64,000 bases of DNA, taken from NCBI GenBank assembly GCA_945862145.1, contig CAMAXE010000003.1, positions 164,139 to 228,138 of the forward strand. The letters run 5' to 3'. The notes below the pieces were generated by a model. It saw only the letters and a program-made list of their open reading frames with translations, had not been told where the DNA came from and searched no databases. Shown one piece after another: positions 1 through 64,000 of this stretch. The position numbers and the translations under genes were made by a program. Numbering within the stretch: position 1 is the first letter of the stretch; every line of letters starts with the position of its first letter. This DNA comes from Klebsiella pneumoniae (GTDB taxonomy: Bacteria > Pseudomonadota > Gammaproteobacteria > Pseudomonadales > UBA5518).

Positions 1-228
1 CTGTTGTTCATCGGCGATGGCTCCCCCATAACCTCGATGGCGCATGGAGGAGGAAACAAGTTCCGCGCCTTCGACAAGACGACCGGCGAGGTCGTCTGGG
101 AGACCGAGTTGCCGGCAGGGACCACAGGGGCGCCAATGAGTTATCTGTTCCAGGGCAAGCAGTACATCGTGGTGCCCGTGGGCGACAGGAATATTCCTGC
201 TGAGTGGGTTGCGCTGGGGCTTCCCTGA
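1..228 (+). CDS. PQQ-dependent dehydrogenase, C-terminal fragment (5' part lies outside the window)
   Basis: The frame is open to the window edge. The last ~55 aa (FRAFDKTTGEVVWETELPAGTTGAPMSYLFQGKQYIVVPVG..AEWVALGLP) align almost residue for residue with the C-terminus of the full-length PQQ propeller dehydrogenase at 42730..44802. Confidence 0.8.
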   Translation: MLFIGDGSPITSMAHGGGNKFRAFDKTTGEVVWETELPAGTTGAPMSYLFQGKQYIVVPVGDRNIPAEWVALGLP

Positions 229-393
229 CACGCGCCAGGAGCGAGGACGAGCGGAGCAGACGGGCGACTGCGCGACAGGTGGCGTAGCGTCCGTGATGCG
301 CGACAAATTCTGGATGTCGACCATGAACCACCACTCTGCGATGGCGCATCGATGTGCGCCCACTCGCGTGTGCAACGAGCCACAGGAAGCCGC

Positions 394-1665
394 GTGCAAT
401 CCCCGGAATCCATAGCGTCGCCCGCGCCCGAGGCTGCCCTCGGTCACGTTCGCATATGCGACCTGACCGGCCAGCTGGCCGGTGCCGGCGCGACGAAGGT
501 GCTCGCCGCATTCGGAGCGCAGGTGATCCGTGTAGAGGATCCCGTGCGCCAGGGACGCTGGGACCTCCTGCGCGGCGCGCCGCCATTCGTGGACAGGCGG
601 CGTGGCGTGGATCTCGGTGGCGGATTCAACAATCACAACACCGGCAAGCTCGGCGTCACGATCAACCTGCGGACGCAGCGCGGCAAGGAATTGCTCGCCG
701 AGCTCGTCCGGCGCAGCGACGTCGTCGCGGAAAATTTTGCGGCGGGCGTGATGGGCCGCCTGGGCTTCGGCTGGGACCGCCTGCGCGAGATCCGTCCGGA
801 CATCGTGTACGTCTCGCACTGCGGGTTCGGCCACACGGGTCCGTATGCGGGCTACAAGACCTGGGGGCCGATCGTGCAGGCGTTGTCCGGCCTGACCTTC
901 TCTTCGGGGCTGCCGGACCAGGAGGAGCCTGCAGGTTGGGGCTACTCGTACATGGATCACACGGGCGCCTACTACATGGCGATCGCGATCCTGATGGCGC
1001 TCGTGCACCGTGCGCGCACCGGCGAGGGGCAGTGGGTCGACCTGTCGTGCACGGAGGCCGGCGCTTCGCTGCACGGCCCGGCGATCCTCGATTTCTCGGT
1101 AAACGGTCGCGCCATGCGGCGCGAGGGCTCGCCCGACAGCAACCGCCGGAACTGGCCGGCAATGGCTCCCCACGGGATCTATCCCTCGTTGGGCGAGGAT
1201 CGCTGGATCGCCATCGCCTGCCGGAACGACGCCGACTGGCGCGCCTGCAGTGAGGTCATCGGTCTGCCGTGGACGCGCGAGGGGCGATTCGCGACGCGCG
1301 AGGGACGTATCACCGAGTGCAGTGTGCTCGATGCCCTGCTCGCGGACTGGACGCGCGTACGGGATCCCCACGAGACCGAGCGCCTGCTCGTCGCGGCGGG
1401 CGTGGCCGCATCGGTGGTGAAGAGCCCCGAAGAGCGGATCGAGCACGATGCGAACGTCGCTGCGTGGAATCTGTTCCCGAGGGCCCGGCATCGCGAGATG
1501 GGGGATGTCAGGGTCGATGGCCTCGGTGTGCACCTGTCGAAGAGCGATTGGTCCATCGAGCGCGGCGCGCCCTGCCTGGGCGAGCACAACGAACAGGTGT
1601 TCGGTGAACTGCTCGGGATATCGGCGGAGGAGATCGAAGAATTGCGCGAGACGGGAGTGATCTGA
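394..1665 (+). CDS. Family III (CaiB/BaiF) CoA-transferase, Asp-containing 'alpha-type' subunit
   Basis: ORF 352..1665. N-terminal motif LGHVRICDLTGQLAGAGATKVLAAFGAQVIRVEDP. Candidate catalytic Asp in YMDHTGA, 22 residues before the GEGQWVDLS motif, the same spacing as in Frc, CaiB and MCR. A GTG at 394 is preceded by AGGAAG, and ATG 352 is the alternative start. The stop overlaps the next gene's ATG (ATGA). Confidence 0.88.
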   Translation: MQSPESIASPAPEAALGHVRICDLTGQLAGAGATKVLAAFGAQVIRVEDPVRQGRWDLLRGAPPFVDRRRGVDLGGGFNNHNTGKLGVTINLRTQRGKELLAELVRRSDVVAENFAAGVMGRLGFGWDRLREIRPDIVYVSHCGFGHTGPYAGYKTWGPIVQALSGLTFSSGLPDQEEPAGWGYSYMDHTGAYYMAIAILMALVHRARTGEGQWVDLSCTEAGASLHGPAILDFSVNGRAMRREGSPDSNRRNWPAMAPHGIYPSLGEDRWIAIACRNDADWRACSEVIGLPWTREGRFATREGRITECSVLDALLADWTRVRDPHETERLLVAAGVAASVVKSPEERIEHDANVAAWNLFPRARHREMGDVRVDGLGVHLSKSDWSIERGAPCLGEHNEQVFGELLGISAEEIEELRETGVI

Positions 1666-2900
1666 TGGCGGGGCCGCTGGCGGGATTGCGCGTGATCGAG
1701 CTCGCGCACGAGCGCTGCGCATTCGCGGGCAAGCTGCTGGCAGATGCCGGGGCCGACGTCGTGCTGGTCGAGCCACCCGGCGGCGCCGCGCAGCGATATC
1801 ACGAGCCCTTCGTCGATGACCGGCCCGATCCAGAGCGGAGCCTGTCCTGGTGGCACTACAACACCAGCAAGCGGAGCGTGGTGCTGGATCTCGACACCGA
1901 AGAAGGCCGATCGACGATGACAAGGCTCGTCGCCACAGCCGACATCTTTATCGAGGGTGAGGCCCCGGGGTTCCTCCCGGCCCTGGGGCTGGACTACCCG
2001 GACCTGCTCGAACGGAACCCCGCACTGCTGATGGTGTCGATCACGCCGTTCGGGCGCGCCGCACCGCGCTGCGACGAGCCGGCCACGGACCTGACGCTTG
2101 CGGCCGCCAGCGGCATGACCTGGATGAACGGCTACGACGACCACAGTCTGCCGCCCGTTCGCGGCGGGTGTATGCAGGCGCTGCAAACGGGCGCGCACTA
2201 CGCGGTGATGAGCCTTCTCGCGGCCGTGCTGTACCGGCAGCGTACCGGTCAGGGACAGCACATCGACGTCAACATCCACGCTTGCTGCAACGTGACGACC
2301 GAGTCGGCCACCTACGCCTGGCTGGTATCCGGCGCGACCGTGTGGCGCCAGACCGGGCGCCATGCCGCTGCCTATCCCACGAGTTCGCCGCAGGTGCGCT
2401 GCAGGGACGGTCGTTACGTGAACACCGGCGTGCCGCCGCGCATTCCCAGGGAGTTCGAGAATCTGCGCAACTGGATTCTGGACCTCGGCTTGCAGGACGA
2501 GTTTCCGGAGATCTTCCTGCTCGAATTGGCCATGGAGCGTGACTTCGTCGACCACGGCAAGATCGGCGTCGACGAAGAAGTCACCGCCATCTGCGCAGCG
2601 GCCCGCGACGCCCTGGTGCTGATAGCCTCGCACCTCCCGGCCTACGAGTTCTTTCGCAGCGGCCAGGATCGCGGGTTCACGGTCGGCATCATCTACTCGC
2701 CCGAAGAGGTCATGGACGACCCGCATTTTCGCGCGCGCGGCTTTCCGGTCCACGTCGAGCATCCGGAACTGGGGCGCACGATTACCTATCCAGGTGCGCC
2801 CTACCGGTTCAACGCCAGTCCATGGACGATCTCGCGCCGCGCACCGCGGCTCGGCGAGCACGACGACGAGATTCTCGGACCGCTCGGGCGCAGCGCCTGA
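1665..2900 (+). CDS. Family III CoA-transferase, 'beta-type' subunit lacking the canonical catalytic Asp
   Basis: N-terminus MAGPLAGLRVIELAHERCAFAGKLLADAGADVVLVEPPGG. At the position 22 residues before GQGQHIDVN it has Leu (ALQTGAHY) instead of Asp. Translationally coupled to the upstream CoA-transferase. Confidence 0.88.
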   Translation: MAGPLAGLRVIELAHERCAFAGKLLADAGADVVLVEPPGGAAQRYHEPFVDDRPDPERSLSWWHYNTSKRSVVLDLDTEEGRSTMTRLVATADIFIEGEAPGFLPALGLDYPDLLERNPALLMVSITPFGRAAPRCDEPATDLTLAAASGMTWMNGYDDHSLPPVRGGCMQALQTGAHYAVMSLLAAVLYRQRTGQGQHIDVNIHACCNVTTESATYAWLVSGATVWRQTGRHAAAYPTSSPQVRCRDGRYVNTGVPPRIPREFENLRNWILDLGLQDEFPEIFLLELAMERDFVDHGKIGVDEEVTAICAAARDALVLIASHLPAYEFFRSGQDRGFTVGIIYSPEEVMDDPHFRARGFPVHVEHPELGRTITYPGAPYRFNASPWTISRRAPRLGEHDDEILGPLGRSA

Positions 2901-2935
2901 ACAAGGTCTCCTCATCACCCGGACAGGACTCGAAC

Positions 2936-4363
2936 ATGACAGACAACAAGCGCTTCTTCATCGACGGCCGTTGGGTCGAGGCAACGGGTTGCAGCGAGCG
3001 CGTCGTGGTGGATCCGGCGACCGAGCAGCCGGTCGGTAGCGTGGCGCTGGCCGGGGCGGACCACGTCGATCGTGCGGTCGCCGCTGCCCGGCGCGCTTTC
3101 GAAAGCTACTCGCGCACGTCGCGCGAAGAGCGATTGGCGTTGCTGGATCGCGTCACCGCGTGCTACCAGGTTCGAGGCGCCGATCTCGCCGCGGCATTGA
3201 CGCGCGAGATGGGCGCGCCGAAGTGGCTCGCCGAAGCCATGCACGTGCCACTGACCCCGGTCCAGATCGCGAGCACGCGACAGGTGCTGGAGCGTTTCGA
3301 GTTCGAGGTCGAAAGCGGACGCACGCGGATCCTGAGAGAACCGATCGGTGTGTGCGCATTCATCACCCCGTGGAACTGGCCGCTCAACATGATCGTGGGC
3401 AAGGTCGTACCGGCGCTGGCGGTCGGATGCACGATGGTCCTGAAGCCGTCGGAGCTCGCGCCGAGTTGCGCCACGATTTTCGCGGAGATCCTCGAGGCGG
3501 CCGGCGTCCCGGACGGGGTGTTCAATCTGCTCCACGGCGATGGTCCCGGTGCCGGCGCATTGCTCAGCGCGCATCCCGGCGTGGACATGGTGTCGATCAC
3601 GGGTTCGACCCGCGCGGGAAGCGAGGTCGCGCGCGCGGCGGCAGCCTCGGTCAAGCGTGTCCACCAGGAACTCGGCGGAAAGTCTCCGGCTATCGCACTG
3701 CCATCGGCGGATCTCGCCACGGTGATCTCGGCGGTCATGCCGCTGATCCTGCTGAACTCGGGTCAGTCTTGCGCCGCGCCGAGCCGCCTGCTGGTTCCTG
3801 CCGAACACCTTGACGCGGTTCGCGCTCATGTCCTTGCGGCACTTGCCGCGCACGAAGCGGCGTCGGCCCAGATGCCACTCGGGCCTGTCGTCTCGGCCGC
3901 GCAGTGGGCGCGCATCCAGGGGCTCATCGCGAGCGCGCTCGACGACGGCGCGGAGTTCATCGCCGGCGGGGCGGGTCGCCCCGAGGGCGTCGAACGCGGC
4001 TACTACGTCCGGCCCACGGTGGTCGTTTGCTCGAACCGCACGCGCATCGCGCAGGAAGAGGTCTTCGGGCCGGTCCTGACCGTGGTTCCCTACCGTGATG
4101 TGGAGGACGCGATCGCGATCGCGAACGACACGCCCTACGGTCTTGCCGCGTACGTGTACGGGGATCCCGCCGAGGCGCGCCGCGTGGCCTCTCGCATCCG
4201 CGCGGGCCAGGTCACGCTGAACGGGGCCGCGCCGGACCTCGATGCACCGTTCGGTGGCTACAAGCAATCGGGTAACGGCCGGGAATGGGGAGCGTACGGA
4301 TTCCACGACCTGCTGGAGATCAAGGCGGTCACCACACCCGGAGTCGATGATGCTGCCACGTGA
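2936..4363 (+). CDS. NAD(P)-dependent aldehyde dehydrogenase
   Basis: Internal ATG of ORF 2822..4363 (MTDNKRFFIDGRWVEA). Motifs ITPWNWP, ELGGKSP and the catalytic Cys in NSGQSCAAPSR. Confidence 0.92.
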   Translation: MTDNKRFFIDGRWVEATGCSERVVVDPATEQPVGSVALAGADHVDRAVAAARRAFESYSRTSREERLALLDRVTACYQVRGADLAAALTREMGAPKWLAEAMHVPLTPVQIASTRQVLERFEFEVESGRTRILREPIGVCAFITPWNWPLNMIVGKVVPALAVGCTMVLKPSELAPSCATIFAEILEAAGVPDGVFNLLHGDGPGAGALLSAHPGVDMVSITGSTRAGSEVARAAAASVKRVHQELGGKSPAIALPSADLATVISAVMPLILLNSGQSCAAPSRLLVPAEHLDAVRAHVLAALAAHEAASAQMPLGPVVSAAQWARIQGLIASALDDGAEFIAGGAGRPEGVERGYYVRPTVVVCSNRTRIAQEEVFGPVLTVVPYRDVEDAIAIANDTPYGLAAYVYGDPAEARRVASRIRAGQVTLNGAAPDLDAPFGGYKQSGNGREWGAYGFHDLLEIKAVTTPGVDDAAT

Positions 4364-5525
4364 TTTCACCGATGAACAGGACATGTTCCGCGCGGCTTAC
4401 CGGAAGTTCCTCGCTACCGAGATCGTGCCGCACATGGAGGACTGGCGGCAGGCGGGCATCGTGGATCGCAGCGCCTTCCTCAAGGCGGGCGAGCAGGGAT
4501 ACCTCATGATCTGGCCAGAGGAGGAGTACGGCGGCAGCGGTGACGAGGATTTCCGCTTCGAACAGATCATCATGGAGGAGACCCAGTACGCGCGCGCCGG
4601 CGACTGGTACAACACGCTCCACAGTCGTCTGGTCGGCGCCTATCTGCGGCGCTTCGCGACCGAGGAACAGCGGGCGCGCTTCCTGCCGAAGTGCGTCTCG
4701 GGCGAGACCATTCTTGCGATCGCAATGACCGAGCCCGACGCCGGTTCCGATCTCGCCGGGATGCGCGCGACTGCGGTCGAACAGGAAGATTACTGGGTGC
4801 TGAACGGGGCCAAGACCTACATATCCAACGGGATCAACGCCGACCTGGTCGTGGTCGCTGCAAAGACCGATCCGCAGAACGACGCGCACGCGATGACGCT
4901 GTTCCTGGTCGAGCGCGGCATGCCGGGATTCGAGCGTGGCCGCAACCTGAAGAAGATGGGCCTCAAGGCCCAGGATACGGCCGAGCTCTTCTTCCACGAC
5001 GTCAGGGTGCCCAGGCGCAACGTGCTCGGCGAACCGGGGCGCGGGTTTCACCACCTGATGGAGGCGCTCGGCGAAGAGCGCCTGATCGGTGCCTGCCAGT
5101 ATCTCGCCGCCGGGCAGTTGTCCTTCGACCTCACACTCGACTACGTGAGGCAGCGCAAGGTCTTCGGCAAGCGTCTCGCCGATTTCCAGAACACGCAGTT
5201 CCGCCTCGCGGAGTTGCGCTCCGAGCTCGACATCGCGCAGTGCTTCGTCGATCAGTGCGTACGCGCTTTCAACGCGGGCGCGCTCACGGCCGTGGAAGCG
5301 GCCAAGGCAAAGCTCGTTACGAGCGAACTGCAGATCAAGGCGGCCGACATTGGTGTGCAACTGCACGGCGGCGCGGGCTACATGGACGAGTACCCGATCT
5401 CGCGCCAGTTCACCGATGCGCGCATCGCCACGATCTACGCAGGGAGTTCCGAGATCATGAAACTGATCATCTCCCGGGACGTGCTGGCAAATGACTACGT
5501 GCCGTTCAACGCACGCAACTTCTGA
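4347..5525 (+). CDS. Acyl-CoA dehydrogenase (LCAD/IVD-like; YAGSSEI in place of YEGTxEI)
   Basis: Internal start MMLPRDFTDEQDMFR of ORF 4242..5525. Full-length ACAD fold motifs are present (MTEPDAGSDLAG, GGAGYMDEYPISR). Overlaps the aldehyde dehydrogenase stop by 17 nt. Confidence 0.92.
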   Translation: MMLPRDFTDEQDMFRAAYRKFLATEIVPHMEDWRQAGIVDRSAFLKAGEQGYLMIWPEEEYGGSGDEDFRFEQIIMEETQYARAGDWYNTLHSRLVGAYLRRFATEEQRARFLPKCVSGETILAIAMTEPDAGSDLAGMRATAVEQEDYWVLNGAKTYISNGINADLVVVAAKTDPQNDAHAMTLFLVERGMPGFERGRNLKKMGLKAQDTAELFFHDVRVPRRNVLGEPGRGFHHLMEALGEERLIGACQYLAAGQLSFDLTLDYVRQRKVFGKRLADFQNTQFRLAELRSELDIAQCFVDQCVRAFNAGALTAVEAAKAKLVTSELQIKAADIGVQLHGGAGYMDEYPISRQFTDARIATIYAGSSEIMKLIISRDVLANDYVPFNARNF

Positions 5526-5552
5526 TTCCGAGGCACTGTCCGGGAGGCGCTC

Positions 5553-6680
5553 ATGGGTCCATTGCACGGTCTGCGCGTTATTGAGCTCGAAGGACTTGGG
5601 CCCGCGCCTTTCTGCGGGATGATGCTGGCCGACCTGGGAGCCGAGGTCATCTCGGTCGCACGCGCATCGTCGGCCGCGGCGCGCCCGACGAAAACCAGTG
5701 AACGCGGCAAGCGCAGCATCGCGCTGAACCTCAAGCACGCGGATGGCGTCGAGGCCCTGCTGACCATGTGTGCGGGCGCGGACGTGCTGATCGAGGGATT
5801 CCGTCCCGGCGTGGCCGAGCGGCTGGGCTTCGGTCCCGATGCCTGCCAGGCGCGTAATCCGAGCCTCGTGTACGGTCGCATGACGGGTTGGGGTCAGACC
5901 GGCCCGCTGGCCCATGCCGCCGGGCACGACATCAATTACATCTCGCTATCGGGCGCACTGCACGCAATCGGTCGCGCGGGGGAACGTCCGGTGCCGCCAC
6001 TCAACCTGGTGGGTGATTTCGGCGGTGGCGGCATGTTTCTCGCGTTCGGCGTGATGTGCGCCGTCTACGAGGCGCAGCGTTCCGGCAAGGGGCAGGTCGT
6101 CGACGTCTCTATGGTCGAGGGTGCTGCCGCATTGATGCACATGATGTACGGAATGAAGGCCGAATGTGCGTGGCGCGACGAGCGCGGCAGCAACCTGCTC
6201 GATGGCGGCACGCACTTCTACGACACCTACGAGACGGCGGACGGGAAGTTCGTCTCGATCGGTTCGATCGAGCCGCAGTTCTACCGCCTGCTTCTCGAAC
6301 TGGCCGGCCTCGATCCGGCCGCCTTCGCGCCCCAGCACGATGCCTCCCGATGGGGCGAATTGAAGTCGATCATGGCCGACGTGTTCCGCCGCAAGACGCG
6401 GGCGCAGTGGTGCGCCATCATGGAAGGTACGGATGTGTGCTTTGCACCGGTGCTTTCCCTCGACGAGGCGCCGGGGCATCACCACAACGTGGCGCGCGAA
6501 AGTTTCATCGAGATCGCAGGCGTGGTGCAGGCTGCTCCGGCACCCCGCTTCAGCCGCACGGCGCCCGAAACGCCCGAGCCGCCGCATCCCACCGGCAGCG
6601 ATGCCGATACCGTGCTGCGTCAAGCCGGATACACCGAGGCGCGGATACGGGAACTACGCGAAAACGGAGTCCTGACTTGA
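5553..6680 (+). CDS. Alpha-methylacyl-CoA racemase (family III CoA-transferase fold)
   Basis: MGPLHGLRVIELEGLGPAPFCGMMLADLGAEVI. The AGHDINY ... VGDFGGGG pair has His and Asp 30 residues apart, as His126/Asp156 are in mycobacterial MCR. Confidence 0.85.
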   Translation: MGPLHGLRVIELEGLGPAPFCGMMLADLGAEVISVARASSAAARPTKTSERGKRSIALNLKHADGVEALLTMCAGADVLIEGFRPGVAERLGFGPDACQARNPSLVYGRMTGWGQTGPLAHAAGHDINYISLSGALHAIGRAGERPVPPLNLVGDFGGGGMFLAFGVMCAVYEAQRSGKGQVVDVSMVEGAAALMHMMYGMKAECAWRDERGSNLLDGGTHFYDTYETADGKFVSIGSIEPQFYRLLLELAGLDPAAFAPQHDASRWGELKSIMADVFRRKTRAQWCAIMEGTDVCFAPVLSLDEAPGHHHNVARESFIEIAGVVQAAPAPRFSRTAPETPEPPHPTGSDADTVLRQAGYTEARIRELRENGVLT

Positions 6681-6714
6681 AAGGGCCCGCAATACTGACC
6701 TGGAGGAACCGACA

Positions 6715-7950
6715 ATGAACGAAGCCTGGATCATCGATGCGTGCCGCACTCCGCGCGGAATCGGCAAGGCCGGAAAAGGCGCGCTCTCGGGCATTCATCC
6801 GCAGCAGCTCGGGGCGACGGTGCTGAAGGCTCTCGCGGAGCGCAACGCGCTCGATACGGCGGAGGTCGACGACGTCATCTGGGGCACGAGCTCGCAGCGC
6901 GGCCAGCAGAGCGGCGACCTCGGCCGCATGGCGGCGCTCGATGCGGGCTTCGACGTCCGCTCGAGCGGGGTGACGCTCGATCGTTTCTGCGGATCGGGGA
7001 TCACCGCGGTGAGCTTCGCGGCGGCCTCGATCATGTCGGGATTCGAGGACTGTGTGATCGCGGGCGGAACGGAGATGATGTCGAACTACGGCCGCGACGG
7101 GAACGATCCGTCGGTCTTCATGGACGGCGGCAACACGCGTCTGCGTGCCGTGCACCCGCAGCCCCACCAAGGCGTGTGCGGCGACGCAATCGCGACGCTC
7201 GAGGGCATCGGCCGCGAGGTGCTGGATCAGCTTGCATACACGAGCCAGCAGCGCGCCGCAAAGGCGATCGCCGAGCGCGCGTTCGACAGGAGCGTGGTCC
7301 CGGTGTATCGCGAGGACCGTACGCTCGCGCTTGATCGCGATGAGTTTCCGAGGCCGCAGACCACTCTAGAGGGCTTGTCGAAGCTCAGCCCGGCGTTCGC
7401 AGAGGCCGCGCGCATACCGCTCGACGAGAAGGGCACCACCTATCTCGGACTGATCCACCAGAAGTATCCGGGGCTCGCGGTCGACCATGTGCACCACGCG
7501 GGCAACTCGTCCGGGGTGGTCGACGGCGCGGCGGCGATGCTGCTCGCCTCACCGGCCTATGCGCGCAAGCAGGGCTGGCGCCCGCGCGCGAGGGTGCTCG
7601 CGATGGCCAACATGGGTGACTCGCCCACGCTGATGCTGAATGCGCCGGTACCCGCTGCGCGCAAGGTGCTGCAAAAGGCCGGACTCAGTCTCGATGACAT
7701 CGATCTCTTCGAAGTCAACGAGGCCTTCGCCGTGGTCGCCGAGAAGTTCATTCGCGACCTCGGGATCGATCGCGAGCGTGTCAACGTTAACGGCGGCGCG
7801 ATTGCGCTCGGGCACCCGATCGGCGCGACCGGCGCGATCCTGATCGGCACCGTGCTCGACGAGCTGGAGCGGCGCAACCTCCGGCGCGGACTGGTCACGA
7901 TGTGCGCGGCGGGCGGCATGGCGCCGGCGATCATCATCGAGCGGGTCTGA
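6715..7950 (+). CDS. Thiolase (acetyl-CoA C-acyltransferase)
   Basis: Nucleophile Cys in DRFCGSGITA. C-terminal NGGAIALGHPIGATG and MCAAGGMA motifs. Confidence 0.93.
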   Translation: MNEAWIIDACRTPRGIGKAGKGALSGIHPQQLGATVLKALAERNALDTAEVDDVIWGTSSQRGQQSGDLGRMAALDAGFDVRSSGVTLDRFCGSGITAVSFAAASIMSGFEDCVIAGGTEMMSNYGRDGNDPSVFMDGGNTRLRAVHPQPHQGVCGDAIATLEGIGREVLDQLAYTSQQRAAKAIAERAFDRSVVPVYREDRTLALDRDEFPRPQTTLEGLSKLSPAFAEAARIPLDEKGTTYLGLIHQKYPGLAVDHVHHAGNSSGVVDGAAAMLLASPAYARKQGWRPRARVLAMANMGDSPTLMLNAPVPAARKVLQKAGLSLDDIDLFEVNEAFAVVAEKFIRDLGIDRERVNVNGGAIALGHPIGATGAILIGTVLDELERRNLRRGLVTMCAAGGMAPAIIIERV

Positions 7951-8029
7951 AGCCCGAAGCGCCCACCACTCGGGTGCAGGTCGGCGAGCGATTCAAACGG
8001 CAGAAAGCCTACCCCGGGGAGCGAAGCGC

Positions 8030-8557
8030 ATGCCCGCGATCAGCGACGAGGAAATCGATGGACTGCTTTCCCGTCAGGCCATCCACGACCTGCTGATGGC
8101 GTACGCGCGGGGCGTCGACCGGGCCGACGCGGCGCTGCTCGCGAGCATATTCCACCCGGATGCGACGGTTGTCACGGGCGTGATCGACGGGACCGGCAGC
8201 GATTTCGTGCGCGGCATCGTCGAACACGTGCGGAAGAGGCTCGACCGCTGCTTCCACGCGATCGCCAACCAGTGGATTCAGGTGCGCGGAGATCGTGCCG
8301 TCGGCGAGAGCTACGTGATCGCCATCACGACGGCTGGTGCTCAGGAGGGCATGATCGCGGGACGCTACATCGACGAATTCGAGCGCTGCGACGGGGTCTG
8401 GAAGATACGTAGCCATATCATCGTGATGGACTGGTCCACCACACGGCCGGCGAGTTCCGGAGACGACGGCATGTTCAAGGCCATAAGGACAAGAGGCTCC
8501 TACGGGCGGTCGGATCCCATATACCGGTACTGGCAGGATCCAGACTCCGTGGCCTGA
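8030..8557 (+). CDS. SnoaL-like / NTF2-fold protein
   Basis: 175 aa. N-terminal pattern IHDLLMAYARGVDRADAALLASIFHPDA is typical of SnoaL_4 proteins. Confidence 0.75.
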   Translation: MPAISDEEIDGLLSRQAIHDLLMAYARGVDRADAALLASIFHPDATVVTGVIDGTGSDFVRGIVEHVRKRLDRCFHAIANQWIQVRGDRAVGESYVIAITTAGAQEGMIAGRYIDEFERCDGVWKIRSHIIVMDWSTTRPASSGDDGMFKAIRTRGSYGRSDPIYRYWQDPDSVA

Positions 8558-8564
8558 CGAACAT

Positions 8565-9479
8565 TCACCCGGATCGGCCACCCGGTATCGAGGGCATGCG
8601 GCTGCGGACGAAGGCCCCGATCTCCTCAATCGCGCGTCTGCCTTCCTCCAACTCGTCCGCGAACAGCTGGAACACGTGGATCATCCCGTCCCATACCTCC
8701 AGCGTGACATCCACGCCCGCGGCTCGTGCGCGTTCGGCGAGGCTGCGCGAATCGTCGAGCAGCGATTCGTGGTCGCCGACCTGGATCAGCAGCGGGGGCA
8801 GCCGGCTCAAGTCGGCGTGGAGCGGTGCGACCCGCGGGTCCTGCGGGCCGACCTTGCCCGCGAGATAGATCTCGCGCTGCACGAGAATCTGTCGGCGACG
8901 CACCATGGGATCCACGTGCTTGCGTGATTCGTAGGACGCTCCGGCGCCCTCGAGATCTATCCAGGGGGAGAGCAACACTGCGGCAGCCGGCAGCGGTGTG
9001 CCCTCGCCCTTGAGTGCGAGCAGGGTCGTCGCGGCCAGCCCGCCACCGGCGGAATCGCCCGCGATCGCGATGTGGCGCGGCTCGAAGCCCTGCTCGAGCA
9101 GCCAGTGGTAGGCAGCGGTGGCGTCCTCGATCGCGGCCGGATAGGGGTGCTCGGGCGCCAGCCGGTAATTGATGCCGAGGGCACGACATCCCGCAGCGGC
9201 GGACAGGCGGGCGATGAGGCCTCGGTGAGAGGCGACCGAGCCGAGCACATAGCCGCCGCCGTGCAGATACAGCAGCACGCGCTCCGGCTTGGCTCCGGGT
9301 GCCGCGACCCACTCGGCATCGACGCCCCCGGCGCAGACGCGCTCCCAGCGCGCAGTCTGCAACTGCGTGCCGAACAGGGCGTCCCAGTCGCGGCGCATAA
9401 CCTCGTACGGCGTGCTCGCGTCCCACGCGCTCAACGTCGCGTGCAGTCGCTTCTTCAGCGCATCCATCGGAGTCGTCAT
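8565..9479 (-). CDS. Alpha/beta hydrolase, hormone-sensitive-lipase-family esterase
   Basis: HGGGY oxyanion motif (LYLHGGGYVLGS) and GDSAGG nucleophile elbow. Confidence 0.9.
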   Translation of the reverse strand: MTTPMDALKKRLHATLSAWDASTPYEVMRRDWDALFGTQLQTARWERVCAGGVDAEWVAAPGAKPERVLLYLHGGGYVLGSVASHRGLIARLSAAAGCRALGINYRLAPEHPYPAAIEDATAAYHWLLEQGFEPRHIAIAGDSAGGGLAATTLLALKGEGTPLPAAAVLLSPWIDLEGAGASYESRKHVDPMVRRRQILVQREIYLAGKVGPQDPRVAPLHADLSRLPPLLIQVGDHESLLDDSRSLAERARAAGVDVTLEVWDGMIHVFQLFADELEEGRRAIEEIGAFVRSRMPSIPGGRSG

Positions 9480-9492
9480 CAGACGCCGCCGG

Positions 9493-10668
9493 TCAGACCG
9501 GGATACGGTAGAGCTCGGCGGCGTTGTCCTGCAGCACGCGCCGCAGAACCTTGGGCTCCAGGTGTCCCATGGTCTTGCGCAAATGATCCTTGATATTCGG
9601 ATACAGGCAGGTCGGGTGCGGGAAGTCGGTTTCGAACATGATGTGCTCCACGCCGATCGACTCGATTACCGACTGCGGAGGGAGTTGCTCGAACCAGTAG
9701 CAGGCATAGATCTGGCGACGAAAGTACTCGGAGGGCTTGAGTTTCAGGTGCGCCAGTTCGTTCGGGGCCGCCTCGGTCAGCTGGTAGTCGAGCGCCTGGA
9801 GGTAAAACGGTACCCAGCCGATGCCGCTCTCGACGGACACGAATTTGCACTTCGGAAAGCGGTCGAGCATGCCACTGTAGATGAGGTTGCCTATCACGCG
9901 TGCGTTGTCGAGGTACAGGAAGGCAGAGGCCAGCGCGAGGCGGGCCTCACGCCCGAACGATGGCCACGCCGCGTGCCCCATCGCGTCAAAACCATCGGCG
10001 TTGGCGCCGATGTGGAAGTTGACCGGGATGTCCAGCGAGCTGCAGATGTCCCACAAGGGGTCCCAGTGCCTTTGCGCGAGATCAGGCATTCCGAGCGCTT
10101 CGGGGGCAAAGCACGTCACGATACCGCGCAGGCCCATCAGGTGAGTGCGCTCGACTTCCTTCACCGCTTCCGCGACGTCCCACCAGGGGATCAGTGCCTG
10201 CGGAAACAGCCGATCGCCGGAATCGCGCTGCATTTCCGCCATGGCATCGTTATAGACGGTGACGCAGAGCTTGCGCAACTTGGCGTCCTCGATCTTGAGG
10301 AAGCGGCTGTTGCCAAAACCCGCCACGTTCGGGTAGACGATCTGCGCGTGGATGCCGAGCCGATCCAGCATCGCGACACGGGCGTGGGTGTCATAGGATG
10401 ACTCGTGGACATCGTCGATGGTGAAGTTGTTGAACGCGACACCGGGAACCTTTTCCGCCTCGCTGCCCCGACGGATAACGCTGTCGGGGCCGGCGCCTCG
10501 CAGCGACACGTCGCCATTGACGAACCAGCGCTGACGACCGTCCATGACCTTTACATGTGGCACCAATTCGCGGTGGGACATCGGTACCCGGGAGGTCCAC
10601 AGATCGTGCCGCTCGGTCAGGTGCGCGTCGGTGTCGATGATTTTGATTTCGTCGAAAATGTCTGTCAC
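9493..10668 (-). CDS. Amidohydrolase-2 family protein (ACMSD-like metal-dependent hydrolase/decarboxylase)
   Basis: N-terminal IIDTDAHL and C-terminal ETDFPHP metal-ligand motifs. 391 aa. Confidence 0.85.
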   Translation of the reverse strand: MTDIFDEIKIIDTDAHLTERHDLWTSRVPMSHRELVPHVKVMDGRQRWFVNGDVSLRGAGPDSVIRRGSEAEKVPGVAFNNFTIDDVHESSYDTHARVAMLDRLGIHAQIVYPNVAGFGNSRFLKIEDAKLRKLCVTVYNDAMAEMQRDSGDRLFPQALIPWWDVAEAVKEVERTHLMGLRGIVTCFAPEALGMPDLAQRHWDPLWDICSSLDIPVNFHIGANADGFDAMGHAAWPSFGREARLALASAFLYLDNARVIGNLIYSGMLDRFPKCKFVSVESGIGWVPFYLQALDYQLTEAAPNELAHLKLKPSEYFRRQIYACYWFEQLPPQSVIESIGVEHIMFETDFPHPTCLYPNIKDHLRKTMGHLEPKVLRRVLQDNAAELYRIPV

Positions 10669-10801
10669 GGCTCACTCCTTCAGTTTAGGGAGCCATAAAG
10701 CTTCCATAAAGGTACTGTACTACGAATTTCAGCTGTGCGAAACTGGGTGCTGCAATTGATTTGTTCAATAAGTATTATTTGTAAACTTTTCGGGAGGCTG
10801 G
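10669..10801. promoter_or_regulatory. AT-rich divergent intergenic region (putative divergent promoters)
   Basis: A sharp GC dip (ttgatttgttcaataagtattatttgtaaactttt) between the divergent genes at 10668(-) and 10802(+). GGGAGG lies before the ATG at 10802. Confidence 0.5.
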
Positions 10802-12130
10802 ATGGACTGGCGTGATCTCTGTCGACACAAGCTGACCTCGGCGTCGGAAGCCTTGAAGATGGTGCGCTCGGGCGACACCGTGGCAGTGGCGACCTACCTC
10901 TCGACGCCGTTCACGCTGTGCCGAGCGCTTCTTGACCGCGCAAGGTCCGGCGAGCTCCGCAAGGTGCGGATCGAGCATCCCGCACCGTTGTTTGCCTGGG
11001 CGGAGCCCGAGGTGCGGGATGCGCTCGAGTTGCACGCCCTCTACTTGACTCCCCAGACCCGGGAGGCTTTTCTCGCCGGTGCGATGGAGTACGTGCCGGT
11101 GGGTATCTGGAAGTCCTACGAGTCCCCATGCGGGTTCAGCTCGCACCCGGACGTGTTCCTGGTCCCGGTTTCGCCGCCCGACGCCAAGGGCTACTGCAGC
11201 TTCGGCAGCGGGGTCTGGCTGTCCGGGCCGCTTGCGCGCAACGCGAAACTCGTTATCGCCGAGGTGCGGCCGGATTTCATTCGCACCTACGGCGAGAACT
11301 TCATCCATCTGGACCAGATAGACGTGCTGGTCGAGGCCGACGCGCCGGTCGAGAGCTCGCCCGCGCCTCCTCCGCCCAGTGAGGAAGAGGTCGCCTCCGT
11401 GGAGGTCATCTGCTCTCTCGTCGCTTCGGAGCTCGTGAAGGATCGTGACACGCTGCAGATCGGCGTCGGTACCGCGTCCTCGCCGCTCGGCCTGTATCTG
11501 CACGGCAAGCACGATCTGGGCATTCACACCGAAGTGCTCACGGGCGGCATCGTGGACCTGGTGAAGCAGGGCGTGGTGACGGGCAGGTACAAGGCGGTGC
11601 ATCCGTTCAAGGTGGTGGCTACTGGCATCGCGGCGCTTTCGCGCGAGGAACTCGCCGAGATCCACGAGAACCCGATCTTCGAACTCTACGACTTCGGCTA
11701 CGTCGACGACCTGCGCCGCGTGATCCAGATGGAGAACTTCGTGGCGGTTAACAACGCGCTGCTTGTCGATCTGACGGGGCAGGTGGCTGCAGAATCGCTC
11801 GACCACCGTATGTACTCGGGTGTCGGCGGCCAGTCGGTGTTCATGATTGCGGGAGCGTATTCGCAGGGCGGCAGGTCCGTGAGCGTGCTCCCCTCGAGCT
11901 CGATCCCGCGTGCCACCGGTCAGCGGGTATCGCGGATCGTGCCGGTACTGCCCCCCGGTTGTGGCGTCACGGTACCGCGCACTTTTGTCGATTACGTGGT
12001 CACCGAGTACGGCATCGCGACCTTGCGTGGCAAGTCGCTACGGGAACGTGCGAGGGAGATGGTGGCCGTGTCGCATCCGGACATGCGGGCTGAACTCGCA
12101 AAACAGGCGGCTGCCTTGTACTGTGCATGA
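10802..12130 (+). CDS. Acetyl-CoA hydrolase/transferase family protein (4-hydroxybutyrate CoA-transferase-like)
   Basis: 442 aa. N-terminus ALKMVRSGDTVAV, a GGQSVF motif and overall family architecture. Confidence 0.85.
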   Translation: MDWRDLCRHKLTSASEALKMVRSGDTVAVATYLSTPFTLCRALLDRARSGELRKVRIEHPAPLFAWAEPEVRDALELHALYLTPQTREAFLAGAMEYVPVGIWKSYESPCGFSSHPDVFLVPVSPPDAKGYCSFGSGVWLSGPLARNAKLVIAEVRPDFIRTYGENFIHLDQIDVLVEADAPVESSPAPPPPSEEEVASVEVICSLVASELVKDRDTLQIGVGTASSPLGLYLHGKHDLGIHTEVLTGGIVDLVKQGVVTGRYKAVHPFKVVATGIAALSREELAEIHENPIFELYDFGYVDDLRRVIQMENFVAVNNALLVDLTGQVAAESLDHRMYSGVGGQSVFMIAGAYSQGGRSVSVLPSSSIPRATGQRVSRIVPVLPPGCGVTVPRTFVDYVVTEYGIATLRGKSLRERAREMVAVSHPDMRAELAKQAAALYCA

Positions 12131-12172
12131 GTGACGCGGCGACGCGCGCCTCGCCGCTGCATGCGGGCTTCG

Positions 12173-13240
12173 TTACAGCCTCGGAATCACCCGCTGGCCG
12201 AACTCCTCGATCAGTTCGCGTGCGTCGGTTCCTGCTGCCTGCAACGCGAGATTGCGCACGCCTGCCGCCTCCAGCCTGCGAACGCGTTCCACGATCTGAT
12301 CGGCCGTGCCGACCATCGTCCTCGCGATGCCGCGTTCATCGACGAAGGCGTCTTCACCTGGCTTCAAATAGACCAGGTGACCTTCATGCACGTCGAGGTA
12401 GCGCCGATCCTCCGGAGAGCCGATCGTGGCCGCGTAGCCGTCGATGTACTCGGCGTAGCGCTGGGCCAGATCCTCGTCTTTCAGGCCCAAACCGGCCCCG
12501 CCGGTAGCAGACTCCCATGCCGCGTGCGCCCGAGCGGCGACAGCCGGGCCGAGGCGCCGGACGACGCGCTCCGACATGAGACTCTCGCCATCGCCCAGCA
12601 CGCAGGCAGGCGCCAATAGAGTCGCGTATGGACGGCTGCCGCCTCCGCGGGCCTCTGTGATGGTGCGAAAGCCCGCTTCTATCGAATCCGGACGCTGGAC
12701 AAGCGTTATCCAGCCATCTGCGTGGTCGGCAACGACGCGCAACGCACGGGGGCCGTTCGCGGCGATATGGATTTCGATCGGGTCATCGAGATTGACGAAT
12801 CCGCGAGCGCGGTCGCGGTGCAGTAGCCGGATCCAGCGTTCGGCATCACCCTCCCGAAACAGTACGTCCTCGCCGGCCAGCAGCCCGCGCACCTGCTGCA
12901 CGTACGTCGCAAGCACACTGACGGGAACCGGGTGCAACCCCATGGTGTTGCGCGCGGTGCCGCCCGTGCCGATCCCGAGGATGACGCGGCCGGGTGCGAT
13001 GGCATTGATTGTCGCGAGCGCCGAGGCTGTCACCGGCGCGATGCGGTTGGACGGCACCGCCACGAGCGTGCCGAGCTTCAGTGTGCGAGTGTGTTCCGCG
13101 ACGAGCGCCATGCACGCGTAAACGTCCCCGTAGAGGAGTTGCGAGTCATAGAACCAGGCGTGGGTGAATCCGTTGGCTTCCGCGATCTGAGCGTCGCGCC
13201 AGGCGTTCGGGTGAGGTGGGAAGGTGATCCCGAAATCCAT
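12173..13240 (-). CDS. LLM-class (luciferase-like) flavin/F420-dependent oxidoreductase
   Basis: MDFGITFPP...AEANGFTHAWFYDSQLLYGDVYACMAL is a typical LLM N-terminus. 355 aa. Confidence 0.85.
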   Translation of the reverse strand: MDFGITFPPHPNAWRDAQIAEANGFTHAWFYDSQLLYGDVYACMALVAEHTRTLKLGTLVAVPSNRIAPVTASALATINAIAPGRVILGIGTGGTARNTMGLHPVPVSVLATYVQQVRGLLAGEDVLFREGDAERWIRLLHRDRARGFVNLDDPIEIHIAANGPRALRVVADHADGWITLVQRPDSIEAGFRTITEARGGGSRPYATLLAPACVLGDGESLMSERVVRRLGPAVAARAHAAWESATGGAGLGLKDEDLAQRYAEYIDGYAATIGSPEDRRYLDVHEGHLVYLKPGEDAFVDERGIARTMVGTADQIVERVRRLEAAGVRNLALQAAGTDARELIEEFGQRVIPRL

Positions 13241-13362
13241 GTGTCCTCCGTATTCTCTGTGGCAGGTCGGAACCCCACGAACTGCGCTCGGTCCCCGCTG
13301 GAAACCTATGTTCCGCGGGGTGTGGCTCCGCGGTCGACTCCGGCGTCAACCGTGCCGCATCT

Positions 13363-13704
13363 TCAGAGCGCCGTGGCAAACTTCGCTTCGATCCGCAGGT
13401 AATGCTGTCTGCCAGGGTGTTGCGTCGAGATGGCGCTCCAATCCTCGGAATCCGGGCCGAAGACTGCGCTCATGACGCGGGTGCGTGTGCTTAGGTCCTC
13501 CCAGCGAATGATCCAGGTGATGTTCGCCGACCCGAGCTCGTCGAGCGGCCTTCCGGTCACCTGTGACGGGATATCCGTACTGATCCAGAAGTCTACGAGG
13601 TCGAGATGCCGCCGGATGTAGGGCAGGGCCAGTGTCGACGCCCACTCCGCGTAACGGTCGATGACGGACGGCTCGACGTGGTAATTGCGGATCTCGTAGA
13701 TCAT
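13363..13704 (-). CDS. NIPSNAP-like small alpha+beta protein
   Basis: Internal start MIYEIRNYHVEPS of ORF 13363..13785. The pattern of a ~110-aa NIPSNAP domain. Confidence 0.6.
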   Translation of the reverse strand: MIYEIRNYHVEPSVIDRYAEWASTLALPYIRRHLDLVDFWISTDIPSQVTGRPLDELGSANITWIIRWEDLSTRTRVMSAVFGPDSEDWSAISTQHPGRQHYLRIEAKFATAL

Positions 13705-13747
13705 GCGTTTCCCCTCTCCGCTCTGAGGCCCGTGCCTGCTCTGACGG

Positions 13748-15367
13748 CTACCCGAAGCTGAGCCCGTCGTAATCCCGGGCCGCAATCTCGGCGCATTTCT
13801 TCCGGTAAAGCGGCACGCCTCCTGCGTAGAACAGGAAGGATTCAGGTTTGCCGGGGATGTTGTTGCCGAAGAACCAGCTGCTGACGTCCGAGCGCAGCAT
13901 CTTGCCCGTCAGCGAGCGCGCGTGTTCGCACCATGCCTCCTGGGCCTCCGCCGTGGCCTCGATGCGCTCGAATCCGTGGCTTCGCATGTACCCGATGCAG
14001 CCGCTGACGAACGCGCCGGTGATCTCCGCGCAGCGGGGGAAGTTGGAGAAGACGGAACCGCCGCCGATGAACAGGTTCGGGAATCCCGCGGGCATGATGC
14101 CGAGGTGGGCGACAGGCCCTTGGGCCCAGCGATCCTTGAGCGTCGCCCCGCCCGGTCCGCGTATATCCATGCGGTCGAACTCACCGGTCACGGCATCGAA
14201 ACCCGTCGCGAAGATCAGAACGTCGAGTTCGTACTCCGCGCTCGCGGTTCGCAACCCCTTCGGCGTGATGCACTCGATCGGACTTTCCTTGACGTCGACC
14301 AGCAGCACGTTGTCCCGGTTGAACACCTCGTAGTAGTTTGTCTCGAGCGGCGGGCGCTTGGCGCCGAAGTGATACGTCGGACAAAGCTTGTCTGCGATGG
14401 CCGGATCCTTGACGCGTTCCCGGATCTTCTTGCGGATGAACTCGCAGAAGAGCTCGTTGGCTTCCCTGTTGACCATCAGGTCCTTGAAGTTGCCGAACCA
14501 CTTGCGGAAGCCGGGTTGCATCCAGACTTCCTCCCAGAACGCCTCGCGCTCCTGCGGTGTGACGTCGAAGGTCGCACGCGGATCCGGTTCGTGCGGGAAA
14601 CCCGTGAATGTCTGCCAGCACTTCTCGAACATTGCCGGGTAGCTGGCCTTGATGTCGTTCATCCTGCGGTCGTCGATGGGCGCATTGCGAAGCGGCATGC
14701 AGTAGTTCGGCGTGCGCTGGAACACTGTGAGCTGTGCGCACTGGTCCGCGATGCTGGAGACGATCTGGACGCCCGTGGAGCCCGTACCGATCACGCCGAC
14801 CCGCTTCCCCGCGAAATCGACGCCTTCGCGGGGCCAGCGCGCGGTGTGAAAGCACTGGCCCTGGAAGCTTTTGATCCCGGGGATGTCGGGCAGGTGCGTG
14901 GCCGAGAGGATGCCGACCGCGGTGATCAGGATTCGGGTGCTGGCGCGCCGGCCGTCTTCCGTTTCGACCTGCCAGCGATTGGATGCTTCGTCGTATCTGG
15001 CGGACGTCACGCGCGCACCGAAGTGGATGTGCGGCCGCAACCCGAAACGATCGGTCACGTAGTTGAGATAGTGCTCGATCTCCTGCGCCGGGGCGAACTC
15101 GGCGGACCAGTTCCATTCCTGCAGCAGCTCTGCGGAGAACGAATAGGCATACGCCCAGCTCTCCGAATCCAGGACTGCCCCGGGGTAGTGGTTCCAGTAC
15201 CACGTGCCTCCCACGCCCTCGCCTGCCTCGTAGATGCGCGCGTCGATACCCAGTTGCCGCAGGCAGTGGAGTTGGTATAGCCCGCTTACCCCAGCGCCGA
15301 TGATCAGCGCATCGAGTTGCTCATCGACGTTGCTCGGGTCGTTCGCGTGCTCGGGTCGTTGTGTCAT
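13748..15367 (-). CDS. Baeyer-Villiger (type I flavin) monooxygenase
   Basis: FAD motif IIGAGVSG. BVMO fingerprint FQGQCFHTARWP (FxGxxxHxxxWP). Second Rossmann motif GVIGTGSTG. The start was taken at MTQRPEH (in-frame arithmetic from ORF 13748..15544). Confidence 0.9.
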   Translation of the reverse strand: MTQRPEHANDPSNVDEQLDALIIGAGVSGLYQLHCLRQLGIDARIYEAGEGVGGTWYWNHYPGAVLDSESWAYAYSFSAELLQEWNWSAEFAPAQEIEHYLNYVTDRFGLRPHIHFGARVTSARYDEASNRWQVETEDGRRASTRILITAVGILSATHLPDIPGIKSFQGQCFHTARWPREGVDFAGKRVGVIGTGSTGVQIVSSIADQCAQLTVFQRTPNYCMPLRNAPIDDRRMNDIKASYPAMFEKCWQTFTGFPHEPDPRATFDVTPQEREAFWEEVWMQPGFRKWFGNFKDLMVNREANELFCEFIRKKIRERVKDPAIADKLCPTYHFGAKRPPLETNYYEVFNRDNVLLVDVKESPIECITPKGLRTASAEYELDVLIFATGFDAVTGEFDRMDIRGPGGATLKDRWAQGPVAHLGIMPAGFPNLFIGGGSVFSNFPRCAEITGAFVSGCIGYMRSHGFERIEATAEAQEAWCEHARSLTGKMLRSDVSSWFFGNNIPGKPESFLFYAGGVPLYRKKCAEIAARDYDGLSFG

Positions 15368-15461
15368 CTGCGTCTTCCTGCTTGTCCGGTCATCGACGGG
15401 TCCGTGGCCGGGTCCCGCCGCGTGACGGCAGGCGCAGTGCGCGCAACTCCTGCTCCACACA

Positions 15462-16178
15462 TCAGCTATGGTCCGGGCGGTAGGGTTTGGGGTGCCACAC
15501 GATGGAACCGCGGGCGCCTGCATCGGTTGCAACGGGGCGGGCATCGACGCGGGTCTCGGTCAGGCGTTCAGTGTCCTCGCTCCTCTGGGGCTCGACGGCG
15601 TCGGTAATGCTTTCTGCCACCGCATCCTGCGTCGCCTGGCGCTTGGGACTCTCCTGGTTCGACCCGTCAGTGAAATTCACCGCCCAGGCGCCATCCTCGC
15701 GCACCGTCAGTCGTAGGTCGTAACGGGCGCCCACGTCCGTCGCCTGATTCCGCTGGATGAGGTACGAAACAGCCTCGAAAACGGTGGCAGGATCCGCACC
15801 CAGATCGGGGCCGAACCGGGGCAATGCGTGTTGCAGCCACCAAAGGGCCATCTCGCGCACGATCGGCTCTACGCTCTTCCCGAAATCCGTCAGCGTGTAA
15901 CGGGCGCGATTCCCGAAAGGAACCTTTTCGACGAAGCCGTGCGAGATCAATTCCGAAAGCCGGACGCTCAGAAGCCGCGGCGTGATGCCTGTGCGGTCGC
16001 GCAGTTCCTGGAAGCCGTGCTGATCGGTCAGCAAGTGCCGGATCAGGATCAATGTCCAACGGGCACCGAGAAGGTCAATCGCATGTTCGAGCGGCCGAAG
16101 ACTGGACGCCTTGTTCGCCGACTCATCACCGAGTGTTTCTTTGCTGGGCGACATTGCTGTGGATTTTGCGGATGCCAT
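15462..16178 (-). CDS. HxlR-family winged-helix transcriptional regulator with a long C-terminal extension
   Basis: LLGARWTLILIRHLL..GFQELRDRTGITPRLLSVRLSELISHGFVEK. At 238 aa it is about twice the usual HxlR length. Divergent from the mau-type cluster. Confidence 0.82.
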   Translation of the reverse strand: MASAKSTAMSPSKETLGDESANKASSLRPLEHAIDLLGARWTLILIRHLLTDQHGFQELRDRTGITPRLLSVRLSELISHGFVEKVPFGNRARYTLTDFGKSVEPIVREMALWWLQHALPRFGPDLGADPATVFEAVSYLIQRNQATDVGARYDLRLTVREDGAWAVNFTDGSNQESPKRQATQDAVAESITDAVEPQRSEDTERLTETRVDARPVATDAGARGSIVWHPKPYRPDHS

Positions 16179-16420
16179 GGGTGTCTGCTGCCTAGGGTGT
16201 GAAGTTGATATATAAAAACAATCAAGTCAACAAGAATTTTATTGAAGTATTTAAAGTGTAGTGTAATATTGCTTCATCGGTATTGTTTGCGTAGACTACC
16301 AAAAAATGTCGGGCAAAAGAGGCTCGCTCGGCACAGGGGCATGGCGCTACGGGGTTCAGCTCGTCAGGAGCGTAGTGCCCCGGGGGCGGTGAACAGCAGG
16401 CTGGGGACGGGAGAATCCAT
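16179..16420. promoter_or_regulatory. AT-rich divergent control region between hxlR-like and mauB-like genes
   Basis: GC dip (gttgatatataaaaacaatcaagtcaacaagaattttattgaagtatttaaagtg) with GTTGA..TCAAC inverted ends. There is an imperfect hairpin at ~16336-16383, and GGGAGAA lies before the ATG at 16421. Confidence 0.5.
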
Positions 16421-17824
16421 ATGGTCGGGAAATCTGTCGCGAGCGCTGCCGGCGTCGATGCCAGTGGCGCCAAGCTCGATCGGCGCAGCGCCAGATGGGC
16501 TGCGCTTTGCCGGTGGTGCGTGCGCCATGCCCGTTCATGGCGCACGGCAGCGTGGCAGCTTCTGTTCATTGCCACGGTCGGCGTAGGCGGCTGGCCAGCG
16601 CTGTCGCAGGCAGAGCTCACCGCGGAGCCGCTCGGCCAGGTAAAGGCACTCGGTCCGCCGTCCCCGCACTGGATCCTGTACTTCCTGTTCGACGGCAGCC
16701 CCGAGGTCAGCAAGTACGTGCTCTTCGATGCCGACACGCTGGAGTATAAGGCGTGGATCTCGACCGGCTACATTCCCTCGCTTGTGCAGTCACCCGACGG
16801 GCGCGCGCTCTACGTCGCCGACACCTACATGGACGGCCCGGAGCGGTTGCGAAGGGACGTCATCAGCTTCTACGACACGCACGATTATAGCTTCAGCGGC
16901 AAGATAGAGATGCCGGAGAATCACCGGGCGATGCTGGGCTCGCAGTTCCGCACGGGGCTCGTACATGACGGCCGTTTCTTGCTCTCCCTGAAGTTCAAGC
17001 CTGGCTCCGGGATCAGTGTCATCGACACCTCCGAGCGGCGGATTGTCGGCGAAGTGGACACGCCAGGCTGCACGCTGATGTATCCGACGGGCAAGCGCGG
17101 TGTCTCGATGATCTGTGGCAATGCCAGCTTGCTGACGATCCAATTCGATGACAAGGGGCATGTCGCGTCGCAGACCCGCAGCGAGCCGTTCTTCGATCCC
17201 GATGCCGATCCCGTGATGGAGAACGCCGCGGCGATCGGTGGCACGTGGTACTTTTTGAGCTACGCCGGCAATGTTCATGTGGTGGACCTTTCCGGTGACC
17301 TGCCGCAGTTCCGCGGAAACTGGCCGCTCTCGGCGGGAAGCGGGAAGCGGGAGGGAGGCGGCGCGGGAGCGGGCTCGGCAACGTCCACGCGGGATACCGG
17401 CGCCGAAGACGGCGCGTGGCGGCCCGGCGGCGTGCAGTACATCGCGACGCACGCCGCGCGCGGGGAGCTGTACGTGCTGATGCATCCGGTGGCCATGAGC
17501 GGGGAGTATGGTCACACCTTTCCTGGCACGGAGGTCTGGGTGTTCGATGCCGCTGAGAAAAGCCTGAAGCGGCGGATCCCACTCAAAGAGATGGCGAACA
17601 CGGTGTTCGTGACCGCCGATGCAAAACCGCTCATGATCACCAGTGGTATCAGCCTGCTGCACGGCGACAGGGACGCCAAGATTCCTCCGGCGCAGCAAGT
17701 CATCGCGCCGGTCTCGAACATCCACGTCTACGATGCAGCGACGGGTGGATTCTTGCGCGAGGCCAAGGAACTGGGAATGACCTACTACTTCGATACCGCA
17801 CCAGGGGCCGGAGGGACTCGATGA
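16421..17824 (+). CDS. mauB: Methylamine/aromatic-amine dehydrogenase heavy-chain homolog (7-bladed propeller)
   Basis: Colinear similarity to MADH heavy chains (YVADTYM..RRDVISFYD; GAWRPGGVQYIATH..GELYVLMH; EVWVFDAAEKSLKRRIPL; IHVYDAATG). Long basic N-terminal leader with a hydrophobic core ending ALSQA. Confidence 0.88.
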   Translation: MVGKSVASAAGVDASGAKLDRRSARWAALCRWCVRHARSWRTAAWQLLFIATVGVGGWPALSQAELTAEPLGQVKALGPPSPHWILYFLFDGSPEVSKYVLFDADTLEYKAWISTGYIPSLVQSPDGRALYVADTYMDGPERLRRDVISFYDTHDYSFSGKIEMPENHRAMLGSQFRTGLVHDGRFLLSLKFKPGSGISVIDTSERRIVGEVDTPGCTLMYPTGKRGVSMICGNASLLTIQFDDKGHVASQTRSEPFFDPDADPVMENAAAIGGTWYFLSYAGNVHVVDLSGDLPQFRGNWPLSAGSGKREGGGAGAGSATSTRDTGAEDGAWRPGGVQYIATHAARGELYVLMHPVAMSGEYGHTFPGTEVWVFDAAEKSLKRRIPLKEMANTVFVTADAKPLMITSGISLLHGDRDAKIPPAQQVIAPVSNIHVYDAATGGFLREAKELGMTYYFDTAPGAGGTR

Positions 17825-18348
17825 AGCATTTGCTGGATAATTGGACCGATCGTGTTACACGCGACATCGCGCGCCGTAGTTCGCGCCGTGCATTCCTGTC
17901 CCGGCTGGGCGTGTGGCTGGTAGGTGGCGCCGCCGCGCCGTTGCTGCTTCCCGTGGCCCGCGTTTATGCGAGTGCCGATGACGTGAAGCCTGCCGAGATC
18001 GGGGACCCCCTCAGCTGTGATTACTGGCGTTACTGCGCGCAGGGAGGACCGCTCTGCGGATGTTGCGGCGGCTCCTACAACCAGTGTCCGCCCGGGACCG
18101 AGCAGTCCAAGATGGCGTGGATTGGCACGTGTCTGAATCCGGCCGATAACAAGCACTACCTGATCGCCTACTACGATTGTTGCGGCAAGTCTGTCTGCCA
18201 GCATTGCACGTGCTTCCGCTTCGAGCGAGAGCAGCCGGTTTACCGTACAGGGCAGGCCAACGACGTCCACTGGTGCCAGGCGAACTCCAGCCCCGCGGTG
18301 GCGTGCACGCTGGCGATAGTGCTCGGGCCTGCGGAAAATGCGTCGTAA
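17821..18348 (+). CDS. mauA: TTQ-type amine dehydrogenase light-chain homolog
   Basis: Twin-Arg leader RRSSRRAFLSRLG. CDYWRYC..CPPGT..MAWIGTC..YLIAYYDCCG..PVYR..NDVHWC is colinear with Paracoccus MauA, and the two TTQ Trp are 51 residues apart. ATGA overlap with mauB. Confidence 0.9.
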   Translation: MKHLLDNWTDRVTRDIARRSSRRAFLSRLGVWLVGGAAAPLLLPVARVYASADDVKPAEIGDPLSCDYWRYCAQGGPLCGCCGGSYNQCPPGTEQSKMAWIGTCLNPADNKHYLIAYYDCCGKSVCQHCTCFRFEREQPVYRTGQANDVHWCQANSSPAVACTLAIVLGPAENAS

Positions 18349-18838
18349 AGCATTTGCCTTTGGCGTCGCGATGATCGTCGCGCTGCATGGTGCCGCGGCG
18401 CATTCCGATGCACGATACAACGCGAAGACGAACTACATCCTGCACTGTCAGGGTTGTCATGGCGTCGACGGCATCGGCGCGCTCCCCGAAAAGGTGCCTC
18501 CGCTCGCCGATTCGATAGGCTATTTTCTCCACGTTCCGGAGGGTCGCCGGTACCTGGTCCAGGTGCCGGGGGCCGCGTACGCGGCCGTCGACGACGAGGC
18601 ACTCGCGGAAGTCCTGAATTACGTGCTGCTGCGCTTCAGCGCAGCACAGCTCCCGGCCACCTTCCGGCCCTACTCGGCCGATGAGGTCGCCCGTGTGCGA
18701 CGCTCGCCCGAGGACATCGTCTCGCTGCGCGCCCGGCTGGCCGCGGAGCTCCGGGAGAAGCAGGGGATTTGCGTCTGGGCGGGAGACGGCGCGGCGTGGG
18801 GGTCAGGGTGCGGAGAAGCATATGGACTTGTCGATTGA
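18338..18838 (+). CDS. Mono-haem c-type cytochrome
   Basis: Signal peptide plus a single CQGCH haem-binding motif. Overlaps the mauA stop by 11 nt and the mauE start by 17 nt. Confidence 0.8.
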   Translation: MRRKAFAFGVAMIVALHGAAAHSDARYNAKTNYILHCQGCHGVDGIGALPEKVPPLADSIGYFLHVPEGRRYLVQVPGAAYAAVDDEALAEVLNYVLLRFSAAQLPATFRPYSADEVARVRRSPEDIVSLRARLAAELREKQGICVWAGDGAAWGSGCGEAYGLVD

Positions 18839-19367
18839 GCCGGTAACTGGTTTCACAAGCCGCCTGGTGCTCGTGCTCGTGTTTGGAGTGGCACTGGTGC
18901 ACAAGCTCCGCGAGCCTTCCCGCTTTATCGGAGTGCTGCGCGAGTACAGGTTGCTTCCCGCCACGATGGTCGTGCCTGCGGCGGTTCTGGTGATCGGCGC
19001 CGAAGCGTTCGCCGTCGTGGCTATCTGGTGGCAGGGCTCGCGCGCTTGGGCGGGGATGGTCGCGGTGACGCTGCTCCTCACCTATAGCGTGGCGATCGGC
19101 ATCAACGTCCGGCGTGGCCGCAGCGAGATCGATTGCGGCTGCTCGTTCGGGCCTGCCGGCCAACCGCTCTCGAGCGCATTGCTGGTCCGCAACGCTCTAT
19201 TGTTGGCGCCATGCGCTGCGGCGGGAATCCCGGTGACGGGTGCGCTCGATGCAGTCGGGGTCGTCGTTGGGCGGCTGGGTGCGGCGGCGCTCGGGCTCTG
19301 TTACCAGGTCTGGGGCGTGCTACTCGCGAACCGGCCCCGCATCCTGCAACTGGAGGGACTGAGATGA
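18822..19367 (+). CDS. mauE: MauE-family membrane protein (methylamine utilisation accessory)
   Basis: Internal ATG of ORF 18681..19367 (MDLSIEPVTGF...). HKLREPSRF..LREYRLLP..NVRRGRSEIDCGCSFG is the characteristic MauE pattern. Four hydrophobic segments. Confidence 0.85.
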   Translation: MDLSIEPVTGFTSRLVLVLVFGVALVHKLREPSRFIGVLREYRLLPATMVVPAAVLVIGAEAFAVVAIWWQGSRAWAGMVAVTLLLTYSVAIGINVRRGRSEIDCGCSFGPAGQPLSSALLVRNALLLAPCAAAGIPVTGALDAVGVVVGRLGAAALGLCYQVWGVLLANRPRILQLEGLR

Positions 19368-19972
19368 GCACGGTGATCCTGGCGTCGAACGTGTTGCTCT
19401 GGATCACGGTGATCCTCCTCATACTTGCGGTGCTCGGGCTCAGCCGGCAGATTGGCGTGCTGCTGGAGCGGGTCGCCCCAGCGGGCGCGCTGATGACGGG
19501 CAAGGGGCTGAAGCCAGGGGAGGCCGCACCCGAACTGGAGCTGACGAGTCTGGGGGGCAAGCCGGTCCACGTGGGCGGGGCGCGCAGCGACAACCGCAGC
19601 ACGTTGCTGTTCTTCCTCTCACCGACCTGTCCCATGTGCGATGCCGTGGTGCCTGCCGTTCGCAGCCTCGCGCACAGCGAGCGCAGTTGGCTTGACGTCG
19701 TGCTGGCCAGCGATGGAGACGACGCTGACCACGAGGGCTATGTGAAGCGCAAGAAACTGCAGGAGTTGCCCTATGTGGTTTCGCGCGAGCTCGGGCTGCG
19801 TTTCCGCGTCGGTCAGCTCCCGCATGCCGCGCTGGTCGACGAGAACGGCGTCGTTGCTGCCGCCGGACTCATCAATACGCGCGAGCATCTCGACAGCCTG
19901 CTCGAGGCAAAGCATCGCGGCGTCGCGTCCCTGCAGCAGTACTTCGAGTTGAAGTCACAGCGCAAGGTTTGA
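19364..19972 (+). CDS. mauD: MauD-family thioredoxin-fold protein (TlpA-like, CPxC)
   Basis: Internal ATG of ORF 19133..19972 (MSTVILASNVLLWITVILL), giving an N-terminal TM anchor. Redox motif SPTCPMCD. ATGA overlap with mauE. Confidence 0.85.
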   Translation: MSTVILASNVLLWITVILLILAVLGLSRQIGVLLERVAPAGALMTGKGLKPGEAAPELELTSLGGKPVHVGGARSDNRSTLLFFLSPTCPMCDAVVPAVRSLAHSERSWLDVVLASDGDDADHEGYVKRKKLQELPYVVSRELGLRFRVGQLPHAALVDENGVVAAAGLINTREHLDSLLEAKHRGVASLQQYFELKSQRKV

Positions 19973-20034
19973 GTGGTGCCGCGCCGGTCTTTCTTGGTAG
20001 CGCTCTGGCGATGTGACGTTCTGGTGGGGTTTCG

Positions 20035-22446
20035 ATGAGTACGAATGGCACGGTGACGCGGGGGACAAAGGGAATGCTCTCGCCCTACCGGGTGCTGGAC
20101 CTGACCGACGATCGAGGAGACCTCGCAGGCTGTCTGCTGGCACAACTCGGCGCCGAGGTCATTGCGATCGAACCCGCAGAGGGCCAGCGCTCCCGCCAAC
20201 TGGGGCCGTTCGTGCACGATCAGCATGATCCGGAGGCGTCGCTGTCCCACTGGGCGTACAACCGGGGCAAGCGCTCCGTCGTGCTCGATTTTCCCGAGCA
20301 GCTAGAGGCGCTGGCGGAAGGCGCCGACATTCTGATCGAGTGCGGTGGCATGCCCGTCGACCTCGGGCGGCTTCGCGAGATCAATCCCCTGTTGATCACC
20401 GTGTCGATCACGCCATTCGGCCAGACCGGACCCAAGGCAGCTTGGGCGGCGACGGACCTTACCGTGTGTGCAGCCTCGGGGGCGCTCGCGCTGACGGGCG
20501 ACGAGGACCGCGCCCCGGTGCGCGTCGGCACCTCGCAGACCTGGCGGTTCGCGGCAGCAGACGCGGCATGTGCCGCGCTTCTGGCGCTGTGGGAGCGGCA
20601 CAGTTCCGGTCGCGGACAGCATGCCGACATCTCGGCGCAGGAATCCTACATCACCACGACCCAGCACCAGACCATGGCTGCGCTCGTCGGGAAACCCGCC
20701 GCACAGCGGATTGGCGGCGGGCTTCGTGTCGGGTCCGCTGTGGCGCAGGTCGTCTTTCCCGCCAGGGACGGCCACGTCACGATGGGATTCCTGGGTGGAG
20801 CACTGTTTGGTGGGTACACCGCTCGGTTGTTCGCGTGGATCCACGAGGAGGGTCTGTGCGAAGCGCGCTGGGTCGAAGCGGACTGGAGTGGAATCGGGCT
20901 TCTCAGCGAAGACCCGGAATCGGTTTACCTGATGCAGGAAGGCAAGCACGTCATTGCGCGCTTTACAGCCACCAAGACAAAGGAAGAATTGCTTGCCGGA
21001 GCCATGGAGCGGCGACTGCTGATAGCGCCGGTCATGACGACGCGCGACCTGCTGGGTCTCGAGCACCTTGCCGCACGCGCCTGGTGGCACGATGTCGAAG
21101 GCATACGCTGCCCGGGCGCCTTCGCCAAGGCGTCAGCGGCCCCGTTGCGCCTGCTCGGTCGACCTGCGCGACTGGGTGAGCACACGCGCGAGGTCCTTGC
21201 CGCGTTGCCCCGCTCTGTGGGAGAGAGCCGGGCAGTCGCCAACGGTAGCGCGCTGCCGCTGCACGGGATCACGGTGCTGGATTTCACCTGGGTTTTTGCG
21301 GGCCCGGGGACGACGCGGATCCTCGCGGATCACGGTGCTACCGTGATCCGCGTGGAGTCGCAACGCAGGCCCGACGGAGCGCGGACAGGGACACCCTTCA
21401 TCGGTGAGGCGGGCAATCAGGAAAACTCGCTCTTCTGGCACTCGCTGAATGCCGGCAAGCAGAGCTTCACGCTGGATCTTGGGCACTCCCGCGCCAGGCA
21501 GGTCATCCTTGACCTCGTGGCCCGCGCGGACATCGTCGTCGAATCGTTCTCGCCAGGGACCATGGACAGCCTGGGTATCGGCTACGAGGCGCTCCGCCAA
21601 GCGAACCCTCGCCTTATCATGCTGTCAAGCTCCCTGATGGGTCAGACCGGTCCCATGCGGGGCTACGCGGGCTACGGCATGGCCGGTGCTGCCATCGCGG
21701 GTTTCTATGCTCTTGCCGGTTGGCCCGATCGTCCCCCGAGCGGACCATTCGGGGCTTACTCGGACTACCCGGCGCCCCGCTTCGGCGTTGCCGCCCTGCT
21801 CGCTGCGCTGGAGTGGCGGCTGCGAACCGGCGAGGGCCAGTTCCTGGATTTCGCGCAACTCGAGGGGGCCGCGGAACTGCTTGCGCCGGAGATACTCGAT
21901 GCCGCGGTGAACGAGCGCGTGGTTGCAGCGCGCGGAAACGAGGATTCCTGGATGTCACCGCATGGTGTCTATCCGGTCACCGGCGAGGATCAGTGGGTCG
22001 CGATCGCCTGCGAGACGGACGAACACTGGCAGGCACTGGCGCAACTGCTAGGGCGCGGTGATCTGGCGGGCCTTGATCTGGAGCAGCGGCGCAGTCGCCG
22101 GGAAGAGCTTGACGGGGTGCTCGAGGAGTGGACGCGCGCGCGGCAAGGCGAGGAGATCGAGGCCGCGCTGCAGGCGCGCGGTGTTCCCGCACACCGGGTC
22201 CTCTACGCACCTGATGTGGTCCGCGATGCCCAACTCGAGCATCGCGGCCACTTCCAGAAGGTACCCCACCCGATCCACGGGACGAGCTGGGCGGAGCGAT
22301 CCTCGATCCGGCTCTCGCGTACGCCGGGGTTCCCGCGATGGGCGGGACCGACGATAGGCCAGCACCTGCACGAAATCCTGTCGGACATGCTCGGTTACGA
22401 CGACGAGCACATCGCAGGGCTGATCGCCGAAGGCGCGCTGGAGTAG
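20035..22446 (+). CDS. Tandem two-domain family III CoA-transferase fusion (beta-type N-domain + alpha-type C-domain)
   Basis: 803 aa. Two complete CaiB/BaiF domains start at MLSPYRVLDLTDDRG and at LPLHGITVLDFTWVFAGPG. The alternative start at 20074 (MLSPY) matches the paralog at 26974. Confidence 0.9.
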   Translation: MSTNGTVTRGTKGMLSPYRVLDLTDDRGDLAGCLLAQLGAEVIAIEPAEGQRSRQLGPFVHDQHDPEASLSHWAYNRGKRSVVLDFPEQLEALAEGADILIECGGMPVDLGRLREINPLLITVSITPFGQTGPKAAWAATDLTVCAASGALALTGDEDRAPVRVGTSQTWRFAAADAACAALLALWERHSSGRGQHADISAQESYITTTQHQTMAALVGKPAAQRIGGGLRVGSAVAQVVFPARDGHVTMGFLGGALFGGYTARLFAWIHEEGLCEARWVEADWSGIGLLSEDPESVYLMQEGKHVIARFTATKTKEELLAGAMERRLLIAPVMTTRDLLGLEHLAARAWWHDVEGIRCPGAFAKASAAPLRLLGRPARLGEHTREVLAALPRSVGESRAVANGSALPLHGITVLDFTWVFAGPGTTRILADHGATVIRVESQRRPDGARTGTPFIGEAGNQENSLFWHSLNAGKQSFTLDLGHSRARQVILDLVARADIVVESFSPGTMDSLGIGYEALRQANPRLIMLSSSLMGQTGPMRGYAGYGMAGAAIAGFYALAGWPDRPPSGPFGAYSDYPAPRFGVAALLAALEWRLRTGEGQFLDFAQLEGAAELLAPEILDAAVNERVVAARGNEDSWMSPHGVYPVTGEDQWVAIACETDEHWQALAQLLGRGDLAGLDLEQRRSRREELDGVLEEWTRARQGEEIEAALQARGVPAHRVLYAPDVVRDAQLEHRGHFQKVPHPIHGTSWAERSSIRLSRTPGFPRWAGPTIGQHLHEILSDMLGYDDEHIAGLIAEGALE

Positions 22447-22506
22447 TGCGCTGCCGCGGCGAACTGCTTCGGAAATCCACATCGACTACGGGAGGAATGC
22501 ACGCAC

Positions 22507-23010
22507 ATGGATATCGAGGAGCTCGCCAGGCAGGTCACGCTGCTGCAGGACATCGAGGCAATCAAGAGGCTAATGGCTGATTACTGCGATATCGCCGACG
22601 ACGACCACAACCAGGACCGGATCGTCACGATCTTCGCAGAGGACGGCATCTGGGAAGGGGAGCCGTTCCTGGCGTGCGGTCTTGCGGAGATACGCGCGCT
22701 ATTCAAGATGTTCGCCGAGCAGATCTGCTTCTCGCAACACAACATCTTCAATCCGCGCATCGACGTGAACGGGAATACGGCGTTCGCAACCCACTATTTC
22801 ATCGGACCGTTCACCTACCGCGAGAACGATCGCAGGTGCTGGATCATTGCGCGCTCCGAGGACGACTTCGTCAAGATCGATGGAGTGTGGAAGATCAAGC
22901 ACCATCGGGGCTTCGGCATCGAAGCCCCGGTCGATCAGGGTTGGCCCAAGGGCACGCCCCCTGAGGTTTTCGGAAACCACTGCTGGCGAGGGTGTCCCAA
23001 AACCGCGTGA
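22507..23010 (+). CDS. SnoaL-like / NTF2-fold protein
   Basis: 167 aa. LQDIEAIKRLMADYCDIADD..IFAEDGIWE pattern. Confidence 0.75.
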   Translation: MDIEELARQVTLLQDIEAIKRLMADYCDIADDDHNQDRIVTIFAEDGIWEGEPFLACGLAEIRALFKMFAEQICFSQHNIFNPRIDVNGNTAFATHYFIGPFTYRENDRRCWIIARSEDDFVKIDGVWKIKHHRGFGIEAPVDQGWPKGTPPEVFGNHCWRGCPKTA

Positions 23011-23131
23011 GACTTCCTGCGGTGGAATCGCGCCCTGCGAGAGCGCTCAGCCTGCCAGCGAGTCGGGCGCTATGCCGGAGCTGTATCGCAGGGTCTGCGA
23101 CGCGTCGCTTGCTTGCGCTGGAAGCGTCCTC

Positions 23132-23167
23132 TGCCCCCACGTCCGCTGGCCTGCGGAAGTGGGGGCA
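23132..23167. terminator. Strong GC hairpin between convergent genes (putative bidirectional terminator)
   Basis: TGCCCCCAC-g-TCCGC-tggcct-GCGGA-a-GTGGGGGCA. It lies between the end of 22507..23010(+) and the end of 23195..24433(-). No clear U-tract. Confidence 0.4.
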
Positions 23168-23194
23168 CACTGCACAGTGTTGCCGGAGGGCGGT

Positions 23195-24433
23195 TCAGGC
23201 TGCCGGCGCGGCCTGGGTCGGCATCCTGACGTGAGCCGTGCCGGTCGCTATCAGCTTCTGCAGTTGGTTGGTCATGGTCACTTCTACGGTTGCGACCGGT
23301 TGTCCCAGCCCGCGCGGATTGTCGAGGGAGACTGCGGTCACTTTCCCGTCGATGTAGGAGACATCGCCTTCGAAGGTCGGCGCCCGGTAGGCGGACTTGA
23401 AATACACGAGCTCTCCCCACTCGCCGACCCAGTTGGCGACGTAGTCAATCATCCACGTGCCCATGGTCGCTCCGAAACCGTAACCGCGCGGCAATCCGAG
23501 CAGTTTCGCCTTGCTACCCACCAGGTGACCGAGCGCCGGCCCTGCCAATACCGGATCGCCACGGCCCGGATCGATCTTGGCGCCCTCGGGGTTGCGCGAC
23601 AGTTCCGGTATCCAGCCGGCATCGCCGCTCCAGTCCGCGCCCTCGGTCGACGAGAACCCGTATTGCTCTTGACGGAACGAATTCCAGACCATGACCGGAA
23701 ACGCACTCCACTCGAGCACCATGCTCCGCACGGAGTGCGGGCCCAAGGCGCGCCGCGTGAGCACGTCTCCCGGCGTGACGCCGAGCCGGCGCTCATGGCA
23801 CAGCGCCCGGAAGCTCTGGATCCAGGCGGTGTTCTCGTGCTCCACACTGGCGAGCAGCTCCTCGGTCCACTCGGGCATGCTGTCGCCGGCATACTGGTCG
23901 CGCTTTGTGGCCTCATCGACGCCGTAGCGCACGCAGGTCGCGCGCTGCCTGGCGACGATCTCGCCGCGACCGTTGATGTAGGTAGTGTCGCCGCGCCCGA
24001 TCAAGCTCTTGCCGGCGAAGCTGGTATCGCGAATCTTGTAGTCGTGGAACATGCGATCTTGCCGGATCATGTCACCCGGGAATACGCGCGGGCCGTGGAA
24101 CCACCACTCGTCGCCAGCGAAGAGGATAGACGTGCGCGGCACATGGCCCTGGATGGCCGGCGCAGCGCCGCCGCCGCTGTCGCTCGTGGCCACCACGAAC
24201 GACTGTGGCGCCACGATCCGCCCGAAGCGGCTCCCGGCTGCGTAGTCCTCATCGTAGTAAAGAGGGTTGGGATTCTGCATGGCCTGCGCCCAGCGACGGA
24301 TGTCGTTGACATGCACCGGCTCCTTCATGTTGCTACCGGCCAGCGGAATCCCGACCCAGTTGTCGATATCGCCCTTGATGTCGAACTCGGGTTCAGCTGG
24401 CGTCTGTGCTGCCGGGTCCAGTTTCGTGCTCAT
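23195..24433 (-). CDS. Double hotdog-fold (FAS1-like/MaoC-like) acyl dehydratase
   Basis: 412 aa. The N-terminal region VHVNDIRRWAQAMQNPNPLYYDEDYA is typical of N-terminal MaoC-like dehydratase halves. The size fits two hotdog domains. Confidence 0.75.
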   Translation of the reverse strand: MSTKLDPAAQTPAEPEFDIKGDIDNWVGIPLAGSNMKEPVHVNDIRRWAQAMQNPNPLYYDEDYAAGSRFGRIVAPQSFVVATSDSGGGAAPAIQGHVPRTSILFAGDEWWFHGPRVFPGDMIRQDRMFHDYKIRDTSFAGKSLIGRGDTTYINGRGEIVARQRATCVRYGVDEATKRDQYAGDSMPEWTEELLASVEHENTAWIQSFRALCHERRLGVTPGDVLTRRALGPHSVRSMVLEWSAFPVMVWNSFRQEQYGFSSTEGADWSGDAGWIPELSRNPEGAKIDPGRGDPVLAGPALGHLVGSKAKLLGLPRGYGFGATMGTWMIDYVANWVGEWGELVYFKSAYRAPTFEGDVSYIDGKVTAVSLDNPRGLGQPVATVEVTMTNQLQKLIATGTAHVRMPTQAAPAA

Positions 24434-24653
24434 GCTTATGACACTCCTTTAGATGCGCGATGATATTAATAATGATCTATAACGATATATATAATGTATA
24501 ATTTTGCAGAAAGAGGCAACAGTATGTTAAAGATAATATCATTATGCTATCGATCCACGTCTATGCTACGGTAATCGCCATTGTGGGTCCTGCGCTCTTT
24601 CGCTTCCCGATCAATCGGCTACCGGTCACAGCGAGCAGAAGGATTTCATCATC
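24434..24653. promoter_or_regulatory. Very AT-rich divergent control region
   Basis: tgatattaataatgatctataacgatatatataatgtataattttgcag...aaagataatatcattatgctatcgat. ATAATGAT and ATCATTAT half-sites lie in inverted orientation ~60 bp apart. The region is flanked by divergent genes. Confidence 0.5.
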
Positions 24654-25763
24654 ATGATCTCATTCGGCCTGACCGAAGAGCAGGAGATGATCCGCGCGTC
24701 CGTGCGTGACTTCGCGACGACGGAGTTGCGCGGCATCGCACGCCGGTGCGACGAGGCGAGCCAACTCCCCGACGCGCTGCTCGACGCGTCTTGGTCGCTC
24801 GGGCTGGTGGCCGCATCGATTCCCGAACGGATGGGTGGGGGCGGCATGCAGCGCTCGTCCGTGACGAGCGCCATCGTGGCGGAGGAACTGGCTTTCGGTG
24901 ACGCACCCTTGGCCGCTGCGGTCCTCGCGCCCTCGCTGTTCGTGAACCCGCTGCTGGACTTCGGTACCGAGGCGCAGCAGGCGGAGTACCTTCCGCTGTT
25001 CACGCAACCGCGTTTCCATGCGGCCACGCTGGCCTTGCACGAACCCACGTTCGGCTTCGAGCCGGCACGACTGCGTACGGTCGCGGAGCGGGCCGGCGGC
25101 GGCTTCCGGATCACCGGCCGCAAGCGATTTGTGCCGCTGGGCGACCGCGCGAGCCACTTCCTGGTGGTTGCCCGAGGCGAGCGAGAGGGACTCCAGGGCC
25201 TCGAGGCCTTCATCATGCCGCGCGATGCTCGAGGTCTAACCATCGCTGAGGATCGGGAGAAGACCTTGGGCTTGGAGGCGCTGCCGCTTGCAAGCCTCGA
25301 GCTCGACGGTGTCGAGGTTCCCGCGAGTGCGCGACTCGGCGGTGAGCGTGGCATCGACGGTGCGCGCCTGATCAATCAGTGCCGCATGGGCAGCGCTGCA
25401 CTTGCCGTCGGCATATCGCGCGCGATCAAGGAATTCGCGGTCGGCTACGCCAAGGAGCGAGAGGCTTTCGGCGGGCCCATCGCCCGCAAGCAGGTGATCG
25501 CGTTCCGTCTCGCCGAAATGGAGATCGAGACGAGCACGATGCGCCTGCTCGTCTGGAAAGCAGCAAGCCAACTCGGGCAGGACATGGACGCCACGCGCGC
25601 CTCGACGCTGGCCCAGACCTATGTCTGCCGTGAGGCCATGAAGATCGCGGACAACGGTATCCAGGTTCTTGGCGGTCACGGCTACATGCGCGCCTACCCG
25701 GTGGAGATGTGGTACCGGAACACGCGCGCACTCACCCTGCTCGACGGGCTCATGGCACTGTGA
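24654..25763 (+). CDS. Acyl-CoA dehydrogenase family protein (short C-terminus, LLDG at the YEG position)
   Basis: 369 aa. MISFGLTEEQEMIRASVRDF, LGGHGYMRAYPVEMWYRNTRAL. Confidence 0.88.
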   Translation: MISFGLTEEQEMIRASVRDFATTELRGIARRCDEASQLPDALLDASWSLGLVAASIPERMGGGGMQRSSVTSAIVAEELAFGDAPLAAAVLAPSLFVNPLLDFGTEAQQAEYLPLFTQPRFHAATLALHEPTFGFEPARLRTVAERAGGGFRITGRKRFVPLGDRASHFLVVARGEREGLQGLEAFIMPRDARGLTIAEDREKTLGLEALPLASLELDGVEVPASARLGGERGIDGARLINQCRMGSAALAVGISRAIKEFAVGYAKEREAFGGPIARKQVIAFRLAEMEIETSTMRLLVWKAASQLGQDMDATRASTLAQTYVCREAMKIADNGIQVLGGHGYMRAYPVEMWYRNTRALTLLDGLMAL

Positions 25764-25800
25764 TGCGCGAGCACCTGCTGGCGAGAAGGAGAACCCGGAG

Positions 25801-26961
25801 ATGATCGATTTCTCTCTCAGCGAGAACGACCAGCAAATCCTCGATGAGATCCGGCGCCAGTCGCTTGTCTGTCGCCAGTACGCCCGCTACTACGACGAGC
25901 ACGAGGATGAATACCCGCCGGACCGGCTGCCAGAGGCCGCGGATTTCCGCAATCCCTACAAGGTCGTGGAGCGGCCCGACGATCGCGACACGCCGCGCCG
26001 CGTCCTGCAGATGCTGGTGGCTGCCGGCCAGGCCTGGGGTGACTACGGCGTCATGATGCAGCGCGGCAAGAGGGCGCTCGGAAACCTCGTCGTCGATGTT
26101 GCGGGGACATCCGAGCAGCAGCAGCGCTTCGGTGGTCTGACGCTTGCGATCTCCATCACCGAGCCGGGTTGTGGCTCGGACGCGAAGACATTGCGCACCA
26201 CTGCCGTTCTGGAAGGGGACGAATGGGTGCTCAACGGCGAAAAAATCTTCGTGACCACGGGCTGCCGTTCCGACGGTGTGGTCGTCGCGGCGACGACCGA
26301 CCGCTCGGCGGGATATCGCGCCATCCATCCTTTCGTCGTGCTGAAGGGCACGCCTGGCTTCACGGTGGCCCGCCGGGAGAAGAAGCTCGGCATCCGCGCG
26401 GACGACACCGCGACCATCGTTTTCCAGAACGCCCGTATCCCGCGCGACCATCTGCTCGGTGGCGACGAAACGTCAACGGACGGGTTCAGCGCGGTGCTGG
26501 GTGCCCTCAACGCGACGCGTCCGGCCGTGGGCATCGCCGGTCTGGGGATCGCCCAGGCGGCGCTCGATTTCACGCGCGAGCAACTGGCGGCGGAGGGAAT
26601 CGCGGTAGATTGGAGCATTGGCAGGCGCTCGCGCAGTGCGATCCAGCAGGAGATGATCGAGATCGAGGCGGACATCGAGGCGGCGATGCTCGCCATGCTG
26701 TACGCGGCCTGGTTGTCCGACGGGGCGAAATGGCAGCGGCTGGAGACCACGATCGGCAAAGCCAAGAGCGGGGAGGTCGCACGCTCCGCTGTCCGGCGTT
26801 GTATGGACCTCCTCGGCGGTCTCGGAATCTCGCGTGAATATCTCGTGGAAAAGTGGCTCCGCGATGCCCGGATCACCGATCTCTACGGCGGAACCGGCGA
26901 GATCCAGCGCCTGATCATCGCGCGCGATGTTCTGGGCTATTCCGCGAAAGAGCTGTCCTGA
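25801..26961 (+). CDS. Acyl-CoA dehydrogenase family protein (LYGGTGEI at the YEGTxEI position)
   Basis: Internal ATG of ORF 25669..26961 (MIDFSLSENDQQILDEI). ITEPGCGSDA, GGLGISREYLVEKWLRDAR. Confidence 0.88.
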   Translation: MIDFSLSENDQQILDEIRRQSLVCRQYARYYDEHEDEYPPDRLPEAADFRNPYKVVERPDDRDTPRRVLQMLVAAGQAWGDYGVMMQRGKRALGNLVVDVAGTSEQQQRFGGLTLAISITEPGCGSDAKTLRTTAVLEGDEWVLNGEKIFVTTGCRSDGVVVAATTDRSAGYRAIHPFVVLKGTPGFTVARREKKLGIRADDTATIVFQNARIPRDHLLGGDETSTDGFSAVLGALNATRPAVGIAGLGIAQAALDFTREQLAAEGIAVDWSIGRRSRSAIQQEMIEIEADIEAAMLAMLYAAWLSDGAKWQRLETTIGKAKSGEVARSAVRRCMDLLGGLGISREYLVEKWLRDARITDLYGGTGEIQRLIIARDVLGYSAKELS

Positions 26962-26973
26962 GTCGAATGGTAG

Positions 26974-29352
26974 ATGCTGAGTCCCTATCGTGTCCTCGAT
27001 TTGACTGACGACAGGGGTCAGCTCGCGGGCTATATCCTCGCCCAGATGGGCGCGGACGTCATCGCTATCGAGCCAGCCGAAGGGCATCGGAGCCGGCGGC
27101 TGGGGCCTTTCCTCGCGGATCGGCGCGACGCGGAGTCTTCGCTGACGCATCTTGCTTACAACCGCGGCAAGCGTTCGGTGGTTATTGATGCGCCGGCGCA
27201 ACTCGAGCGTCTTGCTGCGACCGCCGACGTGCTCGTCGAGTGCGGTGCGATGCCAGTAGATCTCGCGCGGCTGCGCTCGCTGAACTCCTCCCTGATCACG
27301 GTGTCGATCACGCCCTTTGGCCAGACGGGTCCCAAGGCAGGTTGGGCCGCCACGGACCTAACGGTCTGCGCGGCCGCCGGAACGTTGGGTATCACGGGCG
27401 ATCCGGATCGCGCACCGTTCCGGATCTGCGTGCCGCAGGCTTTTGCATTCGCCGCGGCCGATGCCGCGTGCGCCGTACTGCTCGCCTTGTGGGAGCGCCA
27501 TCGCTCCGGGCGCGGACAGCACGCCGACATTTCGGTGCAGCACTCCTACCACTCCGCGACGCAGTTCCAGACCATGGCGGCGCTGGTCGGCAAGCCGGTC
27601 GGGAAACGCCTCGGCGGAGGTCACAAGATCGGGGCCGTCACGATGCAGGCGGTGCACGCGTGCAAGGACGGCCACGTTACGGCATCGTTCCTGTTCGGGC
27701 CGGTGTTCGGCCCGTACGCGACGCGCCTGTTCCGCTGGATACACGAGGAGGGGCACTGCAGCGAGTGGTGGCCCCTGAACGATTGGGTCTCCTTCGGGCG
27801 CGTAGTGCGCGAGGATCCCGGCGGACTCGAGAGGATGGAGGAGGGGATGACTATCCTCCGTCGTTTCCTGGCGACGAAGACCAAGCACGAACTCTTCACA
27901 GCAGCCGTCGCGCGCCGCCTGCTGATCGCGCCGGTCATGACCGCGCGGGATCTGCTGGCCTTCGAGCATCTCGAGGCGCGAGGGTGGTGGCAGGACGTGG
28001 ACGGCTTGCGGGCACCCGGAGCCTTCGTCCGGGCGCCGGCCTCGCCGCTGCGCGCCTTGGGGCGCGCCCCTCGGATCGGTGAGCACTCATCCCTGCTGGA
28101 CGAAGCGAGCCGCCCGAGCGAATCACCGCAGGCCGCCGAGAGCGGCACCGGTGGCCCGCTGCCACTGGCCGGCTTGCGCGTGCTCGACTTCACCTGGGCA
28201 CTGGCCGGACCGGGGAGCACGCGTATCCTCGCCGATCACGGCGCCTGTGTGATCCGCATCGAGTCGCAGCGAAAAATGGACATCCTGCGCGGCGCCTCGC
28301 CGTTCCTCGGCGAGGACGGCCAACCGGAGAACGCGCTGTCATGGCACTCGGCCAATGCGGGGAAGCTCGGCGTCACGCTGGATCTCGGGCACGAGCGTGC
28401 ACGGGACGTGGTGCTGGATCTCGCGCGATGGGCTGACATCGTTGTCGAGTCGTTCTCCTTCGGCACAATGGAGCGTTTTGGCATCGGCTACGACTCGCTG
28501 CGCGCGGTGAACCCTCGCCTGATCATGCTGTCGAGCTGCCTGCTGGGAGCGACGGGACCGCTGCGTGCCTATGCGGGCTTCGGCGGCGCGGGTGCCGCGG
28601 TAGCGGGGTTCTATGCGCTCGCCGGCTGGCCCGATCGACTGCCGGCCGGTCCTTACGGGGCGTACTCGGACTACACGTCGCCGCGCTTCATGGTGGCGGC
28701 GCTGATGGGCGCTCTGGAATGGCGGCGCCGCACCGGTGAGGGCCAGCATCTGGATTTCGCGCAGATGGAAGGCGCGGTGCAGATGATCGCGCCGGTCCTG
28801 CTCGACATGGCGGCGAACGGACACGCCATCGAGCGTTGCGGAAACGAGGATCCGCACATGTCGCCGCACGGCGTGTACCCCGCAAGGGGCGACGATCGCT
28901 GGATCGCCGTTACCTGCGAGACCGACGCGCAGTGGCGCATGCTTGCGCGCGTGATCGATCGTGTCGATCTCGCCAGCCTGGACCTCGGGGCAAGGCTCAC
29001 CCGGCGTCGCGAGCTCGACGAGGCGGTTACGGCGTGGACGCGCGAGCGGGATGTTGCGGAAGCCGAACGGTTGTTGCAGGCCGCAGGCGTGCCCTCGCAT
29101 CGCATCGCCTACGCCGAGGACATCCTTGCCGACGCACAACTCGCGCACCGTCGACACTGGCAGCGTGTGCCACACCCCGAGCACGGCGAGACCTGGGCGG
29201 AAGGTCCTGCCATACAATTGGCACGCACGCCCGGCGCACCGCGCTGGGGTGGGCCGACTTTCGGGCAACATCTGCAGGAGGTGCTTGCGGAGGTCCTCGG
29301 CTACGAGGCGGACAAGATCGCCGATCTCATCGGTTCGGGCGCATTCGAGTAG
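26974..29352 (+). CDS. Tandem two-domain family III CoA-transferase fusion, paralog of 20035..22446
   Basis: 792 aa. Colinear with the 803-aa fusion at roughly two-thirds identity by eye. The second domain starts at LPLAGLRVLDFTWALAGPG. Confidence 0.9.
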   Translation: MLSPYRVLDLTDDRGQLAGYILAQMGADVIAIEPAEGHRSRRLGPFLADRRDAESSLTHLAYNRGKRSVVIDAPAQLERLAATADVLVECGAMPVDLARLRSLNSSLITVSITPFGQTGPKAGWAATDLTVCAAAGTLGITGDPDRAPFRICVPQAFAFAAADAACAVLLALWERHRSGRGQHADISVQHSYHSATQFQTMAALVGKPVGKRLGGGHKIGAVTMQAVHACKDGHVTASFLFGPVFGPYATRLFRWIHEEGHCSEWWPLNDWVSFGRVVREDPGGLERMEEGMTILRRFLATKTKHELFTAAVARRLLIAPVMTARDLLAFEHLEARGWWQDVDGLRAPGAFVRAPASPLRALGRAPRIGEHSSLLDEASRPSESPQAAESGTGGPLPLAGLRVLDFTWALAGPGSTRILADHGACVIRIESQRKMDILRGASPFLGEDGQPENALSWHSANAGKLGVTLDLGHERARDVVLDLARWADIVVESFSFGTMERFGIGYDSLRAVNPRLIMLSSCLLGATGPLRAYAGFGGAGAAVAGFYALAGWPDRLPAGPYGAYSDYTSPRFMVAALMGALEWRRRTGEGQHLDFAQMEGAVQMIAPVLLDMAANGHAIERCGNEDPHMSPHGVYPARGDDRWIAVTCETDAQWRMLARVIDRVDLASLDLGARLTRRRELDEAVTAWTRERDVAEAERLLQAAGVPSHRIAYAEDILADAQLAHRRHWQRVPHPEHGETWAEGPAIQLARTPGAPRWGGPTFGQHLQEVLAEVLGYEADKIADLIGSGAFE

Positions 29353-29381
29353 CTGCATAGCCCATCGGCAAGCGGCCCGCG

Positions 29382-29843
29382 TCAGTTCACCGCCTGCCTC
29401 AAGGCCGCCATCACAACCTCCGGGTCGGCGTCCACGTCGAATCGTGTCCAGTCCAGGATTTCCTGACGCCTGGTGAACTTCCACTGGCCTGCGATCTTCT
29501 CCAGCTTGTCCTCCAGGCGACCAATAGCCAACAGCATGGGTGGATTCACCAGGAGGTAACCGGAGAAGTAGCACCGCATCGTCGCATGAGTCTCGTCCCC
29601 GTCGATGGCGATCGCCGTGGGCATGTGACGCATCGGTGCGGGAAGTTTCTGCGGGAACTGGAAGCAATCCACGAAGTCGCGGAGATCCTTGCGGCCTCTG
29701 ATCGTCTCGCCGCCGGGTGTCTCGAACACACCGTCGTCGGCAAAGCAAGCTACCCAGCCCTCCGGGTCGCCCAGATCGAACGTGTGGCAGTAACGCGCGG
29801 CGAGTTCCATGATCTCAGCGCGATCTTCGGGGGAAACAGACAT
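29382..29843 (-). CDS. SnoaL-like / NTF2-fold protein
   Basis: The start MSVSPEDRAEIMELAARYCHTFD is preceded by AAGGAGAG. 153 aa. Confidence 0.75.
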   Translation of the reverse strand: MSVSPEDRAEIMELAARYCHTFDLGDPEGWVACFADDGVFETPGGETIRGRKDLRDFVDCFQFPQKLPAPMRHMPTAIAIDGDETHATMRCYFSGYLLVNPPMLLAIGRLEDKLEKIAGQWKFTRRQEILDWTRFDVDADPEVVMAALRQAVN

Positions 29844-29966
29844 CGTACTCTCCTTCATTCGTGTGGATAAATGCACGGGGAGAGCTCGCGTAGGCGCGAT
29901 GCTCCCGGGTTCTGCCCGTCGGGCGTGGGTGGACGGGTGCGGGCTTCACCCGGAAGCGCTGCCCGG

Positions 29967-30899
29967 TCAGATCGCGCCCTCCGACAGCCAGTTGTCGCTG
30001 GGCCGGCCGGCGATGCAGCCGAGCGACGCGCTCGAGCGATAGCCCAGCAATTGCTGGGTGCGTTCGGGCAACGTGCGAGCGATCGAGGGCGGCACCGCCA
30101 GGTACTGGTTCTCTTCGGTGACGAGCCAGTTAACGCTCAGCGTGATGATGATCCCCGTGCGCGGTTCATCGGTATGGTTGGCACCGGCGCCGTGCAGCAG
30201 GCCACCCAGCCAGAACACGACGGATCCCTTCGGCATCTCGGCCTGCGCGACCTCGTTCTCCTCGGCCTCCCGTTGCTGCTCCCAGCGGTGGCTACCCGGC
30301 ACCAGCCGGGTCGCGCCGTTGTCGCGGGTGAAATCGGTACCCGCCCAGTTGCACGCGAGGATGCATTCGGGGCGGCGCGGATCATGCTCCAGGAAGGGGC
30401 GGTAAATGTCCGTCTCGCGGTGCAGTGGCTGGTTCGTCCCGCCCTTGCAGACCTGCAGTGCAGCATGCGCGTTCACCCGATAGTGATGACAATGAGGTCG
30501 CGAGCCTGCTTCCCGGGGGCGGTTCAAATTTACATAGATATCGGACCAGTCCGCGGGCGAGCCGGGCAGAGCCGCAGAGGGCGACGCCATCGGGCACTCG
30601 GGTTGTAGTATGGCGTCAGCGACCTCGAGCCAGAACCGGTTCAGCAACAGGTAGTCGCTGAACTCGCTCCCGCGGGTCAGCACCCGGCCGAGTGCCTTGA
30701 CCTTGCTTTCCTGGCCCGTGAAATAATCGACCCCGGGGCTCATCTGCTCGAACGCAGGTTGGAGTTTCGCGGTCAGCGTGTCCATCAGCTCCGGTGCGAG
30801 CAGCCCGCGCACGATGACCGCACCCTCCTCGCGAAGCACCGCGGCGACATCCGCTAGGCTGCCATTCGCGTCGAATGCACAGATGGGCGCGCCAGGCAC
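29967..30899 (-). CDS. Phytanoyl-CoA dioxygenase (PhyH) family Fe(II)/2-oxoglutarate oxygenase
   Basis: This is the C-terminal 310 codons of the chimeric 684-aa ORF 29967..32021. It carries PhyH-like segments (GATRLVPGSHRW, SVVFWLGGLLHGAGANHTD). The proposed GTG start lies 2 nt after the TAA stop of the upstream ACAD. No internal ATG lies near the N-terminus. Confidence 0.75.
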   Translation of the reverse strand: MPGAPICAFDANGSLADVAAVLREEGAVIVRGLLAPELMDTLTAKLQPAFEQMSPGVDYFTGQESKVKALGRVLTRGSEFSDYLLLNRFWLEVADAILQPECPMASPSAALPGSPADWSDIYVNLNRPREAGSRPHCHHYRVNAHAALQVCKGGTNQPLHRETDIYRPFLEHDPRRPECILACNWAGTDFTRDNGATRLVPGSHRWEQQREAEENEVAQAEMPKGSVVFWLGGLLHGAGANHTDEPRTGIIITLSVNWLVTEENQYLAVPPSIARTLPERTQQLLGYRSSASLGCIAGRPSDNWLSEGAI

Positions 30900-30901
30900 T
30901 G

Positions 30902-32164
30902 TTATGCTGTCCGAGTTGGCGCGCTGCGGAGCTCGCGAAAGGACTTGCCCTTGTCGACACGCGGTTCTGGTGGGAGCCCGAGCACACGTTCGGCGATGAT
31001 GTTGCGCAGGATCTCGTCGGTTCCCCCGGCGATGCGGATCGCGGGGGCCACGAGGTAGGCCCACTGCCACTGCGCGTAGGCTGCGGCGCCGTCCTCGTCG
31101 GCGATCGCACCGCTGCCTTCGAGCAGTTCCAGCGCGAGCGAGGTCATTTCCTGCTGCAGCCGTCCCTCGACGAGCTTGCCGATCGACGCCTCGCCGCCGG
31201 GTTCCTGTCCGCGCGAGAGCGCGGTGAGCATCCGGTAGGAGGTATGGACGAGCCCCCTCCAGCGGACGTGGAAATCCGCGACGCGCTCGCGCACGGTCGC
31301 TTCGTCGAGCGCGCTGCGATTTCCGGTGATCCGCGTGTTCCTGGCAAGGCGCATGAAGTCCAGGGCTGTAGGAAGACGTTCGCCGCCGGGACCCACCACG
31401 CCCCCGGCGGCCGACGCACGCTCGGTCATCAGCGTGCTGGTCGTCACGGTCCATCCGTTCCCGACCGAGGAGATACGGTGCGCGTCGGGAATGCGCACCT
31501 CGTTGAGGAATACCGCGCTGAAATCTGCGCTGCCCCATATTTGCCTGATCGGCCGGATCTCGATTCCCGGCGTCTTCATGTCGAGCACGAAGTACGTCAG
31601 CCCGGCGTGCTTGGGCACGTCCGGATCGCTGCGCGCGATCAGTATCGCCCAGTCCGAATGCTCCGCCAAGGAAGTCCAGACCTTCTGGCCGCTCACGAGC
31701 CAGTGATCGCCATCGCGAACTGCGCGGGTGCGCAATCCGGCCAGGTCCGAGCCGGCATCGGGCTCGCTGAAGAGCTGGCACCAGACTTCCTCGCCGCGGA
31801 TCATCTTCGGCAACCAGCGGGTCTTCTGTTCCGGCGTGCCGTGAATCATCAGTGTGGGGCCGGCCTGCCCGTGGGCGATGTTGAAGATGTTCGGCGGCAG
31901 ATCGAAGCGGGATTCCTCCTGCGCCCAGATCAGGCTCTCGATCGCGCTCGCGCCCCGGCCTCCGTACTCCCTGGGCCAGCTGATGCACGCCCATCCGGCA
32001 TCCGCCTTGCGCGTCTGCCATTCCTTGCTGGATTCGAGGCTCGCCTTGCCCTCGGCCGAAAACCCCCAGCCGCTCTCTCCTGCACGCAACGTCGCGTTCG
32101 CCGAGAGCCAGGCGCGTGCCTCGGTGCGGAACGCGGCTTCGGTCGGGGTATCGTCGAAATCCAT
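30902..32164 (-). CDS. Acyl-CoA dehydrogenase (FadE-like; RIAGGTDEILRNIIAERVLGLP C-terminus)
   Basis: Internal ATG of ORF 30902..32281 (MDFDDTPTEAAFRTEARAWL). FSEPDAGSDLAG motif. Confidence 0.9.
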   Translation of the reverse strand: MDFDDTPTEAAFRTEARAWLSANATLRAGESGWGFSAEGKASLESSKEWQTRKADAGWACISWPREYGGRGASAIESLIWAQEESRFDLPPNIFNIAHGQAGPTLMIHGTPEQKTRWLPKMIRGEEVWCQLFSEPDAGSDLAGLRTRAVRDGDHWLVSGQKVWTSLAEHSDWAILIARSDPDVPKHAGLTYFVLDMKTPGIEIRPIRQIWGSADFSAVFLNEVRIPDAHRISSVGNGWTVTTSTLMTERASAAGGVVGPGGERLPTALDFMRLARNTRITGNRSALDEATVRERVADFHVRWRGLVHTSYRMLTALSRGQEPGGEASIGKLVEGRLQQEMTSLALELLEGSGAIADEDGAAAYAQWQWAYLVAPAIRIAGGTDEILRNIIAERVLGLPPEPRVDKGKSFRELRSAPTRTA

Positions 32165-32202
32165 AGCCGGTCTCTCCTGTGTCGTTCCGATTGGACGCTC
32201 GT

Positions 32203-32982
32203 TCAGAGATGCTGGGTCAGGCCGCCGTCGAGGTGGAAGATCTGACCTGTCACATAGCCCGCGCCTGTGCCGGAAAGCCACACGGCCATGGGGCCGATGT
32301 CGTCGGGACGGCCCGCGCGCTTCAGGATAGCGAAGCGCACGGCTCGTGCCGCCTCCACGTCATCCGGATCGATGCGATCGCTCATCCAGTCCATCCATCC
32401 GAGCGCAATCGCGTTCACCGTGATGCCATCCGGCCCAAGCTCCCGCCCCAAGCTGCGTACGAGGTTCTGTGTCGCGGCGTGGGCGGCTCCGTAGGCGGCG
32501 GTATTGGGCAGGCCACGCTCGCCGAGCACGTGCGTGAGTAACAGAATACGCCCGCAGTTGTCGCCTGCGCGCATTTCGCGCACGGCCGCCCGGACGGCAG
32601 CGAACGGCAGGCCGAAGTTCATCGCCATGACGAGGCCGAGATCCTCGTCGCTAGTCTCAGCGATCGGCTTTGCAAAAAAGACATCGGGACAAACGGCCAG
32701 GACATCCAGGCCACCCAGTGCAGCGGCCGCGCTCCGCACCGCGTCGTCCGGGTGACCGGGTGAGGACAGACCCGCGGCAAGCAGCGTGCAGCGGGTACCC
32801 GTCGACTCGATCTCCCGGCGCAGCGCATCGACTGATTCGCTGTGCTCGTGAACGCAAATGACCAGATCTGCACCGGCTTCCGCGTAGGCGCGGGCGACAG
32901 CACTGCCACCGGGGGTTTCGGCGCCCAGCACCACGGCCTTGCGATTGCGCAGGTCAAAGTGCTCCAAGCCTGCGTTAGTCAT
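32203..32982 (-). CDS. SDR-fold protein with degenerate cofactor and catalytic motifs
   Basis: Start MTNAGLEHF. The glycine motif reads VLGAETPGGS instead of TGxxxGxG, and the active site reads YGAAH (YxxxH) instead of YxxxK. ATGA overlap with the upstream SDR. Confidence 0.8.
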   Translation of the reverse strand: MTNAGLEHFDLRNRKAVVLGAETPGGSAVARAYAEAGADLVICVHEHSESVDALRREIESTGTRCTLLAAGLSSPGHPDDAVRSAAAALGGLDVLAVCPDVFFAKPIAETSDEDLGLVMAMNFGLPFAAVRAAVREMRAGDNCGRILLLTHVLGERGLPNTAAYGAAHAATQNLVRSLGRELGPDGITVNAIALGWMDWMSDRIDPDDVEAARAVRFAILKRAGRPDDIGPMAVWLSGTGAGYVTGQIFHLDGGLTQHL

Positions 32983-33797
32983 CCTGTGGGCTCCTGCGGC
33001 AGTTCCCGGCGAGGCGCGAAGTCCACCGGACCGAGCGCACCCGCCAGTGCGCCACCGTCGATGATAAAAGTTGCACCCGTCACGAAGCTGGAGGCGTCCG
33101 ACGCAAGGTAGACGGCAAGCGGCCCCAGTTCCCAGCACTCGCCGAGCCGGCGCACGGGCATTCTGCGCGCCACGCTCATGCGGGCTTCGGCCTCCCGCTC
33201 GTCCCGCGGAGGGGCCTGCGGCACCACGCCAGGCACGATCACGTTGACCCGGATTCCATGCGGACCGAGGATCGTCGCCTGCGACGTCGTGAGCGACAGG
33301 ATGCCTCCCTTGGCCGAGGGATACGCGAATATCGCGCCGCCGCGCAGCGCAGTGACGGAGGACAGGTTGATAATCACTCCACCGCGCTTGCTCGCGATCA
33401 TCTGGCGGGCGGCTTCGCGACCGCAATAGAACGCGCTGTGAAGGTTCAGTTCGAGCGCGCGCTGGAATTCTTCGTCGGCGTACTCCCAGAACGGATCGTG
33501 CGATGTTCCGGCGCCCGCGTTGGCAATCATGATGTCGATGCTGCCGTAGGCGTCCACACAGGCGGACACCAGCGCATTCACCTGGGCCGAATCCGTTACG
33601 TCAGTTCTCGTGGCAATCGCCTGGCCCCCAGAGGCGACGATTTCGGCCACGGTGCCGTCTATCTCTTCAGGGGTGCGTGCTGCACAGACGACACGCGCGC
33701 CGGCCTGCGCGAGCGCCAGTGCCATGGCCTTTCCTAGTCCCCGTCCGGCCCCCGTGACGACGGCGGCACGTCCGTCTAGCCTCAGTTTCTCGAGCAT
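32979..33797 (-). CDS. Classical SDR-family oxidoreductase
   Basis: VVTGAGRGLGKA (TGxxxGxG) and YPSAK (YxxxK). 272 aa. Confidence 0.9.
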   Translation of the reverse strand: MLEKLRLDGRAAVVTGAGRGLGKAMALALAQAGARVVCAARTPEEIDGTVAEIVASGGQAIATRTDVTDSAQVNALVSACVDAYGSIDIMIANAGAGTSHDPFWEYADEEFQRALELNLHSAFYCGREAARQMIASKRGGVIINLSSVTALRGGAIFAYPSAKGGILSLTTSQATILGPHGIRVNVIVPGVVPQAPPRDEREAEARMSVARRMPVRRLGECWELGPLAVYLASDASSFVTGATFIIDGGALAGALGPVDFAPRRELPQEPTG

Positions 33798-33894
33798 GAG
33801 CGGTTGCTCCCCTTTTTCGCGCGACGATCCCCGGTGCTGAATCCCGCGAAGCGGCGCTCCTGGAGCACGTGGACGGCTACCATGGCGAGGGGAA

Positions 33895-34731
33895 TCAGCG
33901 CCCCGTAAACTTTGGCTTGCGCTTTTCCTGGAAAGCCTTGAAGGCCTCCGCGGCGTCCTCGCTTCGCAGTGAGCCTGCCTCGAGCGCGATCGTCAGTGGG
34001 AGGACGAGGTTGGAGACGAATTTCTGGAACTTGTTTATGCCCATCTTGGATGCGGAGATGGCGACTCCCGGACCGGCAGCAAGGCGGTCGGCGAGATCCA
34101 GGGCCGTCTTCATCAGCTGATCGTCGTCGACGACAAAATTGACCAAGCCGAGTCTTTCCGCTTCGTCCGCCGACAGAATGTCCCCGGTCATCATGTAGTA
34201 CTTGGCGCGATTGATGCCCATCAGGAGGGGCCACAGCACCTGCCCGCCGTCGCCGGCGCCCATCGCGAGGCGCACGTGCGTATCGCCGATCCGTGCGCTG
34301 CGACCGGCGATGACGATGTCACCGAGCAATGCGATGGTCGAACCCATACCGATCGCCGGACCGTTGACTGCGGTGATGATCGGTGTCTCGCAGTCGAGGA
34401 AGTCATCGACGAGGCGGCGCCCTTCGCGCCAGGCAGCGCCGGGCGAGCGGTCGCGCTCGACCTCCATATCGCCCGGGTCGAATTCCATGGCGTCGCCGCC
34501 GGCGCAGAATGCGCGGCCCGCGCCCGTGATGACCAGCACCTTGACTGCCGGATCCTCGTCGATGTCGCGTGCGAGGGACAGGATCTCGTGATGCATGCTC
34601 GGGATAACGGCGTTCAGCCGGTCGGGTCTGTTGAGCGTCGCCACCACGACCCCGTTCGGGCGCTTGTCGATGAGGATCGAGCTGTAGTCTTCCTGCTTGA
34701 GCTCGTGTTCGTAAAAAGCGTTCTTGGGCAT
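33895..34731 (-). CDS. Crotonase-fold protein, paralog A (most divergent; 278 aa)
   Basis: MPKNAFYEHELKQEDY.. and oxyanion-hole region FCAGGD. The catalytic-Glu positions read GMGST and GDTHV. Confidence 0.88.
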   Translation of the reverse strand: MPKNAFYEHELKQEDYSSILIDKRPNGVVVATLNRPDRLNAVIPSMHHEILSLARDIDEDPAVKVLVITGAGRAFCAGGDAMEFDPGDMEVERDRSPGAAWREGRRLVDDFLDCETPIITAVNGPAIGMGSTIALLGDIVIAGRSARIGDTHVRLAMGAGDGGQVLWPLLMGINRAKYYMMTGDILSADEAERLGLVNFVVDDDQLMKTALDLADRLAAGPGVAISASKMGINKFQKFVSNLVLPLTIALEAGSLRSEDAAEAFKAFQEKRKPKFTGR

Positions 34732-34816
34732 GGCATTGTCCTTTCGAGTATCGATGCGTCAGGCATGCGGATCGCGCTGAGCTTCCCTGCTCCTCGGGCG
34801 CGCGCAGGGTTCCGCT

Positions 34817-35632
34817 TCAACGGCCCTTGAACTTGGGTGGGCGCTTTTCGCGGAAGGCGTTGATCGCTTCCTCGGCGTCTTCAGTGTGCAGCGTGGCGTA
34901 CTGGAGCTTCAGCGTGAGCGGGAGCACCAGGTTCGAGACGAACTTGATGTATTTGTTGATGCCCATCTTGGAGGCCGAGATCGCGACGGCCGGTCCGCTC
35001 GCCAGGCGGTCGGCCAGGTCCATGGCCGTCTTCATCAACTGGTCGTCGTCGACGACGAAGTTCACGAGGCCCAGCCGTTCGGCTTCCTCTGCGCCGAGAA
35101 CGTCGCCGGTCATCATGTAGTACTTCGCGCGGTTGATGCCCATCAGCAGCGGCCAGTAGAGCTGCCCACCGTCGCCGGCGCCCACGCCGATCTTGACGTG
35201 CGTGTCCCCGATGGTGGCGCTGCGCCCGGCGATGATCACGTCGCCGAGCAGGGCGATGGTCGCGCCCAGGCCCATGGCGGGGCCGTTCATCGCCGTGATG
35301 ATCGGCTTCTCGCAGTCGAGGATGTCGTCGACCAGTTGCCGCGCCTGGCGCCAGATGCGCGGTCCGGAGAAGCGCGGACGCCCCGGGCTGAAGTCGCCCC
35401 CGGCGCAGAAGGCGCGTCCGGCGCCCGTGAGCACCAGCACCTTTACGTCCGGGTCCTCGTCGACGTCGCGCGCGAGCGAGGTGACCTCGAGGTGCATGTT
35501 GGGGTCAATGGCATTCATCTTTTTGGGCTGGTTGAGCGTCGCCACGGCCACGCCGTTGGGGTGTTTCTCGATCAGGATCTGATCGTAGTTCTCCTGCTTC
35601 AGCGAGTGCTCATAGAAAGCGTTCTTGGGCAT
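34817..35632 (-). CDS. Crotonase-fold protein, paralog B (271 aa)
   Basis: MPKNAFYEHSLKQENY.. About 80% identical by eye to paralogs C and D. GLGAT and GDTHV at the catalytic-Glu positions. Confidence 0.88.
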   Translation of the reverse strand: MPKNAFYEHSLKQENYDQILIEKHPNGVAVATLNQPKKMNAIDPNMHLEVTSLARDVDEDPDVKVLVLTGAGRAFCAGGDFSPGRPRFSGPRIWRQARQLVDDILDCEKPIITAMNGPAMGLGATIALLGDVIIAGRSATIGDTHVKIGVGAGDGGQLYWPLLMGINRAKYYMMTGDVLGAEEAERLGLVNFVVDDDQLMKTAMDLADRLASGPAVAISASKMGINKYIKFVSNLVLPLTLKLQYATLHTEDAEEAINAFREKRPPKFKGR

Positions 35633-35692
35633 GTCGATTCACCTTTGCGAATGGTTTTTTGGCCTGTACCTGACGCAGCGTCCGTCCCGCGA

Positions 35693-36508
35693 TCAGCGGC
35701 CTTTGAAGTTCGGCTTCCGCTTCTCCCGGAATGCGGCGGTCGCCTCTTCGGCGTCCTCGGTGTAGAGCGTGGCCCGCTGGAGGTTGATTGTGAGCGGGAG
35801 CACCAGGTTCGAGACGAACTTGATGTATTTGTTGATCCCGATCTTGGAGGCCGAGATCGCGAGGCCAGGGCCGCTCGCGAGGCGATCGGCCAGTTCCAGG
35901 GCCTTGATCATCAACTGGTCGTCGTCGACGACGAAGTTGACAAGGCCGAGTCGCTCCGCCTCTTCGGCCGTGAGCACCTCCCCGGTCATCATGTAGTACT
36001 TGGCGCGATTGATGCCCATCAGCAGCGGCCAGTAGACTTGGCCGCCGTCCCCGCAGCCCGAACCCACCTTGACGTGCGTGTCGCCGATCTTCGCGCTGCG
36101 TGCCGCGATGATCACGTCGCCGAGCAGGGCGATGGTCGCGCCGAGACCCATCGCCGCGCCGTTCATGGCTGTGATGATCGGCTTCTCGCAATCGAGAAAG
36201 TCGTCGACCAGCTGGCGTCCCTCGCGGAAGATGCGGGGGCCGGAGTGTCGGGGGCGGTTCGGACTGAAATCGCCGCCGGCGCAGAAGGCGCGTCCGGCGC
36301 CCGTAAGTACCAGCACCTTCACGTCCGGGTCCTCATCGACGTCGCGCGCGAGCGAGGTGATCTCGAGGTGCATGTTGGGATCGACAGCGTTCATCTTGTG
36401 GGGCTGGTTGAGTGTCGCCACGACCACCCCGTTCGGGTGTTTCTCGATCAGGATCTGGTCGTAGTTTTCCTGCTTCAATTCGTGCTCGTAGAAAGCGTTC
36501 TTTGGCAT
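35693..36508 (-). CDS. Crotonase-fold protein, paralog C (271 aa)
   Basis: MPKNAFYEHELKQENY.., GLGAT and GDTHV. Confidence 0.88.
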   Translation of the reverse strand: MPKNAFYEHELKQENYDQILIEKHPNGVVVATLNQPHKMNAVDPNMHLEITSLARDVDEDPDVKVLVLTGAGRAFCAGGDFSPNRPRHSGPRIFREGRQLVDDFLDCEKPIITAMNGAAMGLGATIALLGDVIIAARSAKIGDTHVKVGSGCGDGGQVYWPLLMGINRAKYYMMTGEVLTAEEAERLGLVNFVVDDDQLMIKALELADRLASGPGLAISASKIGINKYIKFVSNLVLPLTINLQRATLYTEDAEEATAAFREKRKPNFKGR

Positions 36509-36574
36509 AGTTCGTTTCCTCTGGTGGTCTGATTCCGGGGATGACGCGGTGTGGCGTCGATTGCGGCGCTGGTT

Positions 36575-37390
36575 TCACTTGCCCTGGTACTTCGGCGGAC
36601 GCTTGTCGCGGAAGGCGTTGATCGCTTCCTCGGCGTCCTCGGTGTACAGCGTGGCCGACTGCAGCTTCAGCGTGAGCGGGAGCACCAGGTTCGACACGAA
36701 CTTGATGTACTTGTTGATCCCGATTTTTGACGCGGATATCGCAACGCCCGGACCGCTGGCTAGCCGATCGGCGAGAGCCATGGCCGTCTTCATGAGCTGG
36801 TCGTCATCGACTACGAAGTTCACCAGGCCGAGCTGTTCTGCCTTCTCGGCGGTGATTACGTCGCCGGTCATCATGTAGTACTTCGCGCGGTTGATGCCCA
36901 TCAGCAGTGGCCAGTAGACCTGCCCGCCGTCGCCGGCGCCCATGGCAACCTTCACGTGCGTGTCCCCCATCGTTGCGCTGCGCCCCGCAATGATCACGTC
37001 GCCGAGCAGGGCGATGGTCAGTCCCAGGCCCATGGCGGGGCCGTTCATCGCGGTGATGATCGGCTTCTCGCAGTCGAGGAAGTCATCGACCAACTGGCGC
37101 GCCTCGCGCCAGATGCGCGGTCCGGAGAAGCGCGGGCGCCCCGGGCTGAAGTCGCCGCCTGCGCAAAAGGCGCGTCCAGCGCCCGTAAGCACCAGCACCT
37201 TGACGTCCGGGTCTTCCTCCATATCGCGGGCAAGGGCGGTGACCTCGAGATGCATGTTGGGATCGATAGCGTTCAGCTTGTGAGGTTGGTTGAGCGTTGC
37301 AACGGCCACCCCGTTGGGATGCTTCTCGATCAGGATCTGGTCGTAGTTTTCCTGCTTGAGTTCGTGCTCGTAGAAGGCGTTCTTGGGCAT
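36575..37390 (-). CDS. Crotonase-fold protein, paralog D (271 aa)
   Basis: MPKNAFYEHELKQENY.., GLGLT and GDTHV. First gene of the minus-strand operon. Confidence 0.88.
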   Translation of the reverse strand: MPKNAFYEHELKQENYDQILIEKHPNGVAVATLNQPHKLNAIDPNMHLEVTALARDMEEDPDVKVLVLTGAGRAFCAGGDFSPGRPRFSGPRIWREARQLVDDFLDCEKPIITAMNGPAMGLGLTIALLGDVIIAGRSATMGDTHVKVAMGAGDGGQVYWPLLMGINRAKYYMMTGDVITAEKAEQLGLVNFVVDDDQLMKTAMALADRLASGPGVAISASKIGINKYIKFVSNLVLPLTLKLQSATLYTEDAEEAINAFRDKRPPKYQGK

Positions 37391-37962
37391 GGTCGAGAGT
37401 ATCCCGTTCTGGATTGTCGGCCTTCTCCGCGGCGGAGCTACGGCTGGGCTTCCGCTAATCTGAACCTACGGCGTAGATCAGAGAGTTGGTGATTCAGCGG
37501 TCAATTTGATACAAAAAAGAAATCTGGTCAACTGCCCCGCATGCATAAGTACTTTTAGGTAACCAAAAGTGTGCTCGCTAGACATCATCGCTGCGCAAAC
37601 TCCTGGATGTCTAGTGGTTGGCCCGTTGTGCGATAGTCGCTGGGCGCAGCCTGCGGAGGGTGTCTGTGATGCGCGTTTTGATGCCGTTTGCATGGGTAAG
37701 GCGGTCTGTGCTCAGCTGTGCGCAGGAGGTTGTCGAAAGTATTATTAAAGTATCATACTGAGGGCGTCGCGCCTGTTGCGCTTGCTTGATTCTAATAAAA
37801 TACGTTTAATATATCGAAAATGGGCTTCTCGAGACCCGATGTCTGTGGCCACGTGGCCCAGTCTGATTAGACTTTTGAAAGTGGTCGGTGGCGGTCTAGG
37901 GATGCCCGTCGCAAAGACGGGAAGAGCAAAAGCGTCCATTCAGGATAACGAGGGAGTAACCG
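37391..37962. promoter_or_regulatory. Long low-GC intergenic region (promoter of the minus-strand operon and of the 37963 gene)
   Basis: 572 bp without a convincing ORF. Contains the 9-bp inverted repeat CTAGACATC (37578-37586) / GATGTCTAG (37606-37614) and AT-rich stretches (attattaaagtatcatact, ttctaataaaatacgtttaatatatcg). Confidence 0.45.
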
Positions 37963-38277
37963 ATGGCTATATGGCGAATCCACGAATTCCAGCCCCTCCG
38001 GGACCGTTGGGAGGATTGCATCAAGCGGGCAGTCGAGAACAAGAAGTACTTCGACAGCATTGGTGTCAAATCAAGATGCTTCCGCGCCGAGGATGGCGGG
38101 CCAGCCATCCATATGACGTTCATCACCGAGGTCGAAGACTGGATTCAGCAAGGCAGGATGATGCACAGGTGCGAATCTGATCCGGAGTATGCGCGCATGT
38201 TCGCCGAGGGGCTCGCAGATTCTGTTCACGAGAACTATTCGGCGCGCACCGTGATCGAAGTGCCGCTGATCTACTAG
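37963..38277 (+). CDS. Small hypothetical protein (104 aa)
   Basis: Strong SD (GAGGGAG) 6 nt upstream of the ATG. No family was recognised with confidence; possibly a ferredoxin-like alpha+beta fold. Lower GC than its surroundings. Confidence 0.6.
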   Translation: MAIWRIHEFQPLRDRWEDCIKRAVENKKYFDSIGVKSRCFRAEDGGPAIHMTFITEVEDWIQQGRMMHRCESDPEYARMFAEGLADSVHENYSARTVIEVPLIY

Positions 38278-38348
38278 CCCGATCGGGCCCGCCTCCCTTC
38301 GGAGACGCTGTCGGGGGGGGCGAGGGCGTAAGGTTCGGCCATAAGTCA

Positions 38349-39485
38349 GTGCTTTACCTTGCCTACGGCGCGGCTACGACGCTAGCCCTTCTCGGAAGCT
38401 ACACGCTGCCGGTCATCGTGGGGGCGGTCATGGACGGTCTCGGCTTTGATGCACGGCGAGCGGGGTTGATCGGTGCCGCCGAGGTCTCGGCGATGGCGGT
38501 CGCTTCGTTGCTGGTGGCGCCGCTCGTTGGTTCCATGTCCGTTCGACGCGTCGCGCTGGTTTGCGTGGCTGTCATCGCCACAGTCAATCTGTTGTCGATG
38601 ATTCCTGCCGATTTCTATACTTTACTTGGGTTGCGCCTGATCGTGGGCGTTGCAGCGGGCACTTTGTACGCCACTGTGGTCGCTGCGATTGCTGGCTCTC
38701 CCGATCCGGACCGTCTGTACGCGAGTGTGACTATGGTGGTCACGCTCGTCACTGGCGCGTTGTTCATGCTGCTACCTTGGGCGATCGACTTCGCAGGACA
38801 CCGGGGCGTGTTCTGCATGTTTGCAGCCATTGCCGTCGCCGTCGGACCCTTGGTCCTGCCGCTGCCTCGTGTCACGATCGCGCCCACGCTTGAGCAGTGC
38901 GCTGGGATTAGTGGGGCTGACAGAGCCTCGAGCCTGGTGCTGGCATCCGCTTTGGTGGTGTCCGCGGGCGCGCAAGCGATCTGGATGTACGCTGAGAGAA
39001 TCGGTCGCCATGTCGGGATGTCGATCGAGGCGATTGGGGTCACCCTTGCCGCGGCCACCGAACTCGGAATCCTTGGGCCCTTGCTCGTTGTTTGGCTTGG
39101 GACCCGCTTCGGGCGGACCACGCCACTCGCGATCAGTATGTGTGCGGTCGGTCTGTCTGCTCTCTCGCTTGGTTACGCAGATGCGCGAGGTATCTTCGCG
39201 GCAGCCTTACTCCTGTACAGCGCGTCATACCTGCTGGTTCAACCGTTGCTGCTTGGCGCGGCAGCGGCAGTTGACACGCGGGGGCGCGTCGCGGCAGCGA
39301 CGGGCGGAATGCTGCTGGTTGGTGGAGCCGTTGGTTCCACCGTGGCGGGTGGAGTGCTGGCCGGGGAATCGTTCGTGTTACTTGCCTGGTTGGTCGCCGG
39401 CTGCTGTGCCGTGGCGATGATGCTCATCCTGCCGCTGACGCTGAACCTCGAGCGGAGGGCGCGTTCCGCGCCCTTAGACGTTTAG
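38349..39485 (+). CDS. MFS-type transporter
   Basis: 378 aa and about 12 hydrophobic segments, with Gly/Ala-rich helices. GTG start. Confidence 0.75.
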   Translation: MLYLAYGAATTLALLGSYTLPVIVGAVMDGLGFDARRAGLIGAAEVSAMAVASLLVAPLVGSMSVRRVALVCVAVIATVNLLSMIPADFYTLLGLRLIVGVAAGTLYATVVAAIAGSPDPDRLYASVTMVVTLVTGALFMLLPWAIDFAGHRGVFCMFAAIAVAVGPLVLPLPRVTIAPTLEQCAGISGADRASSLVLASALVVSAGAQAIWMYAERIGRHVGMSIEAIGVTLAAATELGILGPLLVVWLGTRFGRTTPLAISMCAVGLSALSLGYADARGIFAAALLLYSASYLLVQPLLLGAAAAVDTRGRVAAATGGMLLVGGAVGSTVAGGVLAGESFVLLAWLVAGCCAVAMMLILPLTLNLERRARSAPLDV

Positions 39486-39795
39486 AAGTATACGAAAAAT
39501 ACCTTTGCGCAGGACGATTGCAGATTTTTCTTGCGTAACTCGACGCAAATATTTATAACATACTTAAAAGAGGGCAAAATCGGAACTCGAAGATTCCTGC
39601 TTAAGGGTACTGTCTCGGATAGCCGCTTCTGGAACTGGAGTAAAGCGAGCCGAAGATACGGTAAACGGAGAACGAATTCCTGGCCCCAGACCGACACTTG
39701 TGAACGCCGCGGGATGTTCACCCATACGGAGATGCACTGACCCGGTCGAGCGGTAGCGATTTACAACGAGAAGATCATCAAAGAGGAGCATGGGA

Positions 39796-42180
39796 ATGCG
39801 CAAAAACATTGCACTGAACACCTTGGTATTGGCGTTTTCGGCCGGAGGAATATCAGCCCATGTGTCGGCTCAGCCAGGGGGTGCGGTGGCGGCCCCGGTG
39901 GGCATCGAGGAGATCACCGTTCAGGCGCGCAGGCGTGAGGAGAGCGTGCAGGACGTGCCCATCTCGATCGTGGCTTTCGATGCGTCCGAGATCGTCAATA
40001 ACCGCATGGAGAACATGTACACGCTGGCAGACATGGTGCCGAACCTGGAGGTGCGCGGGATCTACCCGAACTCGATGCCGGCCATCTACATGCGTGGTGT
40101 TGGCACCAACGACTACGCCCCGTCGGCATCCAGTGCGGTCGGTCTTTACGTCGACGGCGTCTACCGCTCACTGCTGGCCGGCGCGCTGTTCCAGACCTTC
40201 GATACCGAGCGGGTCGAGGTGCTGAAGGGGCCGCAGGGAACGCTCTATGGCAAGAACACCACGGGCGGGTCGATCAACTTCTTCTCGGTCCTGCCTGGCG
40301 AGGAGTTCGGTGGTCACTTCAAGGCCGGCATCGGGAACTATGACAGCCGTGAGTTCGAGGGTGCGGTTGACATCCCGATCGCCGAGGACCTGACGTCGCG
40401 CGTCTCGTTCGTGCGCCAGCAATCAGACGGCTACATCAAAGACCATTATCCGGGGGGCGCGGACGACTTCATGGGCGATGACAACTGGGCGGCCAGGACG
40501 CTCCTCCGGTACACCCCGGGTGAGGACGTTCGTGTGTTGCTGAAAGTCTACGGCGGTGAAATAGACACCGATTACGCCGCTCCTTCGAGGGGGCTTTTCG
40601 ATCCCGCCACGCTCGACGCCCGGACGTTCTACGCTGAACCGTGCCAGGACGACGTGTTTAGTTTCCGCTGCGCGGACTTTAGCGGCTATGTCGCGCGCGG
40701 CCTGTACGACGTGGAGCAGAACGGGCCCGGCATGGAGGCGGTCGACATGTTTGGAGGCTCCGTCCAGGTCGACTGGGACGTGGAAACTCCCGTGGGAGAC
40801 GTGACGCTGGCGTCGATCACGGGTTATGACAAGGTCGAAAGGGAGACGTTCAACGACTCGGAGGCCGGGCCGTACGTGTTTGCCGACGGCATCGGAAGCG
40901 ACGACAGTTATCAGCTCTCGCAGGAGTTTCGCGCGACGGGCGACAGCGGGCCAATGGTCTGGGTCGTGGGGGCTTATGGCTTTCAATCGGTGGTCAAGGC
41001 CTCGACCGCTTTCCAGTTTCCACCTGATGGCGGGCTGGGCGGGGACTACGGGTGGTGGACCTTGAACGACTCGGACGACCGGATCGAGACGACCAACTAC
41101 GCCTTCTTCGGGGAGAGCACGTACAGCGTGACGGAGCGGTCCCGCATCACGGGTGGGCTTCGCTACAACTGGGAAAAGAAGGAAAGCCGGCAATCTGAGT
41201 ACCGCTACGTCCAATACTCCGACACGCCGGACCTGGGCACGCCACAGGGAACCCCTTGTGGCCCGGACGCGTCCCAGTCCGACCCCGCGAACTGCCCGCC
41301 GGGGCGGCGCGAGTCTGAAAGTTGGTCCGACTGGAGCGGTAACCTGACATTCGACTATGACGTCGCCGATGATGTGATGCTCTTCGCGAGCTACAAGCGC
41401 GGCTTCAAGAGTGGAGGATTCAGCACGCCGTTGACCACCTGCGAGTTCACGTGCTTCGGGAGCTACGCGCCCGGGCCGCCCTGGGACGGTACGCGGGGAG
41501 ACGGCACGATGCTCGACAGCACCTTCGACCCGGAGACCCTCGACTCTTACGAGATCGGCATGAAGTCGATGTGGCTCGACCGGCGCCTGCAGCTCAATGT
41601 CAATGCGTTCTACTATGACTATCAGGACCTGCAGGTTTTTACGCTGATCGCCGCCGGGGGGACGTTCATTCAGGTCACGCAGAATGCGTCGGATGCGGAG
41701 ATCAAGGGGGTCGAGGTCGACTTGCTGACGCTGCCTGTATCCGGGCTGGAGATCCGCGTCGGTGCCGCGTGGCTGGATGCGACCTACGAGGACTACACGG
41801 ACGCGCCGCAAGGCGATCTCTCAGGCAACACGATGGTCAATGCGCCCGAGTATTCGGGGAACGTGTCGGCCTCGTATGAGTTCGACGTCTCGGAAGGCGC
41901 GTTGCGCGCGTTTCTGGGTGCGACCTACACGGACGAGAGCTTCTTCTCGGCGGACAACATCGACCGGCTGAAGGGGAAGTCCGTCTGGGAACTGAACGGG
42001 AACCTGAACTATGTGTTCCCCGACGAACGATTGGCGATCAGTGTCTGGGGCAGGAACCTGACCGACGAGAGGTACGTCTCTCACGGTTTCGATGGGTCGG
42101 GTCTTGGCTACGATCAACTCGTTGCCTCGCAACCCCGAACCTACGGGATCAACTTCACCTACACGTTTGGCGCGGACTAG
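39796..42180 (+). CDS. TonB-dependent outer-membrane receptor
   Basis: Signal peptide. Plug motif IEEITVQARRREESVQDVPISIV and EVLKGPQGTLYGKNTTGG. The barrel ends ..YGINFTYTFGAD. The ATG at 39796 has better SD spacing (GAGGAG, 7 nt) than 39790. Confidence 0.92.
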   Translation: MRKNIALNTLVLAFSAGGISAHVSAQPGGAVAAPVGIEEITVQARRREESVQDVPISIVAFDASEIVNNRMENMYTLADMVPNLEVRGIYPNSMPAIYMRGVGTNDYAPSASSAVGLYVDGVYRSLLAGALFQTFDTERVEVLKGPQGTLYGKNTTGGSINFFSVLPGEEFGGHFKAGIGNYDSREFEGAVDIPIAEDLTSRVSFVRQQSDGYIKDHYPGGADDFMGDDNWAARTLLRYTPGEDVRVLLKVYGGEIDTDYAAPSRGLFDPATLDARTFYAEPCQDDVFSFRCADFSGYVARGLYDVEQNGPGMEAVDMFGGSVQVDWDVETPVGDVTLASITGYDKVERETFNDSEAGPYVFADGIGSDDSYQLSQEFRATGDSGPMVWVVGAYGFQSVVKASTAFQFPPDGGLGGDYGWWTLNDSDDRIETTNYAFFGESTYSVTERSRITGGLRYNWEKKESRQSEYRYVQYSDTPDLGTPQGTPCGPDASQSDPANCPPGRRESESWSDWSGNLTFDYDVADDVMLFASYKRGFKSGGFSTPLTTCEFTCFGSYAPGPPWDGTRGDGTMLDSTFDPETLDSYEIGMKSMWLDRRLQLNVNAFYYDYQDLQVFTLIAAGGTFIQVTQNASDAEIKGVEVDLLTLPVSGLEIRVGAAWLDATYEDYTDAPQGDLSGNTMVNAPEYSGNVSASYEFDVSEGALRAFLGATYTDESFFSADNIDRLKGKSVWELNGNLNYVFPDERLAISVWGRNLTDERYVSHGFDGSGLGYDQLVASQPRTYGINFTYTFGAD

Positions 42181-42272
42181 GCGTGGCGATACCGGCAGGG
42201 GGGGCGTTCCGAGTCACCGGCGTCGCCCCTGATTTCGACGTCCTGAGCGGGAACAGGAAGAGAGAAACTGCT

Positions 42273-42719
42273 ATGAGAGACCGGATGGTTGTGGCGGCCG
42301 TTGCCGTTGCTGTCGGGTGTGCACTGCCGCTGGCAGGCCGTGCTGGTGAGCCGGAGGCGCAGGAGGAGCGGAACGTCTGGTCGGGTGTCTACACGAAGGA
42401 GCAGGCGGACCGCGGTCATGCAATCTACCTGGGGAAATGTGCTCAGTGCCACGCGGAGAGTCTGGCCGGTAATCCGCCGGCTCCCGCGCTGAGGGGCGGC
42501 GGATTTGTCGCACGCTGGAACGGCCAGTCGGCACGCGACATTCACAGCCGCATTCGCAGCACGATGCCTCTGAACGAGCCCGGTACGCTGACACGCCCGG
42601 AAACCTTCGACGTCGTATCCTATCTGTTCCAGTCGAACGGCTTTCCGGCGGGTGCCCGGGAGTTGTCCGGACTGCCGGCCGAACTGCAGCAAATCAAGAT
42701 CACGCCGCAAAAGCAGTGA
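42273..42719 (+). CDS. Mono-haem c-type cytochrome
   Basis: Internal ATG of ORF 42183..42719 (MRDRMVVAAVAVAVGC) with AGGAAGAGAG upstream. CAQCH motif, with Met available downstream (RSTMPLN). Confidence 0.82.
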   Translation: MRDRMVVAAVAVAVGCALPLAGRAGEPEAQEERNVWSGVYTKEQADRGHAIYLGKCAQCHAESLAGNPPAPALRGGGFVARWNGQSARDIHSRIRSTMPLNEPGTLTRPETFDVVSYLFQSNGFPAGARELSGLPAELQQIKITPQKQ

Positions 42720-42729
42720 GGGGAAAGAG

Positions 42730-44802
42730 ATGAGTGCTGGATGCGTTGCACGTATCTTCGATGCCGTCGTGGCGAAAGCGCGACGCGTGCTGTGGGCGGG
42801 ATGCCTGGTGCTGCTCGGCGCGCAGGCGGGCCTGGCCCGTGCTGAATCTGGTCCGGTAGACGGGGAGTGGCATTTCTACGGGAGCGATCTCGGCGGCACC
42901 AAGTACACCGCGCTCGACCAGATCACTCGAGACAACGTCGGCAAGGTGCGCATCCTGTGGCGCAGACCGGGCGTGGCTCCCGCGCTGCTCGAAGAAGAGC
43001 CGGATCTGAATCCGTACGCCAACTTCACCGCGACGCCATTGATGATCGACGGCGTGCTGTATGCGTCGAATGCCATCGGTCTGGTGGAGGCATTCGATCC
43101 TGCCACAGGCAAGACGCTCTGGATCCAGGAGCCGCTGTTCCCGGGCTTTCGCGGGCTGGCGGGATTGAGTACGCGGGGAGTCGCCTACTGGAGCAAGGGC
43201 GCCGAGCGCCGGATCATCTCGGTGCGAGGCAATTACCTGGTCTCCACGGTCGCCGAAACGGGCCGTCTCGATCGCACCTTCGGTGACGGTGGCAAGGTAG
43301 ATCTTACGCGTCCCGGACCTGGCGGGCCGCTTGGGGACGGTGGCACGGCGGGACCGATCGTCGTGGGCGATGTCATTATCGTCGGCGGTGGTCGGGCGGA
43401 CGATGTGTCGGTACGCAAAGGCGTGGCAGCGGAAGACGTGCGCGCTTTCGATGCGCGCAGTGGACGGCCGTTGTGGACCTTCGACGTGTTGCCCCGCAAG
43501 GGCGAGCCTGGTTACGAAACGTGGGAAGACGATTCGGCGAAGCTCGGTGGTGCAATGGGCGCATGGGCGCCGCTGACCGCCGACCCGGAACTCGGTTACG
43601 TCTACCTGCCCACAGGGGCGCCGATGGCCAGCTTTTACGGCGGCCAGCGCCCGGGTGCAAACCTGTACGCCAACAGTCTCGTGTGCCTCAATGCGAAGAC
43701 CGGCAAGAAGGTCTGGCATTACCAACTCGTCCACCACGATCTGTGGGACTACGACCCTGCGTCGCCGCCCGTGCTCGGCAATATCCGGGTGAACGGGAAG
43801 GCCATCAAGGCGGTGATGCAGCCGACCAAGCAGGGTTTCCTGTTCGTGTTCGATCGTGTTACCGGGAAGCCGGTGTGGCCGATCGAGGAGCGTCCGGTGG
43901 CGGCCTCCGCGACGCCCGGTGAGAAGTCATCACCGACCCAGCCGTTCCCTACCAAGCCGGCGCCCTTCGAGCGCCAGGGCATTACGGTGGATGACCTGAT
44001 CGACTTCACGCCGGAACTGCGTGCAGAGGCCCTTGAGATCGTCAAGCCGTACGTGATCGGGCCGCTGTTCACGCCGCCTTCGGTCGCGGTAGACGGCGGG
44101 AAACAGGGCACGATCGTGTTGCCGGGTGCGCTCGGAGGCGCGAGCTGGAACGGCGGTGCCTTCGACCCCGAAACCGGGATGATGTATGTCTACTCGCACA
44201 CGCACCCCCAGGTGAAGGATCTGCACAGGCCGCCTCCGCTGGTCGATTCCCTGACGATGTACGCGCACGGTCCGAAGTCCATGCTCCAGGCGGCTATGGA
44301 GTTCACGGACATCCGTGACGAAAAGCAGTTGATGGCCAATCTGTCCGAGCAGCCCGAGGTGGGCGACGTCTATCAGACCTACGGACCGGATCGCTTGCCG
44401 CTGGTCAAGCCCCCTTACGGGCGCATCACCGCGATCGACCTGAATACCGGCGAACACGTCTGGATGGCTGCCAACGGCGATGGGCCGCGCGATCACCCCC
44501 GATTAAAGGGGCTCAACCTGCCACCGCTCGGTAATCCGGGCCGTCCGGCGCCCCTGCTGACGAAAACGCTGCTCTTCATAGGCGAGGGCTCCTCGATACA
44601 GCCCTCGAATCCGCAAGGCGGCGGCGGGAACACGTTCCGTGCCTACGACAAGGCGACGGGCAAGGTTGTGTGGGAAACGGAATTGCCCGCGGGCACCACT
44701 GGCGCGCCGATGAGCTACCTGCACCAGGGCAAGCAGTACATTCTCGTGGCCGTCGGCGCCAAGGATCATCCGGCCGAGTGGGTCGCGCTCGGGTTGCCCT
44801 GA
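42730..44802 (+). CDS. PQQ-dependent (quinoprotein) dehydrogenase, 8-bladed propeller type
   Basis: Internal ATG of ORF 42652..44802. Signal peptide. Repeated W-motif propeller blades (GxxxWxx..). No CxxCH and no vicinal Cys-Cys. Paralog of the fragment at 1..228. Confidence 0.88.
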   Translation: MSAGCVARIFDAVVAKARRVLWAGCLVLLGAQAGLARAESGPVDGEWHFYGSDLGGTKYTALDQITRDNVGKVRILWRRPGVAPALLEEEPDLNPYANFTATPLMIDGVLYASNAIGLVEAFDPATGKTLWIQEPLFPGFRGLAGLSTRGVAYWSKGAERRIISVRGNYLVSTVAETGRLDRTFGDGGKVDLTRPGPGGPLGDGGTAGPIVVGDVIIVGGGRADDVSVRKGVAAEDVRAFDARSGRPLWTFDVLPRKGEPGYETWEDDSAKLGGAMGAWAPLTADPELGYVYLPTGAPMASFYGGQRPGANLYANSLVCLNAKTGKKVWHYQLVHHDLWDYDPASPPVLGNIRVNGKAIKAVMQPTKQGFLFVFDRVTGKPVWPIEERPVAASATPGEKSSPTQPFPTKPAPFERQGITVDDLIDFTPELRAEALEIVKPYVIGPLFTPPSVAVDGGKQGTIVLPGALGGASWNGGAFDPETGMMYVYSHTHPQVKDLHRPPPLVDSLTMYAHGPKSMLQAAMEFTDIRDEKQLMANLSEQPEVGDVYQTYGPDRLPLVKPPYGRITAIDLNTGEHVWMAANGDGPRDHPRLKGLNLPPLGNPGRPAPLLTKTLLFIGEGSSIQPSNPQGGGGNTFRAYDKATGKVVWETELPAGTTGAPMSYLHQGKQYILVAVGAKDHPAEWVALGLP

Positions 44803-44927
44803 GCGCGCGTCGCGGCGAGCCGTCGTCGATCGTGGCGCGAGCCGACTGTGTGGCCACGGCCCGGGGTTTCCCGGGGGTCTTCCGCGCGGTTGTGGTCGTC
44901 TGAATATTCGTCAAGTAGCCCGGAGAG

Positions 44928-46058
44928 TTGGAATTGAATCTGGCGTTTTCCGAAGATCAGTTAGCGCTGCAACGCACCGTGCGGCACTTCCTCGCGAAGC
45001 ACGCGACGCTGGACAGGATAAGGGAGATTCCTGACAGCGACGAGCCACGCTATGACCGAAAACTGTGGAGCGCCGCAGGTGAAATGGGCTGGCTGGGAGC
45101 GGCGCTGCCCGAGGAGTTTGGCGGTGGCGGCTTCGGCTACCTGGAACTCGCGGTTGTCGCGGAGGAACTGGGCCGCGCGCTTGCGATGGTTCCGGTTTGC
45201 TCGTCGGTGTATCTCGCGAGCGAGGCGATCCTGGGTTCCGGGAATGCAGAGCAACAGCGGCGTTACCTGCCGGGGATTGCCTCCGGGGCGCTCATCGGAA
45301 CCTTCGCGCTCACCGAGCCGGGCGGGCGCACTGGTCTTCAAGACATCGAAGCGCGCTTCCGCGAGGGCCTGCTCTACGGTCGAAAGGCGCCGGTGCCCGA
45401 CGGGGATGTCGCCGATCTCGCCGTGGTCGTGGCGCGGGGCGAGGACGAAGTCCCGTGCCTCTTGCTCGTCGACCTGGCGGGCGCTGGTGTAAGACGCCGC
45501 GCGCTTCCCGCCTTCGACGGCTCCCGAGCTCAGGCCGTGGTCGAGTTCGACGGTGCGCCGGCCGAGCTCCTTGCGGGAACGGGCGACACAGACATCCTGA
45601 TTGCGCGGCTTCTCGATAGGGCCGCCGTGCTGATCGCCTTTGAGCAGCTCGGCGGCGCCCAGGCCTGTTTGGACATGGCGCGCGAGTACACGATGGGGCG
45701 CTTCGCCTTCGGGCGTCCGATCGCATCCTTTCAGGCACCGAAGCACCGAATGGCTGATATGTACACGGCGATCGAGCTGGCCCGCTCCAACTGCTACTAC
45801 GCTGCCTGGGCCATGTCCTCGGATAGCGCGGAATTGCCCACTGCGGCATGCATCGCCCGCATCAGCGCCACCGATACATACGCCTTCTGTGCCGAAGAGA
45901 ACCTCCACCTTCATGGTGGCGTCGGGTGCACGTGGGAGTACGACTGCCACCTGTACCTGCGCAGGGCAAAGCTGCTTGCACAGTCCCTTGGTCCGGCAAA
46001 TGTGTGGAAGGAACTCCTGGTCGAGCGCCTCGAGGCCACGGAGGCGCCCGGCTTATAG
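44928..46058 (+). CDS. Acyl-CoA dehydrogenase family protein
   Basis: 376 aa with a TTG start. GWLGAALPEEFGGGGFGYLELAVVAEELGRAL and HLHGGVGCTWEYDCHLYLRRAK. Confidence 0.85.
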   Translation: MELNLAFSEDQLALQRTVRHFLAKHATLDRIREIPDSDEPRYDRKLWSAAGEMGWLGAALPEEFGGGGFGYLELAVVAEELGRALAMVPVCSSVYLASEAILGSGNAEQQRRYLPGIASGALIGTFALTEPGGRTGLQDIEARFREGLLYGRKAPVPDGDVADLAVVVARGEDEVPCLLLVDLAGAGVRRRALPAFDGSRAQAVVEFDGAPAELLAGTGDTDILIARLLDRAAVLIAFEQLGGAQACLDMAREYTMGRFAFGRPIASFQAPKHRMADMYTAIELARSNCYYAAWAMSSDSAELPTAACIARISATDTYAFCAEENLHLHGGVGCTWEYDCHLYLRRAKLLAQSLGPANVWKELLVERLEATEAPGL

Positions 46059-46143
46059 CGACGCTTGATACTTGATGAATTCGGCGCCGCGCGATATCGA
46101 ACTTCGCTAGACGCTGCACCGCAAAGTAGATGGAGTATTCATC

Positions 46144-48291
46144 GTGTATCGGGGCCAGAGCATCCGCGTACAGGCAATCGACGAAGGTTTCGTCGAGCTG
46201 ATTTTCGATCGCCAGGGCGACGCCATCAACAAGCTCGACGCCCGCACCATGCGCGAACTCGGTGAGGCTACTGCCGCCATCGCCGTCGCCCCTGGGGTGC
46301 GTGGCGTGCTGGTCACCAGCGCCAAGAGCGTTTTCATCGTCGGTGCTGACATCACCGAGTTCGGCGAGCTGTTCAGGCTGCCGATCGAAGAACTTGCTGT
46401 CGAATTTGCCAATTCCAACAAGGTACATTCTGCCTTCGAAGATCTGCCGGTGCCTACCGTTATTGCGATCAACGGCTATGCGCTGGGTGGCGGGTTGGAG
46501 ATGGCGCTTGCGGCGAGCTTGCGCGTCATGTCCACCCGGGCCCAGATCGGTCTGCCCGAGGTCAAGCTGGGCTTGTTTCCGGGCGGCGGTGGCACCGTTC
46601 GCCTGCCACGCGTGGCCGGGGCACAGGTAGCGAGTGAATGGATTGCAAGCGGTAGGTCTGCTGGCGCGCCGGAGGCGTTGGCGGCAGGCGTAGTGGATGA
46701 GTTGGCCGAGCCTGAGCAGTTGCGCGCTGTCGCCCTGTCCCTGCTGCGCAAGGCGGCCACGGGTGAGATTGACTGGAAGGCACGTCAGTCCCGCAAACTG
46801 GCTGCATTGACGCAACCCGCCGCCGAGCTCTCCACGCTGTTCGCTGCAGCGAAGGCCCGGGCCGCCAAGGGCAGCGGCAAGCATCAGCCCGCAGCGCTCG
46901 CGGCCGTCGAACTGATGGAGCGTGCCGCAGGTCTGGATCGTACCGCAGCATTAGCCGAAGAAAACCGGGTTTTTGCGCAGATCGCCAAGACCCAGGCAGC
47001 CAGCGCCATGGTGCAAACATTCCTCAGTGAGCAGGTTCTGAAAAAGTTGCTGAAGCAACATGCCAAGGTGGCGCGCCCCCTACGACAGGGCGCTGTGCTC
47101 GGCGCCGGTATCATGGGCGGCGGTATTGCCTATACCAGCGCGCAGCGCGGCACGCCCGTGCGGCTGAAGGACGTCGTTCAGGCCCAGCTTGACCTGGGCA
47201 CCGGCGAGGCCAGGAAGCAGCTCGCCAAGCTGGTGAAGAACGGGCGCATGAACCAGGAGAAGGCAGACGCCATCCTGGCCTCCATCGTGCCCCAGCTCGA
47301 CTACGCCGGATTTGACGGTGTCGACGTCGTGATCGAGGCGGTGGTGGAAAACCTCGGCGTGAAGCACAAGGTCCTGGCCGAGGTGGAAAGCACTGTGCGA
47401 TGCGACACCGTGATTGCTTCGAACACATCCAGCCTTCGCATCGACGACATCGCGGCGCCGCTGGCGCGTCCGGAGAACTTCGTAGGCATGCACTTCTTCA
47501 ACCCGGTGCCCGTGATGCAGCTGGTGGAAGTGATTCAGGGCAGCAAGACCAGCGACGCGGCCGTCGCAACGGCCGTGGGCTACGCGGCGGCAATGGGCAA
47601 GACGCCTATCGTCGTGAAGGACTGTCCTGGCTTCCTGGTGAATCGCGTCCTGACTGCGTATATGCGCGGTTTCCTGCAACTGGTCGTCGATGGCGCGGAC
47701 TTCGCGATGGTCGATCAGGTGATGGAGTCCTTCGGCTGGCCGATGGGGCCTGCGTATCTGGAAGACGTGATCGGCATCGACACCGGCGCGCATGTCAACG
47801 ACATCATCTCGGCCGGCTACGCTGAGCGCATGCCCCACATGGAACTCGACGCCCTGCGCCTCATGGCTCAGAACAAGCGATACGGTCAGAAGAATGGCAT
47901 AGGTTTCTACAAGTACGAGACCGACCCGAACGGCAAGCCCAGGCGCAGCGACGCCGAAGACACCCGTACGCTGCTAGCCACGATCCAGCCAAACGGCATG
48001 CGTCAGTTCAGCGATCAGGAAATCATCGACCGCATGATGCTCCCGCTGATCATCGAGGCCGCGCATGCGCTCGAAGACGGCGTGGTGGCGAGCGCGGCAG
48101 AACTGGACATGGCCCTGCTGCTGGGGATCGGCTTCCCCGCTTACCTGGGAGGCGCGCTGAAGTACGCGGACTGGCTGGGTCTGCCCGAGGTCAATGCCCG
48201 TGCTGCACGCTATGCGCGACTCGGCAAGGCGTATGAGGCGACCGCCCGCATGCACGAAATGGCTGCGAAGGGGCAGCGCTATTACGCTTGA
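46144..48291 (+). CDS. fadB: Multifunctional fatty-acid oxidation alpha subunit (enoyl-CoA hydratase / 3-hydroxyacyl-CoA dehydrogenase)
   Basis: 715 aa. N-terminal crotonase domain with canonical GGGLE and PE(V)KLG glutamates. NAD motif GAGIMGGGIA. C-terminal 3HCDH domains. Confidence 0.93.
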   Translation: MYRGQSIRVQAIDEGFVELIFDRQGDAINKLDARTMRELGEATAAIAVAPGVRGVLVTSAKSVFIVGADITEFGELFRLPIEELAVEFANSNKVHSAFEDLPVPTVIAINGYALGGGLEMALAASLRVMSTRAQIGLPEVKLGLFPGGGGTVRLPRVAGAQVASEWIASGRSAGAPEALAAGVVDELAEPEQLRAVALSLLRKAATGEIDWKARQSRKLAALTQPAAELSTLFAAAKARAAKGSGKHQPAALAAVELMERAAGLDRTAALAEENRVFAQIAKTQAASAMVQTFLSEQVLKKLLKQHAKVARPLRQGAVLGAGIMGGGIAYTSAQRGTPVRLKDVVQAQLDLGTGEARKQLAKLVKNGRMNQEKADAILASIVPQLDYAGFDGVDVVIEAVVENLGVKHKVLAEVESTVRCDTVIASNTSSLRIDDIAAPLARPENFVGMHFFNPVPVMQLVEVIQGSKTSDAAVATAVGYAAAMGKTPIVVKDCPGFLVNRVLTAYMRGFLQLVVDGADFAMVDQVMESFGWPMGPAYLEDVIGIDTGAHVNDIISAGYAERMPHMELDALRLMAQNKRYGQKNGIGFYKYETDPNGKPRRSDAEDTRTLLATIQPNGMRQFSDQEIIDRMMLPLIIEAAHALEDGVVASAAELDMALLLGIGFPAYLGGALKYADWLGLPEVNARAARYARLGKAYEATARMHEMAAKGQRYYA

Positions 48292-48600
48292 TGTACAGCG
48301 GTCGGGTGCCACTGGCTAAAGGGATATCGCTATCCGGCGAATGCACGAGGGCTTCATGACGGATGAAATTGCGCACGCACCTGACTTACCGCAGGGGGAA
48401 GGCTTGCAGACCAGCTTTACCTCGTGATCTCAGCGGGGTACCGATATGAAGCGCCGTTTCGCGTTGACAGTTGCAGTGGTTGGCGTGACATCTAGCCCGA
48501 TCGCGTTGACGCACACAATGTGCCCTGACGGTTCCTATGTCAGTTTTCGCAACTGCGCCACTTCCTTCGCCCTGCGCGATTCGTCCTCGGGAGACCTCTC

Positions 48601-49578
48601 ATGAAGACCCGCATCACCGAACTCTTCGGCATCCAGCACCCCATTATCCAAGGCGGCATGCACTATGTCGGCTTTGCCGAATTGGCCGCGGCCGTGTCCA
48701 ACGCCGGAGGGCTGGGCATCATCACCGGGCTGACGCAGCGCACGCCCGAACTGCTGGCCAACGAGATCGCCAAGTGCCGCGCGCTGACCGACAAGCCTTT
48801 CGGTGTGAACCTCACCTTTCTGCCCACAGTGTCGTCGCCCGACTACCCCGGCTACATCCGGGCCATCATCGACGGCGGCATCAAAGCGGTCGAGACCGCC
48901 GGCAACAACCCGCAGCAGTGGTTGCCGATGCTGCACGAGGCTGGTGTAAAGGTGATCCACAAGTGTACCTCGGTGCGCCACTCGCTGAAGGCCCAGAGTA
49001 TCGGCTGCGACGCGGTCAGCGTCGATGGCTTCGAGTGTGGCGGCCACCCGGGCGAGGACGACATCCCGAACTTCATTCTGCTGCCGCGCGCCGCTGATGA
49101 GTTGAAGATCCCGTTCGTGGCCTCTGGCGGCATGGCAGATGGTCGCTCGCTGGTGGCAGCGCTGGCGCTGGGTGCCGAGGGCATCAACATGGGTACGCGC
49201 TTCATCGCGACGAAGGAGGCACCTGTGCACCAGAACGTCAAGGATGCCATCGTCGCGGCCAGCGAGCTCGATACGCGGCTGGTCATGCGTCCGCTGCGCA
49301 ACACCGAGCGCGTGCTGCGCAATGCCGCGGTTGACCGGCTGATTGAGAAGGAAAAGACGTTAGGCGCGTCGCTGAAGTTCGAGGACATCATCGACGAGGT
49401 GGCCGGCGTCTACCCGCAGATCATGATGGAGGGTAGGATGGACGTTGGCGCCTGGTCGTGCGGCATGGTGGCCGGCCTGATCCACGACGTGCCCACCTGC
49501 AAGGAATTGATTGATCGCATTATGACTGAGGCTGAGTCCCTCATCACCCAGCGGCTGGCGCGGTTCGCTGGGAACTGA
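48601..49578 (+). CDS. Nitronate monooxygenase / NAD(P)H-flavin oxidoreductase (NMO family)
   Basis: LFGIQHPIIQGGMHYVGFAELAAAVSNAGGLGIITG and GGMADGRS. Confidence 0.9.
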   Translation: MKTRITELFGIQHPIIQGGMHYVGFAELAAAVSNAGGLGIITGLTQRTPELLANEIAKCRALTDKPFGVNLTFLPTVSSPDYPGYIRAIIDGGIKAVETAGNNPQQWLPMLHEAGVKVIHKCTSVRHSLKAQSIGCDAVSVDGFECGGHPGEDDIPNFILLPRAADELKIPFVASGGMADGRSLVAALALGAEGINMGTRFIATKEAPVHQNVKDAIVAASELDTRLVMRPLRNTERVLRNAAVDRLIEKEKTLGASLKFEDIIDEVAGVYPQIMMEGRMDVGAWSCGMVAGLIHDVPTCKELIDRIMTEAESLITQRLARFAGN

Positions 49579-49912
49579 ACCCGTGTGTCGGGCCTGCCCG
49601 CCCGTCGGCCTTCAGCCAGCAGGCGTGGCCGTAGCCGGCCGACAGGCTGGCGAGGCTTCTATCCCGGTATCGCGGTGCTCCTTCAAGATGCGTGCTTCGG
49701 CGTCACGGGCCAGCCGCTCTCGGTGAAAGTGGCAGAGTGATGATGGCTTGACCGCGCGCCGCTTCGGCGGGCGGAGTCGAACCGCGGCCTCGGTGCCGGA
49801 GGCGAGAGCAAGCTCGCGCTGGCGCCAGGCGTGCCGGCGCGTGAACGTGGAAGGCGCGGTGCGCGCGTCGCGCATGTGGGCGCTGGGGTAGAAGAACGCG
49901 GAGGGGACGCAG

Positions 49913-50779
49913 GTGCAGCCGAAGACTATGCAGTTCACGGGCTTCGACGGGATCGCGCTCGCGGCAGATGTGTACGGTGCCGACGACGCTTGGCCCGTTC
50001 TGATGATGCACGGCGGCGGGCAGACCCGGCACGCTTGGGGCAACACCGCCGCGCAACTCGCGGCGGCAGGCTGGCGCGCCGTCTCGCTCGATCAGCGCGG
50101 CCACGGCGACAGCGCTTGGGCGAAGAACGGCGACTACTCGTTCACGAGCTTTGGCGCGGATTGCATCGCGGTGTGCGACCAGCTCGCTAGACCGCCGGTG
50201 CTGGTCGGCGCGTCGCTCGGCGGTGTCTCTGCGATTCTCGCCGAAGGCAATAGCGATCGCGTCGTCTCGAGCGGGCTCGTGATCGTCGACGTTACGCACC
50301 GCAACAACCCTGCAGGCATCGACAGGATCAAGAACTTCATGATGTCGGGCCTCGGTGGATTCGCGACGCTCGAGGACGCCGCAGCGGCGATCGCCGCCTA
50401 TACGCCGCATCGGAAGCGCACCCCGAATCCCGAGGGCCTGCGCAAAGTGTTGAGGCAGCGCGCGGGCCGCTGGCATTGGCACTGGGATCCAGCCTTTATG
50501 CAGCGCAAGGGCGTCGAGGTGCCGGCACCCGACTTCGAGGACGTATTCGACCTCGCGCTAGGACGCATCCGCGTCCCGACTTTGCTCGTGCGCGGGAAGC
50601 TCTCCGACGTCGTCACAGAAGCGGGCGTTGAGGATTTTCTTGCGCGCGTCCCCGGCTCGAAGCTGGCAAACGTGGGCGACGCGGGGCACATGGTCGCTGG
50701 CGACCAGAACGACGCGTTCTCGAGCGCAGTGATCCGCTTCCTCGAAGATGACGTGCGCCCGCGCTTGCCGTGGCGCTGA
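49913..50779 (+). CDS. Alpha/beta-fold hydrolase
   Basis: HGGGQTRHAW and nucleophile elbow GASLGG. 288 aa (GTG start, with an alternative ATG at 49928). Confidence 0.85.
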   Translation: MQPKTMQFTGFDGIALAADVYGADDAWPVLMMHGGGQTRHAWGNTAAQLAAAGWRAVSLDQRGHGDSAWAKNGDYSFTSFGADCIAVCDQLARPPVLVGASLGGVSAILAEGNSDRVVSSGLVIVDVTHRNNPAGIDRIKNFMMSGLGGFATLEDAAAAIAAYTPHRKRTPNPEGLRKVLRQRAGRWHWHWDPAFMQRKGVEVPAPDFEDVFDLALGRIRVPTLLVRGKLSDVVTEAGVEDFLARVPGSKLANVGDAGHMVAGDQNDAFSSAVIRFLEDDVRPRLPWR

Positions 50780-50831
50780 ACCCCAGAAACCGCAATGGAC
50801 GAGTATGAGGGTCACCACGCGTGCGCTGCAG

Positions 50832-51980
50832 CTAGTTGCCCAAATCGGCATCGCCCCCCAAGCGGGTTAGGAACCCCAGCGTCCTTGCCGGATCGATGGT
50901 ATCCGCTTGGCCGAGTGCCCACGTCGCCCACCGGTCGAGCCTCTCCGCTGGCGCTGGCAACCGGGACCTTTGAGCGAGGATTGTCTCGACAAACTGTCGG
51001 ATCGTGTTCGCCCTATCCAATGCTGCTGCATCGTCCAGCAGTCCCTGGAGAAGCTCCTGGCGACGCTGCGCTTCTGCTTCTCGTCGTTGCCGCTCCTCGG
51101 CCTCGCGCCGCTCGCGCCGCTCGCGCCGCTCGCGCTCCTTGCGCACTATCTCGTCTTTCTGCCAGGCGTAATGCCGGAGGCAGGCGTCGCGGTAGTGGAT
51201 CTCGCCCTGGAGAATCGTGTCGACCACGATATCGCCCAGTTGCGACTCCAGCGGCCGACCTTCCGCGTCCTGCCAGGATTGAATGGGCTTGTTGTCGTCG
51301 TAGTAGTGCTGCAGCTTGAGGGTTAGCAAAGGGCTGGAGTCTGGTTTTGGTTTGCCGAGTCGGCGCGGTACGACCAGCTGCCAGGCGAGGTGCAGGTGGG
51401 AGTAGCCAACGGTTACCTGGAACTTGTCGAGGCTCCTGTCATACGACGAGAGTGACGCTGAGGGCTCGTACCCGGCCTTCTGCACGGCAAGAAAGACCGC
51501 GTTCATCAGGCGAAGCTTCCGTTTCTCGAGGGGCGAATCAAAGACCGGCGTATTCCACAGTCGGTCTTGCGCCCGCCGCTCGCTGTCCTTGGTAAGAAGC
51601 TTCCTAGTCAGCCAGTGCATACCGGTGTCGAGGCGAGGGTAGGGCACGGTGCCGATTTCCTGTAGCAGGCTGACTCGCATCTCGTCGATGGTTTCATCGA
51701 AGATGGGCTCGACGAGGGGCTCGGCGGGTGGAGCGTGATGCCCTTTCTGGCCGACCTCGACCCAATCGTGCATACCCGGTCGCCGTGGAGGCAGGGACGG
51801 TTGCTTGACGGGTTTACCGGCCGCTTTTTGGGCCCAGTAGCCTCGATCCGGCATTGGTATGCCGTGCTTGCGGCACGCCTTGGCAATGGCCACGTCCGAG
51901 ACCCCGACCTTGGCCTTCAACTGACTGCGTGGCTGTTCCCAAACCAATGTGTACAGCGCCAACCTCGTGAACTGTGCCAT
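50832..51980 (-). CDS. Hypothetical protein with an N-terminal HTH-like module and an Arg/Glu-rich coiled coil
   Basis: Internal ATG of ORF 50832..52043 (MAQFTRLALYTLVWEQPRSQL..VSDVAIAKACRKHGIPMPDRGYW). Central KERERRERRERREAEERQRREAEAQRRQ. No enzymatic motif was recognised. Slightly lower GC. Confidence 0.7.
   Translation of the reverse strand: MAQFTRLALYTLVWEQPRSQLKAKVGVSDVAIAKACRKHGIPMPDRGYWAQKAAGKPVKQPSLPPRRPGMHDWVEVGQKGHHAPPAEPLVEPIFDETIDEMRVSLLQEIGTVPYPRLDTGMHWLTRKLLTKDSERRAQDRLWNTPVFDSPLEKRKLRLMNAVFLAVQKAGYEPSASLSSYDRSLDKFQVTVGYSHLHLAWQLVVPRRLGKPKPDSSPLLTLKLQHYYDDNKPIQSWQDAEGRPLESQLGDIVVDTILQGEIHYRDACLRHYAWQKDEIVRKERERRERRERREAEERQRREAEAQRRQELLQGLLDDAAALDRANTIRQFVETILAQRSRLPAPAERLDRWATWALGQADTIDPARTLGFLTRLGGDADLGN
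51102..51135. repeat. 9-bp tandem repeat (ctcgcgccg x ~3.8) inside the CDS
   Basis: Read directly from the sequence. It encodes the RERRERRERRE stretch on the minus strand, and the unit length keeps the reading frame on slippage. Confidence 0.85.
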
Positions 51981-52150
51981 ATCGTCACCGCATCGGGTCC
52001 GCAGAAGGGTTGGCCAGTATCGTCGAGGAGGGTGCAGGCACAAGGGCGTCGCTCCCCTGCATCCTGCCAGAGCACCGAGGAAGGTTGGAAACCGAGCGAA
52101 GCGGTGTTCCCTGCAAATTCCCTGTTAAAAAGAGCGACAGCGTTCTGGGG

Positions 52151-52184
52151 GCGGCCCCAAATCGCTGCATTTGGGCCGCTTTTA
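52151..52184 (+). terminator. Hairpin plus short T-tract in a gene-less spacer
   Basis: GCGGCCCCAAAT-cgctgc-ATTTGGGCCGC followed by TTTTAG. Confidence 0.4.
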
Positions 52185-52295
52185 GTGCACAGGGCCGGGG
52201 TAGGCGCATTCGCGCAGACGCGAAATTCGCTGCAAATTACCCGGCATCAGGGAATTTGGTCGGAGACGGGTTATAGCCAGACTGCCACCACCACC

Positions 52296-52335
52296 AAACA
52301 AAAAAGGGCCCCCCAGCGGGGCCCTTTTTTGTTTG
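52296..52335. terminator. Bidirectional rho-independent terminator
   Basis: AAACAAAAAA-GGGCCCC-ccagc-GGGGCCC-TTTTTTGTTT. A perfect 7-bp GC stem is flanked by an A-tract and a T-tract. Confidence 0.8.
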
Positions 52336-52494
52336 GCAGTGCGGGCGGTGTAGACGAAGCCTCTGGTTCGACAATGCGGCAGGAAAGCCGATTTGGACGT
52401 CGGAGCGCAGCGACGACGCCCCTTGTGGGCGAGTGCTATGGACGGCGCGAGTCAATCCCTCCCAGAATCCCGCGACCAGGACACCACCCATCCC

Positions 52495-53220
52495 ATGCGC
52501 CTCGATCGCTACCTCGAATCCCGCCTCGGTTGCTCGGCGCGCAGCGTGCGTATGATGCTTGCCGCGCGGCGCATCCGCTTGAACGGGGCGCCCGCCACCG
52601 ATGCCCGCCAGCAGGTGAGCCATTTCTGCCGCATCGAGGCCGATAACGACGTGCTGCAGGCCCGCGAGCCCGTGTACCTCATGCTGCACAAGCCGCGTGG
52701 TTGTGTGAGCGCCACCCGAGATGACACGCATCCCTCGGTGCTTGGGCTCGTGGACCACCCGCAGCGAGAGGAACTCCACCTGGTCGGACGACTCGATTTC
52801 AACACCACGGGCCTGTTGCTGCTGACCAACGACAGCCGGTGGTCCAGCGCCATCACGCTGCCCGAGCGCCGGATCCCCAAGACCTACCGCGTCGAGACGC
52901 GCGATGAGATCACGCCGGAATATGCCGAGCGCTTTCGCGAGGGGATTTACTTCCGCCATGAGGACCTGCGCACGCGGCCGGCAACGCTTGAGGTGCTGGG
53001 GCCACGGCTCGCGCTGCTCACGCTCTGCGAAGGGCGCTATCACCAGGTGAAGCGCATGTTCGGCAGCTTCCGTAATCCGGTGCTGGCGCTGCATCGGGAG
53101 AGCGTGGGTCCGCTCCGGTTGGACGAATCTCTCGCGCCGGGGCAGTATCGTGATCTCGGTGCTGCGGAGGTTGCCTGCCTGCGTGGCCAAGCGCCAACAG
53201 GTACGGAGCCTGCGACATGA
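52495..53220 (+). CDS. RsuA-family rRNA pseudouridine synthase
   Basis: S4 domain MRLDRYLESRLGCSARSVRMML. Catalytic motif VGRLDFNTTGLLLLTND, and KTYRVE. Alternative upstream starts lie at 52438 and 52393. Confidence 0.88.
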   Translation: MRLDRYLESRLGCSARSVRMMLAARRIRLNGAPATDARQQVSHFCRIEADNDVLQAREPVYLMLHKPRGCVSATRDDTHPSVLGLVDHPQREELHLVGRLDFNTTGLLLLTNDSRWSSAITLPERRIPKTYRVETRDEITPEYAERFREGIYFRHEDLRTRPATLEVLGPRLALLTLCEGRYHQVKRMFGSFRNPVLALHRESVGPLRLDESLAPGQYRDLGAAEVACLRGQAPTGTEPAT

Positions 53221-53412
53221 AATTACTGCGCTACTGTGCAGTCGGTCGGGAGCGTCCTGCGGTGCAGGGAGCGAGCGGTGTGCCGCTGGGGCGTCAGCGC
53301 CAGCGCGTTCGATGACCTGGTCGGGAGGGGTGCCTTGCTCCCCGAGGCTTCCGGGTACAGAGTCGCAGCCAATCGCTGGAGAGGCGCGTCTACCCCACAG
53401 GAGTACCGCAAC

Positions 53413-54837
53413 GTGAACGCCCCTGATGCATACCGGCCTCTGCTGCCACAGGTGGCGCAACGCCATGTCCCCGACTCGTTGATCGAGCAGCTGCAGGCGC
53501 ATTTTGGCGCGCGTTGTTCCACCGGGCTCGCCGTGCGCGAGCAACACGGCCGCGACGAGTCCTCCTTCGATGTGCCACCGCCGGCAGCCGTCGTGTTCGT
53601 CCAGAGCACCGAGGAAGTGGCCGAGGTGGTGCGGCTCGCGGCGGCGCATGCCGTGCCCATCATTCCCTTCGGTGTGGGTTCCTCGCTCGAGGGGCATCTG
53701 CTGGCGGTGCAGGGTGGCATCAGCATCGATATGAACGGCATGAACCGTGTGCTCGCCGTGAACCCCGAGGACCTCACGGTGACCGTGCAGCCCGGCGTTA
53801 CGCGCAAGCAAGTCAACGATGAGCTGCGCAGCCACGGTTTGTTTTTTCCCATCGATCCGGGGGCTGTTGCATCGATCGGCGGCATGACCGCCACGCGCGC
53901 GAGCGGCACCAACGCCGTGCGCTACGGCACCATGCGCGAGAACGTGCTGGCGCTCGAGGTGGTCACGGCCGCCGGTGAGGTGATCCGCACGGGAACCCGC
54001 GCGCGCAAGTCGAGTGCAGGTTATGACCTGACGCGGCTCTTCGTGGGCAGCGAGGGCACGCTCGGCGTGATCACTGCGATCACGCTGCGGATCTATCCGC
54101 TGCCTGAGGCGATCTCGGCGGCGATCTGCTCGTTTCCATCGCTCGAAGCGGCGGTGCGCACCACCATCCAGATCATCCAGTTGGGCGTGCCGATCGCGCG
54201 GGTCGAACTGATTGACCGCCACGCGGTGCGCGCTGTAAACCGCCACTCCGGCCTCGCGCTGCGCGAGGAGCCGCTGCTGCTGATGGAGTTTCACGGTTCG
54301 CCCGCCGGCGTGGAGGAGCAGGCCCGGACCGTTCAAGAGATCGCCCGCGATTTCGACGGGCGTGATTTCGAGTGGGCCCTGACACCCGAGGAGCGCACTC
54401 GCCTGTGGACCGCACGCCACAACGCCTATTTTGCCGGCGTGCAGTCACGCCCGGGTTGCCGCGTGATCACCACCGATGTCTGCGTGCCGATCAGCCGTCT
54501 GGCCGATTGCCTGCTGGAGTCCGTTGACGAAGCCGAGGCGAGCGGGATCCCCTATTTTCTGGTCGGGCATGTGGGCGATGGCAATTTCCACTTCGGTTAC
54601 CTGATCGACCCGGCGAGCAGCACCGAGCGCGAGACTGCGGAGGCCTTGAATCACCGGCTCGTCGAACGCGCCCTGCGGCTTGATGGCACCTGCACCGGCG
54701 AGCATGGCGTGGGGCTGCACAAGATGGACTTTCTCGAGAGCGAGGCGGGGGAGGGCGCGGTGGCGATGATGCGCACGCTGAAACGCGCGTTAGATCCCCT
54801 GAACATCATGAATCCCGGCAAGATCTTTGTGCTCTGA
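53413..54837 (+). CDS. FAD-linked oxidase (D-lactate dehydrogenase / GlcD-like)
   Basis: FAD_binding_4 pattern (VVFVQSTEEVAEVVRLAAAHAVPIIPFGVGSSLEGH) and C-terminal GTCTGEHGVGLHK. A GTG start at 53413 follows GGAG. The longest ORF starts at 53236. Confidence 0.88.
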   Translation: MNAPDAYRPLLPQVAQRHVPDSLIEQLQAHFGARCSTGLAVREQHGRDESSFDVPPPAAVVFVQSTEEVAEVVRLAAAHAVPIIPFGVGSSLEGHLLAVQGGISIDMNGMNRVLAVNPEDLTVTVQPGVTRKQVNDELRSHGLFFPIDPGAVASIGGMTATRASGTNAVRYGTMRENVLALEVVTAAGEVIRTGTRARKSSAGYDLTRLFVGSEGTLGVITAITLRIYPLPEAISAAICSFPSLEAAVRTTIQIIQLGVPIARVELIDRHAVRAVNRHSGLALREEPLLLMEFHGSPAGVEEQARTVQEIARDFDGRDFEWALTPEERTRLWTARHNAYFAGVQSRPGCRVITTDVCVPISRLADCLLESVDEAEASGIPYFLVGHVGDGNFHFGYLIDPASSTERETAEALNHRLVERALRLDGTCTGEHGVGLHKMDFLESEAGEGAVAMMRTLKRALDPLNIMNPGKIFVL

Positions 54838-54945
54838 GCCCTGAGCGATCCGGCGGACAACGACTGGCGGCGTTTCTCAGAGCGATGCGGCCGCGCGGGC
54901 CAACTGCTCCGCTATACTCCGGCCGCAACCCCCAGGAAATTCCTC

Positions 54946-55542
54946 ATGAACCGTATTCTGACTCTGCTATTGCTTGGTGTATGCATCACGCTTGCCGGCT
55001 GCGAGAGCGCCCCGAAAGTCAGCACGGACTACAACACGGCCTATGACTTCGCCGGCAAGAAGCGCCTCGCGGTCCTCGATCCGGAAACCGCGATGGCAGT
55101 CCTCGGCAAGCCGGTCCTGGGGCCGGGCATGAACGGCCTGATGTCTCGACGCCTGACAAAAACCATCGAGAAGGAACTGCAGGCGCGTGGCTACGAGTTG
55201 GTGCTGTCGAAGCAGGCCGACATGATCGTGACCTTCTTCGTGACCTCGCAGAACAAGATGCACGTGAACAGCTACAACAACGGTTTCGGCTACCGTCGTT
55301 GCTGGGATGCCTACCGCTGCGCCGCGTTTGCCAGCCCCCAGGTCGACGTGAAGAACTACACAGAGGGCACGTTGTTCATCGATTTCATCGACCCGAAGGA
55401 AAAGATGCTGGAGTGGCGCGGCGTGACCAGCAAGCGCCTGCCCTCCAAGGCCAACGTATCGATCAGCGAGCGTGACAAGCTCGCCGCAGAGGTGGTGGGG
55501 GCCATACTGGCCAAATATCCGCCGGGCGCTTCCAAAAACTGA
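54946..55542 (+). CDS. DUF4136-type lipoprotein
   Basis: Lipobox LLLLGVCITLAGC. 198 aa. Confidence 0.7.
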   Translation: MNRILTLLLLGVCITLAGCESAPKVSTDYNTAYDFAGKKRLAVLDPETAMAVLGKPVLGPGMNGLMSRRLTKTIEKELQARGYELVLSKQADMIVTFFVTSQNKMHVNSYNNGFGYRRCWDAYRCAAFASPQVDVKNYTEGTLFIDFIDPKEKMLEWRGVTSKRLPSKANVSISERDKLAAEVVGAILAKYPPGASKN

Positions 55543-55558
55543 AGCCGCGGTCGGCGCA

Positions 55559-55583
55559 CCCCGTGCCCTTGCGTGGCACGGGG
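55559..55583. terminator. GC hairpin between convergent genes
   Basis: CCCCGTGCC-cttgcgt-GGCACGGGG. No strong U-tract. Confidence 0.4.
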
Positions 55584-55596
55584 CCTTGCTAGCGCC

Positions 55597-56235
55597 TCAG
55601 GAGAGCTTGCCGCTCTCGCCGTACTTCGATAACAGCAGGTGGCGCTTGCCGCCTGCCGCGGTGTCCTCGGCGCGCTCCATCTCATCGAATTCGCTTTCTG
55701 CCGTGCCGTTCATTTGCTCGGCGGCAGCCTCGGGCCGCTTCTCCCCGGCCTGCTCCGATCCCAACACGCTGTTCACGATGTTACCGATGTCGCGGTTCAG
55801 CGCCGGGTTGTCGTCGTTCATATTAACGCCGATCGCGAAGCTCTCGAGCGCGTCCTCGGTCTTCTCATCGATCAGTTGCATGCAGCCAACGGCAAAGTGG
55901 TAGAGGTAGGCTTCGGGGCCTAGCTCGATCAGGGGCTCCCACGCGTTCTTCGCTTCCTGAATCAGGCTCTGCGAGAGAAACAACAGCCCGAGCTGGAAGT
56001 GCGCTGTCCACAGCGTGGGCTCGAGTTCCACCGCTCGCTGCATCCCTTCGATGGCCCGCTGCATCATGCCGAGCTCGGCGTATTCGGCTGCCAGGATGTA
56101 AATGCTCTTGGCTTGCGGCTGCAATGCGATGGAGCGCTTGAGATACGTGATGGTCTTGTCGCGGTCACCTTCCTCGCTGGCTTTCATTGCGAGGTGAAAG
56201 AGCTCTTCGGCGTCCAGGTCGATCATCGGGCGCAC
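55597..56235 (-). CDS. Tetratricopeptide-repeat protein with an acidic C-terminal tail
   Basis: Three to four TPR-like helices (AEYAELGMMQRAIEGMQRAVELEP, AHFQLGLLFLSQSLIQEAKNAWEP). Divergent from fliQ. Confidence 0.75.
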   Translation of the reverse strand: MRPMIDLDAEELFHLAMKASEEGDRDKTITYLKRSIALQPQAKSIYILAAEYAELGMMQRAIEGMQRAVELEPTLWTAHFQLGLLFLSQSLIQEAKNAWEPLIELGPEAYLYHFAVGCMQLIDEKTEDALESFAIGVNMNDDNPALNRDIGNIVNSVLGSEQAGEKRPEAAAEQMNGTAESEFDEMERAEDTAAGGKRHLLLSKYGESGKLS

Positions 56236-56326
56236 TCCTCGTTTGCCTGTTGACTGGCGCCCCGGGTAAGTGGAGTCCGGGCCTTATGCCAGTTCGCGAA
56301 GTATAGGTCCGTGGTGCGGCCAGTGA

Positions 56327-56344
56327 ACCCGACCTAGGTCGGGT
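56327..56344. promoter_or_regulatory. Perfect 18-bp palindrome upstream of fliQ
   Basis: ACCCGACCTAGGTCGGGT, read directly. It lies in the 223-bp divergent spacer between the TPR gene and fliQ. Confidence 0.35.
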
Positions 56345-56458
56345 GCGGCGTGAGGGTGACGTCGCTAAGGTGCCCGAGGAACAGATTCCACCGGTCGCGG
56401 CGATGCGTCGGGCAGGGCATCAATGGCTGTGGCTGTCGCGGTGATGGGAGGGGAGCAT

Positions 56459-56725
56459 ATGAACACCGATCTCGCGCTGGCGCTGACCAGCGACATGCTG
56501 ATGACGGCACTCGCCGTCTCGATGCCCATCCTCGGTGTGGCCCTGGTGGTCGGTCTTGCAGTGAGCATCCTGCAGGTCGTGACACAGATCCAGGAAATGA
56601 CGCTCACCTTCGTGCCCAAGGTCCTTGCCGTCGGTGCCACCGTGCTCCTGTTCGGGCACTGGATGCTGACCACGCTGGCGAACTACGCCACGGCACTGTT
56701 CTCCAACATTCCTTCGTATTTCTGA
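56459..56725 (+). CDS. fliQ: Flagellar export gate protein FliQ
   Basis: 88 aa. SILQVVTQIQEMTLTFVPKVLAV..LFSNIP is colinear with Salmonella FliQ. SD GGGAGGGGAG. Confidence 0.92.
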   Translation: MNTDLALALTSDMLMTALAVSMPILGVALVVGLAVSILQVVTQIQEMTLTFVPKVLAVGATVLLFGHWMLTTLANYATALFSNIPSYF

Positions 56726-56739
56726 ACGAGGAACGCACC

Positions 56740-57504
56740 GTGGTGTTCGAGGTGGATACAGCGTGGCTCATGACGGTCGTCCTCGTGACGATCCGCTTGG
56801 GCGTGCTGTTTTTCGCCACCCCGTTGGACGGTGTGGGTCATCTGCCGGCACAGGTCAGGATCTACATCACGGTGGCGCTGGCGGTCATGCTGGTCGGTGT
56901 GAACGGCGCGAGCCTGCAAGCGGTGCCTTCGAGCGTGCCGCAGCTGGTGGCCTTCGGGCTTAACGAGGCCCTGATCGGACTGGTGATGGCCTTTGGGCTG
57001 TATTGCGTAGTCGGGTCAGTGATGGTCGCGGGCAAGCTGATCGACTTCCAGGCCGGATTCGGCGCCGCCGAGATCCTGAACCCCGCCACGAGTTCCTCGA
57101 ACCCGCTCACGGGCACGGTGCTGTCGCTGGTGATGGTCACGGTGTTCATAGCCACGGGCGCCTACCAGCTCGCGCTGAAGGGCGTGGCATGGTCGCTCAG
57201 TGTCTCGCCACCGGGGGCCGCCCTCGGTGTGCTGCCCTTGGACATCATTGTCAAGCAGTTCGGTCTCACCTACCTCTACGGTTTTGTGATTGCAGCACCC
57301 GTGATCGGCGTGTTGCTGCTGCTCGAGACCGGGCTCGCCATCATGGGCCGCTCGATGCCGCAGATGAACGTGTATTTCCTGTTTCTTCCGCTGAAGATCG
57401 GCGTGGCACTGGCCCTCATGGCCATTGCGCTCAGGTACCTGGCGCCCGTGCTGGAGCGGTTGTTCCTGGCCACGCTGCGTTACTGGCAGCACGCGCTCGC
57501 CTGA
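56740..57504 (+). CDS. fliR: Flagellar export gate protein FliR
   Basis: GTG start after GAGGAA. 254 aa, polytopic. The N-terminal part of ORF 56350..57504 is an out-of-frame overlap with fliQ. Confidence 0.85.
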   Translation: MVFEVDTAWLMTVVLVTIRLGVLFFATPLDGVGHLPAQVRIYITVALAVMLVGVNGASLQAVPSSVPQLVAFGLNEALIGLVMAFGLYCVVGSVMVAGKLIDFQAGFGAAEILNPATSSSNPLTGTVLSLVMVTVFIATGAYQLALKGVAWSLSVSPPGAALGVLPLDIIVKQFGLTYLYGFVIAAPVIGVLLLLETGLAIMGRSMPQMNVYFLFLPLKIGVALALMAIALRYLAPVLERLFLATLRYWQHALA

Positions 57505-57528
57505 CACGGAACACGGAACCCACCCATC

Positions 57529-58611
57529 ATGGCCGACGAACCCGACAAGTCAGAACAGACCGAACCTGCCACGCCGTTCAAGCTGCAGGACGCCCGTGAG
57601 AAAGGGTCGGTCGCCAAGAGCATGGAGGTGAACTCCTTCATGGTTATGCTGGCCGGGCTGATTTTTCTGCTGGCCGCCGGCAAGAGTTTCGTCGACGGCA
57701 CGCTCGCCTTGTGCGCGCGGATTTTCCGCAGCGCGGGAACACTCGACTTCGATCTGCCACGTCTCCTGAAGACGGGTTCGGGCTGGGGTATCGGGGGCAT
57801 CGAGATACTCGCCCCTCTGGTGTCCTTGATCGTGGTCGTGGGCATCCTCTCGACCTTCGTGCAGATCGGCCCGGTGTTCAGTTTCTTTCCGATCAAGCCC
57901 GACATCCAGCGCATCAACCCGGTCGCCGGCTTCAAGCGGCTGTTCTCCATCAAGCTTCTCTACGAGGCGCTGAAGAGCTTTCTCAAGCTCGGCCTCTTCG
58001 GCGCGGTGCTCTGGTTCACGCTCACCGACATGGTGAAGCCCCTGCTCGGGCTCTACAGCCGCGATCACAGCCGGTATGTGGATTTCTTCAATGATCTCTC
58101 GGCCAGCCTGATTTTCCGCATGCTGTTGGTGGCGGCAGTCATTGCGGCGGCGGATCTGCTCTACACGCGCTGGGAGTTCCAGAAAAAGATGCGGATGAGC
58201 CGCAAGGAACTGAAAGACGAATACAAACGGCGCGAGGGCGATCCGGCCATTCGCCAGAAGCGCAAGGCACTCGAGCGCGAACTGCGCAAGCGCAGCGAGA
58301 CACTCGGCAATGTGCCCGAGGCCGATCTGGTCATCACCAACCCGACGCGGTTCGCGGTGGTGCTTAAGTACGACCGCAGCACCATGATCGCCCCGGTGCT
58401 CACCGGCAAGGGCACCGGCGAGATGGCGCGCCTGATCCGCGAAAAGGCCTATCAGCACAAGGTGCCGGTGATCAATTCACCCGAGCTTGCCCGACGACTC
58501 TTCAAGACCTGCCAGATGAACGCCGCGATCGCGCAGGACAACTACGTGGCGGTAGCGCGGGTGTTCCGGCAGGTCTACCGGATGCGTGAGGAGCGGGGGG
58601 CCGTGGCATGA
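57529..58611 (+). CDS. flhB: Flagellar export switch protein FlhB
   Basis: SEQTEPATPFKLQDAREKGSVAKS at the N-terminus and four TM segments. The C-domain carries the autocleavage-site region VITNPTRFAVVLKY. Confidence 0.92.
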   Translation: MADEPDKSEQTEPATPFKLQDAREKGSVAKSMEVNSFMVMLAGLIFLLAAGKSFVDGTLALCARIFRSAGTLDFDLPRLLKTGSGWGIGGIEILAPLVSLIVVVGILSTFVQIGPVFSFFPIKPDIQRINPVAGFKRLFSIKLLYEALKSFLKLGLFGAVLWFTLTDMVKPLLGLYSRDHSRYVDFFNDLSASLIFRMLLVAAVIAAADLLYTRWEFQKKMRMSRKELKDEYKRREGDPAIRQKRKALERELRKRSETLGNVPEADLVITNPTRFAVVLKYDRSTMIAPVLTGKGTGEMARLIREKAYQHKVPVINSPELARRLFKTCQMNAAIAQDNYVAVARVFRQVYRMREERGAVA

Positions 58612-60767
58612 GCCAGCAGAGCGTTGGCCGGCAGCTGATCGGCTCACCGAGCGAGGTGACGCTGGTTGCCGCGATGATGGGCATCCTGCTCGTGCTGTTC
58701 ACGCCTATCCCGAGCCCACTGCTCGATTTCCTGTTGCTGCTCAACGTGAGTTTCGGGTTGCTGATCCTGCTGCTCACGTTCTACATGGACAAGCCGCTGG
58801 CCTTCTCCACCTTTCCCTCGCTGCTGCTGATCGCGACGCTGTTCCGTCTCTCGCTGAACATCGCCGCCACGCGCCTGATCCTCGCCAATGGCGATGCCGG
58901 TCACGTGATCGCTGCGGTGGGCGAGTACGTGGTGGGCGGCAACTACGTGATCGGCCTCGTGGTGTTTTTCATCCTGATCGTGGTGCAGTACGTCGTGGTC
59001 ACCAACGGCGCGCAGCGGGTAGCCGAGGTGGCGGCACGCTTTACGCTGGACAGCATGCCCGGCAAGCAGATGAGTATCGACGCTGACCTCAACATGGGCC
59101 TCATCGACGAGGCCGAGGCACAGACGCGACGCAAGAACGTCGAGCGCGAGGCAAACTTCTACGGTTCCATGGATGGGGCGAGCAAGTTCGTCAAGGGCGA
59201 TGCCATCGCCGGCATCCTGATCATCCTGATCAACATCATCGGCGGCCTCACGGTGGGCGTTGCGCAACAGGGCATGAGCTGGGCCGATGCGCTGCAGCAC
59301 TACACGTTGCTCACCGTGGGCGACGGCATCGTCACCCAGATACCGGCGCTGGTGATCTCGACCGCCACCGGCATCATCGTGACGCGCGCGGCCACCGATG
59401 CGCATCTGAGCGAGGAGATCTCCAACCAGGTCGCCAAGTACCCCAAGAGCCTGGTGATGCTCGGCCTTGCGCTCGTCTGCCTGATGTTGCTGCCGGGGAT
59501 ACCGGTGTGGCCGGTGCTGACGATTCTCCTGTTCGTGGTGCTGGCGGCGTATTTCTCCCTGCGGCGCAACCGTCGCCTTGAACAGGCCGCCACCGAGACC
59601 TCGGTGAGCGAGACGGTCGATGACCAGGACCTCTACGCCCAGATCAGCGTCGAGCCTATCGAGGTTGCCGTGGGCACCGCGCTGCTGCCGCTGTTCGGCG
59701 AGAAAGACGGCCTGCTGATGGAGAAGATCAAGGTTTTCCGCAAGCAGTACGCCAAGGACATGGGATTCGTGTTCCCCAGTGTGCGCCTGATCGGCGAGAG
59801 CAAGGGTGACGAGGAAAGCTACCAGATCTCGATTCACGACTCGCGCGTGGCAGCCGGCCAGATACACCCGTCGCGGATGCTGGCGATCAGCGCCTCGGCG
59901 CGTCCGAAGCCGATCGAGGGTATCGAGACCACCGATCCGACCTACGGCCTGCCGTCCGTGTGGATCGATCCGGTGCAGGTCTCGGAGGCGCGCAGCAATG
60001 GCTACACGGTGGTCGATCCGGTCACGGTGATGTTCACGCATTTCAGTGAGACCGTGCGGCGCCATGCACCCGAATTGCTGAACCGCGTCGAGACCGAACA
60101 GGTGGTGAAGCGGGTGAAGACCGCGCAGGCCAATCTCTACGAGGAACTGGTCCCGAACGTGATGACGCTGAGCGACATCCAGAAGGTACTGCAGCGTCTG
60201 CTCGCGGAGAAGGTCTCGATACGCAACATCTCGCTGATCCTCGAGACGCTGGTCGACCAGGGCAAGCGCAGCAAGGATGTCGAGGAACTCGCCGAGAGCG
60301 TACGGCGCAGCCTGGGCCGCCCGATCTGCGAGAGCCTTCTCGGTCCTGAGGGCGATCTCAAGGTGATGACCATGGATCCCGCCATCGAGCACGTGCTGCA
60401 ACTCGGCCTGCGCTCGGCCGAGGGCGGCATCACCCTGATGGTCGACCCGCGCACCTCCGAACGGCTGCTCGCCGAGCTCGACAAGATGAGCGAGAAAATG
60501 ATGCTGCAGAACCTGCAGCCGGTGCTGCTGTGCTCGAGCTCGCTGCGGCGCCACGTGAAGAAACTTCTGGATCGTGTGTTGCCGCACGTCGCCGTGCTGG
60601 CCATGAACGAAGTACCCGGCAGCATCACCATCGGCTCTTTTGGCGTGGTGAAGATCGACCGCAGCATCATCGACCGCGACCGGGTGGTCGAGTCGCGCGA
60701 GCTGCCTGATGCCGTGCCGAACACCTTGCTCGCCACCCCCTTGCCGATTCCCGGAGGAGCCATCTGA
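58608..60767 (+). CDS. flhA: Flagellar export apparatus protein FlhA
   Basis: 719 aa. FPSLLLIATLFRLSLNIAATRLIL, and MPGKQMSIDADL in the FHIPEP region. ATGA overlap with flhB. Confidence 0.95.
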   Translation: MSQQSVGRQLIGSPSEVTLVAAMMGILLVLFTPIPSPLLDFLLLLNVSFGLLILLLTFYMDKPLAFSTFPSLLLIATLFRLSLNIAATRLILANGDAGHVIAAVGEYVVGGNYVIGLVVFFILIVVQYVVVTNGAQRVAEVAARFTLDSMPGKQMSIDADLNMGLIDEAEAQTRRKNVEREANFYGSMDGASKFVKGDAIAGILIILINIIGGLTVGVAQQGMSWADALQHYTLLTVGDGIVTQIPALVISTATGIIVTRAATDAHLSEEISNQVAKYPKSLVMLGLALVCLMLLPGIPVWPVLTILLFVVLAAYFSLRRNRRLEQAATETSVSETVDDQDLYAQISVEPIEVAVGTALLPLFGEKDGLLMEKIKVFRKQYAKDMGFVFPSVRLIGESKGDEESYQISIHDSRVAAGQIHPSRMLAISASARPKPIEGIETTDPTYGLPSVWIDPVQVSEARSNGYTVVDPVTVMFTHFSETVRRHAPELLNRVETEQVVKRVKTAQANLYEELVPNVMTLSDIQKVLQRLLAEKVSIRNISLILETLVDQGKRSKDVEELAESVRRSLGRPICESLLGPEGDLKVMTMDPAIEHVLQLGLRSAEGGITLMVDPRTSERLLAELDKMSEKMMLQNLQPVLLCSSSLRRHVKKLLDRVLPHVAVLAMNEVPGSITIGSFGVVKIDRSIIDRDRVVESRELPDAVPNTLLATPLPIPGGAI

Positions 60768-61513
60768 TGACCGACGTTACTGCCGCGCTGTCGGTTGCGC
60801 TGAACAACGACCTGCAGGAGCTGCGCGCTATCTCGCAGAATCTCGCCAACGTGAGTACCAACGGGTACAAGCGCGAGGTCACCTACGTGACGGCCTTCCA
60901 GCGGGTGTTGGACGAGACCGCGCTCGACCAGTCGGTCGCGGGTGGTGGTCGCATCGAGGGCACGGCGCCGGAGCTCGGCGTGGTGCGTGACATGCAGCAG
61001 GGTGCGTTCAAGTACTCGGGCAACGCCTTCGAGCTCGCGCTACAGGGCGGGGGTTTCCTCTCGGTGGAGACTGCCGAGGGAACCCGCTACACGCGCAAGG
61101 GTGAAATGAAAATAGACGAGCAGGGCCGCCTCGCGCTGGTCTCAGGCCAGCCCGTGCTGGGTGAAGGCGGCGAGATATTTCTGCGCAACAGCCCCTTCAC
61201 CATCGGCAGCGACGGCATCGTCACGCAGGACGGCGTGGCGCTCGATCGCCTGAGCCTGAGCGCCTTCCGCGATGCCCGACTGCTCAATTACCAGGGCGAG
61301 GGGCTGTATGCGGCCCCCACTGGCGGCCCGGCATCGCCCGAGCCCTTCAAGGGCAAGGTGATGCAGGGCTTTGTCGAGACCTCCAACGTGAAGAGCGCTG
61401 ACGAGATGATCAGGCTGGTGGAGATCACGCGGCATTTCGAGACATCGCACAAAGTGATGAGCGGCTACGACGGCATGCTCGATAAAGCGATCAACGTATT
61501 GGGCGATTTGTAA
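60767..61513 (+). CDS. flgF: Flagellar basal-body rod protein FlgF
   Basis: ISQNLANVSTNGYKRE N-terminal rod motif and a C-terminal heptad region. 248 aa. Confidence 0.85.
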   Translation: MTDVTAALSVALNNDLQELRAISQNLANVSTNGYKREVTYVTAFQRVLDETALDQSVAGGGRIEGTAPELGVVRDMQQGAFKYSGNAFELALQGGGFLSVETAEGTRYTRKGEMKIDEQGRLALVSGQPVLGEGGEIFLRNSPFTIGSDGIVTQDGVALDRLSLSAFRDARLLNYQGEGLYAAPTGGPASPEPFKGKVMQGFVETSNVKSADEMIRLVEITRHFETSHKVMSGYDGMLDKAINVLGDL

Positions 61514-61538
61514 CTTCGAACCTCCGGGAGAAAAGACC

Positions 61539-62315
61539 ATGTTGGATGCACTGTATATCGCGGCCACGGGCATGCACGCCGAGCTGGCGCAGCTGGACAC
61601 CATCTCGAACAACCTCGCCAACCTGAACACCACGGCGTTCAAGAAAAGTAGCGTCTCTTTCGATGATCTGATGTATCGCGATGCTGCCTCGGCGAGCGCG
61701 CTCGACCGCGAGACCGGGCAGATGAAGACCGGCCTCGGTACGGGCATCGCGGGCATCACCAAGGATTTCGGCGTCGGCGATCTGCGCGCCACCGACAACC
61801 CGCTGGATATCGCCATCCGCGGGCTCGGCTTTCTCGAGGTGGACACCGGCAACGGGCAGACGGCCTACACCCGCAACGGCGCGTTAAAGATCGACAGCGA
61901 CGGCTACCTCGCCACCGTAGGCGGCCAGCGGCTGACGGGCAATATCCAGGTCCCGCCTGATTCCACCGACGTGTTCATTGCCGCCGACGGCGCGGTGTCG
62001 GTGCGTGTGAGCGGCGACGAGAAACTGCAGGAGATCGGCCGCATTGAGCTCGCGAGTTTCCTGAACCCCACCAGCCTCGAGGCGGTGGGCGACAACCTCT
62101 ACGTGCCCACCGAGGAGACCGGTGGCCTCGCGATGTCGGCCCCGGGTGAGGACGGTACCGGCCAGCTGGCGCAGCGCTTTCTTGAGGGCTCCAACGTGAG
62201 CCTGGTGACGGAGATGATGGCGCTGGTCGTGACCCAGCGCGCCTACGAGGTGAACTCGCAGGTGATCCGTGCGGCAGACGAAATGCTCCGCATCAACAAC
62301 AACCTGCGCGGCTGA
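61539..62315 (+). CDS. flgG: Flagellar distal rod protein FlgG
   Basis: MLDALYIAATGM..ISNNLANLNTTAFKK and C-terminal VVTQRAYEVNSQVIRAADEML. Confidence 0.93.
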   Translation: MLDALYIAATGMHAELAQLDTISNNLANLNTTAFKKSSVSFDDLMYRDAASASALDRETGQMKTGLGTGIAGITKDFGVGDLRATDNPLDIAIRGLGFLEVDTGNGQTAYTRNGALKIDSDGYLATVGGQRLTGNIQVPPDSTDVFIAADGAVSVRVSGDEKLQEIGRIELASFLNPTSLEAVGDNLYVPTEETGGLAMSAPGEDGTGQLAQRFLEGSNVSLVTEMMALVVTQRAYEVNSQVIRAADEMLRINNNLRG

Positions 62316-62331
62316 GCGCAGGGGTCAGGCG

Positions 62332-63324
62332 ATGAAACCGTCGGTGTTCGCTCTCCTGCTCGTCGCGGCGACAGCCCCGGCGGCCGGGCTCGTGCGGGCG
62401 CTGGAGCCGACGCTTGTTCTCTATCCGGTGGTGGAGTTGCCGGTGGTGGTTGCAGGCGCGGCCTCGCCCACCATTGCGGTGAGCCGTCTGGCGCGCGTGG
62501 TCGCGCCGCGAGCCGAGCGCGAGGCCCTGCGTGCGGCCAGCGTTCCGGTGTCGGCTCTCGAGGGGCGCGGCCGACTCGACAAGGCCGAGATGGCCGCATT
62601 GCTCCATGCGGTGCCGGGTCTCGAGGAATTCGCCGTGGTGGGGCCGGCGTCGGTACGCGTGCAGGCGCAGCCCTCGCCGCAGCGCAGCTCGCTGATGTTG
62701 GACGAGGCGCAGACATTCCTGCAGCAGTATGCGGCCGCTGCCTGGCCTGATCGCTACCGCAATTTGTCGTTTGCCTTCGTGGGCAAGCAGGGCGCCGTCC
62801 CGCTGGGAGCGCATGCGCAATGGCGTTTCGATGCCGCGGGTCTCGCGCAGTTGCGCCGGCGTACGCCGGTGTGGCTGGTGCTCGATGACGCCGGCAAGAC
62901 CGAGCGCCTGCCGCTGTGGTTCAAGGTCGGCGGTGAAGTACGGGCGTGGAATGCCATCGATGATTTGCCCGGGCACACCATCGCCGGCGAGAACCTGTTT
63001 GCCGAGGGATGGGCGGATATCGCGCAGGTGGATCCGGCCGCATTAGCCGCTCCGGCGCCGGACCAGCAGCTCAGCGTGGCGCTTAAGGCCGGTGACATCC
63101 TTGTCGCGCGGCATCTGGAGCGCGCGCCGGCGGTGCAGTTCGGCGCCGATGCGCTGGTGGTCTCCCGGGCCGGCGGCATCGAGGTCACCGCCACGGCCAC
63201 GGCGCTTCGCACGGGCTTTGTCGGCGACACCATCGCGTTGAAGGCGCGCAGTTCCGAGGAAGAGTTCGATGCCGTGGTGACGGGGCAAAATCGCGTCGAA
63301 ATCGTGCAGGGTGGGAGTCGCTAG
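62332..63324 (+). CDS. flgA: Flagellar P-ring assembly chaperone FlgA (long form, 330 aa)
   Basis: Signal peptide MKPSVFALLLVAATAPAAG. The C-terminal SAF/FlgA domain carries GDILVARHLERAPAVQFGADALVVSRAGGIEVTATATALRTGFVGDTIALK. Confidence 0.8.
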   Translation: MKPSVFALLLVAATAPAAGLVRALEPTLVLYPVVELPVVVAGAASPTIAVSRLARVVAPRAEREALRAASVPVSALEGRGRLDKAEMAALLHAVPGLEEFAVVGPASVRVQAQPSPQRSSLMLDEAQTFLQQYAAAAWPDRYRNLSFAFVGKQGAVPLGAHAQWRFDAAGLAQLRRRTPVWLVLDDAGKTERLPLWFKVGGEVRAWNAIDDLPGHTIAGENLFAEGWADIAQVDPAALAAPAPDQQLSVALKAGDILVARHLERAPAVQFGADALVVSRAGGIEVTATATALRTGFVGDTIALKARSSEEEFDAVVTGQNRVEIVQGGSR

Positions 63325-63325
63325 C

Positions 63326-63928
63326 ATGCAGGTAACAGGTATGAAAACGATATGCCGTGTTGTGATCGCGACCGTGCTGCTCGCCGGGCTCGCGCCAGCC
63401 TCGCTGCTGCACGCCGAAAACCTCTACTCGGAGGGCAGCTACCAGTCTTTCGTGGCTGACAAGAAAGCCTTCCGGGTCGGTGACGCGCTCACCATCATCA
63501 TTCTCGAGAGCGCGCAGGCCAAGTCGGCCTCAGACCGCAAGGTGGGGCGTGATTACGGCCTCTCGGGTGACATCAACGCCGGCAGCTTGACCGATGAAGC
63601 CACGCTCAACCTCGGCGTGGATCGCGCCGCGGGCGATGTCACGCAGCGTGCCGGCACCCTGAAGGCGGCGATGACCGTGGCGGTCAAGTCGATCGACGAG
63701 GCCGGCAACCTGCACGTTGAGGGCAGCCAGCGCATCGCGCTCGATGGCGAGGAGCAGTTGATCAGTGTGAGCGGGACGATCCGTCCGGTCGATGTGGGCA
63801 CCGACAACACCGTGCCCTCGCCGCGCCTGCTCGACGCGAAGATCGCCTACAACGGCTACCCCGTGGCCGACGACGGCAAGAAACGGAACTGGGTCTACCG
63901 GTTCCTGAACACCATTGGCGTTTTCTGA
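63326..63928 (+). CDS. flgH: Flagellar L-ring protein FlgH (no lipobox Cys)
   Basis: FRVGDALTIIILESAQAKSAS.. is colinear with FlgH. The signal peptide ends LLAGLAPASLLHA|EN. The alternative start is at 63341. Confidence 0.88.
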   Translation: MQVTGMKTICRVVIATVLLAGLAPASLLHAENLYSEGSYQSFVADKKAFRVGDALTIIILESAQAKSASDRKVGRDYGLSGDINAGSLTDEATLNLGVDRAAGDVTQRAGTLKAAMTVAVKSIDEAGNLHVEGSQRIALDGEEQLISVSGTIRPVDVGTDNTVPSPRLLDAKIAYNGYPVADDGKKRNWVYRFLNTIGVF

Positions 63929-63932
63929 GGGC

Positions 63933-64000
63933 ATGGACATGGGACGTGCTGATGACTGGTTCGCCCGCGCGGGGCTCGCACTGTGGCTTTGTGCGGCTGC
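63933..64000 (+). CDS. Start of a secreted protein, probably P-ring protein FlgI (truncated by the window end)
   Basis: MDMGRADDWFARAGLALWLCAA is signal-peptide-like. The call rests only on its position after flgH. Confidence 0.4.
   Translation, partial: MDMGRADDWFARAGLALWLCAA

Follow-up and report, generated by a model that had tools for sequence, protein, structure and literature searches.

A compact amine dehydrogenase operon of probable aau lineage, with an orf-2-type cytochrome c and no mauG in its 64-kb surroundings

Gene content and organization of the locus

The window, by which we mean the whole 64-kb stretch of DNA analysed, carries five plus-strand genes in the order heavy chain, light chain, mono-haem cytochrome c, MauE and MauD (B-A-c-E-D), with a regulator gene of the HxlR family divergent to them:

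15462-16178, minus strand: HxlR-family winged-helix regulator (PF01638, 55 bits)
16179-16420, no strand: putative divergent promoter/operator spacer of 242 bp between the HxlR gene and the operon
16421-17824, plus strand: heavy (alpha) subunit, beta-propeller, AADH-like (PF06433, 92 bits)
17821-18348, plus strand: light (beta) subunit precursor (PF02975, 152 bits)
18338-18838, plus strand: periplasmic mono-haem cytochrome c of the aau 'orf-2' family (single CQGCH motif; homology to A. faecalis orf-2)
18822-19367, plus strand: MauE/AauE, DsbB-like membrane disulfide-forming protein (PF07291, 87 bits; CGC motif)
19364-19972, plus strand: MauD/AauD, membrane-anchored thioredoxin-fold protein (TIGR02661, 204 bits, above the equivalog cut-off of 188.6; CPMC motif)

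Neighbouring genes overlap at each of the four junctions (by 4, 11, 17 and 4 nt), and the PF02975 and PF06433 homologues, a tryptophan-tryptophylquinone (TTQ) amine dehydrogenase pair, are encoded together in adjacent overlapping genes. Coordinates and profile matches agree with a sequence-only reading of this locus, which had placed an HxlR-like regulator divergent to five overlapping, coupled genes. That reading had also noted the lack of MauG, MauF and amicyanin, and this was borne out across the 64-kb window: tblastn with P. denitrificans queries for these three proteins and for MauJ, MauM and MauN gave no match at E<=1e-3, and no stop-to-stop ORF of at least 60 aa contained two CxxCH motifs. 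No cupredoxin was detected in the window with azurin and amicyanin query sequences. The MauD protein is 45% identical to P. denitrificans MauD, and a CXC active site has been shown for MauE homologues (bioRxiv 10.64898/2026.03.05.709764).

Affinity of the subunits to aromatic amine dehydrogenase

Two known systems invite comparison, namely the mau cluster of P. denitrificans (mauRFBEDACJGMN), which encodes methylamine dehydrogenase (MADH, EC 1.4.9.1), and our comparator locus L087, the aau cluster of Alcaligenes faecalis, which encodes aromatic amine (aralkylamine) dehydrogenase (AADH, EC 1.4.9.2). Homologues of the heavy chain, light chain, MauE and MauD are common to the mau cluster and the window, whereas MauF, amicyanin, MauJ, MauG, MauM and MauN belong to the former only, and a mau locus (L173) is without the orf-2-type cytochrome. 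The aau cluster contains the same five gene families as the window, and MauG, MauF and amicyanin are likewise absent from its surroundings (±10 kb).

The light chain bears the twin-arginine (Tat) leader (SRRAFL) described earlier, and the proposed TTQ tryptophan pair was confirmed as Trp100 and Trp151, spaced 51 residues apart as in MADH. The expected equivalent of Asp76 is present as the catalytic D119 (in YDCCG), a residue also shared with MADH, and the Thr after C162 is retained. W100, D119 and W151 align without gaps to both AADH and MADH, and are invariant in 123 light-chain sequences. The count of 14 Cys, against 12 in the MADH light chain, was correct, but it is not the peculiarity that it had seemed, because the cysteines correspond one-to-one with the A. 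faecalis AADH pattern (CSCCGG ... TACGRC); the AADH-type C82 and C126 are kept in at least 90% of the sequences in alignment A1.

For both subunits the best solved relative is A. faecalis AADH. The light chain matches AADH beta at 130 bits and MADH structures at 94–128 bits, and falls below the MADH equivalog TIGR02659 (136 bits, cut-off 197). The heavy chain matches AADH alpha at 118.7 bits and MADH at 66–77 bits, far under the MADH equivalog TIGR02658 (94 bits, cut-off 454). The PDB matches of the two subunits include the AADH-azurin complexes 2H3X and 2IAA. In a neighbor-joining tree with MADH and AADH, the light chain branches within the AADH-like radiation, and MADH forms a distant outgroup. 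The earlier view that methylamine dehydrogenase is an unlikely identity for this enzyme is upheld; the subunit scores are closer to AADH, and the shortfall from the MADH equivalog cut-offs is wide. Because of the subunit affinities, the AADH-type 14-Cys pattern and the orf-2 homologue, the mau operon is the wrong frame of reference for this locus.

The operon probably encodes a periplasmic alpha2-beta2 TTQ primary-amine dehydrogenase of the aau rather than the mau lineage, as judged from homology, shared gene content, conserved residues and synteny statistics. What counts against this assignment is the low identity, only 28%, between the heavy chain and AauB of the A. faecalis cluster. The heavy chain also has an insert some 20 residues long (GSGKREGGGAGAGSATSTRDTGAEDG).

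Substitutions in the active site

Ungapped HMMER alignments to solved structures and MAFFT alignments both place Gly75 of the light chain at the position of MADH Asp32 and AADH Asp84-beta, and the substitution that had been read by eye thus survived the alignment check. In addition, His150 replaces the Asn that precedes the second cofactor Trp (Asn156-beta in A. faecalis AADH). Among 297 non-redundant light chains, 74 have another residue in place of the Asp, and at least two separate clades have lost it. Asn precedes the second cofactor Trp in 213 of the 223 Asp-type light chains, and Leu or His does so in 66 of the 74 others; at least five further light-chain positions also co-vary with the replacement. 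With Gly75/His150 where AADH-type enzymes have Asp/Asn, the window enzyme represents a distinct substrate-pocket subtype. The co-variation of Asp→Gly with Asn→His defines an active-site subtype that is uncharacterised and newly recognized here, and more generally the co-varying changes Asp→Gly/Ser/Asn and Asn→His/Leu define such subtypes, which probably have new substrate ranges. The window enzyme falls in an uncharacterised branch of the known AADH type, with a remodelled active site.

Asp32 in MADH is important for TTQ biogenesis and substrate affinity. Loss of its equivalent could mean a different chemistry, and this counts against the aau-lineage assignment. It is conceivable that the Gly75/His150 enzymes act on another substrate class altogether, such as amines with an anionic group, instead of simple alkyl- or aralkylamines. 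The frequency of the replacement, its tight co-variation and its separate origins would fit this idea, but these enzymes keep the catalytic Asp, both Trp and the Thr, their accessory genes do not differ, and no substrate-specific transporter or pathway gene is consistently linked across the loci; we consider it decidedly unlikely. Members of this small, well-studied TTQ enzyme family serve as a model for proton tunnelling.

The orf-2-type cytochrome

The window cytochrome and A. faecalis orf-2, both of 166 aa, are 37% identical (E 9e-28). No Pfam or NCBIfam model reaches threshold on this protein. The family profile matches Thermus thermophilus cytochrome c552 (PDB 1C52) at E 3e-20, and an AF2 model (pLDDT 85) returned c552 for the top four Foldseek matches (TM 0.54/0.68), a likeness that takes in the C-terminal wrap-around helix region. 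Residues 50–72 of the c552 chain, the segment that carries the axial Met69, are replaced in the window protein by about five residues (VPGAA), so that the axial-Met loop, which follows the GGREYL helix, is deleted. The mature window cytochrome contains no Met at all, Met after CxxCH is missing in 19 of 95 homologues including this one, and neither a conserved Met nor a substitute sixth haem ligand was found across the family. New here is the likeness of this family to Thermus c552 combined with the loss of the axial-Met loop.

The absence of a conserved sixth ligand is unusual for a pure electron carrier and counts against a role as electron acceptor. So does the accepted electron acceptor of A. 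faecalis AADH, which is azurin and not a cytochrome. Electron transfer is hinted at, however, by a fusion at L016 that joins the cytochrome domain to a di-haem c4 whose Met ligands are normal, by a separate c4-like gene downstream of the cytochrome gene at about 10 loci, and by the many proteins that join a normal c552 domain to an orf-2-type domain. The cytochrome gene also occupies the slot of amicyanin in mau operons, which supports a role as electron carrier. Between electron acceptor and agent of cofactor maturation, the former is favoured.

Distribution among relatives

The cytochrome gene lies directly after the light-chain gene at 84 of 86 related genome loci and, in a reverse search by cytochrome motif, the light-chain gene was directly upstream at 55 of 57 testable metagenome loci. 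At a single genome locus (L047), a MauG homologue of 50% identity adjoins the cluster while the cytochrome is present too; MauG is absent beside the other 85. A P. aeruginosa plasmid locus annotated aauB-mauE-mauD-aauA-cycA holds the same five gene families. Across hundreds of species the usual layout is MauG-less with an orf-2 cytochrome, and this gene set is the norm at 84 of the 86 related genome loci; its earlier description as an oddity does not stand, given that A. faecalis has the same set.

Gene order is permuted relative to the proper comparator, the aau cluster, which has the same gene set in the order aauB-aauE-aauD-aauA-orf2. Besides the window, B-A-c-E-D was found only at the genome loci L001, L002, L003 and L007 and at the metagenome loci L094 and L095; it is a clade-specific permutation, in which E-D has moved behind the cytochrome. 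Only three features are clade-specific, namely the permuted order, the Gly75/His150 pair and the acyl-CoA neighbourhood.

Proposed workings and the maturation question

We propose that the light chain is exported via Tat, that MauE (DsbB-like) and MauD (thioredoxin-like) form its seven disulfides, and that Trp100 and Trp151 are converted to TTQ. Asp119 would act as catalytic base in the oxidation of a primary amine to aldehyde and ammonia, with electrons most likely leaving through the co-translated orf-2-type cytochrome c. TTQ formation, the substrate class, this electron path and the way in which TTQ would mature without an adjacent MauG are inferred.

To our knowledge, TTQ biogenesis is understood only for MADH. 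There MauG carries out the final six-electron oxidation. A question dating from the 2001 sequencing of the aau cluster is how AADH makes its TTQ without mauG in that cluster. A conventional MauG or di-haem peroxidase homologue elsewhere in the genome could mature the cofactor, leaving the operon an ordinary aau cluster; this is a real possibility, though we lean somewhat against it. Our search covered 64 kb on a contig at least 246 kb long, and in one relative, L047, MauG does stand next to the cluster. Recombinant AADH was reportedly made (Hothi et al., 2005) in Paracoccus denitrificans, which itself possesses MauG, and this points the same way. So does the reported finding that MauG-family proteins are far more widespread than MauA (bioRxiv 10.64898/2026.03.05.709764). 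Were a distal MauG the rule, however, adjacency at only 1 of 86 loci would be in sharp contrast to mau operons, whose clusters always include mauG (L173).

Alternatively, the orf-2-type cytochrome may itself be a haem-dependent maturation factor that replaces MauG, its open-coordination haem oxidizing the precursor tryptophans. The deleted Met-bearing loop with no conserved alternative ligand, the near-obligate two-way adjacency to the light-chain gene and the rarity of MauG beside the clusters are consistent with this, and the fusions to a His/Met c552 formally pair an open haem with an electron-transfer haem, as MauG and the di-haem peroxidases (PF03150) do. The likeness to these proteins is one of functional analogy only, that of a c-type haem protein genetically tied to the TTQ light chain: MauG has two haems in about 390 aa, the window cytochrome has one in 166 aa, and the two are unrelated in sequence and fold. 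A single haem would be a poor store for the six oxidizing equivalents needed, L047 has both proteins, and the c4 fusion and amicyanin-like gene position indicate electron transfer. We regard a maturation role as unlikely. Similarly improbable, in our view, is the wider proposal that the Met-less cytochrome is the long-missing MauG-independent catalyst of TTQ biogenesis or an essential partner in it, that the operon is a complete minimal kit for producing a TTQ enzyme, and that the Gly75/His150 enzyme may also accept a new class of amines.

Taken together, the MauG-less layout with an orf-2 cytochrome as the rule, the two-way tie of that cytochrome to the light chain and the loss of its axial-Met loop reduce a loosely framed problem to a defined comparison with and without one gene, for which the compact window operon is a convenient substrate.

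Gene neighborhood, regulator and spacer

The acyl-CoA gene neighborhood is common to the window, L001, L002 and L095, and is not seen at L003 or L007; the A. faecalis aau cluster is instead accompanied by Aldedh and an outer-membrane channel protein. The aldehyde dehydrogenase previously cited as context does exist in the window (2822-4363), but about 12 kb from the operon and not adjoining it. The acyl-CoA genes suggest that the aldehyde product may be oxidized, CoA-activated and beta-oxidized, and the substrate may be a hydrophobic or long-chain amine.

The A. faecalis cluster has an AraC-type regulator, in contrast to the HxlR-type gene of the window, which recurs in divergent orientation (56% identical) in the closest relatives L001 and L002, and not in L003 or L007. 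The spacer at 16179-16420 is AT-rich relative to the genome, shows no match to the sigma-70 consensus, and contains a palindrome, GTTGATATATA/TATATAAAAAC, at 16204-16219. A weak terminator-like hairpin lies 3' of the MauD gene at 19974-19986. The window and L001 spacers have short blocks in common, for example GAAGTATTTAAAGT and AAAGTATCTAAAAT, respectively.

Operon Structure and Family Assignment

Gene and domain calls bore out the six-gene layout proposed by the sequence-only reading, in which a divergent regulator faces five overlapping genes.

15462-16178, minus strand: HxlR-family regulator, divergent to the operon
Between the HxlR and heavy-chain genes: AT-rich spacer of 242 bp, with a palindrome at 16204-16219
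16421-17824, plus strand: heavy chain (PF06433), B
17821-18348, plus strand: light chain (PF02975), A
18338-18838, plus strand: cytochrome c with a single CQGCH motif, c
18822-19367, plus strand: MauE with a CGC motif (PF07291), E
19364-19972, plus strand: MauD with a CPMC motif (TIGR02661, above cut-off), D

The five plus-strand genes are joined by four overlaps of 4, 11, 17 and 4 nt. The light chain carries the twin-arginine leader and the pair of cofactor tryptophans 51 residues apart (Trp100 and Trp151) that had been described, and Asp119, the catalytic residue, is present together with the conserved Thr. A six-frame CxxCH scan revealed no ORF with two such motifs in the 64 kb, as claimed, and authentic Paracoccus denitrificans MauG, MauF, amicyanin, MauJ, MauM and MauN matched nothing in the window by tblastn; a MauG disguised as an unusual ORF is ruled out there by the same scan and by the search with the real protein. 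The gene layout, the light-chain residues and the lack of MauG, MauF and amicyanin in the window thus confirm the earlier observation. The HxlR gene is retained in the closest relatives only. A sigma-70 promoter scan of the 242-bp spacer and an Rfam scan of the 64-kb window gave no match.

Judged by sequence, both subunits are nearer to the aromatic amine dehydrogenase (AADH) of Alcaligenes faecalis than to methylamine dehydrogenase (MADH). Against solved structures, the light chain scored 130 bits with AADH and 94–128 bits with MADH, and the heavy chain 118.7 and 66–77 bits, respectively, while the NCBIfam equivalog models for MADH gave scores far under their cut-offs for the window subunits. 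In a neighbor-joining tree of 89 light chains, built with no bootstrap, the window clustered with four related loci (L001, L002, L003 and L007), the sister group was the clade holding A. faecalis AADH, and MADH was a distant outgroup. The count of 14 light-chain cysteines, rather than 12, was correct, but it is not an oddity, since AADH has the same cysteines position by position. A canonical mau reading is ruled out by the equivalog scores, the ranking of PDB structures, and the lack of mau-specific genes in the window.

The A. faecalis locus, retrieved through its light chain, contains in order an aldehyde dehydrogenase, an outer-membrane channel-like protein, aauB, aauE, aauD, aauA, a 166-aa protein with no Pfam match, an AraC regulator, a 267-aa protein, and hemE. 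The window cytochrome is 37% identical to the 166-aa protein (E 9e-28), and the window gene set is therefore that of the five aau genes, differing only by permutation: B-E-D-A-c in A. faecalis and B-A-c-E-D in the window. The published aau cluster of Chistoserdov (2001, Microbiology 147:2195) reportedly has the order that we retrieved, and that account is said to name the 166-aa product, orf-2, a mono-haem cytochrome c and to note the absence of mauF, mauG, mauL, mauM and mauN. An existing annotation of a Pseudomonas aeruginosa plasmid reads aauB-mauE-mauD-aauA-cycA-cycA. By contrast, the P. denitrificans plasmid mau cluster, used as a control, has the order mauRFBEDA-amicyanin-mauJ-mauG-mauM-mauN, with no homologue of the window cytochrome.

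The cluster is an aau-type tryptophan tryptophylquinone (TTQ) amine dehydrogenase operon. Its description as a non-canonical mau cluster with a mono-haem cytochrome and no MauG was correct as an observation but took the wrong reference. For the aau type, these two traits were already known, and are here found to be general; the cluster is new within this type in its permuted order, its Gly/His active site, and its acyl-CoA neighborhood.

Distribution and Gene Order

A scan of species-representative genomes yielded at least 599 stretches with light-chain relatives; the closest match to the window had only 61% identity. An orf-2-type cytochrome gene, always with one CxxCH, came next after the light-chain gene in 84 of the 86 loci examined. 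The reverse test, on 80 metagenome loci retrieved by the cytochrome motif, found a light-chain gene upstream in 55 of the 57 that had at least 450 nt of upstream sequence. Most of the 86 loci had the order B-E-D-A-c; B-A-c-E-D was limited to the clade of the window, and about 12 had B-A-c with neither E nor D nearby. At eight loci (L004, L008, L009, L013, L030, L033, L035 and L057), the cluster encodes just the two subunits and the cytochrome, and neither MauE nor MauD is encoded within 10 kb; the light chains there presumably rely on the general Dsb machinery. Heavy/light gene pairs are duplicated in tandem at L070, L083 and L125 (B-A-B-A-c or B-A-B-E-D-A-c), which suggests two isoenzymes with common accessory genes.

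An adjacent MauG homologue (PF03150, 50% identical to P. denitrificans MauG) occurred in one of the 86 loci, L047, where it lies on the minus strand at 10921-11967 and is convergent with a B-E-D-A-c cluster; the light chain of that cluster carries Gly where MADH has Asp32. Other multi-haem ORFs near related clusters were rejected as MauG candidates, being a class III tetrahaem protein (L003), a c7-like protein (L056) and a cytochrome-c4 fusion (L016); only that of L047 belongs to the CCP/MauG family.

The orf-2 Cytochrome

The orf-2 family comprises about 467 clusters (50% identity, E<=1e-30), and no Pfam or NCBIfam model covers it. A profile of 41 members matched cytochrome c552 of Thermus thermophilus (E 3e-20) over two blocks and skipped c552 residues 50-72, the segment that bears the axial Met69, opposite His15. 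In the family, about five residues, VPGAA, stand in its place. Alignment with normal c552-type domains showed that the GLxGxI and xMPx segments are missing from the window protein, from A. faecalis orf-2, and from the C-terminal domains of fused relatives. No Met follows the haem motif in 19 of 95 homologues, and the mature window cytochrome has no Met at all; across the family there is no newly conserved Met, His, Lys or Tyr. Given this loss of the Met loop with no conserved substitute, the haem is predicted to lack its usual sixth ligand. The AlphaFold model of the window cytochrome is of good confidence (pLDDT 85) and has c552 as its top structural matches.

The last 25 residues of the window cytochrome form a tail with two conserved cysteines (ICVW...CGE), shared with its closest relatives, the library proteins P0243 and P0247, and not found in the rest of the family; model confidence is low there. 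Four other library proteins (P0355, P0356, P0360 and P0366) join an N-terminal c552-type domain with a normal xMPx Met loop to a C-terminal Met-less orf-2-type domain, corresponding to the paired cytochrome genes of B-E-D-A-c-c loci and of the P. aeruginosa RW109 plasmid (L174, 8347-9244). In a Halieaceae MAG, a single ORF immediately after the light-chain gene (L016:10345-11400) encodes a tri-haem protein in which a Met-less orf-2-type domain is fused to a di-haem cytochrome c4 whose Met ligands are normal.

We somewhat favor a role for the cytochrome as electron acceptor over one in cofactor maturation. Its gene occupies the slot that amicyanin has in mau operons, a separate c4-like gene lies beside it in about 10 loci, and the acceptor role is also consistent with the c4 fusion, with the many proteins in which a normal c552 domain precedes the orf-2 domain, and with the locus where the cytochrome and MauG stand side by side. 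A role in TTQ maturation, which we consider unlikely, would fit the predicted openness of the haem site, the near-obligate light-chain pairing, and the lack of an adjacent MauG almost everywhere. A MauG or peroxidase homologue may also be encoded elsewhere in the genome, as the search covered the 64-kb window. The family picture, combining strict light-chain linkage with loss of the axial-Met loop, is the most interesting by-product of this analysis, and turns the long-standing question of whether TTQ can be made independently of MauG into one that can be asked of a single gene.

The Active Site

The proposed replacement of Asp32 by Gly (Gly75 in the window, Asp84-beta in AADH) withstood comparison: ungapped alignments to AADH and MADH, the presence of Gly in relatives, and co-varying positions rule out chance or misalignment. 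In a set of 297 non-redundant light chains, 223 have Asp at this position, 48 have Gly, 14 Ser, 11 Asn and one His. The residue immediately before the second cofactor Trp co-varies almost perfectly: 213 of the 223 Asp-type sequences have Asn there, and of the remaining light chains 44 have Leu and 22 His; at least five more positions shift together with the Asp32 position. The window combines Gly75 with His150, its relatives L003 and L007 pair Asn with His, and in another, distinct clade Gly or Ser goes with Leu. Throughout the light chains compared, the two Trp, the Thr and the catalytic Asp are unchanging. This pattern points to an altered pocket in which the quinone chemistry is retained.

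Genomic Neighborhood

Genes of acyl-CoA metabolism flank the operon on both sides.

Between 352 and 7950, upstream: several family III CoA-transferases, acyl-CoA dehydrogenase, thiolase
2822-4363, upstream: aldehyde dehydrogenase
8565-9479, upstream: esterase (alpha/beta-hydrolase, esterase-type)
Upstream: amidohydrolase; acetyl-CoA hydrolase/transferase
12173-13240, upstream: luciferase-like monooxygenase
13748-15544, minus strand, upstream: Baeyer-Villiger-type flavin monooxygenase
Downstream: doubled family III CoA-transferase, SnoaL-like protein, MaoC-like hydratase, acyl-CoA dehydrogenases

The esterase, Baeyer-Villiger and luciferase-like genes look like a ketone-to-ester-to-acid module beside the operon. 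A link to fatty-acyl-like catabolism is plausible but weak, since the acyl-CoA neighborhood is also present at L001, L002 and the metagenome locus L095, but missing at L003 and L007. A molybdenum aldehyde-oxidoreductase pair lies immediately upstream at L003.

Two proteins of about 800 aa (20035-22446 and 26974-29352) each contain two tandem family III CoA-transferase domains, and at least four single-domain paralogs lie elsewhere in the window (352-1665, 1665-2900 and 5553-6680 among them). On the minus strand (33895-37390), four enoyl-CoA hydratase/isomerase genes in a row, three of them exactly 271 aa long, form a tandem paralog array in a stretch where G+C dips slightly, to about 0.60.

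Flagellar export genes (FliR-, FlhB- and FlhA-type) occupy the right end of the window (56350-60767), and together with a TonB-dependent receptor indicate a motile diderm bacterium. The proteins of the window are found on a 246-kb NCBI contig and on ENA metagenome contigs. Such gene content conflicts with the Dehalococcoidia label of the closest named MAG (L001, GCA_050247955.1); because the window carries these genes, that label and the label Rhodospirillaceae are unreliable. At 39790-44802, the gene for the TonB-dependent receptor lies in a row with those for a small CAQCH-containing cytochrome c and for a PQQ-dependent dehydrogenase, and these consecutive genes constitute a second periplasmic quinoprotein system.

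Follow-up and report, generated by a model that had tools for sequence, protein, structure and literature searches.

Closest described systems

The closest PDB relatives of the four proteins described here, by both phmmer (E about 1e-54) and Foldseek, are the mycobacterial 3q1t, 7m3w and 3qk8 (EchA15), which represent the EchA15-like branch of crotonases. In a paper of 2013, 3q1t has been described as devoid of both hydratase glutamates and has been predicted, computationally, to be a beta-diketone hydrolase, its residues D155, H146, E244 and H44 overlaying the catalytic D153, H144, E243 and H43 of the Anabaena beta-diketone hydrolase ABDH (PMC3584854); the loss of the glutamate pair is therefore not new for this branch. 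No report of a function has been found in the literature on EchA15/Rv2679. Thousands of proteins of the branch, environmental and mycobacterial, are annotated as enoyl-CoA hydratases yet are without the hydratase residues. The residue set of the branch comprises a His at the site of Glu164 of rat enoyl-CoA hydratase (ECH), an Asp nine residues further on, an N-terminal His and, on the long helix at the C-terminus, a Glu. This set, with its His-Asp dyad, appears to be that of 6-oxocamphor hydrolase (OCH) and ABDH, two beta-diketone hydrolases of the retro-Claisen type.

Organisation of the array

The window, which is the whole stretch of 64,000 nucleotides analysed in the current study, encodes four crotonase-fold paralogs arranged head to tail on the minus strand, referred to as D (36575-37390, 271 aa), C (35693-36508, 271 aa), B (34817-35632, 271 aa) and A (33895-34731, 278 aa). 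As all four ORFs are on the minus strand the order of transcription is D, C, B, A, D being the first gene of the array and A the last. The proteins have in common the N-terminal start MPKNAFYEH.LKQE.Y, and each matches the whole length of the Pfam family ECH_1 (E 1e-44 to 1e-52, 152-178 bits), in agreement with the four tandem crotonase-fold paralogs of these lengths proposed in the first-pass annotation. All four genes carry the annotation of enoyl-CoA hydratases. This four-copy array also occurs in the independent metagenome assemblies L005 and L006, and the array is therefore not an assembly artefact. A megablast search against PLSDB, made with regard to a plasmid origin, gave no match. Promoter-like and terminator-like sites at the array show no excess over the shuffled expectation, and no minus-strand terminator within the array, no inverted repeats upstream of it and no Rfam match at it have been found.

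The sequence comparisons and the predicted structure place the four genes in the EchA15-like branch. The AF2 model has a pLDDT of 90.9, and the best 50 of its 1,257 Foldseek matches (E <= 0.001) are all members of the crotonase superfamily. It aligns with the EchA15-type structures at a TM of 0.85-0.90 and an rmsd of 3.1 A (34-35% identity) with the C-terminal helices superposed; on canonical ECH these helices do not superpose (rmsd about 18 A). The best NCBIfam model, by about 55-75 bits, is PRK07327, to which the four paralogs score 242-257 bits, below its cut-off of 292.

Catalytic residues

A gapped MAFFT alignment with rat ECH, the reference sequence of which was checked and is identical to PDB 9rgq, restores neither of the hydratase glutamates. 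Glu144 is replaced by Thr and Glu164 by His in all four paralogs, the His being part of an invariant G-D-T-H motif. The absence of both glutamates and the His within GDTH had been noted before from the sequence, as had the Thr of B, C and D; the Ser that was assigned to the Glu144 site of A belongs to the Cys143 column, one position earlier, and A also has Thr. In paralog D the residues of interest are His47, Thr125 (Glu144 site), Asp143, His145 (Glu164 site), Asp154 and Gln244 (CAG, 36659-36661, minus strand). The corresponding minus-strand codons are, in paralog C, 35777-35779 for Gln244 and, in paralog B, 35198-35200 for His145 and 34901-34903 for Gln244. Paralog A, in which the loop following the GGD motif is 7 residues longer and of low confidence, has His47 at 34591-34593, Thr132 at 34336-34338, Asp150 at 34282-34284, His152 at 34276-34278, Asp161 at 34249-34251 and Glu251 (GAG) at 33979-33981, also on the minus strand.

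The fourth catalytic position is thus Glu in the 278-aa copy and Gln in all three 271-aa copies, and we refer to A as the Glu-type and to B, C and D as the Gln-type crotonases. The canonical Glu pair is missing in all 139 relatives considered, which share D143, T144, H145 and D154 without exception and H47 in 138 cases. Position 244 is E in 110 of them and Q in 29, the Q occurring only within the clade of 271/272-aa proteins, of which the change from E to Q is the sole fixed derived change; Glu is retained in the 272-aa partner at locus L019.

By sequence alignment, D155, H146, E244 and H44 of 3q1t map to Asp154, His145, Glu/Gln244 and His47 of the array. The equivalence to His43 and Glu243 of ABDH is indirect, since it links the array to 3q1t by sequence and 3q1t in turn to ABDH by a structural alignment from the literature; on this mapping the His is present in all four paralogs and the Glu only in A, B-D having Gln. 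A query of 36 residues from the catalytic loop, searched against the whole PDB, matched only EchA15-like proteins, OCH and ABDH, plus the marginal 4jyl (E 0.13), which is annotated as an enoyl-CoA hydratase. The query aligns without gaps, placing its His on OCH residue 145 and, by spacing, its Asp on OCH residue 154; on ABDH they fall on chain residues 154 and 163, equivalent to His144 and Asp153 once a tag of 10 residues is allowed for. The column of OCH His122 (rat Gly141), a residue whose role was reportedly treated by Leonard and Grogan in 2004, has Leu or Met in the array proteins. The roles of the OCH residues are drawn in part from PMC3584854.

In the N-terminal region and in a C-terminal motif the proteins are reminiscent of CoA-dependent crotonases. 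A query made up of the N-terminal 60 residues matched CoA-ester crotonases only, among them, weakly, structures of MenB, and did not retrieve OCH, ABDH or EchA15, from which the N-terminus is taken to be of the CoA type. The alignment also shows that F.EKR.P.F, a C-terminal motif of such CoA-dependent enzymes, has been preserved. As the canonical N-terminal LNRP...NA and FxAGGD motifs are kept, we infer that the array enzymes still bind CoA thioesters. Outside the system, a FadB-type multifunctional enzyme encoded on the plus strand (46144-48291) serves as a comparator; its crotonase domain has Glu at both of the rat positions in a gapped alignment, as had been claimed for this fadB homolog.

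Divergence and copy number

Paralogs B, C and D are mutually 86-90% identical and A is 74-76% identical to them, values higher than the approximately 80% and 70% estimated by eye in the first-pass annotation. The dS is 0.57-0.74 among B, C and D and about 1.0 against A, and the dN/dS of 0.10-0.18 for all copies indicates purifying selection. These values, together with the orthologs of both subtypes found elsewhere, uphold the earlier view of an old and maintained array. Recent amplification or gene conversion was rejected on the dS and on the absence of long identical tracts.

In the tree the Glu-type and Gln-type proteins form two sister clades, each spread over several lineages. Paralog C clusters with a pair of copies from locus L012 (bootstrap 88), apart from B and D, and lineage-specific duplicates are seen in L012_1/2 and L013_1/3 (bootstrap 100). 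At the examined loci a single 278-aa copy is always accompanied by one to three of the 271/272-aa type, and the total copy number varies from 2 to 4 genes between relatives. A profile search of contigs with the alignment of the four paralogs revealed at least four distant loci at 33-57% identity. Sites variable among B, C and D show a twofold enrichment close to the catalytic positions, at a distance of up to 5 residues (15/55 vs 34/216, p = 0.04). The four paralogs are not equivalent: the array is an old two-component set, with one Glu-type gene (A), which has the complete residue set, and one Gln-type gene, expanded here to three copies, in which a single G-to-C codon change has turned the Glu into Gln.

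Conserved neighbours

An SDR oxidoreductase of 272 aa (32979-33797, minus strand) lies directly downstream of paralog A and adjoins the array in all related loci. Its stop is overlapped by a second SDR of about 259 aa (32203-32982, minus strand), the start of which is placed from the L005 ortholog, and an acyl-CoA dehydrogenase (ACAD) of 420 aa is encoded at 30902-32164 (minus strand). The two SDRs and the ACAD always accompany the array, and the operon partners are conserved across five other lineages. A PhyH-family Fe(II)/2-oxoglutarate dioxygenase of about 310 aa (29967-30899, minus strand) and a SnoaL_4 (NTF2-like) protein (29382-29876, minus strand), which recurs near the array in related loci, are frequent partners; the PhyH gene is present in the lineage of the window and L012 and absent from L008/L009 and L019. 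Convergent with the operon is a gene for a 792-aa protein containing two CoA-transferase domains of family III (26974-29352, plus strand), kept with the array in L005, L008/L009, L012, L013 and L019.

The first SDR matches PRK07231 (glucose 1-dehydrogenase) at 219.5 bits against a cut-off of 215, which is a generic match to an SDR subfamily, and all other NCBIfam matches of the neighbours are below cut-off; no pathway name can therefore be transferred. The island is rich in ACADs and family III CoA-transferases and also encodes a thiolase, a Baeyer-Villiger monooxygenase (BVMO), a luciferase-like monooxygenase, an esterase and a PQQ alcohol dehydrogenase. The array also marks a conserved catabolic island common to several uncultured marine and soil lineages.

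Possible function

Our leading, though tentative, proposal is that A-D carry out a hydrolytic or ring-opening step linked to a CoA ester, by means of an EchA15-like His-Asp dyad, and not canonical hydration. Such non-hydratase chemistry, also considered plausible in the first-pass annotation, is the better reading of the missing Glu pair and of the matches of the catalytic loop. The SDRs would produce a beta-dicarbonyl on an acyl-CoA, and in the Glu-type enzyme the dyad would activate a water molecule for cleavage of a C-C bond, by which a ring would be opened or a chain cut, while the Glu would handle the proton of the carbanion. The Gln-type copies may perform a partner step that does not depend on the Glu, be it hydration, isomerisation or the capture of substrate, and would accept a range of related compounds. 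The chemistry may differ from that of OCH and ABDH, as these are CoA-independent and the array proteins appear to be CoA-dependent. Counting against the hydrolase reading are the Leu or Met in place of OCH His122, the scores below the PRK07327 cut-off, the label of 3q1t, itself a computational prediction, on which beta-diketone hydrolase chemistry would draw, and the context of ACAD and SDRs, which is compatible equally well with an ordinary hydration step.

That hydration step is the substance of an alternative which we consider unlikely but worth weighing, namely that the proteins are atypical enoyl-CoA hydratases in which the dyad would replace Glu-Glu as the water-activating base. On bulky substrates of a branched or alicyclic kind they would act between the ACAD, which would make the enoyl-CoA, and the SDRs, which would oxidise the 3-hydroxyacyl-CoA, in a cycle similar to beta-oxidation. 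The conserved gene order crotonase, SDR, SDR, ACAD, the retained CoA-binding motifs, the full-length ECH_1 match and the ACADs, CoA-transferases and thiolase of the island are consistent with it; however, the Glu pair is missing in 139/139 relatives, the loop matches only beta-diketone hydrolases and EchA15-like proteins apart from the marginal 4jyl, a canonical FadB hydratase is already encoded in the window, and the fixed Glu/Gln dichotomy is left unexplained.

Two further proposals, both of them rather improbable, concern the Gln-type copies. In one, the Gln-type copies are impaired partner subunits, either pseudoenzymes or scaffolds, stacked as trimers with the Glu-type trimer in the manner of PaaF-PaaG, and only paralog A works as an enzyme. 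The exchange of Glu for Gln is isosteric and conservative and affects a position that is catalytic in ABDH, a 278-aa copy accompanies the 271/272-aa copies at every examined locus, the chains of PaaF and PaaG, two crotonase paralogs, co-crystallise in PDB 4fzw, and EchA6 is a non-catalytic crotonase of mycobacteria. Yet the Gln-type copies have strictly preserved all of the remaining catalytic residues at a dN/dS of about 0.1, the 272-aa partner in L019 retains Glu, and three divergent copies are hard to justify for a mere scaffold. In the other, the Gln-type proteins would be naturally occurring variants of a C-C hydrolase, with Gln for Glu, in which the reaction halts at an intermediate or the intermediate is redirected. 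They would be obligate partners of the single Glu-type enzyme, possibly in a trimer-trimer stack; this would make a 'half-reaction plus full-reaction' system, diversified to serve several substrates in a CoA-dependent pathway that opens rings or cleaves chains of marine isoprenoid or alicyclic compounds. A composite active site formed across different paralogs was considered unlikely, the Glu/Gln helix of the model superposing on the EchA15-type and not on canonical ECH; the C-terminal helices, judging from crotonase folds, presumably fold back on their own subunit.

More doubtful still is a role as CoA-independent beta-diketone hydrolases in the strict sense of OCH and ABDH, cleaving cyclic diketones that the island's monooxygenases, PQQ alcohol dehydrogenase and SDRs would supply in free form. 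It draws on the shared dyad and the putatively equivalent N-terminal His and C-terminal Glu, on the scores of OCH and ABDH against the full-length proteins (E about 1e-27 to 1e-29) and on the island's BVMO, luciferase-like monooxygenase, esterase and PQQ alcohol dehydrogenase; against it are the N-terminal region, the retained F.EKR.P.F, the end of the OCH alignment at residue 239 and the ACAD and CoA-transferases as immediate partners. Simple gene-dosage amplification of one enzyme, with copies lacking functional differentiation, is the least credible, for although between one and three copies of the 271/272-aa type are present depending on the lineage and some duplicates are lineage-specific, the dS between the copies shows them to be old, C groups with the copies of another lineage, the differences lean towards predicted catalytic residues and the split of A from B-D is ancient and fixed.

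The array constitutes a natural experiment, as its single Glu-type and three Gln-type copies sit in a conserved, compact operon whose partner enzymes are defined. It could help to establish which chemistry the EchA15-like branch performs and to correct a widespread misannotation, and could show how a change of catalytic Glu to Gln is tolerated and even amplified.

Comparison with known systems

Canonical ECH (rat, 1dub/2dub, and the N-terminal domain of FadB) has the fold, the oxyanion-hole motifs and the ECH_1 match in common with the array, and differs in having Glu144 and Glu164 for Thr and His and in the orientation of the C-terminal domain.

OCH (1o8u/1szo) and ABDH (2j5g/2j5s) share with the array the crotonase fold and an in-register His-Asp dyad, and their N-terminal His and C-terminal Glu have putative equivalents in it via 3q1t. 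They are CoA-independent, whereas the array proteins keep CoA-type motifs; their C-terminal region cannot be aligned with the array by sequence, OCH His122 is not conserved and their catalytic Glu is Gln in three of the four paralogs. OCH works after an alcohol dehydrogenase step, to which the adjacent SDRs of the array are a parallel.

PaaF-PaaG (4fzw), a hydratase and an isomerase, is a hetero-complex of two crotonase paralogs encoded by neighbouring genes that act in consecutive steps. PaaG is also without the Glu pair and, in the alignment with the array, has an Asp in the same loop, which has a catalytic role in PaaG. It lacks, however, the His that the array proteins have at the Glu164 site.

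The BadK/BadH/BadI/AliB pathway of cyclohexanecarboxyl-CoA comprises an ACAD, a hydratase of the crotonase type, an SDR and a further crotonase, which opens the ring by hydrolysing a beta-ketoacyl-CoA. Its gene content resembles that of the array, with two crotonase types, SDRs and ACAD, as a functional analogy. BadI is a MenB-type crotonase with other catalytic residues, and no BadI-, BadK- or MenB-like model is among the best 25 of about 70 NCBIfam families matched.

The nearest system is EchA15 (3q1t, 3qk8, 7m3w; Thermus 1wz8; PRK07327), which has the same D-x-H at the Glu164 site, the Asp at +9, the N-terminal His, the arrangement of C-terminal helices and the C-terminal Glu, the last shared only with paralog A. 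The array has GDTH where EchA15 has DGH, and Thr where EchA15 has Val or Ala at the Glu144 site. Unlike EchA15, it also has the N-terminal extension MPKNAFYEH..., a more canonical LNxPxxxNA and a tandem set of Glu-type and Gln-type genes. The split between Glu and Gln at the fourth catalytic position, seen as two sister clades, appears to be what is new here.

Gene array and family assignment

The array comprises four genes on the minus strand, namely D (37390-36575), C (36508-35693) and B (35632-34817), encoding 271 aa each, and A (34731-33895), encoding 278 aa. The gaps between them are 60-85 bp and their codon-position GC follows the pattern of real genes in this window of 64% GC. All four proteins have the N-terminus MPKNAFYEH.LKQE.Y and are covered end to end by the Pfam family ECH_1 (E 1e-44 to 1e-52). 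B, C and D share 86-90% sequence identity among themselves and 74-76% with A, so that the values of about 80% and 70% in the first-pass annotation were too low. The four-gene array is also found with identical neighbours in independently assembled metagenome contigs (L005 and L006) and is therefore not an assembly artefact. Terminator-like sites have not been found on the minus strand within the array, which is compatible with a single transcript and proves nothing. A 548-aa ORF on the plus strand (34886-36532), antisense across B and C, does not have the GC3 pattern of a real gene and has been rejected as an artefact of high GC, as have the long antisense ORFs facing most genes of the window.

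The best NCBIfam model for A-D is PRK07327, an uncharacterised subfamily, with 242-257 bits against a cut-off of 292. The closest solved relatives are mycobacterial EchA15 (3q1t, 7m3w and 3qk8; E about 1e-54) and 1wz8 of Thermus, which are structural-genomics proteins. An AlphaFold model of A (pLDDT 90.9) superposes on EchA15-type structures with TM of 0.85-0.90 and rmsd of 3.1 Å, compared with TM of about 0.70 and rmsd of about 18 Å for canonical hydratases. Considering the helix arrangements that occur in the crotonase fold, the C-terminal helices in this model are read as folding back onto their own subunit in the manner of EchA15, with no swap onto a neighbour. Best matches and shared residues thus place A-D in the EchA15-like branch, although they score under the PRK07327 cut-off. 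Relatives number more than 5,900. No paper reporting a functional test of EchA15/Rv2679 was found in the literature search.

Catalytic site residues

The rat enoyl-CoA hydratase sequence (identical to PDB 9rgq and covering 1dub/2dub) has been aligned using MAFFT L-INS-i with A-D, the crotonase domain of the FadB encoded in the window and those parts of 3q1t and 1wz8 that align. Between the oxyanion-hole glycine and the second catalytic site the alignment has no gaps. The column of rat Glu144 is occupied by Thr and that of Glu164 by His in all four paralogs. The first-pass annotation had claimed the loss of both glutamates and had named a gapped alignment as the means of refuting it; no Glu is restored at either position and the core observation stands, except that the Ser it had placed in A at the Glu144 site lies one column before. 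FadB (46144-48291) has Glu in both columns, as had also been proposed. With the defining residues tested here and absent, A-D cannot be counted among canonical enoyl-CoA hydratases.

The structure 3q1t similarly has Val126 and His146 in place of Glu144 and Glu164 (PMC3584854, 2013). Its predicted site of D155, H146, E244 and H44 overlays the known catalytic D153, H144, E243 and H43 of the Anabaena beta-diketone hydrolase (ABDH), and its hydratase annotation has been judged probably wrong (PMC3584854). That analysis thus already documents the glutamate loss in the EchA15-like branch, together with a hydrolase prediction. The chain index of 3q1t is the PDB numbering plus 4, as verified on eight residues named in PMC3584854. 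The core of the alignment between B and 3q1t is nearly gap-free, and the site residues of 3q1t correspond to His47, Asp143, His145 and Asp154 in B-D and to His47, Asp150, His152 and Asp161 in A, with Glu244 falling on position 244 of B-D and 251 of A.

A search of all PDB sequences (E up to 10) with the 36-residue catalytic loop of B (IGDTHVKIGVGAGDGG...) retrieved ten sequences, comprising three EchA15 entries, 1wz8, 3rrv, 6-oxocamphor hydrolase (OCH) twice, two chains of ABDH and one marginal match. On OCH the His of the window proteins falls on residue 145 and the Asp, judged from the gap-free spacing, on residue 154. The dyad of OCH is reportedly His145/Asp154, according to Leonard and Grogan in 2004. 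On ABDH the His and Asp of the window proteins align with residues 154 and 163 of the chain; allowing for a ten-residue tag, these are His144 and Asp153. The first 60 residues match only crotonases that use CoA esters (DmdD, EchA8, PaaG, HCHL and MenB), with OCH, ABDH and EchA15 absent from the PDB matches to this region, and the C-terminal F.EKR.P.F of CoA-dependent crotonases is retained in A-D. These matches point to a CoA-type binding framework joined to a catalytic loop of the diketone-hydrolase type. The assignment of family and active site is held with high confidence.

Two types of paralogs

In an alignment of 139 sequences, made up of the window proteins, the array proteins of related loci and the best 120 database matches, Asp131, Asp143, Thr144, His145, Asp154, Gly155 and Trp160 are invariant and His47 is present in 138. 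Position 244 is Glu in 110 of the 139 (Glu-type) and Gln in 29 (Gln-type), the latter being confined to proteins of 271/272 aa bearing the N-terminal extension. Within the window the codon is GAG in A and CAG in B, C and D, a single-base difference. Going by this residue, A-D are two types and not four equivalents.

The bootstrapped neighbour-joining tree has a clade of 278-aa Glu-type proteins (93) as sister to a 271/272-aa clade (89, with one sequence excluded), both of which lie nested against a large family of single-copy proteins (260-265 aa) with Glu at 244. Fixed differences between the two array clades occur at only ten positions, and the sole one derived on the Gln side is the change of Glu to Gln; most of the others fall within the loop behind the GGD oxyanion motif, where the 278-aa type is 7 residues longer and model confidence is low. 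One 272-aa protein within the 271/272-aa clade (P0014) retains Glu, so that Gln either arose after the duplication or reverted once.

Copy number and age

Every related locus has exactly one gene of the 278-aa type and a varying number of 271/272-aa genes. There is one (272 aa, with Glu) in the Rhodospirillaceae MAG locus L019, two in L008-L011, in L012, where the 278-aa-type gene is called as 268 aa, and in Pseudohaliea (L013), where the genes are split over two sites, and three in the window, L005 and L006. Copy number, a check put forward at first pass, therefore does differ between relatives. Duplicates specific to a lineage are seen in L012_1/2 and L013_1/3 (bootstrap 100 each), and in the same tree C of the window joins the L012 pair (88) and B joins D (72).

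The dS is 0.57-0.74 among B, C and D (dN/dS 0.10-0.14) and about 1.0 between A and B-D (dN/dS 0.17-0.18), bearing out the earlier view of an old and maintained array. Long identical tracts hinting at recent conversion have not been found. Of the 49 sites variable among B, C and D, 15 are among the 55 positions within five residues of predicted catalytic positions and 34 among the 216 elsewhere, an enrichment of about twofold (one-sided Fisher p = 0.04). They include the His145-Asp154 stretch and the flanks of Gln244, and the clustering near the predicted site is suggestive, not strong.

In L013 (Pseudohaliea sp. of the Halieaceae, GCA_040217025.1; 10001-19430) the module is rearranged, with one Gln-type gene accompanying two SDRs, a second Gln-type gene and the Glu-type gene 7 kb away beside an acyl-CoA dehydrogenase (ACAD), and a PQQ dehydrogenase and cytochrome c between the two halves. 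Adjacency of the two types is thus not required. The contig of L012 (GCA_050247955.1, labelled Dehalococcoidia), which has a three-copy array, encodes at 1-1213 the plug domain of a TonB-dependent receptor, which is a feature of outer membranes. Either mis-binning of this contig or transfer of the island may account for this, and MAG taxonomic labels are not trustworthy for this locus.

Operon and genomic island

Downstream of the array on the same strand are two SDRs, a 420-aa ACAD, a PhyH-family dioxygenase and a SnoaL_4 protein, and a 792-aa double family III CoA-transferase is convergent with the operon. Divergent genes upstream encode a 104-aa protein, an MFS transporter, a TonB-dependent receptor and a PQQ alcohol dehydrogenase. 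The 104-aa ORF (37963-38277, plus strand) has good codon bias, matches neither Pfam nor NCBIfam and is conserved (104 aa) at the corresponding position in L005; it may encode a small protein with an accessory or regulatory function in the operon.

The wider window contains five further family III CoA-transferase genes, five further ACADs, Baeyer-Villiger-type and luciferase-like monooxygenases, an esterase, an aldehyde dehydrogenase, a thiolase, a MaoC-type hydratase, FadB and a nitronate-monooxygenase-like protein, and by this gene content is a catabolic island. Much of it recurs beside the array in other lineages. NCBIfam provides no pathway name, since all matches of the neighbours are under cut-off save the generic SDR-subfamily model PRK07231.

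In each of two proteins of ~800 aa (20035-22446 and 26974-29352, both plus strand) a pair of family III CoA-transferase domains is fused, and the second of these proteins is kept with the array in five other lineages. Alpha-methylacyl-CoA racemases belong to family III as well, and the two proteins may act on branched acyl-CoAs, either as racemases or as transferases. A block of a Baeyer-Villiger-type monooxygenase, an HxlR regulator and methylamine-dehydrogenase-like heavy and light chain genes (13748-18348) also accompanies the crotonase operon in L019 (14461-18637), which suggests that the island as a whole is a catabolic unit that is either mobile or widely shared. In the segments 24654-26961 (plus strand) and 23195-24433 (minus strand), two adjacent ACAD genes, encoding 369 and about 386 aa, adjoin the gene of a double hot-dog FAS1_DH_region hydratase, an arrangement that resembles the pairing of heteromeric ACAD and MaoC-type hydratase in steroid or branched-chain side-chain degradation. 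Behind the island come the flagellar export genes fliR, flhB and flhA (56350-60767, plus strand), indicating that the window is chromosomal and neither plasmid nor phage; the array has no match in PLSDB.

Proposed chemistry and comparison with known systems

The crotonase fold without the hydratase pair is seen here under purifying selection, and two SDRs and an ACAD are conserved as partners. The invariant His-Asp dyad matches the site of beta-diketone hydrolases, to which the N-terminal His and the helix Glu also appear to correspond by way of 3q1t, and the Glu/Gln split separates two old clades. We tentatively propose, at somewhat less than even odds, a hydrolase mechanism in which the substrates would be CoA thioesters and the SDRs would produce a beta-dicarbonyl. 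The Glu-type A would then use dyad-activated water for retro-Claisen cleavage of a C-C bond, with a logic like the ring opening of BadI, Oah or EchA20 and residues like those of OCH. The Gln-type enzymes would act on several related substrates in a Glu-independent step (hydration, isomerisation or substrate capture).

The main rival, that A-D are atypical hydratases serving an ACAD/SDR cycle, draws on the same conserved partners and has the missing glutamate pair to account for; it is considered rather unlikely. Smaller weight is given to the Gln-type copies being pseudoenzyme partner subunits, for which the Gln at 244 would speak and the invariant dyad would not, and to strictly CoA-independent diketone hydrolases, which would suit the catalytic loop and not the CoA-type N-terminus. 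Plain dosage amplification, equally of smaller weight, is in keeping with the varying copy number and not with the age of the copies.

A prior description of the pairing of Glu-type and Gln-type, the lineage-variable expansion of the latter, the N-terminal extension or the conserved operon has not been found in the literature searched. The glutamate loss itself is not new, being already published for the EchA15-like branch. The catalytic residues of OCH and ABDH appear to resemble those of A-D, except that His122 of OCH has no counterpart in them.
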